DNA of 64,000 nucleotides from Mytilus californianus (lineage: Eukaryota). The notes under the pieces were generated by a model. It was given only the letters and a program-made list of their open reading frames with translations. It did no database searches and was not told the origin of the DNA. Of the stretch, positions 1 to 64,000 are shown piece by piece. The stretch lies in NCBI RefSeq assembly GCF_021869535.1, contig NW_026262672.1:1116001-1180000 (forward strand), written 5' to 3'. The position numbers were made by a program, and so were the translations under genes. Position 1 is the first letter of the stretch. Every line of letters begins with the position of its first letter.

Positions 1-400
1 TCGTCATGTGTGCATATACGAGTCATGAGTGCACAAAAACAATTTTTCGACAAAAACTGATAGCAAGTTATAATACTTTAATGTTCATGACTTATGAGTA
101 TTTTTCTTGTTAAATTTCTAGTGAAATTGATTGTTGAGCGGCTTTTTACAAAAATACAAATACCGAAAAAAAGAATATTGGGTAAACGTAAATGGACAAC
201 AACCCAACGAGAAAAATAAAATTTTAAATAAAGTAATAATATAAGTTTACAAATACGTACTATGTGCATTTAATAAATCAACGTTTGAACTTATCATTAT
301 CATTTTATTTTATTTGTAATTTTATTTTTATGTATATTTAATGTTACCCGATATGGAGTCCTCTTAAAGATAAAATTCACTTGAATTGGTATTTCTGGTG

Positions 401-1756
401 TGTATATGTTACAGGGAATTTGTACAATCAGGGATTTTGTAAAATCAATGGACTAATCAGTGATTTTTTTAAAATCGCTAACAGTTTCAGTGGTTTTGTA
501 AAATCCCTGAAATTATCTGGGATTTTACAAAATCACTGAAAATAGAGCTAGAGAATTTGTAAAATCCCTGATTACAATTAAGTATAACTTGCTATTTGAA
601 ATGTGTTTTTCTTAATATAAAAATAGAGTTATCATCACTAATGATTTTGAAATATAGTTGTTTAATAAACACTATGAGCTAGAACTAGTGTATAATGATA
701 ATGTCTAAAAGGCATATAAACGGATATTTAGACCACTGTAAATTTACTTATTTTTGCATGGCAAGTTTGGGTGACATCTATTGTTGCATAATTGCCCTGC
801 TTTTCGATGCATGTCTGTATCAAATCAACCAAAGTAAAACTTTTTTATTTTTGCTTGGTTAGAACCTATTCATAAACATGCAAGTACAAAACAAAGAATT
901 TTACCTATATTTTCTGTTGTCTTTTTTTATTATTATTTTGTGAATATAAATGTTATTTTGTAGGCAGCAAATTAATGATACAACACTTATTTGCTTTTTA
1001 TGTATCAATTTTCATGCAGCAATAAGATGCTCTTGCTCTGAAAATGCATGTAATATTTGCCACTGGATCACATAGCCTAACCCACTCAATTTCTTATACC
1101 TAACATATGTGTTTTTCTTCTTTTATGACAGCAATCAACCTAATGATCCGTTTTTATATTTGATTTTTAAAAATTTGATATAATTGGTTTTATTTTTTAC
1201 AGTAATTACAGAAAAATATAATAAACAGTAACTTTCTTTCAAACAAGGTAGTGATAAGAGCTTGTTTTGTCTTCTTTCTGTGGCTCATTGACAACATGTT
1301 CCAAAATTTCATCATATTTTCCCCGGTTCCATATGTTGCACTTTAATTTTACCTCAATTATTTGAAGTAATTTTTGTTTGTATTTTTGCTCTTGATTTAA
1401 AGACATCTGTACCTGAGCCTTTTTCTACAGTATGTCAGTTGTATAGTGCATGCAAACTGCTCACTTAGTATTAAAATAAAGGCTAGGTTAACTTCAAACT
1501 TATTGAGTGTTACTATTGTAGGTTTTTTTCACAGAAATTCTTAATAAAAATGAATGAATTTATTTTACCAATTCCCTGAATTTAATTCAGTGAATCTGTA
1601 AAAAAAATCTTAATTATTTCAGGGATTTTGTAAAATCACTAGTTAAAATCAGGGATTTTATAAAATTACTAATCAGTTCAGTGATTTTACAAATTCCCTG
1701 AAATTTCAGTGATTTTACAAAATCCCTGATTTCACAAATTCCCAGTAACATATACA
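401..1756. mobile_element. Non-autonomous TIR (foldback-like) DNA element with subterminal near-palindromic repeats
   Basis: Left end TGTATATGTTACAGGGAATTTGTACAATCAGGGATTTTGTAAAATCA (401-) is the reverse complement, with few mismatches, of the right end ending ...ATTCCCAGTAACATATACA (-1756). Both arms (about 403-575 and 1570-1754) carry repeated CAGGGATTTTGTAAAATC(A/C)CTGA units. A TA or TATA TSD is possible. Confidence 0.75.
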
Positions 1757-2750
1757 TGTATCACACGTTCTATCTACATGTACAATATACAGAAATGACA
1801 CGGCTGGGTATTGTAAAGTTACTGAAAGAAGATTAATGTCAAATTCATATCCCCGGGCGAAGAAATTACCGCTTTGTCAGAACGGTTAGGTGTTATTTGT
1901 TCCAACTACCATATTGAAAATGTTTAAATCGCGCCCATCTCTTCTTTTCTTATACAGGCGCGGATCCAGAGCTTGAAGCGGGGTGGGGGGTGTTTGTGAG
2001 AAATGTTTTTGAACACTAGAGAAGTTTTCTTGTTATACCAAACAATATTTTTTTCAATAATTGGCAACCTTTTTGTTCATCCGGCATATGGTTACTCTAA
2101 ATAAACTCTTTAGATTAGTTTAATTATTTATTTACAGATCTTATCTACCCGTTTTGCAACGGTACGTCTAAACACCGCTCAGGACCTCCTGAGTGCAGTC
2201 AGGACATACAAAGTGCACTCAGGACATGAAATAGTTGTTTTAGTGAGTAGTGAAGGTATGCATTCGATAGATAATTTAATTCTTCATCTTATAATTTTTG
2301 TTTTGATAAAATCAATTTAATATTTAAGAAGTTATTGAAGTTTTCATTGGCACGCGCCGATTTTATGAAATATGTCAGGCATGACCGATGATTATATTGA
2401 ATATCAATTATCATGTTGATTAGGTCGTTCGATCTTTAATAATTAGGAGTGATTAGTGATGGTACTTACCTCATACAAGTAAGCTTGACAAACAAACAAA
2501 ACCAAGATGTCTTTTGAAAAATATAGAACAATGAAGATATATTGTTTTAGAAAAAAATGAATTTGTCTCCGTTTTCTGAAAATTATCATATTTGGGTATT
2601 ATTTCTAAACTTTTGTAAGTAAGATTGTAGTATGATTCTAAACTAAATTAAAACAATGATTTTTTATTGTAAAACAAATGAAAAAAAATGTTTAATTTTG
2701 TTTCTCAGTTCTTCCAATGTTTATTTTTGACAGTTTACTGTCCTAAATAA

Positions 2751-3038
2751 GTGCTATCGTATATTGAACTCTCGCCATTTATCATATTTTACTGTAAAAA
2801 AAATTATGAACATTTAGGTCCGTACAGAAAACATGATGTATCATTTCAATGTTGGTTTTCGAAAACAAAAGAACAGCGAGAAAGACTATTTCGGAAACTG
2901 TTGATTGACACGAAATCCGTTCAAACCACGACTAAGTCTTCGTGCACATATTTTGAATTGCCAAAACCCCAGAAACTTGCTCGTAAGCCAAACCAAAGAA
3001 AAAAACCAAGGACAGCATGTACGCAGCCAAGATATTAG
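2751..3038 (+). pseudogene. Possible C-terminal remnant of the transposase of the 2160-4885 element
   Basis: 95-codon ORF inside the TIR element with protein-like composition (WFSKTKEQRERLFRKLL...KLARKPNQRKKPR, basic NLS-like end). No catalytic motif recognised. Confidence 0.3.
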
Positions 3039-3666
3039 ACTTAGCAGAGACATTGTATTATATGTCTCTGGACTTAGCAAATCATATAAATAAATTCATC
3101 TAAATATTGTCATTGTAAATATTGTACATAATTGTCTTCTCTATACTATGTATATGGTTTATTGAGAATAAAGATATACAAATTCAATAAAATTTGATAT
3201 TCAGTAAACATTGGTTTTGTTTATTAAGTTGATTTGGAGAGAGAGAAAAAAAAATCCCAAAGAAAAACAAAAATCGAACTTGTTACAGAAAAACGGCAAC
3301 TATAAAATGACACGATTTTTTTATTTTCTTTATGCATGAACTGCAGACCACAACAAAATTAATTTAGCCGTCATCATGAAAAATAAACTGAAAAAGTACA
3401 TCGAATAATACCCAAATATGATTATTTAAATACAATTAATTACAACAATGATGAAGTAGAGCAGAATATAATGGTACAACAGTGCCAGCGTTCTGAAGAT
3501 CCATCTATAGGTATCCATAGAAATGTTTTTTTTTTCTTTTTTTCTCCATAAACGTAAAATTTACTATGCATAATTTAAATTTAACTACATTAAACAATCC
3601 CTTAAAACTTAAAACATCGTGTTATTAATTTTAAACGTAACACTGTAGTAACAACACAATTCATAA

Positions 3667-4608
3667 ACAATTCTTTTATTTGCGGACGATACTGTGGTCT
3701 ATTTGACAATTTCATCAGACAGCGACTGCCATAAACTCCAAGAAGACCTGGACAAACTGGCAAAATGGGAAGAACTCTGGAAAATGGAGTTCCATCCTGA
3801 AAAATGTAGTGTCCTCACAGTTACAAAAAAGAAAAAGCCAACCAAGTGGGACTATAAACTCCACGGCCATACTCTGGTGCATGAAACATTAACTAAATAC
3901 CTAGGCTGCACCATCGCAAATGATCTAGATTGGGGAGAACATATAAACAACATCACTGGAAAAGCCAGCCGAAGCCTTGGTTTCCTACATCGAAACCTCC
4001 ACATTAGCTCAAAATCCATCAAAGAGCATGCCTATAAAATATTAGGAAGACCGCAAATGGAATACGCCACGACAGTATGGGACCCGTTCCAGCAAAACCA
4101 CATAGATAAAATTGAAAAGGTACAAAGAAGAGCTGCACGATATGTAACCAGCAGACATAGAAATAGATCAAGTGTCAGCAACATGATAAATGAATTAGGA
4201 TGGAAAAGCTTACAAACAAGACGAAAAGAAGCACGACTCATCATGTGTTACAAAATAACAAACGACCTTGTAGCCATAGACAAGAATAAATATCTACAAA
4301 AACCAACAAGAAGCTCAAACCGGACAGGACAACATACTTACCTATTACAGCCAGCCACCAAAGACTGTAGGAAATGGTCCTTCTTCATAAACACCGTCAA
4401 GGATTGGAACAAACTGCCACCAGATACCGCCACAGCAAAGTCTCTTGAGATATTCAAGTCTCAAGTCACCAAAACCACAAACTAAATCAACAGAACAATT
4501 TGTTTTTATCCTGTTTTTAACCTGTTTTTAATCATGCGCAACTTGCCAGAATATTCATCATGTTGAATGTGGGCAGTATTTGGAAGAAGAAGAAGAAGAA
4601 GAAGAAGA
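3667..4608 (+). mobile_element. 5'-truncated non-LTR retrotransposon (CR1 group, L2/Crack/Daphne-like) with (GAA)n tail
   Basis: RT C-terminal ORF, about 100-nt 3' UTR, then a (GAA) microsatellite tail at about 4583-4608. A possible weak TSD ACAAC lies at 3651-3655 and 4608-4612. Confidence 0.9.
3679..4485 (+). CDS. Reverse transcriptase C-terminal fragment (catalytic FADD motif plus thumb) of the LINE
   Basis: The frame begins TTT GCG GAC GAT (FADD, 3679-3690) just upstream of the listed ORF. It continues W-MEFHPEKC, KYLG, RP-MEYA--VWDP and KIEKVQRRAARYV, uninterrupted to TAA at 4483-4485. Confidence 0.9.
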   Translation, partial: FADDTVVYLTISSDSDCHKLQEDLDKLAKWEELWKMEFHPEKCSVLTVTKKKKPTKWDYKLHGHTLVHETLTKYLGCTIANDLDWGEHINNITGKASRSLGFLHRNLHISSKSIKEHAYKILGRPQMEYATTVWDPFQQNHIDKIEKVQRRAARYVTSRHRNRSSVSNMINELGWKSLQTRRKEARLIMCYKITNDLVAIDKNKYLQKPTRSSNRTGQHTYLLQPATKDCRKWSFFINTVKDWNKLPPDTATAKSLEIFKSQVTKTTN

Positions 4609-6139
4609 CAACGATAAAGATAATCCAATCAATTTTGTTGATTGAATAATTCACGGCTCAGTAGTTGTGTAATCAGTGACACGTGCCTTCATTATTTTAT
4701 AAGAATTGACATATCTATCTAAGTTCGATTTCAAATTCTACCAAAATTTAACTCTTAAATAAGAAGCGTGTAACGAATATATACAGCCACCCTGTGTGCA
4801 AATACGATGCATATAAAGGGTCCTGAGTGCACTTTGTATGTCCTTAGTGCACTCAGGAGGTCCTGAGCAGTGTTTAGACGTACCCGTTTTGCAATTGCTG
4901 TATTACCCCTTGCATCTATTCCACTAGCCGCGTCTTATCATGTGTGTTGATAAAGTTTTGTGATCTTAATAAGGCTGTTTAGTGGTATTTTTTTGTTTGT
5001 TTGTGAGATTAACATTCACCCAATTCTGAACGTGTTTTTTTAACAAACTGTCCGGGATTGTCGTCAGTAGCGAACAAAACGCAAAATTTGCAATAAATTC
5101 CGTCCTGTGAAGTTGAATAGACAATGCATGGGAAATAGTGCAGCCACGCATATTAGAAGCATCTTTTTAATCCGTAAATTTCACGTTTATGAAAAGGAAA
5201 AGAACTAGGTGGATTCCAGTTTTAATTTAGAATGCTATACATTTGAGCACTAGGTACAGATGTGGAAATAAAGTTTGCAATATCCTTAGATTCAGCAGGT
5301 GTCATTTTCTAAAAAAAATCTTATGTATATGATAGGGTGAAAAAGTTTTTTTCTTCAAATCAAGCTAACAAAAAACGTCGTTTTAATCATAAAAATACAA
5401 AGAAATAAAATATAGGGATAGCTGTCTTTGATTGTCTTAATTAAATCCTTTGATCCTCTAATTATCAAGTTACCCTCAAGCCAATGTAATTATGACATGT
5501 GTATATTTAAAGGAGTGTAGCGACAACGTGTCACCCTATTCAGTGCTGGATATTCAATTTATAGTAAAGATAACATTAAAACAAGAAATGGTAAATACAA
5601 AAATTAATTTAAAATTTTCAAGCGGTGGTGGGGGAGGGGTTGCGAACCCCCCCAACCCCCAACCCCCCTAAATCCGCTAGTGTTATAGTATAAATCGCAC
5701 CAATAAATGGAACTTAATTGTGTCATATTTACCTCCAAACGATTAACCTACATGGCCCGAGAACACAATTATTTCGTAGTGCATTTCTTTTAGACAATAA
5801 ATTCAAATTAAAAAATCGCACCTGCTCTATCTCAAAAAGATTTTTACAGTGTAGTGTACTACTAGTGGGACAAATAATATCAAAATTATAGAAACTTCTA
5901 CCAGCTCTAACTCAAAATGTTGACAATTCTGTGTTAAGGGGGTCTTAAGTTCAGTTTGACAGCTTCAGACGTAATAAAATTTGACCTTTTTTTAACTGGA
6001 CCAAATCACTACTTAACATAAAGATTCAGCACCTAAATTTTTTTAACATGTAATTTCATCCCCCTACTTAATATTTCATGCATTAAATATCAAGAAATAA
6101 ATTGGGAAAGTGTATTAAATAAAAAATGCAAGTTATACA

Positions 6140-6287
6140 GAGTGGCGGATCCAGAAATTTTCATAAGTGGGGGCCTACTGACTGCCTTAGAGGGTCATGC
6201 TTCAGTTATTCCCTATATAATCAACCAAATTTTTCCCAGAAAAGGGGGGCCCGGACCCCCTGGGCCCTCCCCCTAAATCCGCCTCTG
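6140..6287. mobile_element. Short GGCGGATCCAG-family MITE with 5-bp TSD (ATACA)
   Basis: GAGTGGCGGATCCAG...CTAAATCCGCCTCTG; ATACA at 6135-6139 and 6288-6292; about 80% similar by eye to 43415-43582. Confidence 0.75.
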
Positions 6288-8234
6288 ATACACTGTTCAC
6301 ACTAGGGACTATATTCGTAGACAATGAAAACCAAAGGACGATAACTGTGTCCCTGTACCACATGTAACATTAGAATACTCACTTGAAAGGATGACTGATT
6401 TTTTTTTTTAAAAGATAAGAGTCTGATATAGGGCCTGATAGCTGTCGTGGTTGTGAAGATTATAAATTCCGCCAGGCTTTTATAGGGAAAAATGGAGAAA
6501 TTATAAATGGAAATATAATGCACGCTGTTTAATCATGCTTTTCAAGGCTATTTACCGTACACAATCATTTTGAATGGTGAATAAGATCATATAGTTTTAG
6601 ATGAATTAAGCACTCAGAAACTAGCTCGTAAAAAGGAGGAGGAAATCCAGTTTTTTCAGTAAATATCAAAGTAAAAGTATATAAGTCTATAACATTTGCG
6701 CAATTGTATACTTGTTTTATTGACGCAAATGAATGCTGCAGTTTTCAAAATATAGTGACGCAAAAGAAGAATTGGCGTTATTAAGTTGTGGCAAAAATTG
6801 ATTCTTTTTCTGTGCAAATGGATATCGGCCTTTAAAACACCGTTTGTACACTAACAAACGTGTATTTATCTTTTACGCTGTCTAGCATGGGATTAAAGTT
6901 TTGGCAATTTGTGTAGGATTTTAATTTTAGAAAGTAACGAACAAGTAAGAAGATCGTCAAAAACCTGAAGTGTATCGGAAAATGAGCTATGCACGATAAA
7001 AGAAAATAGTCTGGTGCGTCGATATGAAATTTTACAAAGGCATGCATTATTTGTAAAATTGAATTAGTCTATTAATAACAACCATTTGTAGAACTGATTC
7101 TTTTGATCCTTCAAATATGTGTAAAATATTCTTTGATAGTTTCTTTCATATATACAATTATTGCAGTATGCTTATAAATACTGTAGATTTGTATTTGATC
7201 ATTGATTGCATGCATAATGTCCAGTGACAAATACTTCATGAGTTCGTACAAAGAACACATCAAAAACTTTTAAACTACATTTGATTGGTTATTTAAGGTG
7301 ATTCGATCTTGATGATATGCATGAAAGTTTGTGAAGCTTATCTCTGAAATAAAGAAATCTAAAAAAAAAGGAAGAGTTATTTTTTTCTTCTTCTGTATTT
7401 TACTCATACATGAACTTGAGCACTTTTTACAGTCAAAATAACAGTTTTAACACCGACAGCAGCAATTACAAGCGACGCTGGTTCCATATAAGTTTTCACG
7501 AATTTTTATAAATCCCTGACCATCTTCGGTTTATATTAGACTCTGATATTGAGGGGAACATATACTACCATGGATGTCTTGTCTTTTTTAATACATTTAG
7601 ATATAAAAGGTGTATCTCATATAAAGCCTCATTTATAGAACATTATATATAATATTGTGTCAAGGAAATATTTGGATCAAAGAAATATTTGGAGGAGGAG
7701 GAAGAGGAGAGAGAGAGGGAGAGACTAATATTTTTCGCGGTATTTGGTCTCGTGTTACTCATGTCAAAATGTGATGGAAGGAAATGTTTCCCCTTCGTTT
7801 TCTATAGCAGGGTATTCCATAGTGTAATTATATTAGTTACAGTTTTTTTTCTATCGGTAAGAAATGGTATACAGTTCGAAATCTAATTATCTACATTAAG
7901 TTATAGTACATTTAAAGTAAGTTTATTGCATTGCTAAACGCTTCTCAATCAAGATAAAACGTTTACAACCAATACTATTTTTTGCGACTGAATAAATTTT
8001 ATTTAGAACAGATAGTTCACGTTCCATTGAACTAAGGGTATTGTTTAGGTTTTTTTTTAATTTTATAATGATCGAATTTGAAATGTTATTAACACAATGA
8101 TTCAAAATTACAAAAAGACATAAAAAATTACGCAATTAGTATAAAACAAAAATTATAATAATTAAGATAACTTATTTGCATTAATTATTTAATTAACAAG
8201 TGAAATGTTATCAATCCAATCTTTCCAATCTAAT

Positions 8235-8365
8235 ATAGTCCAAAGGGTGACAGGTGTATAGAAATATGGTCACTACAGGTCTTCTTCCGGCTGGCAGTAA
8301 AGAACAACCATGGCAAAGAGGTGCATCCATTTGGTTGTTCGGGATATACAAGTACGCAACCAACT
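8235..8365 (+). repeat. Fragment of SINE-like family D
   Basis: CCAAAGGGTGAC...AGAAATATGGTCACT is the reverse complement of the GTGACCATATTTCTATT...GTCACCCTTGG block seen at 52035 and 56135. Confidence 0.6.
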
Positions 8366-8469
8366 ATAAATCAATCCAATCTAATAATTGTTTTTTTTTT
8401 ATCCCGCATTTTTTTTTTTATAATAAATTAAAAAATAAAATAATTGAAATAATTTTCTGAAATAAAAAC

Positions 8470-8820
8470 CTAATATATATATCATACGCTTTACAAAACG
8501 ATATGCCACATGATAGATGAAACGTTAAACGATATCATATACCATATACGATAAACGAATGCTAAACGCTAAACGCCAAACCATACCATGTACCATACGA
8601 CAAATCAAACGCTTTACGATACCATGATGCAAACGATATACTGAACCCTAAACGATGACATTTACCATACGATACACGAACGATGAACGAACGCTGACCG
8701 AACGTTGTACGTACGCTATACGAATGATGCACGAACGATGACCGAACTCTATACGAACGATTCCCGCACGCTGTACGTACGATTTCCGAACGAAAAAAGT
8801 GTTAACTTTTACGTTACAGG
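8470..8820. repeat. ACGAT/AACGA-rich degenerate short-repeat tract (probable subterminal region of a DNA element)
   Basis: Dense AACGA/ACGAT/ATACG words in AT-rich DNA, ending ...TTTTACGTTA; a related tract at 44955-45240 ends ...CTTACGTTA. Confidence 0.5.
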
Positions 8821-9289
8821 GACTGTATTGCCTTTGGACAGATAAAATAAATGCAACGTGGGGGACATTGCAACTCTGTTCTTTTATTTATCTTTAAAAA
8901 GTTTTAAAATGTAATGACAAAAATTTAGAACCTTTGAAATTTATATGAATAGTATTTAGCTAACCTTGTATAATTGTCTGAGGACTGGCTATCCGTCCAC
9001 CTGAGGAAAGCCGAGCTTTTCAACATTAAGGTTAGTGCATCTGCCACATACCTACAATACCATGTATTGCTCCATTCCGGTTACATTGGAAGTTGATATT
9101 ATTAAAGTTGTATTGGGGACTTAAATTATATATTTTGTTTATACTGTTTTAGTTTCATTGACTTTAGATTATTTTAGCGTTATTATATTTGGCATCAATC
9201 GTCAATCAGTCAGTTAGCTGGTATTAGCTGTGGTCTGCACCCCCGAATCCTAAGCAGAACTATTCCTGCTACAAATTTTACTGTGCGTA

Positions 9290-9646
9290 TTGCTGTGGGT
9301 TTTGTTTATTCTACATTGGCTAGAGGTATAGGGGAAGGGTAGAGATCTCACAAAACATGTTTAACCCCGCCGCATTTTTGCGCCTGTCCCAAGTCAGGAT
9401 ACTCTGGCCTTTGTTAGTCTTGTATGTTTTTTTAATTTTAGTTCATTTATATGTTTCGGAGTTTAGTGTGTCGTTCATTTTCATTGAACTAGTACACATT
9501 TTTGTTTAGGGGCCAGCTGAAGCTCGCCTCCGGGTGCGGTATTTTCTCGCTGTGTTGAAGACCCATTGGTGGCCTTGGGCTGTTTTCTGCTCTTTGGTCG
9601 GGTTGTTGTCTCTTTGACACATTCCCTATTTCCATTCTCAATTTTA
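9290..9646 (+). repeat. Interspersed repeat family A (about 350 bp)
   Basis: TTTAACCCCGCCGCATTTTTGCGCCTGTCCCAAGTCAGG...TTTAGGGGCCAGCTGAAG...CTTTGACACATTCCC..TTTCCATTCTCAATTTT. Related full or partial copies at 15727-15825, 17614-17758, 22926-23068, 42205-42529 and 46052-46352. Confidence 0.85.
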
Positions 9647-9699
9647 TGGTCTTTTAAAAAACAGATGTTGACAAAAATATGTTTGTTGTTGATGTAAAA

Positions 9700-9945
9700 T
9701 TTGATTGAATGGTTGATGTTTGCTTAACTTTCAGTGGCAAATATTTCATGCATGTTCAGGACGAGAAAAAATTAACAATATATACAATAGGAAGCTCCTG
9801 TAATAGAGGGCGTCCGGATTGAAGGTCAGGGAAAATGGAGGTATATTTTTGAGATTACTGAGAGGCATCGGAATCAACGTCTCCATTCTGACCGGACGTT
9901 TACTGCCTTTCTGAAGATAACCAGAGTGACCATATTTGTATTGTC
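9700..9945 (-). repeat. Internally deleted copy of SINE-like family D
   Basis: TTGCTTAACTTTCAGTGGCAAATATTTCATGCATGTTCAGGACGAG...GGCATCGGAATCAACGTC...GTGACCATATTT matches 55760-56170. Confidence 0.65.
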
Positions 9946-10059
9946 CAGTCACAATGACTGTAGAAAATGTTAATTTACTTTGAAAGATTTAAAAGATTGT
10001 ATGTAGATAATCACTTCAGATTATTTGTTGATAACATCTTTCATTAATTGGTTTTTTCT

Positions 10060-10220
10060 AGTAAGCCTTAGTTGGTTATTGTTTTGCTAGATTTGTTAAG
10101 GTCCCTTTATATGTTTGGTGATTTAGCTGTTCAACTGTTTCAGTTCTTATACATTCTTGGTTTTCAAATATTCGGCTTTGAGCGTTCCCTTTGAAGGTAA
10201 ATCAAGAAAAGCGCTTCGGA
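10060..10220 (+). mobile_element. Decayed fragment of the 353-nt retrozyme family
   Basis: TTTCAAATATTCGGCTTTGAGCGTTCCCTTTGAAGGTAAATCAAGAAAAGCGCTTCGGA matches the family consensus, but the hammerhead core is mutated (CTGATGA to CTTTGA-like). Confidence 0.7.
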
Positions 10221-10419
10221 ATCTGGTTCCCGGTAATTTTAGCATCTCCTAAAAGGCATGGGAACCAGATAGCATATTTTTATGGACTTCTTTCACTTTG
10301 TTTTTTTAAAAGCACTCTAAATTTCAATCAAATCCGATGATCCCCCTTGTGGATTGTTTTGCATGATTTAGTAGTAAACTGGGTGTTGATAGCATTATCA
10401 TTTAAAAAAAAATGAAAAT

Positions 10420-10506
10420 AACACTTCATAAATTGCATGCATTCGAAGTGCTTTTCTGGATTTAACTTCATCAGGAATACCCAAAGATGAATATTTGAAA
10501 TCCAAG
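10420..10506 (-). mobile_element. Decayed retrozyme hammerhead fragment, inverted relative to 10060-10220
   Basis: The - strand reads GTATTC CTGATGA AGTTAAATCCA GAAA AGCACTTC GAATGC: core intact, stem III palindrome broken. Confidence 0.65.
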
Positions 10507-10639
10507 TTATATATATCGTTATTTAAAAAAAAAGTGGCTTCAGTGTTATTATTAGCTACTTACTATGGATTTGATATGTCATTCTTTAAGTGAAAAGCAA
10601 ATATTTGAATTCGATTTATTGCTTACCTGATCGTCGTCT

Positions 10640-11070
10640 TCAGTTAACTTTACCGAAATAAAAAAAGCGAGACTTAGGATTGCTGTTTCCGTCGGCGGCG
10701 GTGTTAACATAGTATAAGTTTGTGGTTAGGCCAGTCTATAGGAACCACAAGAGGTAGTTCCATGATATTCGAAATGCAGTTGTGTTATCATTGGCACATC
10801 TAACTGCCATGGAATTTATTTAACCCCGTTCCTTCAGTCATGGTCTAGTTAGTTCTAAACTTTTCTTAAGTTTACATGTATTAGTTTGTGATAAGGTCGG
10901 TTTATGGGGAACCACTAGTGGTTTGTCAATGGTATACCGTGTGCAGTTGTATTATTCTTGGCACACCCCATTTCCATGGATATTCATTAGCCTTCACCCC
11001 CTAGTCATGGCCTTTGGACATTGAAACTTTTACTAAGTTTGCATGTTTAAGTTGGTGATTATATCAGCCT
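10640..11070. mobile_element. Helentron-associated (HINE/pearl-like) element with about 167-bp internal tandem repeats
   Basis: Short head, GGCGGCGG microsatellite at about 10694, then diverged monomers starting GTTTGTGGTTAGG (10718), GTTTGTGATAAGG (10884) and GTTGGTGATTA (11051). This architecture is known for bivalve HINEs. Confidence 0.55.
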
Positions 11071-13529
11071 GATCGTTCTGTCTTATTGACTTTAAAACCT
11101 TATTTTACATGTGTTTTAATTGAACTACTTAAAATTGGTATTTGGTATGTTGTTTTATAAACATTGTCATTTATCATTTCCATGGAGGTTATTTCGCGTG
11201 GCACCTTCCGTCATGGCTCTTCAGATATGTCATTCCATTTTAATTTCAACATTTGCATTTTACTATCAAAATTTCAAAAAGAGAGACGTATCTCTAAGAG
11301 AACATATTTTTGCAAATTTTGCTTATCATCAAATAAATTTGTTACAATACTATGCCCTTTTTATTATTTAGAAATCCTCTTATTCAGACAGAATGCATTA
11401 ATGGCGCTTTTTATCTTTATTGCCAATCATATTATTGAATGTAGACATTTAAATTCGATAATTCTTAAAGAAGACAGTTAATTATTCACTCTCAAAAAGT
11501 AAATTTAAATGGAAGCCAAAAATATGTGATTGGCCATGATCGTAAAACCTGTATTACACGTGCATTGATTAGTGTTTCAATTTTGATTCATCCGTAACTA
11601 TCGTTATTTGGAAAGAAATCATGTCCTTGATTTTATCATGTACAAATATACAAAACGTGACATTAATTCCTTCATTGAAGGTTCTCAAAATTTGAAAAAT
11701 ATTACCTTTCAAATATTTAAAATCCACCTTGGTATAAAGGCGACAGTAGTTTACCGGTAATTAAATTCGATTTTATAAATCAAGGTAACAACAAAAAATC
11801 CCCAGGGAACCTCATGACAGTTTTATTTTACAAGGTATTTATCGAAACATAATTGATGTAATTTTTCTGATGAACACCACAAGGACCCCATGGTTAGGTG
11901 CATGATTAAATAGCTAACTTATTTAGGAACATATTGTGTAATTTTTTAGTTCGGTCGATTAAAAGTTTTTTATTACAGTATAAGCGTATTAGGGGTTAGG
12001 GTTAGTTAGCATTTATTCATGGGCAAATAAGTGATTTTGCTTTGGGTTTTTAAAAACTGATCGACGGATTGATTTAATACTTATTACTGACCCAATGTGT
12101 ATATATCTTATGCCACTATGGACAACTTCTTCAAACAATATAACTCTTTGACCATTTACTGTATTTTGTATTTTATTTATTCATAAAATATATTTTAAAC
12201 ATTGTCGGACTCAGACGCAGGTTACATTTTAAAGCTGTCTTCCGTAGTTTGATGAACTTTTAACCTTCACCCCCGATTTTTTTTTCAAACGATTAATTAA
12301 AAGTAAAATTGACTACTTCAATTTGTAAATATTATATTTAAACGTTACGAAAACAGTTATAACCACGCATGTCTCTCTATTGTATTGACTTCCAATATAA
12401 TGAGGTATAGAATTTATTTTAAAACATATAATTATAGTGTTATTTTAAGTTCAAAAATTTACGTCGAACTGTACACAATAGTACGGAATTTAAATATTTA
12501 TTAACTTGGCAATATTTTCGTTGAATAACTGTTATGATACGATTTGGTTTTTTTTTATAATAAATTATGCATGTTACCTTTCGATATATTATTTATGGAA
12601 TCGAATTATCAAGGGATAAAATTATATTATCCAAATCGAAGTATTAGTAAGTATAGTTATGCAATACTGAAGGACTTGTTGGCATACGAGTCATTATTGT
12701 AGGAAAATGCAAACATTTTTCTAGTTGATCAAATATTACTTAGTGGAAAAGGCATAACAGATTTAAATTGACACACGTCCTAAACATTTGTATATATCCA
12801 TTATATAAATATAAATTTACAAATTCTAATTTTTTGTATTCGGTATCATGAAGAATAAAAAAATCAGAAAAAAAATTCCTCATGATAACCTTTGAGTGTA
12901 TATGTGTTTCGGTACGACTTATATTACTTTTCAAAAATATAACGCGTCATCATAAATTGATTTTACCTTACATTGAACAGTGGTTTCTTCTTCATACTAC
13001 CGATATAAAAATGTGACGCTCGAATAAAATAAATGTAAAAGGGCCTGACAAAGTACGAAGTTGAAGACTATTGAGGACAAAAATTCCGAACAGTTTTGTC
13101 AAACAAAGATAATGTATTATGACCTTATTTAAATCGGGTTTGTTATAATATTACGTTAACGAGAAAAAGAGACAATACAGTTGTCCAAATTTGATCATCT
13201 TTACTCTCACCTCACTTTAAATCTTCCAGATTGAAGTTCATGAAGGCATTTGGAATAAAAAATCATTCATTTGTCTGCAACCCAAATTTACCTGTATTGT
13301 AACCTAAACTTTAATTCGATAACAGAGTTACTTTCAACAACATAACCATTGATCAGAATCCGCCACTCTATGGTGATGTTAAGACAATTGGCATTTAAGT
13401 CTACGGGAAATATATGTCTTTTAACGCCTTAGAAATTAATATAATCTAGACTATTAGGAGAGGTAAAGAAGTCTAATCTGTTCAACGGTTGTGCTTAATT
13501 CATATAGGGAAATTAGATTTCGGTAGGAA

Positions 13530-13990
13530 AAAATAAAATTACAAAAATACCGAACTCCAAGGGAAACTCAAAACGGAAAATCCTAAAAAAAATTGCGAAA
13601 TCAAAATCTCAAACACATCTAACGAATGGAAAACAACTGTCATATTCCTGACTTGGTACAGGCATTTCCTTATGTAGACAAAGGCGGATTAGACCTGGTT
13701 TTATAGCTAACTGAACCTTTCACTTGTATGATTGTCGCATAGAATTACATTTTATTGACAACAATGTGTGAGCAAAACAAACAGACTTAATAGGTAAAAA
13801 CGTCAAAAATTGGGGTTCAGCAGTCAACATTGCAATATAATCTTAATCACTATAAAACAAATAGTTGTTTCAACAAAGAACCACAAATTGGCATATAGAC
13901 AAAGTACATTTTAAGCAAAAATGAAAGACGAGAACTCAAAATTGACCATAGCAAAATAACACAATGGAGAGAAAGTACCGATCCATGTCA
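13530..13990 (-). repeat. Interspersed repeat family B (3' region of the Penelope-like element)
   Basis: Contains the reverse complement of AAACCAGGTT..ATCC..ATTTTCTACATAAGGAAATGCCTGTACCAAGTCAGGAATATGACAGTTG. Other copies at about 23630-24045, 31690-31915, 34825-35080, 36285-36420, 38440-38710, 52990-53100, 54765-55010 and 62240-62340. Confidence 0.8.
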
Positions 13991-14524
13991 CGGTATATAA
14001 TCAAATATGGATAAACAGTAAAGGTTAAAAATATACAAGGACAAAAAAGGGAACTTTGTCACGTAATTAAGATGATAAACAACGTCAGTACCTAGAATCT
14101 ATACTTCAAGACCATATAGGAAACCGGTGTAAAAAAAATGGTCTCATTCTCTTAATTTCAAAAAAAATATATTTAGAAATCAATAACTGAATGTTGCAAG
14201 GCTAAATTTCTGTCCCTACCCAATATACCCTCATTTTCTGTGGCAGTCCAAGTTTCCTCGACCTTTGTTTCAGATGGCCTTTATTACATGACCTAACTAT
14301 TGTTCTTATTGTTAATTTGTTTTCTCTTCATGAACATGCACGACATTGACCACTGAACGTATGAAAATTAAGAATTAATCTTCTATGATACGCAAAAGGG
14401 AGGCAAACGGATATCCAAACTCATAAGTTGAAAACAAACTGACAATGCCACGACAAGAAAACAAAAACGACAAAAAAACAAATAACAGTGTACAAAACAC
14501 AACCTACAAAATGAGGGTGATTAG

Positions 14525-15230
14525 AAATATGGTCACCTTGATCTTCTTCGAATCGGCATTTAATCCCTTACCAAAGGGGCGTCTGTGCAGGATGTATAAA
14601 TCTGCAACTACGTCAATAGGAACGTCCAATCTGATGCCTCGTGTTGAAAGAGTGCCTTCCTCACTTGCAATAACTGCTTGAGGGGTAATTGGATGACCTG
14701 TTGTAAAGCAAACAATTATATCGAACAAACTTTTGTTTTTCAGTGGCAGTCCAAATTCACGCCGTCTTTAGCTGCCGTCCCATCTTGAAAGAACCTACCT
14801 ATTGTATTAATTGTTTCTATCTTTAGTATACATGAAATAAATTCCATTGTACGTTCAGCAAGCGACAATGCTCTGAGATATCCACCTACCGTGCGGAAAC
14901 TGAGTCGGTTTTCGGGAGTGGAAGTAGACTTACCATTTTCTCCAAAAGGTGATGAATGCAACTGGATGGAGATAGAATTCGTGTGGGCGCTTTGTCCAAT
15001 AATGTATCCCAAAAGGTGACTGGGGAATAGAAATATGGTCACTTTGGTCTTTTTCCGACAGGCAGTAAAACCATCGCCAAAGTGGGGCGTTTGTTTGACT
15101 GTGCGGGTTATATACAGCCACGTCAGTTCAGAATGATAACATTAAATCCGATGCCTCGTGTAGAGAGAGTGTCATGCTCTCTGCACCATAAGAACTCATG
15201 AAACAACTCTTTGAGGGGTCCATATGTAGT
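14525..15230 (+). repeat. SINE-like family D, two adjacent or nested pieces
   Basis: AGAAATATGGTCAC occurs at 14523 and 15029; TTAAATCCGATGCCTCGTGTAGAGAGAGTG at about 15143 is the reverse complement of the core seen at 55985-56040. Confidence 0.65.
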
Positions 15231-15244
15231 CTGTTGCAAGGCCT

Positions 15245-15720
15245 GCAGCTGCTACCAAGACTTCATAAAACGTTACCAGTGTCTGAGCAGAAGTTAATAA
15301 ACCAGGGTTATGTCAAAGAACGTCTCGTCCTTTTTTCTTAAAAAATTCATCGGAAGATACCAAGACCTTGTTGATAAATATTCCGTATCAACTTCACAAA
15401 TAATACATGATGGTCTTGAAGTATAGATTCTAGGTACTGACGTTGTTCATCATCTTCATTACATGTTATAGTGCTTTTTTTTTTTTGTCTTTGTAAATAA
15501 TTAACCTTTACTGTTAACTCCATTTTTTGTAATATCCTTTTGGCGTGACTCGGTACTTATGCATCCCGACAATGTGTTTTGTTGTGGTAATTTTTTGTAT
15601 TCGTGTCTTTCATTTTTGCTTATGTGGTTTGTCTATATGCCATTTTGTTTTTCTTTGTTGACATATTTGTTTGTTTTTATAGTGATTGAGATTATAACAC
15701 AATGTTTACTGCTGTACCCC
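15245..15720 (+). mobile_element. Penelope-like element 3' fragment (RT thumb plus 3' region)
   Basis: Translates ...GRYQDLVDKYSVSTSQIIHDGLEV* (stop 15424-15426), followed by the family-B 3' region, then switches to a family-A end at about 15727. Confidence 0.75.
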
Positions 15721-16784
15721 TATTTTACGCTGCGTTGAAGACCCATTGGTGGCCTTCGGCTGTTTTGTGCTCTTTGGTCGGGTTGTTGTCTCTTTGACAC
15801 ATTCCCTATTTCCATTCAAAATTTTACTATAAACTTATACTTTGATTATTAAATAAATATTGCTAACAGTCAAATGGTACGGAACAAGATTATTTTAAAC
15901 ACAATTTCAATCATCTAGAATTAGTTTTGAGGAGATTTGCGGTCTCTTAATGAGCTCAATATAATGAATAGTGTTGCATCCCTGCATTTATTCTACGTTT
16001 TCTTGAATACATAATATACCTTACATGTCAGTGCAGGTAAATTCCGAATCGTGTTAAAAGAAAGGTTAAATGTTAGTATAACACATGTGTGTCTTTAAAA
16101 TCATGGTCAATGAAATAAATACACTACACAGAAAAATTTAAAGGTATATTAAGTTCAATATACAGGTTTCATCAATAAACAAGTGTTTATACAAGTTTAA
16201 ATAAATAATCTTAAAAAATTTGGAATGTATTTAAAGAGACTACAGATCTTCAGTCAACACAAAATAACAAAAGCCGTGACAAGGACAAGTATAGTGTTTG
16301 TAAGTAATCACTCCCACCTATATCTATTTCGATCAGTGGAGTAACACAGTTGTAACAAAAAATCAGAAGAATTAATGTAGGTCAGAAAAAAATATCTATT
16401 CAAAACCGGAATAATAAAAACAGGAAATTATATATAAAACAGTACCAAAGTTTGCCCGAGTATACCATGGTTACATGAAAACAAACTAAAATTAATTTAC
16501 CTACTTTTAAAACGAATGTTTTTTTTTTTTTTTAAATTTAATTCTTGGATTAGTTATTCTATAAATAATCTTTGTCATTTAAAAATCCATTGTTCTCGAA
16601 TTTTGTCTTCGGTGTCACTTTTCAAAACAACGGCTTCTTATATTAGGAAAAAAGTCTAGGAATTGACAAATCATCCAGAATTATGAGGACTTATAAACAT
16701 TTTGGAATAGACATTAGCTTATGACGGTCTTTGCTGTTCCGTAAGTATCTACTTTCCTCAACAAATGAAATTATTAATTGATTT

Positions 16785-17060
16785 TTGGTTGGTTAACGTC
16801 TATTGGCAGTTATTTCATGCATGTTCACAACGAGAACAATTGAACAATAAACATAATAGGTAGGTCTTCCAGTGGAGGCCGTCCGGGATAAAGGACGGTG
16901 AATTTGGACTGCCACTGGGAAATTAGTTTATTTGATAGGGACCGAAATTTTGCCTCGCAACCGGCCACATTAAAAAGTTGTAACAAGGGTTCTTATCGTG
17001 CAAAGAGCGTGGTATTCTCTCTACACGAGGCGTCGAATTTGACTTTCCCTTTATGACCAG
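16785..17060 (-). repeat. SINE-like family D partial copy
   Basis: TTGGTTGGTTAACGTCTATTGGCAG...GGACTGCCACTGGG...AAGGGTTCTTATCGTGCAAAGAGCGTGG matches 55760-56040. Confidence 0.7.
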
Positions 17061-18589
17061 TCATTTTTAAAAAAATTATTCCTTTCCATTTCATCTTAAA
17101 ATTGCTTCGGGTAAAATTCATTAAGTTAGATGTCTTCTATAAGTATTGAAACGAATTTCATACAAATAAGCTTAAAAATGGTCGCATTAAAAATAAAGTA
17201 GAGATGCAAATGTATTCAAATTAACAATTTATATACCTATGCATTGACATATGAATTCTATGGGTTTAAATAATCAATGAAAGGAATATCCAAACAAAAC
17301 ATTAAAACTCAAAAAAAGTATTTGACATTGTGGACATAGGTGCCTTTTAAAAACTGTTTGAATACAATTAACGGATAATGATTAACCAACAATAATTAAC
17401 AATGTTTATTCAATCCAAGGTTGTTGGTTCAAGTGAAAAGTTTGTATAGCGTCTATTTTCTATCATGTATACAAAATAACTTGTAAATATAGTAGATTTT
17501 AAAAAAGTAAAGATGATTAGCATGATAAGTCCAATTTAATTAAAAATTGAAATAAATATCGTTGATTTATTTTGATAATTGTTATAAAGTGACTTCATGT
17601 CCAAGCAGCTATTTTTATTTAGGGGCCAGCTGAGGACCATCTCCGGGTGTGGGATTTTCTCGCTGCGTTGAAGACCAATTGGGGCCTTGGGATGTTGTCT
17701 GCTCTTTGGTCGGGTTGTTGTCTCTTTGACATATTCCCCATTTTCGTTCTCAATTTTATAACAGCTACTTTCGTCCCAACAGATGCTCAAATACATTGCT
17801 AAAATGAAATCATGTCGTCATTAACTGTAATATAAGTAGCTGTATTTCAGAGTATGTTACACACAGCAACGGCATAAAAAGGACAGGCCAAATGTGTGTT
17901 CGAACCATCGATTTTAAAGATTTCGTGAACAAATTTTGCCACTGGACATTGAGCAACCAACAATCAATCAATCCAAATTTGGACATGTTTCCTGGGTGTG
18001 GATTTGCATGACGGGCGATGCATGTATAGAAAGAGACGCTCACACTGACGTTACATCCGGTCTCGCTCCTCATTTTTTTTTTTATCCTGGTTGGGTATCT
18101 TGTCGGAAAGCATGATATATGAACATCGTTAAACTACTGTTGCCTCTAAAAATAATGTTCGCGACAATAAAGATTGCGTGTTTAAACACAGTCTGCTAAC
18201 AATACTTGTCGAGTACATATTATCTATTTCTTGTTGAGTTACTCTCCAGCTCAAATTAATGACCACATAATTTTATGTGGAGACTATAATTCTACAAAAT
18301 CTTTTTTTCTTTTGCTTAAGTGCAAGTCTATCGGACAGAGTAACGCATGTGACAGTTCTCTTATGAATACTATAAGCACCGTGTACATTAACATTTCAAT
18401 AAAGAATGATCAGAAAGTGTCATTAAAGTCTTTATAGTTAATTTAATCTATCGAGTTTTGTATGATGAATCATTAACTTCACTCATTAATATGACAGGCA
18501 GGCATAACCTTTTATTTTTACTATGTACTATTTAGAATAATCATATTTTAAGTTGTTCCAAAAATCTGATACAGATGCTTCAATTAAAC

Positions 18590-19640
18590 ATATATGTATA
18601 AAATGGTACTGTATTGCATACCCTGAATAACAACTGGTTCAAAACAAGAAGATCAAAGAAGCCAGATCATTTAATTTTACATTCAGATTTATTGATGATG
18701 TTCTTCCCATTAACAATCAACACGTTTCTGATTGGATACCACTAATATTTCCTTCAGAACTAGAAATTAAATAAAGAACAGACACGGCTTCCTCCGCCTC
18801 ATGTTTAGACTTATACTTTGAATTTGACATTAGCTGTACTCTCAGTAACAGAATCTATGACAAACGAGACGATTTTAATTTTGAAATTATAAATTTCCCC
18901 CCCAAATTAGCAGTATCTTGCCAACATCACCTGCATATGGGATATACATTTCCCAACTCATTTGGTATTCAGGGGCTTTCAGCTGCTACTCAGACTAAAT
19001 AAAACGCCATCAGTGTCTGCGCAGAAAGTTGATTAACCAGGGTTATGTCCAACAATGTCTCGTCTTTTTTTCTGATACAGTTCATTGAAAGATACCAAGA
19101 CCTTGTTGATAAATATATATTAACTTCACAAATAATACATGATGGTTTAAGTATAGATTCTCGGTACTATCATCTTCATTACGTGTTATAGTGTTCTTTT
19201 TATTTGTCACTGTATATTATTAAACTTTACTGTTTAGTCCAGGTTTGGTTATATACTTTTGATATGGCTCAGTATTTATACATCCCGCCATTGTGTTATT
19301 GTGCTTTGGTTTGTATTCTTGTCTTTCATTTTTGCTTATGTACTTTGTCTGTAGAGTGTTCATATGCCATTTTGATTTCTTTTTGGAACTAGTTATTTGT
19401 TCTTATAGTGATACACATTGTTGTCAAGAAAGTGGAATTCTATGCGACCTGCATGAAAGTGAGATGCTAAGCTACCTATAAAACCAGGTTAAATCCACCA
19501 TTTTCTACACAAGGAAATGGTAGTACCAAGTCAGGAATATAACTATTGTTTTTACATTATTTTGTTGTGTTTGAACTTTAAAATTTTCATTTCCGTTTTA
19601 ACTTTTCCTTGAAGTTCGGAATTTTTGTTATTTTACCTTT
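18590..19640 (+). mobile_element. Decayed Penelope-like retroelement: RT catalytic region, thumb and 3' region
   Basis: FNFTFRFIDDVL (FIDD at 18688-18699), then IYDKRDDFNFEIINFP and PAYGIYISQLI, with stops and frameshifts; continues into family-B sequence. Confidence 0.85.
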
Positions 19641-21240
19641 TTCGCATATCCTGTTTACACTCCCAATGCATGTTTAAATATACGGACGCATGATCAAATG
19701 TGTATAGCATGCTTTTTTTTTTTAACTTATTACGAAATATGCTTAAATTGGTTGAGATTGTACTTAAAGTATTGTTTATTAAGATTCACAATTGGTAGTT
19801 TTAATTGTCATGCATTCTTAATTGTATACATGTATCTTTTCATACGAGATTTAAATAATAACTATCACATTTGTGGTCTGCATCATCATAACTTGTGTAA
19901 GTTGTTATTTTCCTTCAATGGAACATAATACTTTATAGGATAATAACATATTTTGTGTTTAAATTGTAAGTCGTTCATGGAAGTGTTTTATATCATGGTG
20001 ATAATTGTTAGTAAAATGTAGGAAATGTTTCATGATTCAGCCACTTTTTCGAATATTCAGAAGTTTGATGACACGCAATTCTTTATCATCAATAGCTATT
20101 AGTCCTCCATTATAGTATCTGCACTTGATGACATATATTATAGAACTTGAAATAAAGGATACCACAGATATACTCGAGTCTGCTTCATAGTTTGACTTAC
20201 ATCAATAAATTGCCACTGAGGGTCGGAAAAGATCAAAACTTAACAACAAAAAAAAAATAATTCAAGCTCTCAAGTTGAGATTGTTCGTTTCTATATAGCA
20301 ACCTTCTAGCAATTTGGTGGCATTCCGTTTCGTGTTCTTTAAATTGTAGTTTTCTATATTGTATTTTGTGGACTAGTTCGTCTTTTTGTCGTTTTTCGTT
20401 TATTTGCCTTGGCTTTGTCAGTTTGTCTTTGACTTAAGAGTTTTGGTAGTCCCGTTGTATCTCCTTCTAGCAGATCGGTACTTTGTTACATTTGTATTTA
20501 TTTTTGATATTTGTATTGATATTTTGAAACCTTTTTAACTAATTTTATAGTAAGTTATTATGTTGAACTGTTACACTACTGTCTGATTTTATGGGGAGGG
20601 TTGTGAATACACAGAGCTGGGTTTTTTTTCAGTTGGAATTTACAGGCCGCCTTCAAACACGTTTGTACCCAATCAAAGTCTGTATGTACAATTCCCAAGT
20701 CACAAGCCTGTAATTAAATAATTGTCGTTTATATCTATATTTTGTTTTTCAGTTGAATTTTTGTTTTCATTATTTACGTCATTTTGGTCTCTGGTAGTGT
20801 TTTCGAAGGGGTTGTGTTGCTCATCCTTCAGTAGTTGTGTTCTATTTGTGGTGTCATATTTATGTATGTGTTTTGTCTTTAGATACAATCTTGTATACAA
20901 CTATGAAAAAATACCAATCTCCAAGGTTAATTCACAAGGGGAAGTTCATAAAAACAGACATATGTAAACGTTATCAACAAACGGACCGAGGGAAAAAAAG
21001 GTCATATTCCTTTGTTAAAAAAACTTGTGCTTTCATATTTGGTCATTTAAAAGGGTGAGACAAATCAAATTTCCAAGTGGTTTCTAAACTTATTAATGTA
21101 TTAAGGTAAAACTAAAAGCATCTAATAAGGCTCAGCTTTACAAACAAACACACATTTCAAAACCTTCGTAAACGATTTGTTACCAAAGTAACACGAGATT
21201 AGTTGTACTCATTTGGTCTTTTAACTTTATTTGAATTCAA

Positions 21241-21284
21241 GCGTCACTGATGAGTCTTTTGTAGACGAAACGTGCATCTGGCGT
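21241..21284 (+). ncRNA. Type I hammerhead ribozyme motif, family 2
   Basis: GCGTCA-CTGATGA-GTCT(TTTGT)AGAC-GAAA-CGTGCATC-TGGCGT: core CUGAUGA/GAAA, 4-bp stem II, stem I GCGTCA/TGGCGT with G-U pairs. Stem III is imperfect relative to the CGCGCGTC seen in the 47650-47690 copy. Confidence 0.75.
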
Positions 21285-21884
21285 ACAACATTATACGCCG
21301 GGTATCTTTGGTGAGCTTTTATTACGTATATCTATTCAAAAATTGATATATCAAAGAAATGTAAAATTATATTATTGTGTATGAACGCTTGTTAATGTGT
21401 AATATATAATTTCAGAGTTAACAAGGTTATTCTACTTTTTCTATATGAAAATAAGGATACGTGATATTATTAAATGAGACAACTATTTACCAAGACAAAA
21501 TGACGAGAATGTTTAAAGATATGGGTCACTGTACGGCATTCAACAACAAGCAAAACATATTATACAGTAAGCTCTAAATGGCTTCGACATGACAAAGTGA
21601 AACAATTAAAAACAACAAACAAAGAGTAAATAGAATAACCGCGTCCAACTGCAAAAACAGAATCACAGACTTCTGATTTGGGACACACACACAAACACAC
21701 AAAACATTGCGGCATTAAATACGTTTGTGATCGCGCAACACTTGTCCTACATGTAACCTATGCAAGTCTGTTTATTTAAATGGTATGGCTTATGCCATTC
21801 TACTACCTCTTTGAATATCATATTTGGCTTTGGAATGTATTTATGTTTATTCACTAGAAATTCTTCTATATTGGTATCTTATAG

Positions 21885-24800
21885 GTTATATAAAGAAAAG
21901 GTTGAAGCAAAATTCGACTAAGAAGTTTCAGCGTGATGGCTGGTAAGTTGTATATAAACTGAAATAAAAGTAAATGGTATGAATGTCAATAAAGCAACTA
22001 TCGATAAAATAATAAAAGCCCCGTCCCCCTAAAAAACATCTTTTATAAAGGACCTGACTCATATCGATACACAGTTTAAAAAGTTTAAAAAAAATACTTA
22101 GTGTAGAAGTCCGTATGGTTGCCTACAATTGCTTACATCAACTTCATTTGAACTCCTGTAGATAGTTTTTTCATTGGCAATCATACCTCATCTCCTTATA
22201 TTCCCTTACTAACGTCTACTTCATTATTTTCTGATGAGTTTCTTATTGGATTGGCGGTTGTACTTCCCTCATTTTAATATTTTTATAAAGAAACAAAGTA
22301 GCAATCTAAGAGTATTCAATTACTGAAAGCTAGTTCATAGGCAGACACTAATAAAAATCATACATTCTAGACAACATATATATCCTAGACAACATGTATA
22401 TCCAAGACAACATATATATCCAAGACATATATGTATCCAAGACAATATACATATCCAAGACAACATATATGTTTAAGACAACAGCAGGGTTTAAGAACAT
22501 CTGTTGTTCGACCTGTTAGTCAAATGCGATTTGTTAAAATATACTTTTCACTTTTTTGGTCTTTTGGAAAATGTTGTTTGTGCAGTATTTAGACCCCACT
22601 ATCAAGAAATTTGTTTTGCATGCACACGTATAAAAAATGCGGTTTTTATCCAACGCAATCATGGGTTTGAACGTTGTTTTCAATTTAGACTTGTTTAAGA
22701 CAACATATATATGCCAGATAACATATATATATATCAGTATACATCAAATGGACGTCATATGCAATGATGTTGATGTTAATTGTTAGTTGTAAATTAATCT
22801 TACGATTACATTGAGTCATAACAATAACGATGTCAGGTAACATTAATTTTTGTTCGGACATTACTTTAATGTGCACTTGTTAACTTTCAGAAATATTAAA
22901 GCGTCGATCATTACATAAGTAAGTTAATTTAGGGATCAGCTGAAGCCCGCCCTCGGGTTGGGGATTTTCGCGCTACGTTGATGACCCATTGGGGGCCCTG
23001 GACTGTTTTATGCTATTTGGTCGGGTTGTTGTCTTTTTGACGCATTTTTGTTTCCATTCTCTATTCTAACATGTCTAATGTAAGACCTTCGCTTATATAC
23101 GGTGTATGGCTGCTCAACCAGTCTTCGGAATGAAATATTAAAAAAATGCAATTATAGTGGATCAATCATTGAAATAATAGTTAATATTTCTTCATTGTAA
23201 GTTACTTAAATATTGAATTTACCGACGATTGCTTAAAATATGGCATTACCACCAATGGTTCGCGCAAAAATACAAAAGAAAAACGACATATTTTCGAAAT
23301 AACGTTTTCCGAAATATCTAATGTAACTTATAGGTTGTTTAGTCAAAAAAATAATCTTATTTTGTCCATAATGTTAAAAAATTTGATATATGGAGGGAAA
23401 GAAGAAAAAAACAATATTTATACAAAATGTTTGTGTAAATTCCTATACATTTCAATTTTTTTTATATCAAAATATGCAATATTTTTCAAAGGCTATACTG
23501 TATCAATCGATAACTATGTATTCAATCTATTGTTGTTTTTTTTTTTAATTTTCTTCCGTAGAGTAACATTCTTATGTGTTTCTATTCTGTAATTGGTTTG
23601 TTCTTTTGTTCGTTTGTTGTTGTGCTGTAGTCCTTTTTGTGTATTTCCAATCTTTCATTTTTGCTTATGTGCTTTGTCTATATGCCATGTTTTTCTTTGT
23701 TGACATATTTGTTTGTTTTTATATTGATTAAGATTATATAGCACAATGTTGACTGCTGTACCCCTATTTTTGACATTTTTACCTATTATGTCTGTTTGTA
23801 CACACATTGTTGTCAATATAATGGAATTTTGTATGACTGTCAGTGAGAGGTTTAACTAGTTATAAACCAGGTTAAAACCAACATTTTCGACATAAAGAAA
23901 TGCCTGTACCAAGTCAGGAATACGACAGTTGTTTTCCATTCGTTTGGTGTGTTTGCTGTTTTGACTTTGCCATTTGATAAGGGACTTTTCGATTTGAATT
24001 TCCCTTGGAGTTCGTTATTTTTGTTATTTTTGTTATTTTACTCCTTGTTTTTTTATGCCTATTTGTTTTTCTTTTGTGATAATTTAGTTTAACCAACGTA
24101 TAAGATATATTTATCAACCTATAGCTATTGACATCATACATTGTTATAATAACATCGAAACAGATACATTTTGGCAAAATAAAATTAGCCAACAACTATT
24201 TTTAAAGGCTCATGATTGTAAACCAAAGTATGTTCGAACATAATCCATTAAACATCGATATGTTTAAGAGGCAATGAGTTTATCAATGTGATAATAGCTT
24301 AAATCTTTTAGAAGGCACAATTATGAATAAAAGAAATAATCGGGAGAAACAAAGTGTCAGTCAAAATTCGTATAAGTCGAAGAGAAATCATCGCATGGCT
24401 AAAATGAAAAACAACATTTTAAGGTCTTGGTTTGATTTGTTTCAGAAGTTATAGAATTAATGCCTGGTTCGACGGATACAGACTGGATTACCAAATTGGT
24501 ATGGTGAACATTTTATTCAAATTCATTTTTTTATGTTTTATTGTAAACTCCAAGGAAGCCAATAACGAATTAAATGTTACAGCAGAAACAAAATGTATAA
24601 AAGTACGTGCTGGTTCAACAACTGAATACTTCATGTCCATGGTAGTTTAAACAGAGAAGCAGACGATACTAAAGGGACATTCAAACTTACAAGCAGAAGA
24701 CAAACATACGACTTTAACTATGGCGAAAAGACAACCACCGCATACAAATGTAACGATTGAGTAACACGAGTCCTACAAAAATAACGGGGATGATGTCAAG

Positions 24801-27800
24801 TCCTCTATAATAATATGCACACTCAGTTCCATAGCGACGACCTAACATGTTGTCATTATCTTAAAATATACAAATAAATGCACAATAAAAATAACGCCTC
24901 TTTCCTAAGTAATCACATGTTTATCTGTACAATTTAGTGACGCACCACGTGACATTTAACATTCAACATTGATTTGTCTCTTAGAAAAACAGAAATGAAA
25001 TCGTTATTATAATTTAAAAAAAATAGTTCTTTAAATAAACAAATTGAGCGAAAAATTATTGAACAAGTGACCAAACTTCTGCATACTAATATAATGATAA
25101 GTCATAAAACATATAGCTTTAAAGTTCATTTGTAGGGGTTTTGTGATTTATCTCCTTCGTATTTTTTTAAACCAAAATAGATTTGCAATATTAATAGAAA
25201 TTTTACTATATTGTTTAATGTTAACAGGAGAGAGATATCCTTTTAATATAAATAAAGAAAAACCATCTCTATCGGGAATTTCTTTGAAGTAAAACTATAT
25301 TGTCTACTGTTTGCCTTAAAATAAACTATTTCATTAAACTGCATCAAGTTATCTCTTAAACGTTCGTAACAGATTTTCGATTACCAAATATTTTTGGCTC
25401 AAACCTCACCAAAGGGACATTATTTTTCAAAATGCACATCTGGTGCAAGATTTGTACCGTTAAAGATATTACAGATGATCAATAGATTTGGGGTTATTTC
25501 ATATCATTTATTTCCAAAGTTTTCACGCACCGTCTTGATAGAGATGCATGTATGTCTTTTCCAGGAATCGGAATCTGAAGATGAGGGTCGTCGAAAAACA
25601 AAGAACTTGGTAAGTACATCCCACCCTAAATATCTTTGAAATATCAAAACTTTAAATAAAACAATAGTTATTTAGTCAATTTAAATACAAATGATGTTCA
25701 GGCACTTTTTTCCCAACCTGGGTAATACTAAATACTTTAAAACATTTCAACCATTCCTGGCCATCATTTATTCTATCGTCTGACGGATTGACTTTCAGCA
25801 ATGAAAGAACCATTCCTGGTATTCATTTTTTTCTATCGTCTAACGGAAAGACTTTACCACTTATTTCTATCTAGCGTCTGACGGATTGACTATTCTAATC
25901 GGTTATCAGGCCATTAGTTTTCTCGTTTGATTTGTTTTATATTTGTCATTTCAGTGCTTTTTATAGCTTACAAGGCTGTATGGGTCTTGCTCATTGTTGA
26001 AGGCCTTACGATGATCTATAATTGTTAGCTTCTTTGTTTTTTAATCCCTGGTGGAGAGTAGTCTCTTTTGCAATCATACCACATCTCTTTAATTTTTATT
26101 TAGTACAGGACTGACTACAAATGGACGACTGAACTCATAGATGAACCACATTACCAAACTATTCATTCATGTATAGACCTGAGCATTGTATTGTTATGTT
26201 TCTTTGGCTGCGTCAGTCCATGAGCTAATAATATTAACATAGTAGAATAACGTGTTGTTAAATGGTATTTGTTAAATCATTTTTGCTGCCTGAATTAAAG
26301 ATATGACGGAATGAAACAATTCAAAAAAAAAATATGGTTCATTAATACAAAAGGTATAAACAAAATAGAAGATTGCATACAGCTACACACGTCAACCATA
26401 AAATAACAATATCTTAAGACAGACACATAAATAGGACGTTAACCGCAAAATAACAGTATCATGGGACAGAAAATAAATAGGACGTCAACCACAGATTAAC
26501 AGTCTCCTAGGTCAGGCACATACATTGTTTAGCCGAGTGTAAATTGTATGTGAGGGCTCCACTCTTACTTACCTGCAAGACCGTTGTAGTTGCACAACAT
26601 AATAACAACCTGTTACAATCAGTTGGATAGGACTTATTTAACTAATCATTAGCACAATCACTAAAAAATAAACCATAAAATTACAATATATAAGAGGACT
26701 TGGTATTTAAAACCTTCAACTTATAAATAAACCAAGTGTACAAAGACATACATTGATTGGTTTTACCAACTTTATATTGAAAAAACTTCTTTTAATTTCT
26801 TGTCATATATGATGTAGAAATTCTCTCAACAAAATATAATCAAGACCAATTTTTTTTCAATAAATTCAATTATTGCTTAACTTTTGGTGTAATTTTATGT
26901 TGAAACTTTGGTGTTACACAAAAGCCATAACAAACGTTATACTAGTATATTGTGACCCTTGTTCGTACTTTTAAGCTTAAATTTAAAATAAGTTGGATTT
27001 ACGATTCAGAGAGAAATTCAGTAAAGGAGAATATTCCTAATTTGGTAACAGATAGAAGTGTGTCCTTAGATGTGCTGTAATAAATAAATGCAACACAACG
27101 TTGCCCATTTGAATTTTCATCATTTGTAGAAAATTTTCATCAACAGAATTCAGTAGATATAGATAAAACCTTGACCTTTTTAATAATATGTTCTCATAAA
27201 CTATGGAGATTGTTGACCCTTCTGAATGTCTCTGATAAAAAAATAAGTATTTATGTTGTTTTAATAGCCTTATGTTGTAATGTTTAAGCTTATATATTTT
27301 AAACAAGAAATTCAAGGTCATACAAGTGTGCTGTCAGAAAAAAAGTATTGAAATTGTTTTAACAGCTTTTTGTAATGTTTAAGTTTATTTATTTTTAACA
27401 GGAAATTCAAGGCCATAAAAGTGTTGGTGGGAGGATGTTACATTGTAAAACCTTCTATGGTTACAAAATTACAGATTTAAAAAGACAGTATATTGAAGGT
27501 ATTGGAAATACTTATATATATTATAAATATATGGTGGGTTTGAATTGCAATTATATACTTGCTCTATTTCTCTGAGCTTTCAACCATTTAGATTGACATC
27601 TTTCTTTGTCCGACTATTCGAAAACACAGTAGATGTTATAAAGTGACATGGCAATGATACATCTCGGCATTTCATCTTTTTTATTGACCTTACATGATAA
27701 AAATGTTTTTCACTTTTACATGAGATTTTTCAATTGAGCTGAGAAGACAATAGCTATACATGGTTATATTACACTACTAGCATATGAAAATAAACAGCAA

Positions 27801-30800
27801 CAATATATTTAGATTGCGCTTGCAAGTTCTTGTCCTTCCGTCAGCGGGATTTTCTGCGACCCAAGACATGATTTCAGCTTCCCAATTGTGAACTTTCCAA
27901 TTTTATGCAGCAACATTCCAGCAGCAACTGCATACGGAGTATATATCTCCCAGTTGATACGATATTCCAGGGTTGTATTTCCTATCATGATTTCCTTGGT
28001 AGAGGGTTGCTGCTCACAAGGAAGCTTTTAAACCAAGACTGCCCTACAGATATGTTCCAATTGTCGTAACTACAATCTCGGCCCCTTTTCCCCGAATATG
28101 ACATACCGAATTAGACGTATCACTTGTTTTGTACTGACATTAGCAACACGAAGGGTGCCACATGTGGAGCAGGATCTGCTTACAATTCCGGATCACATGA
28201 GATCACCCCCAGTTTTTGGTGGGGTTAGTGTTGCTCAGTCTTTAGTTTTCTAAGTTGTGATTTGTGTACTGTTTTTTGTCTGTGTGGCTTTTTCTTTTTT
28301 TTTGCCATGGCGTGTTCGGTTTATTTTCAACTTGTGAGTTTGAATGTTTTTTTGTTATCTTTCGCCTCTCTTTTAAATCGGTATTATATTAAAAAATGGA
28401 ATATAATGTGCTTTGTTAATTGTCCAAGAGATTGGACAAAGTGATTTGATACATTACAAAAGTCTTTGACTTATTTGTACTAAAGGGTTCAAACAGTGTT
28501 TTTCTTTACAAAGTTTTATTTAAAAAGAGTAACTTAACAATGATATATGTTCTAGAGGAACATTTCCAATTGTAAATAAAGCATAATTGATTGGGCAAAT
28601 GTATTGTATTTTTGCATTTTACGAAAATTCATATTGGATTATAAAAAATATGAAAGGATATTTATAATTCAAGATTAGGATGAAAGCCACTGTGGACAGT
28701 TTATATAATTACAATACTGAAGAAACATTTGCAATTTTTAATTATCATCAAAAGTTGAAGTTTCCGTACAAACTTAGTAAATTACAACACTAGGAACAGT
28801 AGACTGCCTGTTATATTTTGACTTACATACTTCTTACATTGGTGGAAAGTCTATGACAAACGAGACGATTTCAATTTCGAAACTATAAATTTCTCCCACC
28901 TTAACAGCAATTTACAAACTTCAACGCATATGGAATATACATTTCCCAACTCATTCGGTATTCAAGAGCTTACAGCTGCTACTCAGTTTATAAAACGTCA
29001 CCAGTGGCTGAGCAGAAAAGTAAGGAATCAGGTTGATGTCAAAGAATGTCGCGTCCTTTTTCAAAAAAAAAATCCATCGGAAGATACCAAGACCTTGTTG
29101 ATAAATATTCCTTTTCACCTTCACAAATAATACATGATGGTCTTGAAGTGTAGATTCTAGTTACTGACGTTGTTTATCATCTCAATTACGTGTAACATTA
29201 TTCTTTTTATGTGTCTTTGTATATTTTAAACCTTTACTGTTTAGTCCATTTTTGGTAATATCCTTTTGGCGTGGCTCGGTATTTATACATCCCTACATTG
29301 TATTATTGTGGTATGGTCATATTTGTATTCTTGTCTTTCATTTTTACTTATTTACTTTGTCTATAGAGTATCTATAGTCCATTTTGTTTTTCTTTGTTGA
29401 CAGAGTTGCTTTTTTTATAGTGATTGCGATTAGACCACAATATTGACTGCTGTACCCCAATTTTTGACATGTATATTTATTTTGTCTGGTTGTTTTGCTC
29501 ACACATTTTGTTGGCAATTCCATTGAGTTATATGCGACTGTCATATAAGTAAGAGGTTTAGCTAGCAATATTACCAGGTTTAATCCACCATTCTACACAA
29601 GGAAATGCCTGTACTAATTCAGGAATATATCAGTTGTTTTCCATTCGTTTGATGTGTTTGAGCTTTTAATTTTGCGATTTGATAAGGGACTTTCCGTTTT
29701 GAAATTTTATTGGAGTTCGGTATTTTTGTTATTTTACTTTTTATGAAAATTCAAGCTATTCATACTAGTTGTAATTTGTTTTTGTTATTTTTTATAATGA
29801 AATATTATAAAGTACATTGAAGACATTTTCTTAACTGTTTGGATTCACTTTACCACCTACAAAGAGTCCTCAAGAATATTTACATAATATACACGTGTTT
29901 TAGTTGATTAATCTTTATATTTCTAGGCGATTGTGGTATGTGTATAGTTGAGTTCGGAGATGGATTCGCACAGAAAAAGGTAGAGGTTTTGTTGTTTCTT
30001 AATAATGTTTACCGAAAACGAATGTTATAAATCCTGCATTTGATTAAAATACAATTTTAAAGTCTGTTGGTAATCTTAAATGATAGTCCTGAGAATAAAA
30101 ATGACAACTGGATGTACCGTATATCGGGTTTTTTTTCGCGTGTGATTAATTTTCGCTTTATTCGCAGCTACTAAAAAACGCGAAAAGTTGACCCCGCGTA
30201 AATTTCACTGCAAATTGAAAGATTTATCGTTGTTCGACAGTTTCATACATTATACTGTAAATTACCGAGTCTTTTGTGTTCTTCGACGGATCTAAAGAAT
30301 GGGCATACTTAATTAAGATCTCTGTTTTCATAATAATTATATCGATTAATCATACATTCCACACCTTTTGACAACGCAGCAATCAGTGACATGTTAAATA
30401 AAATTGAGAATGGAAATGGGGAATGAGAATGGAAATGGAGAATGTTAATCTATTGATTTGTGTCATAATCCGAACATTTTGCATGTAATGTAAAAATAAA
30501 ATGAAAATAATTCACATTTACATGGATTTTTGTATATCTGTAATGATCAAAACCTTCAAGTTTTAGCATGCTCCAATGCACATAAATTACGTTCCATAAA
30601 AGTTCTCTGAATTATGTGTATTTTTGTTTGTATTAGTCATATTTATTTGTATTCGATTTCTTGTCAGTTACACAAGTTTATGTTGTTTACATCTTTATCA
30701 ATACGATATAGTTATTTTTTCGCGTGTATTTCTCATTCAGCAAAAATTATACACAGTGTAAATTTAACCTGCCCATTTTGTCATCAAATCATGAAAAAAA

Positions 30801-33800
30801 GGCCGACGCGGTATATGTAAGACAATATAAATAAAAGTAATATGACACAAAGTACAACCTTACAGAGAAGAAAATGAGGCAAAAATGAGCACCATCCGTT
30901 CCGCGGGTCATGAATTTATAGTTTTAAAATGAAAATGTAACATAGAAAATGAAAGAAAAATTCACAAAATCATCGTTACGTAAAATATGTAATGAAAAAC
31001 ATGAAATAAAAATTGTATTGCTATAAAACCAAAAACTTAGTTCAATATACCATGTTCTTGTAGAGTCTGTCTGGTTAAATTGATTGATTGATTGATGATT
31101 GCTTTACGCCTCATCAGCACAAAACGGCTATATCGCGGCAAGAGCTATTGAAATATTATAATATATATATATATAATTGTTTTTAATCAGACATGAAGTC
31201 CTTCAATTTACTAAAACTTTAGTTTAAAGCGAAAATACTTATTTACAAATAAAAATTCATCAACTAGATAACATGATAAAAACTTAAAATCATTTTAAAC
31301 TAATGCAACAAATTCATATAGCATAAACGATTCGTTGAAATTCTTCACGCACGTTTTAGACCCATACGTTCTTAATGGTAAAACATTGTAGGTTAACAAA
31401 ATACACATCCAGTAATGTCAAAGATACCCGTTCACGTCTACTTAATTTGACATAGTACAAGATCACCTGTATGAATGTGTGAGCTCTATTAACACACACA
31501 GAACTCATTGTTATATCACATTTTGAGAAGGGACTGACACTGATGAAGGCTATTTGTTGGTCCGAAATATCTGTCAATACGATTTCATTCCATCTTTTTT
31601 ATATCTTTATCTTTTATCAATATCGTTGCACAAATCCTAAAACTTATATATATAGGAATACGTGACTTGGCTGCTGGATCCCGTTTGTTGTCACGATAAC
31701 AAATTATGTCTGTTTGGGATGCTAATCCAATTTTGTTGATAAAGTGGAAGGTTTAGCTAGCTACTAAACCAGGTTAAACCCACTATTTTCATCCGAAAAT
31801 GCTTGTTTCAAGGCAGGAATATGACTGTTGTTTTCCTTTCGTTCCGTTGTTTAATATAGTCGAGCGTTTGGTTTTGTCAAGTTATATGGACATTAAGCTT
31901 GGAGTTTGGTATTTTTGATAAAATGTAATCATCAAAGATAGAAAAAAATAGTTCTTAGAAAACAGTCTACAATGCAGATTAAGCATTGATAATTGACTGC
32001 CTAGTAACTAATGTTTTACTTTTTACTACTAGCGCTTTCCAAACAATGTATATCCGATACGATCATATTGCAATATATTCATCGTCATCATAATCTTCAG
32101 CATATGTTTTAATAATCAATTGTCTCTTCCAATTTATTGCATCATAGAACTTTTATCTATAGATTGAGGTGATCTGTTGGGAATCGTTGCGGTTTGGAGA
32201 CAAACGAAAGTTACACAAACCGTTGACGTGTCTCATATTTGCTAATCGAGAAGTAGATGACAGATTGAAACTAATGGAAGAAGTCATATCTTTTGCAAGT
32301 AAGTATATGCAAAGCTTTCTAAATTATTAGAACAAATTACAAATTGAAAAAAAACAATGTCATGTGAATCAAAGGCAATGATTTTAAAATGTTTTGTAGG
32401 GAGTCATCTATTAGTGTTTAAATGTCTCCAACCACACTAAGTGTACAGGTGCACAGGGAACTACATGTTCCTTAGTCATATTGGTAGTCCTTTCCGGTTT
32501 TTTGGAGTTTTTTTGGGGGGTAGGGTTTGGGGGGATGTAGTCACCTTCTTCGCGAATGAAAATAACACTTTTATAAAAGAGTACTTCATTAACTAGTATA
32601 TGTGATATCTTTGATACAAAAACACATGAAGATAACCTATTCAAATCAATACACGTGCATTTCGAGGAAACAAATTAAAAGAATTATTAAAGACAACAGA
32701 TTTCTGTATTTTTTTACATTTTCTCTGATATTGCATCTAAAAATTTGCTTATTAAGTGAAAATTCAATGTAACCACCAAGTACTGTGTCTTGATATATTA
32801 AGTCAGATAAAAATATAACGGTATTTTACAGCTTTTTAGGAATAAAGGTCTAAAAATTCATGAAAAATCCGGAGTTCTTGAAATTATTTTCGATTTCTCT
32901 AATATTAGATACAATTATTTAATATGATGTTAACATTACCACCAAGTACACTGCCTTAAGATAAGATGCTCATATCAAATATATAATGGTATTTTATGAC
33001 ACTGTTAGGCAGGGTTTCACCTGATTCAATTTTCAGTTTGTCCACCTCTTTCGCCAAAATGATATATTTTTCGCCACTTTCATAGACATATTTTATCGTT
33101 TAAATTTTTTTCTTCTTTGTTACACAAAAAATCATTTTACAGCATTGTTGTCTAATCTATTATAATTCTAGCGGAGACATGTAATACAATCTCTGATTCT
33201 ACATATATTTTGTTTAATCTGTCTACGTTGTAACAAATAAACACTCAACAATTACAAATATTTACTTTTTTTAAAGATACTATGAAATTGCAATATAAAT
33301 CATAAAATCATCATTTTTGACTTCTGGGAACACTGGATTCATTTTCAATAAGTCTATCGGATACTTTCCGTCTAGTTGAAGGACGAAGACTAAAGTCAGA
33401 GATTTTTCTTCATAACAACAGATTTCTTTTCCGGACCATCGTTAAAAGAAAAAGTTGAGACGTAAAACTATGCTTCCAACACGTGCGTTGCAAAAAAGAA
33501 TGTGAAGTACCTACTACAAAACAATTACTTCTATCAAAGTTCAAGGAAAAAGACTATAAGGTCAAAGATTTTCTAACTTTTGAACATTTTTCTTCATTTA
33601 AACAGTTTCCTGTTCTGGGCCATCGTTTAAAGAAAAAGTTGAGATGTAAAACTATGATTCAAATAAAACACGTGCATCCCTATAACGATTGCTAAGTACC
33701 CACTTCAAAATAATTATTTCTATCAAAGTTTTAAAACTATCCTTAAGGTGGCTTATAACGCCATTTAACCACACAATTTCATTAAATCCACAATCAACAC

Positions 33801-36800
33801 CTTTTTTTTTTAAATAGTCCATTGTTACCGATAGCTAAAAAGTGCAATCAGCTGATTATTGATTTTCTTTCACAATCGTAACGCGCGACAAGTTCAAGGT
33901 GAAATCCCAGTATCGTCTGATCAGGGAAGAAGTCCGAAAAAACTGAAAACAATCAACAATATAGACGTAGTCAAACGGTTATTATTTATTCGCAAAATCT
34001 TTCGCCAATAATGAATTTTAATCGCAACAGTTTTTATTTTTTCTCAAAGTGCGAAAATAGCAATCGCCAGCAGAAACCCATCTGTGGGATAGAATATCGA
34101 AAAATTCAAAGAAAAAAGAATCAAAATAAAAGATACCGGATTTCCTGGGAAAAAAATATTTTTAAGTTCTCTTATTTTGGATCTTATGATTTTATATTAA
34201 GCACCAATACCTTGCCATCGATTATACATTTTTTTCTTTCGAAGGAATTCGCTTAAAGAAACGCTTGGATAATAGTCACCCGAGAGGCAAGATATTTCAT
34301 CTTTGCTGCTTTAAGTTCGTCATCCTCGGCAACTCTGGTTGAAAGCGGAGAGGAACATTTTTTGGAAAATGTGCATACTATTTGGATATAATCTCCAATA
34401 TACTATCGCTCCCCTTAAGTTTAAGACGGTTCCTAGCACCGATTTGATCAGAATTCATTGCAAGACACAACTACTGTGCATTGGAGAATATAAACATGGA
34501 GAAACATAAACAAATGATCAATTATATATATATCTGGCCAAAAAACCAGACATTTCTGTGTCATTTGGTCTTATATGGAGAGTTGTCTCATTGACAAACA
34601 TACCACATCTTCTTTTTTTGTATATAGTATATACATAAATTTCCAACAATTGCTCTTAGCCTGCAGATCCTATACAAACATTTATTCAACAACGAGGCAC
34701 ACGAGATATATTTTAGAAGTTTGGAAAAAATGACGTATGTACATGTATATTGCGAACTGTATACCAATTCCATCAACAAAATGGCCGATAGCGGGAATAC
34801 TAACGAGCACATATATGAGAGAAGTCATCGTCAGAAAAATTCAAAACGGAAAGTCCTTTATCAAATGGCAAAATTAAAAAGCTCAAACACATCAAACGAA
34901 TGGAAAACAACTGTCATATTCCTGATTTGGTAAAGACATTTCCTTATTTAGAAAATGGTGAAATAAACCTGGTTTTATAATTACCTAAACCTCTCACTTG
35001 TATGACAGTCGCATAGATTTCTATTATGTTGACAGCAATGTGTGAGGAAAACAAACAAACATAATAGGTAAAAATGTTAAAAAACATAGAAGCATACACC
35101 TCAAGCACGGAGAAACATATTGAAAAGAGAGTATATGAAGTATCAATTCATGACAAAACTTGAGACGTCCCTTAGCAACGGTTTGAGAGGGGAATAAGAG
35201 TAGGAATATTTGTAGTGTTTTAGATATTACGTCGATGTAGTCGCTGCTTAGGTGCTGACATGATTCATAACACACTTTTGTTTTTAAATTATCAATTGAA
35301 AAATTATTAACAAAGTAAGGTTCTTAACCCCCAGTCGAGGTTGACCTTAGATTTCTTTGTTTTGAATTGCATCGGTTCGTCAGCTAGTTGATCACGTGTT
35401 CTGGTAGTTAAACATTTTTGGGGTATGTGCGATCCTGATTAACGCCAATTAGGAGAAGCGCTTTGGTCGCCACAAATGTATAAATTGTTTTCTTTTCACG
35501 TTCTTTCAGGACAGACCAAATTGCCTTGTCATTTTGTAGGAACAAGAGTTTTACTGATCTGTGATTCTACCGATATTGCTTTCATCCACTACAAGACAGA
35601 TAAAGCAATAATTATGGTACGTTGAGGTACTTATGTTCAATAAAAAAAATGTGCAATCGTTGAATATGTATTTTGTATGATTATTATTTTAATTCATTAT
35701 ACATTGTTAATCATAAATGTATGTAACCACATAAGAGTTTGTAAATGTTGGGTCTCAATCTCGTTGAATGATACCAATGATTTCAATATTTTCTTAGGAA
35801 CTTGTAAAACAAGGATTTCGTAGATTCGAAAGAGTGGACATCAATGGATCATGGAAACCAGGAAACGAAATGGATTACTTTAATGAAATTGCAGAATGTA
35901 TGTTATCTAACAAATAACTACCCTTTTTTCTAAATATGACTTAAATATTAACAGTTGTATGACATGTTTATTTATCAAAACATTAATGTTTTTTCAGTAA
36001 AAGGGGCGTGGCTAAATCTAAATAAACATTTTTGGGGGTTTGGTAGGCGAAGTCGTATTGCGTACTAAATTATAAGCCTGATATCCTTAATGAGTGATAC
36101 ATTGATTACTATTTAATAAAGAATGTTTAAAAGATAGATATTGCGTATACCTCCAAGATATAGTTATGATATATTGAATGCTTAGTGTAAATAAAATTAC
36201 AACCGCAGTGACATCAAATAAATTAGTCAACGTATACGTGATACTTAAAAACGCAACTAATAAAATTCAACCATTGTTAGGAAAAAGTTGAATAACAAAA
36301 CATACCGAACTCCAAAGAAATTCAAAACAGAAAGTTCTTTATAAAATGACAAAATCAAAAGCTCAAACACATCAAACGAATGGAACACAACTGTCATGTT
36401 CGTGACCTCTCACTTCTATGACATATAAGAGTTCTCTTGAATTTCAGTGAGAGGTTAAATGACTGGGACTTTGTTTTATTTTTTTATTTTTGTTTTTAAG
36501 TTTTGTCTAGTGTGACAGAAGGTAAACGCATTTGAATATTAGACATTAACATGGTATTATGATGCTGTTTAGACTTACAGTAAAGGCACATAATCTACGA
36601 ATAGTCACATACCACGTATGTACGATGCGGTTACTTTGATTTAAGCTTGTATTATTACTATTCTCATTATGAATATATCTATGATAATCTATTTATCTAT
36701 TCTTATGTTTTTTTTTATTATAAAATTGTTTTCAATTCTTTCTTTGGCTGATAAAAGATTTCTTTGGATTGTACGTTGTACCTGTCATTATACCCATTGG

Positions 36801-39800
36801 AAACAATTGGAAGAGCCAAAAGATGCAGATACCTATTATTCGATTAAAGGTAAAATATTGTATTGCTAAGAACAACATTTAAAAATGATCTTAGTTTGCA
36901 TTTCGCAAAGAATGCATAAATACATAAGAAATTTAAATTTCACAAATATATTTGAATGTGTTTAAATTTCACTGAATTGAACAAATCATACAAAAGATAT
37001 TTATTCCGATACGTGAATATACTTAATTTTTATATTCATGTTAAGAAAAGTAATTCTCTCAATATTTTTAACAATAAATTTATGAAATCAAATCATGGAA
37101 TGTAGTACGGCTTTATCAACGAATGTCAAAAAACGAAAAAAACAAAACAAACTATGGAACTCAGAAGAAAGAACAAAACATTGGGTTCTCGTCATGATTA
37201 TGTTTTAGTTTAACTCCTACATTTACCATTTTATGTATACCAGAACGACATGTCCGATGTTAGTGTTTTATGGCCGGAAGACGTTGATCAGAGTTTTACA
37301 GAATACACAACAGATACTGAAAGTGAATGGCGTTTAAAGAAAACAAAATCAGTGACGGATGATTTTCCGTCTGATAATGTTATTTCGGAAAACTGGTGTG
37401 ACTTTGATATTATCGTTTGTCAGATGCTTATTAGAGGTATATTTCCACAATAAGGTATTAATACACAATTTGGATTTGAATGACTCCAGTTTAAGGAATT
37501 AATTTAGGTTTACAGACTTATTTCACATGAAATAAAAAAAAAAGAGGCGTTGGTACACATCAGAAAGTCGAAACAAATAATTTAAAGAGAAACAGACAAC
37601 GCCATGGCAAAAACATGGAAGGCCACGATCGTTGTAACATGTCCGTTTTCATTTGCGACAACTTGTTTCGTCACGGTCAGACATCTTCGTAAAGTGCAAG
37701 TAAAATATTCACAGGGATGACTACCACTTAACACATGGAACCCTTTGTTCAACAGCTTCTCTGTTTGCAGCAACCCGTTTTCAAGAGTGTATTGTCAATT
37801 TCTTGATACAATTCAAACTATGAACAAGTAAAAGTATTCATTTAACCATAAATATACATATCATTAATACCAAATTGTCATTATAGATTAATGGAAGTTA
37901 AAAAAATAAATGCTCATTATAAATTGTACATCTGTTGGCTTATTTTCTGTGTCAAATAGATACGAACTAAGAGATAGGTTCGTCCTGAAATTGATCAAAG
38001 CTACTCATGGCCTGTTTGGAAAAAATGTTTATTTTAGTCTAAAATGTTTGTAAATGAATTGGTATTTGTATTTACTGCCCACCGTATCTTTCAAAGTCTT
38101 TTGGAATATACCTCAAATATAACTTACAAAATTTAAGTGGTCAATAACAATGTATCTCTATGTAGAAATTGTGTTATCTTATATTTCTAGTTTATATGGA
38201 CGAGGATTTAGCAGAGCAAACATTTGTAAGTTGTATTTCTCAGAGAAATAATATAAATATCCTCTAAAAAGGTGGAGGTATGATATAAACCATTATTTAT
38301 TAGTTGCAAAAATAGTTATATTAGTCACGCATAACAAAATTATGTTTATCATTTTGATTCAGAAACATCTTGATATCAAGTTGTCTCTTTAGTGCAGAAA
38401 GGTTATCTGTGATTTCACTTTCACGACATAAACCTGTTGCCGTTCATATACTGACGTATAATGTTCACACATTTTTGTCAATATAATGGAATTTTATGCG
38501 ACTGTCATACAATTAAGAGGTCTAGCTAGCTATAAAACCAGGTTTAATCCGTCATTTTTTACATAAGGAAATGCCTGTACCAAGTTAGGAATACAACAGT
38601 TGTTTTCCAGTCGTTTGGTGTGCTTGAACTGTTATTTTTGCTATTTGATAAAGGACGTTCCGTTTCAAATTTATCTTTGAGCGGTATTTTTGTTGGTTTT
38701 ACTTTTTCGACGTTTGAACACTAATTTAGACGTATTAGACAAAATAAAAAAATAAAAATATATGCTAATACCGATGTCCGACTTTCGTCTTATGAACATC
38801 TGAGGAATGTTTTTTGGTAGAATTGTAATACAATTTTGATCTGAACAGCTCAATGCGGTATGGGTTTTGCTCATTGTTGAGGAATGTATGGTGACCAATA
38901 GTTTTTAACTTCTACGTCATCTTATCTCTGGTGGAAGGTTGTCTCATTGGCAATCATAGCACATCTTCTTTTTTTTTATAATTGGAAGACCGAACAATAA
39001 ATCGTAAAGACATTTTCATTCTTTAATATTATTTTCAAACTTATCCAACGCAGAAAATTCAGTGATGTTAGACAAATTGCTTGCAGTCAATTAAGATCTG
39101 TTCAGTCCATGTTCAGATTGTTTAGTAGTTGTTCCTTACCTGTACCCATCAACATCATGCTGAATGTCTGAAACGCTACTGAACAATACTTAATTGACTG
39201 CAAACGAATTGTCGATTGAATTTAATGCCACATTTTTCGCGGTGGGACTACTAAACATTATGACTTTATATTTGGCCAGGAGCTTTGCAGTGATGAGTTG
39301 TAACGTATGAGCATTTTGCGGATCTGTCAAACAGTTACTTCATGTTATCCGATACTTTGAATTACGAGTGGGACATGCTCTGCACGACAAAGGGTTCATT
39401 CTTGTATATGTTTTATTTTCTATGTCAGCACTGGTTATTTTTTTTTTCATTTAGTTAGTTGGAAAGAAATCTCACAAAAAATTCGATTTTTAATGATTGT
39501 TATTTTATATTTTACTTATGTTTCAATAACATGGCATGAATTTTATGTTTCAGAAAGAAATACATGCATACAATCATACTGCATTGTTCATGTACCTTTT
39601 GAAGAATGGGGAGTGGAATATTCCAAAAAAGTACATAAAATGGCCAATCGATCTGAAGAGTGCTCTAGAATACATATATGAGGAGGTGAAGGTTCTAATG
39701 TTGTTAACAGTGTACAAAAAGAATGAAATAATTATCAATTAGTTATATGCGTGAATAAAAAAACATCTTCATTAACACCTACATCCGGTGTTCCCCATAT

Positions 39801-42800
39801 GAATCACACAACAGGCTTTCAAATAAATCAGCTGTGGGTAAAAAGAACTGAGACAAATATGCACCGAACACTGAACAAATAAATAAAAGAACTGAGACAA
39901 ATATGCATATAATAAATTGACTCATATATTTAACTTGATACTGTACTGCTTTACTTTATAATGAATTGACTCATATATTTAACTTGATACTGTACTGCTT
40001 TACTTTATAATGAATTGACCTAACCAATCTTTACATATTTAACTTGATACTGTACTGCTTTACTTTATAATGAATTGACCTAACCAATCTTTACATATTT
40101 AACTTGATACTGTACTGCTTTACTTTATAATGAATTGGCCTAACCAACCTTTACATATTTAACTTGATACTGTACTGCTTTACTTTATAATGAATTGGCC
40201 TAACAAATCTTTACATATTTAACTTGATATTGTACTGCTTTGCTTTATAATGAATTGGCCTAACCAATCTTTACATATTTAACTTGATACTGTACTGCTT
40301 TACTTTATAATGAATTGGCCTAACCAATCTTTACATATTTAACTTGATACTGTACTGCTTTACTTTATAATGAACTGACTCATATATTTAACTTGATACT
40401 GTACTGCTTTACTTTATAATGAATTGACCTAACCAATCTTTACATATTTTACTTGATACTGTACTGCTTTGCTTTATAATGAATTGGCCTAACCAATCTT
40501 TACATATTTAGTGTTTATTTTAAAAAGGAGTATGAATATATAAAGGAATTATGGTCAAACCAGAAATGCTTTACCGACATGGATTACAAACTGCCTGATC
40601 ACAAAGGTTTGTATCAAATAGTAATATAGCGAATACTTAAATTGATTAAAATTAAACCTTGACACCAATATTATTATTTGAATATTTAAAGTATTACTCT
40701 GATTAATCTTCAGCCTAACAAAAACTAAAAAATGAAACCATGGTTATGTCATAGATGTCTTTGTGACATACAATTGTTTGTCTCCATACTGAGTTGTGAC
40801 TTTCTTGTTAAAGATTTGGAAGTATGCAATTAGGTAAATATTCTAATGTAAATTAGGACTTCCTGTATTAGTCAAGTGCCTGATACATTTATTAAATTTG
40901 AGACAACTTCATCCAATATAACCCCGATACAAATAAATCCAGAAGTTGTGCTTTGCGATGCGAGAATTCAGACAACATTTTGGCGTGTCAAATATTTCGA
41001 AAGCCTTTTAAATTCATATATCTATAGCTTTGTAGTTGATTTCATTTAACAATATTTGATTTGATTGTATCTTCTGTTTTTGTTCAGGCTAGTTTTGTTT
41101 CGTTTTGCTTTGCTTTGTTTTGTTTTGTTTTGTTTGTTTTGTTTTGTAGTACTTACTTCAATTTAGTTGAGCATGGCATATATAAATATAAAAAAGATGT
41201 GGTATGATTGCTTATTAGGCAACTCTTCACCAGGGACCAACTGACAAAAGTTAACAATTATATACAGCCTTCAACAATGAGCAAAACCCACACCGCATAA
41301 TAAGCTATAAAAGGCTTATGTAATATATAACCGGGAACATTTGTGTAAAAGTACAAACTATCAAAATCAGTTGAAAAAGGCTTAACTCACCAGTTCGATA
41401 CGAAGAACATAACAAAAACATAACAAAAAAACAAAAGAAAGTACATATCTGAGAGTCCTCGCAGCTACTAAAAGCTAGTTAAAGGTCAATAACAACTAAT
41501 AAAAAATGTCTAAGACTAAAATATTAATCAATACACGTCCAACATCCAATGGATTAAGTGTTAAAACGTCATTAACAGTCAGAAAAAAACATGACCTTGT
41601 GCAGTTAAATGACTTCAGATATTAATCTAATAGAATAGAGTTATATTATTAAATTGGTCATTTATAGTATAAGTTTACCGGAGCCATTTACAAGTCCGGA
41701 AACTGATTCATAGCACCATTTGGAATGGTTTCATTTATAATTTGTATAACAGATTTACAATTAGAAGAATTATGATAACTTAAAAGGAAATGATAAAGTC
41801 GTTAAAGTGTGAACATGTACGAGAGTTGTATTAGCTAAGATATGTACATTTTGTAAACGCTTTACGCTGTTCCTGCTAGAAAATAGGACGTTGACAAAAA
41901 GTTGTTATCATTATGTTTGTGATAGATTATAGCTAGACGTCCTTAATTTTTGTCAAAATCTAGGAAAAGATGAAGGACTGAAGCACTTTCTGATTACGGA
42001 ATTATCCTGAATCACAAGTTTTACTACGATATATGAGATGCAAGCACTCACTGAAATGAAGGTATTGATTGACTGGAACCCTCAATATATCTGAAATTGA
42101 AATTGAAGATCTTTGCAAGATTTTTTTTTCTATTTTTCTTCAATTCTGCTTGATATGAGTAACAAAACCAAGTATACCAGTATGGGTGCAAAATAAGAAG
42201 CATTGGCATACCGGGGGTTGAGATCTCACAAAACATGTTTAACCCCGCCGCATTTTTGCGCCTGTCACAAGTCAGGAACTTCTTGTCTTTGTTAGTCTTG
42301 TATGTTTTTTTTTTAGATTTTGGTTCGTTCATATGTTTCGGAGTTTAGTGTGACGTCCATTTTCTCTGAACTAGTACACATTTTTGTTTAGGGGCCAGTT
42401 GAAGTCGGTCTCCTGGTGCGGAACTTTCTCTCTGTATTGAAAACCCATTGGTGGCCTTGGGCTATTGTCTGCTCTTTGATCGGATTGCTGTCTCTTTGAC
42501 ATATTCCCCGTTTCCATTCTCAATTTTATTTAGTACGTGTATCAGTTTAATACTTCATTTATTGATTTTATTTCTAACTGTATGTCGAAAGTAATATTAT
42601 AAAAATCTGTGTCTTATATATTACCTTATTTACATTTTATTAGTAAATGATATCAAATGATGCTGTTTGTTTTAAAAGGTTTTACTGGACCAGAAGCAAA
42701 GCTTATGAATAGGGATTCTGAATGTTACGGTCTTGTATTTTTGGCTTTGCTGCATAAACAGTACTGGATTGGTGCCCAACAGCTTGTAGACTTGGAATAT

Positions 42801-45800
42801 GTAAGTTCAAATGAAAAGATTTTTTATAAAAAGAAAAAAGAGTAAATATAGAACCGACCAGTAAATCGTTGACTAATAGCACTTAGTATGCAGTAGTATT
42901 TCACGACATTTGAATACTCATTTCTAATTCAGATCAAAGGCGGCAATATATGGAAAGAACATTATTTCCTACGAGTATTCAATGCATCTCTAAACAGAAC
43001 AAAATGAACTGGTTTCCGATGTCTTAATGTGTGATAGCTAATATTTCCAATCCGTCTATGTGTAGATTTGTTATGTGGAACTGAAAGAATTAAGTACAAA
43101 AATTTCAAAAAAAACAATAACATATAAGAATACTAAAAATCCAACAGGTTCTGTAAATATGGGAAACATTAGTTTACCGAGGTTATCATATCGCGAAAAC
43201 GATTATAGTCAACTTCCCTCAAATTTCTGTTGACGCGGTTGATGTGTAATGGTAACACCCATGTGGGTTATTGAGTGAAGGGATATCATCAGTATGTCTG
43301 AAAGTGAAACTAAAGAACTTTGCAAGGTGTGTTCATTTTGTTTTGTCTTTGACAAAGTTCTGTATGAATTCTGCTTTATACTGGTACAAAAAGAAGTAAG
43401 CAAGTTAGTATAAGTAGTGGCGGATCCAGCAATTTTCATAAAGGAGGGGGGGGGGGGGGGCACAGACTGCCACAAGAGGGGGCACACTTAGTCATGCTTC
43501 AGTGATTCCCTAAATAATCAAACACATTTTTCCGACAAAAGGGAAAGGGGGGGGCACCCTGCCCTCCCTAAATCCGTCTCTGATAAGTAGTTCCCCTTAG
43601 AATACCGACTGTTGAACTATCAATCCACCAAACTAAACCACAGTGTCGTTTAAAAAGTCAAGCACATTCATTATGTCTTTTTTATTGTATTTTTTTTGTT
43701 TAAATCGGTGTAATTTTTTTTTTTACAAAATAAGATTAATCACGGCCATAAAAAGGAATTTGTATCTACGATCCCCATTTTTGTAAAAAAAAAACTCTCT
43801 GTTTCATGAGACGATGTAGTCGATCTGTCATTTGTGCATAGGTAATAGTAGTGCCATTCGTAGAAAATTAAAAACATTTGATATAACTGCAAAACAATAA
43901 ATATTCTGATTAAAGATTTTGTAGTAGATCTTTAGAATTCTTAAGAATCCACATATGACCTACGCCGCTGGTTGTACATACCTCATCATAATATATTCAA
44001 AGGTCATCTTTTACTGCAAAAAGAATTGAACATATGGTAGTCGGTATTTAAACATTCGATTTTCAAATGTTTGGCTTTATTTACATTTTACTTGCATTGG
44101 ACCATTACCGCTGCTGGTATACATGTTTAATCTTTGTTCTAATTCCGATACATCCAGATACTTCTGGAATTGTAGTTCATCATACAATCCTTTTATTATT
44201 AACTGTTGAAATAGTTTCTACTCTCATGTATAGAATAACAAATTGAAAACAACACGTTTAATAATTTCATGCGTCCGAAGCGCTTTTCTGGATTTACCTT
44301 CATCAGGAACGCTCAAAGCCAAACATTTGATATCCGAGGGATGTATAAGTACCGAAACAGTTGAAGAGCTATATGACAAAAAAACCTAAAATAAATAGCC
44401 AAATTCATCTAAGGTCAACTTTGTCTGAGGGAGTTGAAACCTTAGTTTCTTTATAATTTCAAAACTTATAAACAGACAATTTTAGAAAGGTTTGTTATAA
44501 ATCATGTCAGTACCGAAGTACTGACTACTGAGCTGATGATACCCTCGGGGACTGATAGTCCACCAGCAGAGGTATCGACCCAGTGATGTAAAAAATTGAA
44601 AACAACACGTTTAATAATTTCATGCGTCCGAAGCGCTTTTCTGGATTTACCTTCATCAGAAACGCTCAAAGCCAAACATTTGAAATCCGAGGATGTATAT
44701 AGCTGACATAATCCGTATTTGGTACGACTTTAAAAATAGGGGTTTGAATGCTCTTTAACTTCATACTGAATGTTCGCCTTCCAACTTTGTTAATTAAAGC
44801 GCTACTGAAAATTCGTATGAAGACGAAATACAACTCAAATTAAAATACCAATTTTAGAACGATACAATTTTATTTGTTAAACGCCCGTCTGACGCACTAG
44901 ATTACAAGCCTTGTAGATGTGATGAGTTTATATCAAGGAAATTATCATATAGTATACCCTTACAGAAACGCTAACGATACCATACATCATATGACGAAAG
45001 AAACGCTGCACGATATATTACGACGAACGAAAGGCTAATTTATACCATGCGCTAAATGATACAATATATTATTAAATAACGAGAAGCTGTAGTAAACTAG
45101 ATGATTATCTATATAATGAACGAATGATGTATGGAGATACACGAATATTGTACTAACAATGCTCAAACGCTATAAGGACGATCCAAGAATGTTGAAAGAA
45201 CGATGCCCGACTGAAAAAAATATATTTACTCTTACGTTAATTTATATCTGAAAAACTCGTATTGCAAATTGTGTTAAGAAGCGAAGAATTAAACCACAAA
45301 ATATCAGTTTATTCGATGAAGTTTATTTTAAAAAATGAGAACAAACAAAATATATAAAATATATATATCTATATATATAAACAAGTCTAAATTGAAAACA
45401 ACGTTCAAACCTATGGTTGCGTTGGATAAAAACCGCAATTTTTATACGTGTGCATGCAAAACAAATTTCATGGTAGAGGGGTCTAAATACAGCACAAACA
45501 ACATTTTCCAAAATACCAAAAAAGTGAAAAAGTATATTTTAACAAAACGCATTTGACTAGCAGGTCGAACAACGGATGTTCTTAAACCCTGCTGACTGCC
45601 ATGGCGATTGCCAAATAAACAGATCACCAGATGTAACAAAATGGATCTTAATTCTTAATTTAATACCAAACAGAAAACAATATAGGTTCAGATATAATAC
45701 CTTATAAAAGATGACCAAATTAACATTTCTTCATTCAGATTGGGAATCATCATCTTCTTGTTGGGTGTGCTATATTAGAAGATGAAATCAGAAATTGGAA

Positions 45801-46780
45801 AACAGCGACACACTTGAAGGAAAAACTACAACGTTTAAAAAAGTAATGATGCAAATAAAATAAAACATATTACAACGTGTTTATTACTGATTGATTGACT
45901 GCTGACTTAACGTCCAGTTGCAATTATTTCATGCGTTTAAAGGACGAATGCTTTAAATACCTCGACGTAGTGTATGCTTCTTGTGTAGTTAAAGCATTAA
46001 TGTTGGCAATCAAATGTCAATTTTGCGATGAGATGTGCATTGTAGCATAGGTCTCAAAAAACATGTTTAACCCCGCCGTATTTTTGCGCCTGTCCCAAGT
46101 CAGGAGCCTCTGGCCTTTGTTAGTCTTGTATCATTTTTAATTTTAGTTTCCTGTGTATAATTTGGAGTTTAGTATGACGTCCATTTTCACTGAACTAGTA
46201 TACATATTTGTTTAGGAGCCAGCTGAAGGATGCCTCCGGGTGCGGGAGTTTCTCGCTGCATTGAAGACCCTCTGGTGGCCTTCGGCTCTTGTCTGCTCTA
46301 TGGTCGGGTTGTTGTCTCTTTGACACATTCCCCTTTTTCATTCTCAATTTTATTTAATAAATCTGATATTAAAAGACTAATTTAAAAGTATCGTTTACGT
46401 TTGTATTTTAACATCAACAGCTTATTACGACCTAAAGGTATAGTTGACGTCACTGATTTGGTCATGCATTTAAAAAAATATAAAAACATATGATTAAATG
46501 ACAAGCCCTCATCAAGGCCTTTTTAAATGCGTGAACCAAACACCATATAGTAAGTTGTAAAAGACAAAATGTGACACATTTCAGAAGAAAAAATCAAATT
46601 ACCTGATTTATACTATAAGAATGAATGGTTAATGATAAGGCAGACAGAAACAAACGACAAACAACGGATAACATGTGGCTGGCTTGGAAAAGTCACATAA
46701 ACAATGTGTTTGTAAACCTTCCCCTATGTTGTAATGTAACTTCAATTGTTAACAATAGTTATAAGTGAAGGAGATGTGGG

Positions 46781-46815
<35 letters not shown>

Positions 46816-49800
46816 TAAGTCTTTTCATTTTGTTAATATATTGTTCAAGTGTCTTCACTGAAAGAGTTATCTGCATAATTCGGCATATCTATGATGCCGA
46901 TGTTACAAATGAACGAAAGAAACAAATGACAATTAAAGAGAACAAAACAGAAGAAAGAGAGCTGGGTGATCCCATCAATCATGCAGGAAGGCTTTTGTTG
47001 AATCATGGATATCTAATGGATGCTATCAACAGTAAAAACCAAAATTTCGTTGAAAACGACACAGTAAAGAAAATCTTAAAAAAGATGTGGTATGGTACAG
47101 AGAATATAGATGGTCAGACGGTAAGTAAACAAAACTAACACTTCATTGATATGATTAATCCGTTGGCTTGTTTATATCTAAAATCGTTCCGTTACGGGGA
47201 GAGATGAGGAAAGTAAGGAAGCGAATGCAAGACAAGGAGAATCTCAAATATGTAGGAACGAACTAATTGACAGTCAAAGAAATGCTACCTTACCCACACA
47301 TCCCCCCAAAAAAGGAGAAAACAATAGACAAAAAGAAATACGCAAAACAACTTCATCAAATTTTTCGATAATTTTCAAAATGAGCAGAATAATTTGAATA
47401 CTAAGGCAAATATCTAAACAATGTAGAACATCCAAAAACAAGAGAATACCAACGTGAAAATACAAAAAGACATTTGAATCATATCGAAACGATAGAACGA
47501 TATATATATATGCCATCAAGTTTTTGAAAAACGTAGGATGTTCTACTGCAGGAATTGATACCTAGCTGTATTTGGCAAAACCTTTCAGAATTTTAGGTCC
47601 TCAATGCTCTTCAACTTCGTACTTGATTTGGCCTTTAAATATTTCGGTTTCACTGCTAAGACTTTTGTAGATGAAACGCGCGTCTGAATGGTATCTATGA
47701 TGAGGTTATGAAAATATAAGATCATTGGTGTTACAATTGGTAAACAAGACTAGAGCCTAAAGCTACATTAAATATGTAATAAATGTTTTGTTTTCAGACT
47801 TTTTGGTATATTGTTCTGTTCTCAGTCCATCTATTTGTGATGCCTTTATTAATGATTAACATGGAGATGGATAATCGTCTATTACTTTGGTAAGATAAAT
47901 TTTGCAACTCAACATCCTTCTTTATTACAATAAATGCAATTATCGCTATTTTGTGCATTTTTCCTTTGATCTTTTTGGTGATAATTTTTCATATCATGCT
48001 ACTCGCTGGAGATGGAATATTATCGTCAGAAACTAAGGGCGCACGTGACGTTGTCAATGTAAACATGAACGACCTCATTGGCAAAATAGCGATAAACAGA
48101 TTATCAATGGTCTTTCAAACTCGAGGATGTTTATCAGCCACATCTCATCTCAGGGCTGTCGCCCTTTCGAAAAATCATCAATAATCTATAATTATGTATT
48201 TGTTAAAATATGTATTTCATTGAACTATATCAAAACGTTTAATGAGTTCTATCAACCCTAATCACACCTGACTTGAAATCGTTTTTGCTTTCCAATAAGA
48301 TAATTACTATCGTTCATGTTACTCTTTACGTATCTTATTATATCCTTGTCATACTCAGCTTTCGCGCGTGATATCCGATGCCACTTGGGAGAGTGCTATG
48401 ATCTATGCACGTTAAAAACCCATTTAAATAACTCTTAATAGTTGTCCCTATCCATTGTTGTCTGTGGCAGGTGTTAATCTGTAAATTCATCGCCTCGTCC
48501 TACTAAGCAGAATTTATTGCTAATGCTTAATGTGTCAAATCCTTAATTTGCGTTATATGTATTCAACTAGTTGTTGAAAAAACAGCGACCAACCTATCAC
48601 ATAGAATATATAAGAGTCCAACCCAGGAACCCAAAAGCAATATTTTTGTGTCGAGACCTTCATTTCGCTATGCAGATTCACTCCAAAATTCTTCCATCAC
48701 ATCATGCAAAAATGGGAATGTTAAATATAAATACCTTGGTTTCGGTCATGATAAATCTAACTTACTTATAATCACACGCATGCCAAGACCAAAGATTATA
48801 TCATAAAAATGCTGGACATTTTGATCGACAATATATAAGTGTTAAATTTTGTCGATCGATATTTCAACGAAAATTGTAATTTTGTGTGCACTGTAGGAGA
48901 AGTTTAGCATATATAAATCGGACTATGTTTTTGCTGATAAACCCTAACATTGACCTTTGGTTGATTTGAGAGCCTTATCTTACAGATCCTCGGATATTGA
49001 AGTTTTCACATCCTTGGGATTCAAGGGTTCGGGTTTGTTCTTTCCTAATGACATGCATAGTAACTAGCTATACAGGTATCATGAGAGTGACTATTTTTTA
49101 TTCCGGTAACCATTCTAAAATAATCGTTAACTTTTCAATTTATTTCAGGTTTTACAAAAAGTACAAGCTGCCATTCATGAAAATATTTATACATTCGGTA
49201 TGAAAGTTCATATTTTACACAATTTGCAAACCTAAACAATGTAAACATTACAGTTGCCTATAATTGCTAACATCCACTTCACTTGAACTTTGGTGGATAG
49301 TTGTCTCATTGGCAATCATACCACATCATATCATTATTCATGATTTTACTATTTTTTTGGTGATGTTGTACCCTTATAGACTTGCTTATTATATTTTGTA
49401 GAGTACTGTATCATATTTATATGATCCATCGCCTCGTAAGATTTATCGCTGGCTATTATTCAGAAATTTTCTATTTATCATTAGTACATCATACTTGTAA
49501 ATCTTTTTGTTTCTAAGAAATGCATTCACTTAATTGTGTTCATTGTGTCTTGTCTTTTGTAACAAGATTACTCAATGTTTTGTTTAAGTATTCAACTGGT
49601 TAATCGATACACACTTGACTTGTTTAAAATTTCTTTTCACGTTTCAAACCAGTCAATTTCGTTTTATCAACAATCAACGTATTAAAAGTTACATAAATAT
49701 GTCGTATTCATACAGCATCAAAAAGTTTCTATGTTTCTGCATGGTACGCTACTAAAGTCCGTCAACGAATAACACATTAACCCCCAAAAAAAATCACGTC

Positions 49801-52800
49801 AGCATAATATCAACAGTTGTAATTTCAATCTAGTCTACAAAACATTGCAAAGCTAAGAGTGTCTAACCAATATTTTCTAAATAATGACGCTATGGCAATA
49901 TATTTTTGTAATAACATTTGTTTTGTTTATTAATGTTACAGCTGGAATTCACTTTTCTCCTTCTTGCATATGCATACATGTTGCTGTTTGACTACAGAGA
50001 AGATGGAATCACCTATATTGACTTTATTATAATAGCGTGGATGGCTAGTTTCTTTGTAAATGAAACAAAACAGGTGACCTCTTATGTCGACAGCAAAATA
50101 TGTCCAAAATCTCATGCTTTTTCTCAACTGTTTCCTTGATTAAACAGTTAAATCTTATTCATATTTATGATAATTGTACTTATACTTAATAATCATAATA
50201 TCAATTGTTGAACCTCTCCGCCCTTTAGACGCATTCCTTATTACAAACTAATAGAAATATTGTATCACTGATGGCAGAGTAGAAATGAATGACAAAATGC
50301 TATACATTATATATATATAACTCTTTAAATTAAGACAAAACCGTGTCTGGACTTGCATCGCTGTACGCAAATAAATAAGGTAACATGCATACTGAATCAT
50401 AACTGATCATGCCCTCTCATAGACGAACAGTCATTTTAACGAAATATTTCATTGTTAAACGAGTGTGGTAAAATCGAACTATCGGCAGACAAGAATTTGC
50501 TGTACGGCAGATGTAAAAATATCTCACATGCTACAACTCAACATTATCAAGCTGCAGACCAAATATAAAATAATTCTTTTGCAGAGAAGCAAAACAGGTT
50601 TCATGAAAGTTTTATCTTACGCTTAATATTTGACGGACAGGGTCAATTGAAAACTGCGACAAAGGAGATGACTTCAATCTACCATTATGAACATTCTATG
50701 CTCATGTTAAAAGGTTTCAAAAGAACTTAATATGGAGTTTATATACATTTGTATATTTTGGTTATTTTTTACTTTGCCTTCCCCTGTATGATTTTCTGAA
50801 AAGCGTGTTGTTGTTTACAAGTAAGCTCCTGATACATGGTGTCTAGATTATAACGACGGGTGCCACATGTGGAGCAAGATCTACTTACCCTTCCGGAGCA
50901 ATTGAGATCACCAACCGTTTTTGGTGGGGTTCGTGTTGCTCAGTCTTTAGTTTTCTATGTTGTGTTTTGTGTCCTATTGTTTGTCTGTTTGTCTTTTTCT
51001 TTTTTAGCCATGGCGTTGTCAGTTTATTTTCGACTTAGGAGTTTGAATGTCCCTTTTGGTATCTTTCGCGTTTCTTTTATCAAGTCACTCTCAGTTTTGT
51101 AGAAGTGTAATGGACAATATCACTAATGACTGGCTGTAATTATAAGTGTGCTATTTATGAATGATACCTTATGGGAATAATAGTAGTGTTATAGTTTATA
51201 GAATATGAGTAAAAGTTTGAAGAAGGTGAGTAGTAGTTTATAGAAGGTGTGTAATGTTTATAGGAGGTGTGTAATAGTTTATAGACGGTGTGTAATATAT
51301 TATAGGAGGTGTGTAATAGTTTATAGAAGGTGTGTAATATATAAGCTTAAATTGGTTCCGTTCAACATACATGTCTATTTTGTTTTAGGTTATTGTTGCT
51401 TTAATAAGAAAAAGAATCAAACCATATTTTCGTGATTGGTGGAACATAGCAGATTGCATTTTGATTATAGGATATACGTCTGGAATGCTACTGAGAGCTG
51501 TTGAAGGATCTTTTTTCCGAACTACGTCAAAATGTTTATTAGTTGCAATATTTATGCTTATTTGCATAAGATTACTCAGTTTGTACTACATAAATGAGTT
51601 TCTCGGACCAAAGTTAATCATAATTCGAATGATGGTATGTAAGACTATATAAATCCGAAGATGTGGTATGAGTGCACATGAGACAACTCTCCATCCAAGT
51701 CACAATTTGTAAAAAGTTAACAATATTGAATAATAGGTAAAAGTACGGTCTTCTAAACGGAGCCTTGGCTCACATCGAACAGCAAGCTATAAAGGACCCC
51801 AAAATGACTAGTATAAAACAATTCAAGTCTTGCAACAGGCCAACTACGGACCCCTCAAAGTGTTGTTGCAAGGGTTCTAAACGTGCAGAGAGCGTGACAT
51901 TCTCTCTACAAGAGACATCGGATTTAACATCCCCATTCTGACCGGATGTGGCTGCGTACTTGTACATCCCGCTTATCTAAACGGACGCCCCACTTCGGTA
52001 AGGGTTTTACTGCTGGTCTAAAGAAGACCCGTAGTGACCATATTTCTATTCCCGAGTCACCCTTTGAGGTTATGGAAATAATAAGTTTCTTGTTATGTTC
52101 GAATCGTAAGGTTTAATATAATCTCAATATTTCAATATTACGGACAGTCGGAACTGTTGCCTCTCATCCACTTACTTGCTATTGCAAGGTATCAAGACAC
52201 TAAGTTGTTAACCTAACTTTTTACTCCATTTCTTCAATGTGTGTTAGCATTTTTCTACTGAACGCTTTACCAAAACTATTGTAGTAAATAAAAATATTCA
52301 AATCAAATGATCAACATCATTATCACAATAAAAGTGATACTTTTCGAGCTGACGAGGCTAAAATTTACAACATGAAAATCTGAATTTGCTTTTCAAATCA
52401 GAGAAGAACAAGTTTTCCTACTTAGTGATATTATTGGGTTTTTTTTATTTATGTACGGGTCATGTTTGGTATATTCTAATTTCAGATTAACCATACTATT
52501 GCATTCATGACAATTATGTTTGTCATAATGTTTTGGTACAGCGTGTCTTTTTATGCGCTTCTATATCCGAATTCTGAGGCTAGCTGGACAGAGATCGAAA
52601 AAATTTTATCGAATGGATATTGGATATTATTTGGAGAAGTGAACTTAGAAGCTGATACATGTAAGAGTCAAATAAATATTTCATTACCTTAAGTACTATT
52701 TTGTCAAAATGAGAAATGATATGCAAGACAATTCCATGCAATGAGGAATTACAACCGGAACTAGGGAAGATATAACATCTATCATTATCTAATTTTTCAA

Positions 52801-55800
52801 ATTGATATGTGTACCTATTTTGTTACGCTACTGCTTATTACTTTAATAAAATGGTTTATAATTTCGATTTCGTATAGAATGATGCAACTATTATCACTTT
52901 CCTAAATATTAAAGGTACCGTCATATATATTTTTGAGTCAGGAAGGTTTTGGTATTAAGGATCGTTTTGTTAGCAAGAACAAGGTGCATGTAAACTTTCG
53001 TTTGATCTGTTTGAGCTTGTGATTTTGCCTTTTGATAAACACACTTTCCGTTTTGAATTTTCCTTGGAGTTCGGCATTTTTGCTATTTTACTTTTTTACT
53101 GTATTCTAATTTTAAATTTAACTAAAATGCTAATTTATTGTGTAAAGTTCACGTGACATTCACGTGAAAATACTCATGTGAAATTCAACTCAAACGAGAT
53201 TATACGTGTAACTCACATGAAAAAATTTACGTTAATTTCATGTGAATTAAGATTCACATTAATTTCAAGTTAACTGTTTATCTGCTTTTCAGTTCGTTTT
53301 CGACTCATGAGTTTAAATATCAATTTAGCATCTTTTAAAATATATAAATCTTTTACTTTCCGAATACGGTACTCCTACTGGTTTATTATTTGCAGCATTT
53401 AAAAAGCGTGTGCTCTTGCTGTTTGCCTTTGTTTCAATGAAAAAGACTAGATAGATCAAACTTTAATTTACATAACTTAATAGATACACCGTCAAGAAAT
53501 CTAGCGCGGCTTTAATCAACTTTGATCTAATAAATGCATAAAGATTTTATATCTGTGTATATATATTTGGGTTAACGCAAGTAAACATTTTGAGAGCAGA
53601 TGTGAAATAAAATTTGCAAGATGTTTTTGGTAGTTCATCTTACGTAAAACCTGTTTATTTACGAACACATTTTACTGTGACAGTCTTAAAATCATTTTTG
53701 TAGAATTGATTTTGTTATTATATAAATATACATGATTCATACACTTTATTTTTATCTGTTTTCTATTTTGTGAAACTATGCTAATCGGTTTTTTTATAAC
53801 AATTGTGACATGGTTTAGATTATTATACTATCTATCTTCATAAATAAGATATACTTTCTTTTCCCGCAATAAAATTGAGACACCAAATTGTAAATTAAAC
53901 TTGATATGTTTTGAAAGAGAGGGTTCATAAGAGCATAAATTATTAGATTTGTAAATTATAATAATAAGAACAACTCTTTCTCAAGTGAAAAGTACAAAAT
54001 TGTTTGGTAAAATTAGTTTATTATTGCTTCTCTGTTTCTAATTTTGTGTCTCATTCAATCTTAGTGACTGAACCGAACTGCACCTTCAACAAGACAATAT
54101 ATGAAAGTGATGTGAGTGGAGTTTTATCGCGATGTCCAACGAAACTTGGTTTATACGTTACACCTTACTTAAAAGCCCTTTACGCATTGATAGCAGTGGT
54201 CATAATGCTGAATCTTTTGATAGCTATGTACAGGTATAAAGTAAATGGTATACGCTGAACAATGCAAAAAAACATGATATTGAATGTGCTCAGATCTATA
54301 CAAAAGAGAGGCTAAAAATACCAGAGGAAAATTCAAACTCAGAAGTCGAAATCAAAATGACATTGCCAATGGAAAAAACACTTACAAATGTAGTTATTTT
54401 GTTTGTACTCCTGTCTGCTTCGTTAAACAAATGTTATCTGTGACAACGGATTAACACATTTCGTCAACAAGGGTTTCCCTCGGTTTTAGTTTGTAACCCG
54501 GATCTGTTTTCTCTCAATCGATTTATGACTTTTGAACAGTGGTATACTACTGTTGCCTTTATTTACAAATCCTGTAGTCAGCACTTTGTTATTGATACAT
54601 GTATGAAAGATAACTGAATTTTTTGTAAATTTACTGTTTTAAATGTTAAATTATTTGGAACACTAATATTTGTCTATCCCAGGAATAGATCGTATTATCC
54701 GTATCGCACAACTTATCGGAATTTTTGGTTTTTAATACTTTTCAACATTGCATTTGAAAAAAGTATGACAAAAATACTGAACTCCATGGTATATTCAAAA
54801 AGTGGAAGTCCATAAATACTGACAGAATCAAACGTTTGCAACCAAATGGACGAGTGGAAAACAACTTTCATATTCCTGACTTGGAACACGCATTTTCCGA
54901 AAATGGTGGTTTTATCTGGTTTTATAACAAAATAAACCTCCTACTTGTATGACAGTTGCTTATATGTCCGTTATATTGACACAATGTTGGTGAGCAACCC
55001 AAACAGACATATTTTCCAAAGATAAACACATATATTGTTTGTGAAACGAATTTTGACACACTTGCTCAATTGAATTTCAGTAACATTTTTGAGGACGTCC
55101 ATACAAAATCGATGATTTATTGGTCTGAGCTACAGACATCATTTCTTGAGGAATATAGTATCCAAACAATATTTCCAATACACCTTCAGTTACTTACCTT
55201 ACCGGGAACAGTAGTTGCAATTGTGTGGCTTTTCTGCGCAAATCTACGACAGCAGAATTCTGACGGAAATGATCGTACTAAAGAGCTTAATCATCACCCA
55301 CAATTTGTCAGAGGTATGGTGTACATTTCAAAAATAGAAGATTTTCGTACTGTTTGTTTAGATTTAGCAAATTTGCAGACATTTAAAAGAAAGATGTACA
55401 GTTAAACTTTAACAGTTATAACCTCAAGTGCAAATAAAAATGCGAAGAATCAATCAAGGTAAATAATTAAAAACTGGGGGAATCAAATGAACTCCAAAAG
55501 GTTGCTTCGAAAGGGTAAGCGTCTGTTAGTTAACCAACAACCGCAATGCGTATCCACACTTACTCTAAATGTCACAATTGAGCCTTTACTGTAATTTCAC
55601 ATATCGCACGACTATTCTGTTATCCAAAAGAGCAAAAACATGTCGTTAGTGAGTTTGTACACAGCATAGCGTATCGGTCAACAATTTCTAAACCGTTAAC
55701 CCTATGTATGTTGATATCAGTCGTTTTCCACTTAATTGTGTTGATTGATTGATTGATTGTTAGTTGCTTAACGTCCAGTGGCAAATATCTCATGCATATT

Positions 55801-58800
55801 CAGGACGAGAACAAATTAACAATAAATATAATAGGTAATTCCTGTAATAGAGACGGTCCGGGATGAAGGTCGGTGAAAATCTGTACTGGCACGGGAAAAT
55901 GAGGGTACATTGGATAGTAACAGAAATTTAGCCTTGCAACAGGCCACCTCAGACCCCTCAAAGAATTATTGCAAGGGTTCCTAACGTACAAAGAACGTAG
56001 CACTCTCTTTACATGAAGTATCGAATTTAACGTCCCAATTTTGACCGAACGTGGCTGCGAACTTGTTCATCCCTCAAAGCAGATCGGACGTCCCACATTT
56101 GCGATAGTTTTACTCGGGTCGAAGGAAGAACAATGGTGACCATATTTCTATTCGCCAGTCACCCTTGGGGGGGAGGTAACTGTGTTGAAGCATTTTTTTA
56201 ATCATGAAGTTTGTATAGTGTAACGATGCACCGGCGTAAAGCATTGTTTAAAATATGTTAACGCCATGACAAGGGGGTATGTTGCTGCAGAGAAATAGTA
56301 ATTTGACCAAGTCTGCTATTTACTTTGAAGTCGTCTATCTGTGTCAAATTGGAAAATTGAAGATGCTTCGTAATCTTGTTTTGGTGATATCCTTAAGAAG
56401 GAATTTTAATGTAAAAGTACTTATGACCTGTAATGGTTTACTTTTGCAAATTGTGACTTCTTGGATGGAGAGTTGTATCATTGGCACTCATACCACATCT
56501 TTTTATATCTATATTATGATTTTAGTTATCTAGTGTTGACACTTCTCAAAATAATCTATTTTGATAAAAATAGGTGTTGTTCACTTTTTTCGTGTATTTA
56601 AGTGAAGTACCAATTACAGAATATTCATTCGTTGTTTAAAAAGACGTTAAACCAGTGTCCCTGTATAACATGAAGTCTTAAATAAAAAATATTTAAAAAA
56701 AAAATTAAATTAACTATTGATAGTTATCGTAAAAGTATTTGATGCTTTACTTTCAGTTTTTCTCTTTGATTCTAATTATGATTTGCAACTTAAATCGACA
56801 GAAGCAGAGGAGACAAAGGCTCAAAATGACCAAGGGTAAATATACTATTCAATGCATTATTGTCTATTTGTAGTTTATATTTGAATGGTATGTAATGATT
56901 TATAGAGACAGTGTGTTCTTCTTTTTCTTTATTTGAAATCTAATCTTTCCAAAAGTTGTATTTTTCTTTAAGATACATGTTGTCCATGTTGTCTATGTGA
57001 AGAAAAAATTAGTTTTACTAGAGCTTGATTAATGTTTAAACTGTTGTAGCTATGTGTTTTCGTCGTCAAGTGGCCAATATTACAAAGAAGTAAGGACGGT
57101 GTCACATATAAAGATGTTTTCAGGTGAAATCTTAAAAAATCTGGAATTTAAAATTCATATTATAATTCAGAAAAGCATTGGTAAAGAAACAAAATAATCT
57201 CAAAATAATGATAGGTTATGGCACTCCTTTTTGAGATATTTGATTTTTAGAAAATGGCGGGATAAGTTTGACTCGGACTTTAGCCTTATATTTAGCATTG
57301 ACATTATTTAGATCTCAAATCGTAAGAAAAGAAATCTAGAATCTGCTTAAATTTTAGTAATGACCTTTTATGAGCTATTAAAGTCTTCTAGGAAAAGAAA
57401 AAAGGGTGATATGGGGCAAAATATTTTACCTTGTATCGTAGGGAAAACACAAGGAGTCCAACATCTGACAAAAATTCCTTAACCTGAAATGACAACATCC
57501 TTAAACTCTAAACATCAAGTTATAATGTGTGCAATTGAAGGATCGGAAAAAAAGAGAAAACATTAGGATTTGGGGTTTTGGTTTGCATATATAATGTGTA
57601 TGTTTTCAAGGTATAAAGACAATGATCTTAAATTTCCTTCTTCATATTTTCCATAAATACAGATAAAGTCTAGTTGTCCGAGTGGCGTAGGGTTATGGCC
57701 AAAGTGTTGACCATGTCTCCACTGAGGAGAGAATATTTCAGATCTATCAGATCTAACATTGTTAAGGTCACCACGTATATTTCAAATTAGTTGTTCCTAC
57801 TCGAGTCGTTCGTTTTCTGAAATCATGTAATAATTGGTTTGATGATTTAAGATGATCTTTATGTGACAGATCAGCTGTCAAGAATTTATTTGAAATGAAG
57901 AAAAAACATTTGCTATAATGTGCATTTTTTTTTTATTACGGATGACGATTAACTTTTTTTTTGCAGGAAAATAGATGTTAACACAGTTACGGTAAACCTT
58001 TTCTTTTGTTTTAACAGTGAATAATTTTGATTGTCGAATACGAGTGGTTGATTTAGATGTAAATATATGATTAAATCATACATGTCATATAAATCAATTC
58101 GTTATACATAGATTTTTTATACAGAAAGTATTGTGTTTTGGGCAACGTTGGCACTGTTAGTATGTTCATACAACCAAAAGATGACTGAAAATTCAATCAT
58201 ATTGTTTAATATTTATTTATTAAAAACCTTTTTTAAATTGTTCGTTTATAAATTTTTGAAATGATAGAGAAACCAAGGTTTCAGCTCCCTCATGCAAAGC
58301 TGACCTGAGATAGATGTCGCTATTTTTAAGCTCCTTTTATGTTATATAGCTCTTCAGCTGTTTCGGTTCTTGTACATCCTTGGCTTTCAAATATTCCTCT
58401 TTGAGCGTTCATGATGAAGGTAAATCTAGAAAAGCGCTTCGGACGCATGACATTTATAACATGTTGTTTCATTTTCTACAAATAAAAAAATTGTCAATAA
58501 GCTATGATATTTTTTTTCTGAATATGGAATATTTCAGTTTGTTTTGATCTATCCAACGTGAGTCTTTGTGTTTTCGCCATCGAAGCCGCCGTTAAAAGTT
58601 TCAAGTACAGAAAGTCGGGCTGTCAAGACGGTTCAATCGATTGCTCGACTTTATTCATAAAATTTGTTATTGGCAAATTGTGTTACGAGAATAGAGAATG
58701 TTTCAATGTATCGTGGAGTTAATGCAACAGTAGTTTACCGTTGATAAATTTCATAAATTGATGTGAAAGAAACAATTGTGTTAAGCAATTAACAAAAACT

Positions 58801-61800
58801 GAGATAATTAGATATTGCGTTAAGCAATGATCAAAAACGGGGGTAAACGGGTATTGTGTTAAACAATGAACAAAAACTGATGTAATCGGATGTTGTGTTA
58901 AGAAGTGAATAAAAACTGAGATAATCGATGTAGTAATCAGTGTGTCGTGAGGCAATGAACAAAAACTGAGACAATCGCTGTGTCGTTAAGCAATGAATAA
59001 AAACTGAGATAATCGATGCAGTAATAGGTATGTTGTTAAGCCATAAATAAAAACTGAGATAATCGGTGTAGTAATCGGTGGGGTGTTAAGCAATGACCAA
59101 AAATGGAGATAATCGGTGTAGTAATCAGTGTGTCGTTAAGCAATGAACAACAACTGAGATAATCGGTGTAGTAATCAGTGTGTCAATAAGCAATAATCAA
59201 AACTGAGAAAACCGATGTAGAAATTCGTGCATCGTTAAGCTATGAACAAACCTGAGATAATCGGTGTAGTAACTGGGGTGTCGTTAAGCAATGAACAACA
59301 ACTGACATAATCGGTGTAGTAATCAGTGTGTCAATAAGCAATAAACAAAAACTGAGATAATCGGTGTAGTAATTGGTGCATTGTTCAGCAATGAACAAAA
59401 ACTGAGACAATCGGTGTAGTAATTAGGGTGTCGTTAAACAATGAACAACAACTGACATAATCGGTGAAGTCATCGGTGGGGTGTTAAGCTTTGAACAAAA
59501 TACTGACAAAATCGATGTAGTTATCGGTGTGTCCTTAAGCCAAAATAATAACTGGAATATTCGGTGTAGTAATCCGCTTGTCGTTAAGCAATGAACAAAA
59601 ACTGAGATATTCGGTGGGTCGTTATGCAATGAACAAAAACTGAAACAATCTGTGTAGTAATTGGGGTGTCGTTAAACAATGAACAACAACTGACATAATC
59701 GGTGAAGTAATCGGTGTGTTGTGTTAAGCGTTGAACAAAAAACTGATATAATCGATGAAGTTATCGGTGTGTCCTTTAGCCATAAATAAAAACTGGGATT
59801 TTCGGTGTACTAATCCGTGTGTTGTTAAAGAATGAACAAATCTGAGATAATCGATGTAGTAATCGGTGTGTCGTTAAGCCATAAATAAAACTGAGATAAT
59901 CGGTGTAGTAATCGGTGTGTCGTTAAGCAACGAATTAAAACTTAGATAATCGGTGTGTCGTTAAGCAACGAACAAAAATTGAGATAATCGTTGTAGTAAT
60001 TGGGGTGTCGTTAAGCAATGAACAACAACTGATATAATCGGTGTAGTAATCGATGGGGTGTCAAGCATTGAACAAAAAACTGACATAATCGATATAGTTA
60101 ACGGTGTGTCGTTAAGCCATAAATAAACACTGGAACATTCGGTATAGTAATCCGTGTGTCGTTAAACAATGAACAAAAACTGAGATAATCGATGTAGTAA
60201 TCGGTGTGTCGTTAAGCCATGAAAAAAAACTGACATAATCGTAATAGTAATCAGTGTGTCAATAAGCAATAAACAAAAACTGAGATAATCGGTGTAGTGA
60301 TCGGTGCATCGTTAAGCAATGAACAAAAACTGAGACAATCGGTGTAGTAATTGGGGTGTCGTTAAACAATGAACAACTGACATAATCGGTGTAGTAATCG
60401 GTGGGGTGTTAAGCATTGAACAATAAACTGACATAATCGATGTTGTTATCGGTGTGTTCTTAAGCCTTAAATAAAAACTGGGATATTCGGTGTGGTAATC
60501 CGCGTGTCGTTAAACAATAAACAAATCTGTAAATATCGATGTAGTAATCGGTGTGTCGTTAGGCCATAAATAAAACTGAGATAATCGGTTTAGTAATCGG
60601 TGTGTCGTTAAGCAACGAACAAAAATTGAGATAATCGGTGTAGTAATTTGGGTGTCGTTAAGCAATGAACAATAACTGACATAATCGGCGTAGTAATCGG
60701 TGGGGTGTTAAGCATTGAACAAAAACTTTACATAATCGATATAGTTATCAGTGTGTCGTTAAGCCATAAATAAAAACTTGGATATTCGGGTTGTAATCCG
60801 TGTGTCGTTAAACAATGAACAAAAACTGAGATAATCGATGTAGTAATCGGTGTGCCTTTTAGCCATACATAAAAACTGAGATAATTGGTGCAGTAATCGG
60901 TGTGTCGTTAAGCAATGAACAAAAACTGAGATAATCGGTGTGTCGTTAAGCAGTGAACAAAAACTGAGATAATCGGTGTAGTAATTGGTGTGTCGTTAAG
61001 CAATGAAAAAACTGAGATAATCGGTGTGTGGTTAAGCAATGAACAAAAACTGAGATAATCGGTGTAGTAGTCATATGGGTTTTAAGCAATGAACAAAAAC
61101 TGAGATAATTTGTGTAGTTATCGTAGGGGTGTTACCCAATTCCAAATTAGTGTAGCATACGGAAATTTATCAAGGTAATTTAACATGTTTTGGTTTTCAT
61201 TCTATGTTAAAACAGCTATATGTGAAACGTATAGATTTGAGGAGTTTTAAATGTAAATTGTATCATGAACATGTAGCTCTCCAATTGTATCGGTTCTTAA
61301 ACATTGTTGGCTTTCAAATATTCGACATCGGAAATTCCTGATGAAGGTTTATCCAGAAAAGCTCTTCGAACGCATGAAAATTATAAAGTGTTGTTTTCAT
61401 TTTTAACAGCACTGGATCGATACCGCTGCTAGTATTCTATTTATCCCCGAGGGTATAATCAGCTCAGTAGTCAGTATTTCGGTACTGAAATGATTTTTAA
61501 CAAACTTTTGAAAAATTGCCCGTTTATAAATTTATAAATTATTTAGAAACTAAGGTTTCAATTCCCTCCGACAAAGCTGAATTAGATCAATTTAGCTATT
61601 AATTTTAGGTTGTTTTTGTTTGTTTTTTTTTTGGGGGGGGGGGTCATACAGCTCTTCAACTAGTTCGGTTTTTATGCATCCTTAATTTTTAAATAGTCGT
61701 CATTGAGCGTTCCTGGCGAACAAAAATCATGAAAAGCGCTTCGGACGCATGAAATTTATAAAGTGTTGTTTTCAGGTTTTACGGTCTCCTATTAATTACA

Positions 61801-63463
61801 ATAAAGGATCATGCATTTATCAATACCATTAAATGTGTTTAATTTAAACAATTGTGCATTCATGTATCTGCCACTACCAAGAAAAATATATTAGAATCAG
61901 TCAACATTATTTCTATAAAATCATGTTTTTATAAATGCTTCAGAGAGAACCTGACTCTAATAGCACAAAGCAAGAAATACAAAACGAGAGTAATAACAGG
62001 ATAACTCAAGAGGTATGTAAACAAACATATTCTTTAAAAAAAAAAGGCAGAAGATAAACTAATAACACCAAGCAAAACAAAAAAACAGACGACTCCACAA
62101 AACACTACATAGCAAACTAAAGATTGAGCAACACGAACCCCACAAAAAGTCTGGGGGTAAGTTTAGGTGCTACGGCAAGGTAAGCAGTTCCTGTTCCATA
62201 TGTTGCCTGTACCAAATCAGAGATATGGCTGTTGTTTTGCACTTGTTCCGTTGATTGATAGCATTTGTTTTTGATTTTTGGACTTTGCCTTTTTGAACTT
62301 GCCTTGAAGTTCGGTATTTTTTGTTTTTTTTTTACTTTTTTGCATCCGTCATGTTGTTTGTGCAAGTGCATATCCTTGTTTCCTACAATTATGTTATGTG
62401 TAAACGATTTTCCAGTAAAAAAATCCTCATATTATCAAAATTGTTGAAGTTTTAGCGGTATAAAAATTAATATTGACATTACACAAATCTGTGTGCATGT
62501 TATACATAAATCTGTGTGCATGCTATACACAAATCTGTGTGCATGTTATACACAAATCTATGTGCAAAACATTACTGTGTAAATTTCAGTCTTCACATTG
62601 TTGCTATAAACATTTGTGCAAAGTTCTCGTGTCAACAGTATAGGTTTTGTTATCACTTTTCAGCGTAGTTATGTGCCTTTTTTATGTTAACTATTATGCA
62701 TATATTTATTCGTTTATTAATAAAAAAAAAAAAAAAAAAATATTATTTGTTTATTTTTTAATTGTATTTTTGTACAAATATAATGTATACATATGAGTTT
62801 GTCACTGTAAAATCTTAATCTAAATGTTATTACAATAGAGAAGACTACATTTACTCGGAATATGTTATTACAATAAAGAAGACTACATTTACTCGGAATA
62901 TGTTATTACAATAAAGAAGACTACATTTACTCGGAATATGTTACTACAATAAAGAAGACTACATTTACTCGGAATATGTTATTACAATAAAGAAGACTAA
63001 ATTTACTCGGAATATGTTATTACAATAAAGAAGACTACATTTACTCGGAATATGTTACTACAATAAAGAAGACTACATTTACTCGGAATATGTTATTACA
63101 AAACAGAAGACTACATTTACTCGGAATATGTTATTACAATAAAGAAGACTACATTTACTCGGAATATGTTTGATTATCTATTATCATTTTGCAGATAATC
63201 AACAGACTTAAAAATCTGGAAGGTAGCTTAACAGAATTAAAGGATACAAAGAAAATGGTTTGTAGTTTAAATAATTTAATTAAATTTTTTGTTTCTGATA
63301 TTTTTGACATTTGACTTCAAATGCAATTGGCATCATGCTCATTCATAAGATAATGGTTTTCACTCTTGTTTACTTTAACGTTCAATGAAAAAAAAGACAG
63401 GATTAAATTAACCGTTAAAACAAAAGGATTGTTGTTGTTTGTGCTGCACAGTATGACCGCTGA
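21885..63463 (+). CDS. TRPM: Divergent TRPM-family (melastatin-like) cation channel gene, about 29-30 exons, about 980-1000 aa (span of the gene model)
   Basis: 25 phase-compatible GT-AG exons from 25565 to 63257 give 945 stop-free codons with TRPM landmarks: FVENDTVKKILKKMWYG, LPFMKIFIHS, S2 ETKQ, S3 DWWNIAD, LGPKLIIIRMM, YWILFGEV, pore-loop C..C, LNLLIAMYS and a C-terminal heptad segment. The 5' exons and last exon are uncertain; the ortholog cannot be assigned. Confidence 0.85.
21936..21942 (+). CDS. Candidate start-codon exon of the TRPM-like gene (ATG GCT G; exon from 21885)
   Basis: Acceptor cttatag at 21884 and strong donor G|gtaagt at 21943, with ATG 7 nt before the donor. Confidence 0.45.
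22368..22481. repeat. About 18-bp minisatellite (AGACAACATATATATCCA), resuming at about 22696-22735
   Basis: About six visible units, interrupted by the 214-bp element. Confidence 0.8.
22482..22695 (+). mobile_element. 214-bp interspersed element without TIRs, 8-bp TSD
   Basis: CAGCAGGGTTTAAGAAC...TTTAGACTTGTT flanked by TAAGACAA (22474-22481 and 22696-22703); a near-identical inverted copy at 45380-45594. Confidence 0.75.
22891..22918 (+). CDS. Candidate TRPM-like N-terminal micro-exon (EILKRRSLH)
   Basis: actttcag acceptor, AA|gtaagt donor, open in phase 1 after ATG GCT G. Confidence 0.4.
24446..24498 (+). CDS. Candidate TRPM-like N-terminal exon (reading frame ambiguous)
   Basis: gtttcag acceptor, TTG|gtatgg donor; open in two frames (SYRINAWFDGYRLDYQI or VIELMPGSTDTDWITKL). 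Confidence 0.45.
24583..24602 (+). CDS. Candidate TRPM-like micro-exon (AETKCIK); alternative acceptor at 24555
   Basis: ttacag acceptor and AAA|gtacgt donor; links in frame to the 25565 exon. Confidence 0.35.
25565..25609 (+). CDS. TRPM-like exon (ESESEDEGRRKTKNL)
   Basis: tcttttccag acceptor, TTG|gtaagt donor, phase 0-0. Confidence 0.65.
27402..27498 (+). CDS. TRPM-like exon (EIQGHKSVGG...KRQYIEG)
   Basis: tttttaacag acceptor, GAAG|gtattg donor, open, phase 0-1; alternative upstream donors are possible. Confidence 0.55.
27825..28380 (+). mobile_element. Second Penelope-like subfamily fragment (RT thumb plus 3' repeat)
   Basis: DFSFPIVNFPILCSNIPAATAYGVYISQLIRYSR, followed by GGGTGCCACATGTGGAGCAGGATCTGCTTAC... 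The 3' repeat also occurs at 50855-51080 (+), 37560-37790 (-) and 62040-62200 (-). Confidence 0.8.
28820..29745 (+). mobile_element. Penelope-like element 3' fragment (same subfamily as 18590-19640)
   Basis: YDKRDDFNFETINFSHL..., AYGIYISQLIRYSR and ...HDGLEV*, followed by the complete family-B 3' region. Confidence 0.8.
29927..29979 (+). CDS. TRPM-like exon (GDCGMCIVEFGDGFAQKK)
   Basis: atttctag acceptor, AAG|gtagag donor, phase 1-0; loosely resembles the TRPM G-I-F-G motif before MHR1. Confidence 0.6.
32163..32298 (+). CDS. TRPM-like exon (IEVICWES...LHKPLTCLIFAN...VISFA)
   Basis: tatctatag acceptor, A|gtaagt donor, 45 open codons, phase 0-1. Confidence 0.75.
33380..33735. repeat. Diverged tandem duplication, about 183-bp period
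   Basis: CCATCGTT(A/T)AAAGAAAAAGTTGAGA(C/T)GTAAAACTATG and TTCTATCAAAGTT each occur twice, about 183 bp apart. Confidence 0.6.
33747..34414. mobile_element. Possible Kolobok-like non-autonomous element (TTAA|GG...CC|TTAA)
   Basis: TTAA at 33743-33746 and 34415-34418 with GG/CC termini and a CpG-richer interior; the TIR similarity is weak. Confidence 0.4.
35510..35616 (+). CDS. TRPM-like exon (in-frame alternative acceptor at 35540)
   Basis: ttctttcag or ttttgtag acceptor, ATG|gtacgt donor, phase 1-0; ...GTRVLLICDSTDIAFIHYKTDKAIIM. Confidence 0.7.
35798..35897 (+). CDS. TRPM-like exon (ELVKQGFRRFERVDINGSWKPG...)
   Basis: ttttcttag acceptor, T|gtatgt donor, phase 0-1. Confidence 0.75.
35998..36042 (+). 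CDS. TRPM-like exon (LKGAWLNLNKHFWGF)
   Basis: tttttcag acceptor, G|gtaggc donor, phase 1-1; GAW recalls the TRPM GAWI motif. Confidence 0.7.
36758..36849 (+). CDS. TRPM-like exon (DFFGLYVVPVIIPIG...IPIIRLK)
   Basis: aaag acceptor, AAG|gtaaaa donor, phase 1-0, open. Confidence 0.7.
37244..37436 (+). CDS. TRPM-like exon (NDMSDVSVLWPED...QMLIR)
   Basis: ataccag acceptor, AG|gtatat donor, phase 0-1; matches ORF 37250-37453. Confidence 0.8.
38191..38225 (+). CDS. TRPM-like micro-exon (VYMDEDLAEQTF)
   Basis: atttctag acceptor, TTT|gtaagt donor, phase 1-0. Confidence 0.7.
39554..39630 (+). CDS. TRPM-like exon (KEIHAYNHTALFMYLLKNGEWNIPK)
   Basis: tgtttcag acceptor; AA|gtacat donor chosen for phase 2 (a later donor at GAG|gtgaag is possible); aligns by eye with TRPM 'RVDFVKLLIENG'. 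Confidence 0.65.
39918..40510 (+). repeat. 60-bp (and 49-bp variant) minisatellite ending at a splice acceptor
   Basis: Unit TAACCAATCTTTACATATTTAACTTGATACTGTACTGCTTTACTTTATAATGAATTGGCC; about 10 near-identical units. Confidence 0.95.
40512..40606 (+). CDS. TRPM-like exon (VYFKKEYEYIKELWSNQK...PDHK)
   Basis: atatttag acceptor (alternative aaag about 16 nt downstream), AG|gtttgt donor, phase 2-1; KELW recalls TRPM EELY. Confidence 0.7.
42679..42800 (+). CDS. TRPM-like exon (GFTGPEAKLMN...LVFLALLHKQYWIGAQQLVDLEY)
   Basis: ttttaaaag acceptor, TAT|gtaagt donor, phase 1-0; corresponds to the TRPM 'ELFIWAVL' helix. Confidence 0.8.
43415..43582. mobile_element. Short GGCGGATCCAG-family MITE with 5-bp TSD (ATAAG)
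   Basis: TAGTGGCGGATCCAG...CTAAATCCGTCTCTG; ATAAG at 43410-43414 and 43583-43587. Confidence 0.75.
44271..44312 (-). ncRNA. Type I hammerhead ribozyme motif (family 1), downstream copy
   Basis: - strand GCGTTC-CTGATGA-AGG(TAAAT)CCA-GAAA-AGCGCTTC-GGACGC: 6-bp stem I, palindromic AAGCGCTT stem III, UUC cleavage triplet (C17 = 44277). Confidence 0.85.
44624..44665 (-). ncRNA. Type I hammerhead ribozyme motif (family 1), upstream copy
   Basis: Identical to 44271-44312 except GCGTTT in stem I (a G-U pair); C17 = 44630. Confidence 0.85.
44955..45240. repeat. ACGAT/AACGA-rich tract related to 8470-8820
   Basis: Same short words and a similar ...TTACGTTA end. Confidence 0.45.
45380..45594 (-). mobile_element. 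Second copy of the 214-bp element
   Basis: Reverse complement of 22482-22695, roughly 90% identical by eye; abuts a (TA)n tract. Confidence 0.75.
45739..45842 (+). CDS. TRPM-like exon (IGNHHLLVGCAILEDE...LKEKLQRLK)
   Basis: tcattcag acceptor, AA|gtaatg donor, phase 0-2. Confidence 0.8.
46850..47120 (+). CDS. TRPM-like MHR4/pre-S1 exon (...DAINSKNQNFVENDTVKKILKKMWYG...)
   Basis: ttcaag acceptor, ACG|gtaagt donor, phase 2-0; matches the TRPM 'A....F..H..VQ..L...W.G' pattern. Confidence 0.9.
47540..47710 (+). mobile_element. Decayed family-2 retrozyme fragment
   Basis: CACTGCTAAGACTTTTGTAGATGAAACGCGCGTCTG: stem III GAAACGCGCGTC intact, CUGAUGA core mutated. Related decayed pieces at about 44700-44830, 54670-54740 and (- strand) 12990-13130. 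Confidence 0.65.
47798..47889 (+). CDS. TRPM-like pre-S1 exon (TFWYIVLFSVHLFVMPLL...)
   Basis: gttttcag acceptor, TG|gtaaga donor, phase 0-2. Confidence 0.85.
49149..49197 (+). CDS. TRPM-like exon (WFYKKYKLPFMKIFIHS)
   Basis: tatttcag acceptor, TCG|gtatga donor; corresponds to TRPM 'F...P..KF' before S1. Confidence 0.85.
49942..50073 (+). CDS. TRPM-like S1-S2 exon (LEFTFLLLAYAYMLLFDY...FVNETKQ)
   Basis: ttacag acceptor, CAG|gtgacc donor; two hydrophobic helices; ExxQ Ca2+ ligands. Confidence 0.9.
50855..51080 (+). repeat. 3' repeat of Penelope-like subfamily 2
   Basis: ACGACGGGTGCCACATGTGGAGCAAGATCTACTTACCC... matches 28150-28380. Confidence 0.8.
51185..51342. repeat. 21-bp minisatellite (GTGTGTAATAGTTTATAGAAG)
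   Basis: About 7 units ending about 47 nt upstream of the 51389 exon; the source of the periodic ORF 51247-51435. Confidence 0.85.
51389..51634 (+). CDS. TRPM-like S3-S4 exon (...RDWWNIADCILII...RLLSLYYINEFLGPKLIIIRMM)
   Basis: tgttttag acceptor, ATG|gtatgt donor, 82 open codons; LGPK linker diagnostic of TRPM. Confidence 0.92.
51830..52075 (-). repeat. SINE-like family D core
   Basis: GCAACAGGCC...GTTGCAAGGGTTCTAAACGTGC...CGGATTTAACATCCCC...GTGACCATATTTCTATT. Confidence 0.7.
52486..52660 (+). CDS. TRPM-like S5 and pore-helix exon (...FWYSVSFYALLYP...GYWILFGEVNL)
   Basis: aatttcag acceptor, T|gtaaga donor; FGEV filter is comparable to TRPM YGEV/FGQI. Confidence 0.92.
54065..54233 (+). CDS. 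TRPM-like pore-loop and S6 exon (EPNCTFNKT...SRCPT...MLNLLIAMY)
   Basis: atcttag acceptor, AG|gtataa donor; cysteine pair and NLLIAM. Confidence 0.92.
55081..55313 (+). CDS. TRPM-like TRP-helix exon (SNIFEDVHTKSMIYWSELQTSFLEEYS...)
   Basis: aatttcag acceptor, AG|gtatgg donor, phase 2-1. Confidence 0.88.
55740..56172 (-). repeat. Longest copy of SINE-like family D (Meta-domain-like core, (CAAT)n tail)
   Basis: The + strand starts (TTGA)n, i.e. a (TCAA)n tail on the - strand. The core GCAAGGGTTCCTAACGT...GAATTTAACGTCCC resembles the Meta domain of metazoan SINEs from memory. No clear tRNA head seen. Confidence 0.55.
56757..56835 (+). CDS. TRPM-like C-terminal exon (VFLFDSNYDLQLKSTEAEETKAQNDQG)
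   Basis: actttcag acceptor, GG|gtaaat donor, phase 1-2. Confidence 0.7.
57967..57991 (+). CDS. 25-nt TRPM-like micro-exon (KIDVNTVT)
   Basis: Long T tract and ttgcag acceptor, ACG|gtaaac donor; phase 2-0 restores the frame to the next exon. Confidence 0.65.
58215..58470 (+). mobile_element. Partial family-1 retrozyme copy (hammerhead at 58405-58446, core C3 to A)
   Basis: GCGTTC-ATGATGA-AGGTAAATCTA-GAAA-AGCGCTTC-GGACGC. Confidence 0.75.
58778..61134. repeat. About 2.35-kb satellite array, 50-bp monomer with 38-bp variants
   Basis: Consensus AAAAACTGAGATAATCGGTGTAGTAATCGGTGTGTCGTTAAGCAATGAAC with an internal 12-bp subrepeat; about 48 units. Confidence 0.95.
61270..61775 (+). mobile_element. 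Older family-1 retrozyme copy with two degenerate hammerheads
   Basis: Cores at 61338 (CTGATGA...GAAAAGCTCTTC) and 61713 (CTGGCGA...GAAAAGCGCTTC), 375 nt apart; the interior matches the reverse complement of 44340-44590 plus a poly-T/poly-G expansion. Confidence 0.75.
62480..62566. repeat. 23-bp minisatellite (ACACAAATCTGTGTGCATGTTAT)
   Basis: About 3.7 units. Confidence 0.8.
62824..63170. repeat. 38-bp minisatellite (ATGTTATTACAATAAAGAAGACTACATTTACTCGGAAT x9)
   Basis: Nine near-identical units ending 24 nt upstream of the 63195 exon. Confidence 0.95.
63195..63257 (+). CDS. TRPM-like coiled-coil exon (IINRLKNLEGSLTELKDTKKM)
   Basis: cattttgcag acceptor, ATG|gtttgt donor; heptad pattern typical of the TRPM C-terminal coiled coil. 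Confidence 0.7.
63452..63463 (+). CDS. Candidate last coding exon (YDR*)
   Basis: gtgctgcacag acceptor gives TAT GAC CGC TGA in phase 0; other acceptors or exons beyond the window cannot be excluded. Confidence 0.3.
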   Translation, partial: YDR

Positions 63464-64000
63464 GATCAAGGACGCAAACGAAGAAAAATGCAAGAGAATA
63501 TTTTGGATAGAGGAATTCACCTAAAAACCCCACAGAGAGTTGTTGAAAGAGTTATTTGAAAATGGCCCTGTGTATTTATACATATCGCACAGCCAAATGA
63601 ACGTCCCACTTTAGTGAAGGTTTTAATTTAGGATCTGGTGAATTATTCGGATGACCGTAAATATTAACCCGAGTCTTGCTTTCTTTTACTTTTTATTGAT
63701 ATAATATATTTTCCATTCAGCATATTGTATTTCGATTTGATATTAGACAAAAAAAACCTTGAAAAAGGTAACCATCTATTACTTCATAATAACATATACA
63801 ATTTTGTTTTTATCCTGTACGAACTAAGGTTGACTAAAATCAAAACTTTTTCATACGTATCTGTTTAATTATTTGCAGACTCGTGACTGTGTTATTTCAT
63901 TGTATTTTAACAGTTGATAAATTAGCTGCAACTTAAAGCACATATCTGTCCAATAAGGAAACACTTTCATAACTTCTCAATAGACATTCTAATTGATTTC

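What the first reader, a model, noticed from the sequence alone, without database searches (positions are those of the whole stretch)
49942..55313. TRPM channel with an intact Ca2+ site and pore but a rewritten TRP box
Seen in the spliced translation: S2 E-T-K-Q and S3 N-I-A-D keep the ExxQ/NxxD spacing, the filter is FGEV, and the pore loop has the cysteine pair. The TRP helix, however, reads SMIYWSELQTSFLEEY. Established: ExxQ/NxxD form the Ca2+ site of TRPM2/4/5/8, and the TRPM TRP box is typically W-K-F-Q-R, whose basic residues contribute to PI(4,5)P2 regulation. Inference: the two basic positions (K, R) become S and Q here, and an acidic E appears, suggesting a Ca2+-sensitive but PIP2-atypical channel from a lineage-specific bivalve TRPM expansion, possibly an uncharacterised subfamily.
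Basis: partly seen in the sequence, partly recalled or inferred. Interest (0 to 1): 0.7.

Follow-up and report, generated by a model that had tools for sequence, protein, structure and literature searches.

The report
Mussel TRPM-like channel, rewritten lipid site
This is an intact mussel ion-channel gene, apparently transcribed, from a mussel/oyster-only branch of the TRPM family that keeps its calcium-binding site and pore but has replaced the positively charged residues that normally hold the membrane lipid PIP2.

Summary
Window 49942-55313 (+) holds five GT-AG exons, S2 to the TRP helix. They belong to a gene of at least 26 exons (25544 to beyond 64000) that is 99.2% identical to an NCBI "TRPM2-like" protein of Mytilus californianus. 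Spliced contigs in three runs, probably RNA, use exactly these junctions. No other TRP exon exists in the window.

The TRP box reads W-S-E-L-Q, aligned W-to-W with WKFQR of solved TRPMs. This is not special to this gene. All 43 members of a monophyletic clade, found only in Mytilus and oysters, lack the box arginine (Q in 32 of 35). Most also carry Glu where TRPM8 R850 / TRPM3 K992 contacts PIP2. All five Ca2+-site residues, the FGE filter and the pore cysteine pair are conserved.

Pfam finds no SLOG or NUDT9H domain. Some paralogues carry MIB/HERC2 and ZZ modules at the N-terminus, a fusion this scan already noted on other DNA of this genome.

The clade's deep placement is unresolved, and the Ca2+-gated, PIP2-atypical reading remains untested inference. 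Bivalve TRPM expansions are already published. I found no paper describing this clade's signature.

The parts
25544..25609 (+). exon 1 with the start codon (MHVCLFQESESEDEGRRKTKNL)
   Evidence: tblastn of P0223 and a GT donor
27402..27498 (+). exon 2
   Evidence: AG/GT
29927..29979 (+). exon 3
32163..32298 (+). exon 4
35510..35616 (+). exon 5 (start of the alpha/beta N-terminal domain)
35798..35897 (+). exon 6
36758..36849 (+). exon 7
37244..37436 (+). exon 8
38191..38225 (+). exon 9
39554..39685 (+). exon 10 (helical region resembling MHR3/4)
40528..40606 (+). exon 11
42679..42800 (+). exon 12
45739..45842 (+). exon 13
46850..47120 (+). exon 14, pre-S1 (VKKILKKMWYG; the Trp equivalent to TRPM3 W761 lies within 47082-47096)
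47798..47889 (+). exon 15 (S1)
49149..49197 (+). exon 16
49942..50073 (+). exon 17, S2, with Ca2+ ligands E617 and Q620 (50062-50073)
51389..51634 (+). exon 18, S3-S4 and the S4-S5 linker. Holds Ca2+ ligands N639 and D642 (51443-51454), S4 R681, and E690 at the TRPM8 R850 position (NEFLGPK, 51593-51613)
52486..52660 (+). exon 19, S5, pore helix and filter F-G-E-V (52630-52641)
54065..54233 (+). exon 20, pore-loop cysteine pair C766/C784 (54076-54135) and S6 (NLLIAMY)
55081..55313 (+). exon 21, TRP helix. Holds W831-S-E-L-Q835 (55121-55135), E840-E841 (E841 is the fifth Ca2+ ligand), Q845 at the R1008 position, and a degenerate TRP box 2 (IFPIHLQ)
56757..56835 (+). exon 22 (VFLFDSNYDLQLK...)
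   Evidence: (joint 55313>56757)
57967..57991 (+). 25-nt micro-exon 23 (KIDVNTVT)
   Evidence: AG/GT and the reading frame closes
61944..62012 (+). exon 24
63195..63257 (+). exon 25 (heptad-like C-terminal helix). The last exon, 23 aa, lies just beyond base 64000

Best explanation
The finding is the channel core of an intact gene, apparently transcribed, for a 996-residue TRPM-superfamily cation-channel subunit of Mytilus californianus or a very close relative. The gene belongs to a strongly diverged clade seen only in Mytilus and oysters, with many paralogues per species. In this clade the S1-S6 fold, the pore helix, the F-G-E filter, the pore-loop disulfide pair and all five residues of the intramembrane Ca2+ site of TRPM2/4/5/8 are under purifying selection. 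The basic residues that contact PI(4,5)P2 in TRPM8 and TRPM3 have been replaced across the clade. The S4-S5 Arg/Lys is Glu, the TRP-box Arg is Gln, and the TRP-box Lys is mostly Ser. The N-terminus has no detectable SLOG/MHR1/2 domain and there is no NUDT9H domain. Most likely mechanism (inferred): a tetrameric, Ca2+-permeable non-selective cation channel whose opening depends on cytosolic Ca2+ binding in the S1-S4 domain, and whose coupling to membrane phosphoinositides is lost, weakened or rebuilt on other residues. It is not gated by ADP-ribose. Shown: gene structure, splicing, homology, residue conservation and clade membership. Inferred: Ca2+ gating, altered PIP2 dependence and permeability.
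For: The ORF is intact: 25 exons, 973 codons, no stop, all GT-AG. Spliced contigs in X1-X3 show four consecutive exact joints, with depth on exons and near zero on single-copy intron. The product is 99.2% identical to NCBI XP_052063914.1 (P0223). The TM-TRP region matches TRPM3/1/5/7/4/2/8 structures at E 4e-34 to 1e-11, with W aligned to W. The AF2 model aligns residues 165-760 with TRPM8 residues 430-1020 at Z 15-17. The clade of 43 rows is monophyletic (SH-aLRT 100). Column counts: Ca2+ site E/Q/N/D/E in 33/33, 33/33, 33/34, 32/34 and 33/35 clade rows. S4-S5 position: E 26, A 5, S 2, against K/R in 36 of 39 beta-clade rows. W+4: Q in 32 of 35, against R in 36 of 39. W+1: S in 23 of 35. W+9: E in 35 of 35. 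The PIP2 contact residues of TRPM8 (R850, R997) and TRPM3 (K992, R1131) come from PMC9647539. Pfam finds only Ion_trans. No WKFQR-like motif occurs in any frame of the window, and no second TRP exon was found. dN/dS among three 98-99% identical copies is 0.28-0.58.
Against: No function was measured. The X1-X3 libraries are only guessed to be RNA. The one certified RNA run (X21, 6% read) has no reads on the exons. dN/dS rests on 7-18 substitutions per class and is only moderately below 1. This gene's own branch is long (0.44), its nearest non-californianus relatives are at most 62% identical, and nonsynonymous variants are frequent, so relaxed constraint on this copy is possible. Four lysines (VKKILKKMW) flank the pre-S1 Trp, and most paralogues keep K at W+14, so a rebuilt lipid site cannot be excluded. 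The AF2 models have middling confidence (pLDDT 64-66).
Confidence: 0.7

Rival explanations
1. This particular copy is a young, decaying duplicate under relaxed constraint. Its WSELQ and SIQT changes are drift and have no functional meaning.
For: There are at least three 98-99% identical loci or haplotypes in M. californianus. The stem leading to this sub-lineage is long, and no orthologue above 62% identity was found in four other Mytilus species. dN/dS reaches 0.58, with 8-18 nonsynonymous differences among the copies. The certified RNA run X21 has no reads on the exons.
Against: All three copies keep 973 open codons and every splice site. Spliced transcripts appear in three runs. dN/dS is below 1 in every pair. 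The TRP box, the Ca2+ site and the pore are identical in all copies. The clade-wide part of the rewrite (Q at W+4, E at S4-S5) is conserved between mussels and oysters.
Confidence: 0.12
2. It is an ordinary TRPM2-type (beta) channel, as its NCBI name says. Its regulation by ADP-ribose and PIP2 is essentially conserved, and the lipid is held by other basic residues.
For: An AU test does not reject a clade uniting the family with the mollusc beta TRPMs (p 0.53). The S4-S5 motif LGPK and the best hits of the S3-S4 exon are of the beta/TRPM2 type. A lysine cluster lies in pre-S1, and most paralogues have K at W+14.
Against: There is no NUDIX/NUDT9H or LSDAT/SLOG Pfam match, whereas every canonical mollusc TRPM found has them. 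The protein ends about 150 residues after the TRP helix. Both direct PIP2-contact positions shared by TRPM8 and TRPM3 are non-basic, and one is acidic. Identity to canonical mollusc TRPM2-like proteins is only 30-35%.
Confidence: 0.1
3. The clade is a fast-evolving offshoot of TRPS (ced-11-like), TRPM-gamma or TRPM-beta-like rather than of alpha or beta. Part of its divergent TRP domain is then inherited.
For: With a choanoflagellate outgroup the clade falls outside a group holding all sampled alpha and beta sequences (SH-aLRT 87). TRPS is reported to have a divergent TRP domain, and some oyster 'TRPM2' entries have been reassigned to TRPS.
Against: That position is where long branches attract, and the tool flagged this. 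TRPS is described as keeping TRP box 1, SLOG and Nudix, and as having one or two copies in molluscs. None of these fits. No TRPS, gamma or beta-like reference sequence could be fetched, so the idea is untested.
Confidence: 0.08

Closest known systems
Ca2+-dependent beta-clade TRPMs: TRPM2, TRPM4, TRPM5, TRPM8, and invertebrate TRPM2-like channels such as Nematostella nvTRPM2
   Same: 6TM fold. The Ca2+ site is complete: E and Q on S2, N and D on S3, and a TRP-helix Glu. S4 Arg, the LGPK linker motif, the pore-loop cysteine pair and, as in invertebrate members, a Glu in the filter. The helical region resembling MHR3/4 aligns structurally.
   Different: The TRP box is W-S-E-L-Q, not W-K-F-Q-R. 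The S4-S5 Arg/Lys is Glu, and the R1008 equivalent is Gln. TRP box 2 is FPIH instead of PPP. No SLOG/MHR1/2 or NUDT9H is detectable. Identity is only 30-35%.
Alpha-clade TRPMs: TRPM3, TRPM1, TRPM7
   Same: These are the best sequence matches among solved structures for S1 to TRP (TRPM3 122 bits, E 4e-34). The pore helix and filter are similar (YW.I.GEV).
   Different: Alpha members have LGPY rather than LGPK, and TRPM3 has Arg rather than Gln at the second S2 Ca2+-site position. They keep WKFQR and K992/R1131 for PIP2. The alpha sequences form their own clade that excludes this family.
MIB/HERC2-ZZ-TRPM-like fusion proteins of Mytilus and oysters (for example P0112, P0107, P0109, P0118; NCBI 'uncharacterized protein' or 'MIB')
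   Same: Same monophyletic clade (SH-aLRT 100). Same TRP-box type, and P0112 reads W-S-E-L-Q as well. Same S4-S5 Glu (or Ala/Ser in some, Ser in P0112), same Ca2+ site, and a homologous region just upstream of the channel.
   Different: This gene has no MIB/HERC2 or ZZ exons within the 25 kb upstream that the window holds, and its product has no such Pfam match.
TRPS (TRP soromelastatin, C. elegans ced-11)
   Same: A TRPM-like channel restricted to invertebrates and reported to have a divergent TRP domain.
   Different: TRPS is reported to keep TRP box 1, SLOG and Nudix, and to have one or two copies in molluscs. None of this applies here. The phylogenetic relation could not be tested.

Membership tests
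TRPM superfamily (TRPM/TRPS channel core) | S1-S6 and TRP helix homologous to TRPM channels; group-I TRP fingerprint (NLLIA in S6, Trp in the TRP helix) | tested here: met
   phmmer against the PDB gives only TRPM chains at the top, E 4e-34. Pfam Ion_trans matches at 1e-08. Foldseek and VIA-align rank TRPM3/8/7/2/4 first, Z 15-17.
TRPM (melastatin) sensu stricto | N-terminal melastatin region including MHR1/2 (SLOG; Pfam LSDAT_euk PF18139), said to be present in all TRPM and TRPS (PMC13143021) | tested here: inconclusive
   No LSDAT, TRPM-like or SLOG Pfam match in this protein or in any clade member, whereas all canonical mollusc TRPMs have them. Model residues 165-420 align with MHR3/4 of TRPM8/4/3. 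The first 300 residues fold as an alpha/beta domain with no significant structural match: best Foldseek E 0.013, best VIA Z 4.9. TRPM MHR1/2 appears only among the weak hits.
TRPM (melastatin) sensu stricto | TRP box 1 W-K-F-Q-R and the proline-rich TRP box 2 | tested here: not met
   Box 1 reads W-S-E-L-Q and box 2 reads I-F-P-I-H-L-Q. In the beta clade, R at W+4 occurs in 36 of 39 rows. In the family, Q occurs in 32 of 35.
TRPM (melastatin) sensu stricto | Phylogenetic placement inside the alpha or beta clade | tested here: inconclusive
   The free tree puts the clade outside alpha plus beta (SH-aLRT 87, with a long-branch warning). The AU test does not reject union with the mollusc beta clade (p 0.53). 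No gamma, beta-like or TRPS references were available.
TRPM2-like (the NCBI product name) | C-terminal NUDT9-homology (NUDIX) domain and an ADPR-binding MHR1/2 | tested here: not met
   No NUDIX or PF25969 match. The protein ends at residue 996, about 150 residues after the TRP helix.
Ca2+-binding TRPMs (TRPM2/4/5/8 type site) | E and Q on S2, N and D on S3, and an acidic residue on the TRP helix | tested here: met
   E617, Q620, N639, D642 and E841 are present and 94-100% conserved in the clade. Actual Ca2+ binding is not testable with these tools.
PIP2-dependent TRPMs (TRPM8/TRPM3 type site) | Basic residues at the start of S4-S5 (R850/K992) and in TRP box 1 (R997/R1131), plus K995 and R1008 of TRPM8 | tested here: not met
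   E690, Q835, S832 and Q845 occupy these positions. The contact residues are taken from PMC9647539.
TRPS (soromelastatin) | Grouping with ced-11; SLOG and Nudix; TRP box 1 as in TRPM | not testable with these tools
   No TRPS sequence could be fetched; the accessions are listed. The described domain features are absent here.
Pteriomorph MIB/ZZ-TRPM-like clade | Monophyly with the Mytilus and oyster proteins; shared W-x-x-x-Q...FLEEY TRP helix | tested here: met
   SH-aLRT 100 with 35 and with 43 rows. Motif table. The MIB/HERC2 and ZZ modules themselves are absent from this gene.

The most novel reading that the evidence does not exclude
The Mytilus/oyster clade is a distinct, undescribed subfamily of the TRPM superfamily. 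Its ancestral PIP2 pocket has been dismantled, with a charge reversal at S4-S5 and loss of the TRP-box Arg and Lys, while the Ca2+ site is kept. Its melastatin SLOG domain has been reduced and, in many paralogues, preceded by MIB/HERC2-ZZ protein-interaction modules. On this reading these are Ca2+-gated channels controlled by something other than phosphoinositides or ADP-ribose. This gene would be the most acidic TRP-helix variant of the clade, with no basic residue from W to W+14.
Probability: 0.35. Interest if true: 0.7.

Novelty: new variant of a known kind. Interest (0 to 1): 0.55.

Why it matters
PIP2 dependence is treated as a near-universal property of TRPM channels, and the TRP box as their signature. 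Here a natural, conserved, multi-gene clade keeps the Ca2+ site and the pore but replaces both PIP2-contact positions shared by TRPM8 and TRPM3. That offers a ready-made test of what those residues do. It would also help interpret the very large TRPM expansions of intertidal bivalves, which are currently all labelled 'TRPM2-like' and discussed as heat or oxidative-stress sensors. It further shows that the statement that all TRPM/TRPS members carry the full melastatin region may have exceptions.

Tried and rejected
1. The TRP exon alone gave no PDB hit even at E 10, so the alignment had to come from the whole S1-TRP region of the orthologue.

2. A search for an alternative exon or frame that restores WKFQR found none. 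I used a six-frame motif scan and tblastn with 44 family proteins.

3. Looking up the DNA encoding P0001 found nothing on record. P0223 and P0210 were used instead.

4. I could not obtain TRPS, gamma or beta-like reference sequences. The third homology search, seeded with the divergent Bulinus protein P0171, returned TRPM7 (alpha) anchors but nothing named ced-11. Accession numbers are known but cannot be fetched here.

5. I first leaned toward placing the clade outside the beta group. The AU test showed the data do not reject union with the mollusc beta clade, so I dropped that claim.

6. Identifying the first 300 residues as SLOG/MHR1/2 by structure gave no significant match.

7. The hypothesis that MIB/ZZ exons lie upstream in the window found none in bases 1-25,500.

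8. Literature searches for MIB/HERC2/ZZ together with TRPM found nothing relevant (one search was a malformed query).

9. dN/dS against the nearest non-identical paralogues was not attempted, because about 60% protein identity means saturated dS.


Full report
**What is there.** Region 49942-55313 on the + strand contains five exons: 49942-50073, 51389-51634, 52486-52660, 54065-54233 and 55081-55313. Each has an AG acceptor and a GT donor, and their phases join in frame. They encode S2 (FFVNETKQ), S3 to the S4-S5 linker (WWNIAD ... CIRLL ... NEFLGPK), S5, the pore helix and filter (YWILFGEVN), the pore loop with two cysteines plus S6 (NLLIAMY), and the TRP helix (SMIYWSELQTSFLEEYSIQTIFPIHLQ). 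The window coordinates of each motif are given under parts.

**The whole gene.** An HMMER scan of 1.84 billion proteins with the S3-S4 exon found P0001, an 805-aa NCBI model from Mytilus californianus. Its 90% identity cluster contains the 996-aa P0223 (XP_052063914.1, 'TRPM2-like'). Mapping P0223 onto the window and resolving each junction gave 25 exons from 25544 to 63257. All are GT-AG, and one is a 25-nt micro-exon at 57967-57991. The final 23-codon exon lies just past base 64000. The spliced product has 973 codons, no stop, and 8 differences from P0223, which is 99.2% identity. At the nucleotide level the window is mostly 97-99% identical, introns included, to two loci of assembly GCA_021869535.1 (L001, L002). 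The window is therefore M. californianus or a very near relative. The three copies are either haplotypes or very recent duplicates.

**Expression and splicing.** In three small runs of one study (X1-X3, kept as Logan contigs, library type only guessed to be RNA), single contigs of 703-1176 nt join 51634>52486, 52660>54065 and 54233>55081. Two of the runs also join 55313>56757. Depth is 11-24 on exons and about zero on single-copy intron bins. No variant falls in the W-S-E-L-Q codons. The variants in those contigs are three nonsynonymous (S782P, V792I, G879E), two synonymous, and one I844N seen in a single contig. A certified RNA-seq run (X21, 6% read) gave no reads on the exons, so expression is tissue- or stage-limited, or low. 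No alternative TRP exon exists. A six-frame motif scan and tblastn with 44 family proteins found only the one at 55081-55313.

**Is the TRP box really rewritten?** The TRP exon alone matches nothing in the PDB. The S1-TRP region of the orthologue matches TRPM3 at 4e-34, then TRPM1, 5, 7, 4, 2 and 8. The alignment places iyWSELQtsfleey over qvWKFQRyqlimtf. So the K, F, Q, R positions hold S, E, L, Q.

**This is a property of a clade, not of this gene.** Homology searches returned about 45 relatives at 38-98% identity. All are from Mytilus (five species), Saccostrea and Ostrea. The next hits are canonical mollusc 'TRPM-like 2' proteins at 30-35%. Trees of the channel core recover the group as monophyletic (SH-aLRT 100 with 35 and with 43 rows) on a long stem.

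Residue counts for the clade against 39 beta-clade sequences are as follows.

| Position | Clade | Beta clade |
|---|---|---|
| W+1 (TRPM8 K995) | S 23, A 4, R 4, L 3 | K 16, C 9, Y 5, H 4, R 2 |
| W+4 (TRPM8 R997/998, TRPM3 R1131) | Q 32 of 35 | R 36 of 39 |
| S4-S5 start (TRPM8 R850/851, TRPM3 K992) | E 26, A 5, S 2 | K/R 36 of 39 |
| W+14 (TRPM8 R1008) | K 24, E 6, Q 3 (this gene has Q) | R 39 of 39 |
| W+9 | E 35 of 35 | variable |

The PIP2-contact assignments come from PMC9647539, which summarises the TRPM8-PIP2 cryo-EM structures and TRPM3 mutagenesis. W-S-E-L-Q also occurs in paralogue P0112. This gene's nearest relatives read W-R-[QK]-[IK]-Q. This gene therefore has the most acidic TRP helix of the clade, with no basic residue from W to W+14.

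**What is kept.** The five Ca2+ ligands of TRPM2/4/5/8 are E617, Q620, N639, D642 and the TRP-helix E841. They are 94-100% conserved in the clade, and so are S4 R681, the F-G-E filter and the cysteine pair C766/C784. Most invertebrate sequences in my sample carry Glu in the filter (32 of 39). Gln occurs in 5 of the 39 beta-clade rows, presumably the vertebrate TRPM2-type sequences in the sample.

**Domain architecture.** Pfam finds only Ion_trans in this protein. It finds no LSDAT/SLOG, no TRPM-like N-terminal families, no NUDIX and no TRPM_tetra. Every canonical mollusc TRPM in the searches carries PF18139, PF18171 and PF25508. An AF2 model of the orthologue (pLDDT 66) aligns residues 165-760 with TRPM8 residues 430-1020, that is MHR3/4, pre-S1, the TM domain and the TRP helix, at Z 15-17. 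A separate model of the first 300 residues (pLDDT 64) is alpha/beta but has no significant structural match. TRPM MHR1/2 appears only among the weak hits. Several paralogues carry MIB_HERC2 and ZZ domains in front of the channel. This gene has no such exons in the 25 kb upstream that the window holds.

**Deep placement.** The beta clade was anchored on Pecten XP_033724821, using Table S1 of PMC13143021. The alpha clade was anchored on fish TRPM7 sequences. The free tree puts the family outside a group containing all alpha and beta sequences (SH-aLRT 87), but at a position typical of long-branch attraction. An AU test does not reject a clade of the family plus the mollusc beta TRPMs (p 0.53). 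TRPS, gamma and beta-like references could not be fetched. Placement is therefore unresolved.

**Constraint.** Among the three near-identical copies, dN/dS is 0.28, 0.42 and 0.58, from 7-11 synonymous and 8-18 nonsynonymous differences. This is below 1 but has low power. The stronger argument for function of the motif is its conservation between mussels and oysters. For this copy, the evidence is the open reading frame, the intact splice sites and the spliced transcripts.

**Literature.** Large, lineage-specific TRPM expansions in bivalves are published: 167 TRP genes in M. trossulus, and 21 'TRPM2' copies in C. gigas. The 2026 MBE survey states that the full melastatin region is present in all TRPM and TRPS members. 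It sampled only Pecten and Octopus among molluscs for its main tree. I found no paper describing this clade's TRP box, its S4-S5 change or the MIB/ZZ fusion.

**Verdict.** The functional claims remain untested. I rate this a new variant of a known kind, of moderate interest.

Noticed in passing
window 58882-61123 (intron between the exons at 57967-57991 and 61944-62012): A 50-bp minisatellite of about 46 copies at 74% match. It coincides with strongly positive GC skew over 56-62 kb. Copy number and identity differ from the L001 and L002 loci.
   Followed up: partly
window 3667-4482 (+): A 272-codon open stretch with a weak RVT_1 match to the tail of a reverse transcriptase (E 3.4e-06, below Pfam's cutoff). 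It is a retrotransposon fragment upstream of the gene.
   Followed up: partly
window 51650-51900, 53043-53096, 54470-54900, 55750-55950, 56300-56520 (introns): Short intronic segments have very high depth in all four runs, up to about 20,000 in contig word depth. Reads join 53043 to about 54850 on opposite strands. These look like copies of abundant transcribed repeats in inverted orientation on either side of the S6 exon.
   Followed up: no
L001 and L002 (M. californianus GCA_021869535.1: contig JAKFGE010000054.1, and scaffold JAKFGE010000011.1 at 73.94 Mb): Three copies of this 38-kb gene, about 98-99% identical (window, L001, L002). NCBI also annotates a 21-member cluster at 90% identity or more, spread over several LOC numbers. 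Whether these are haplotigs or recent segmental duplicates is unresolved.
   Followed up: partly
proteins P0097, P0100 and P0101 (M. californianus LOC127712112, isoforms X1, X27 and X19): Isoforms of one paralogous gene differ in their S6-TRP sequence (WSQIQ...SIET against WSQLQ...SVQT). This suggests mutually exclusive duplicated exons, or tandem genes merged into one model.
   Followed up: no
proteins P0122 and P0131 (M. edulis, M. coruscus): By precomputed Pfam, one clade member carries a CARD domain (PF00619) together with ZZ. Another carries an endonuclease/RT-type domain (PF14529), probably a model fused with a transposable element.
   Followed up: no
proteins P0090, P0080, P0171/P0237, P0073: Other TRPM-like lineages outside this clade also have non-canonical TRP boxes. 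P0090 has no Trp. P0080 reads W-N-Y-E-N. The Bulinus and Biomphalaria proteins read W-C-[FY]-Q-[KN], and Bulinus P0171 at least also has a degraded Ca2+ site (Biomphalaria P0237 was not checked). The choanoflagellate protein reads W-C-T-Q-Y. Among mollusc beta TRPMs the box Lys is often C, H or Y.
   Followed up: partly
window 44240-44699 and 39897-40511: Two features flagged by other notes of this scan, a hammerhead retrozyme and a minisatellite, lie in introns 12 and 10 of the gene model built here. Exon 11 starts at 40528.
   Followed up: no
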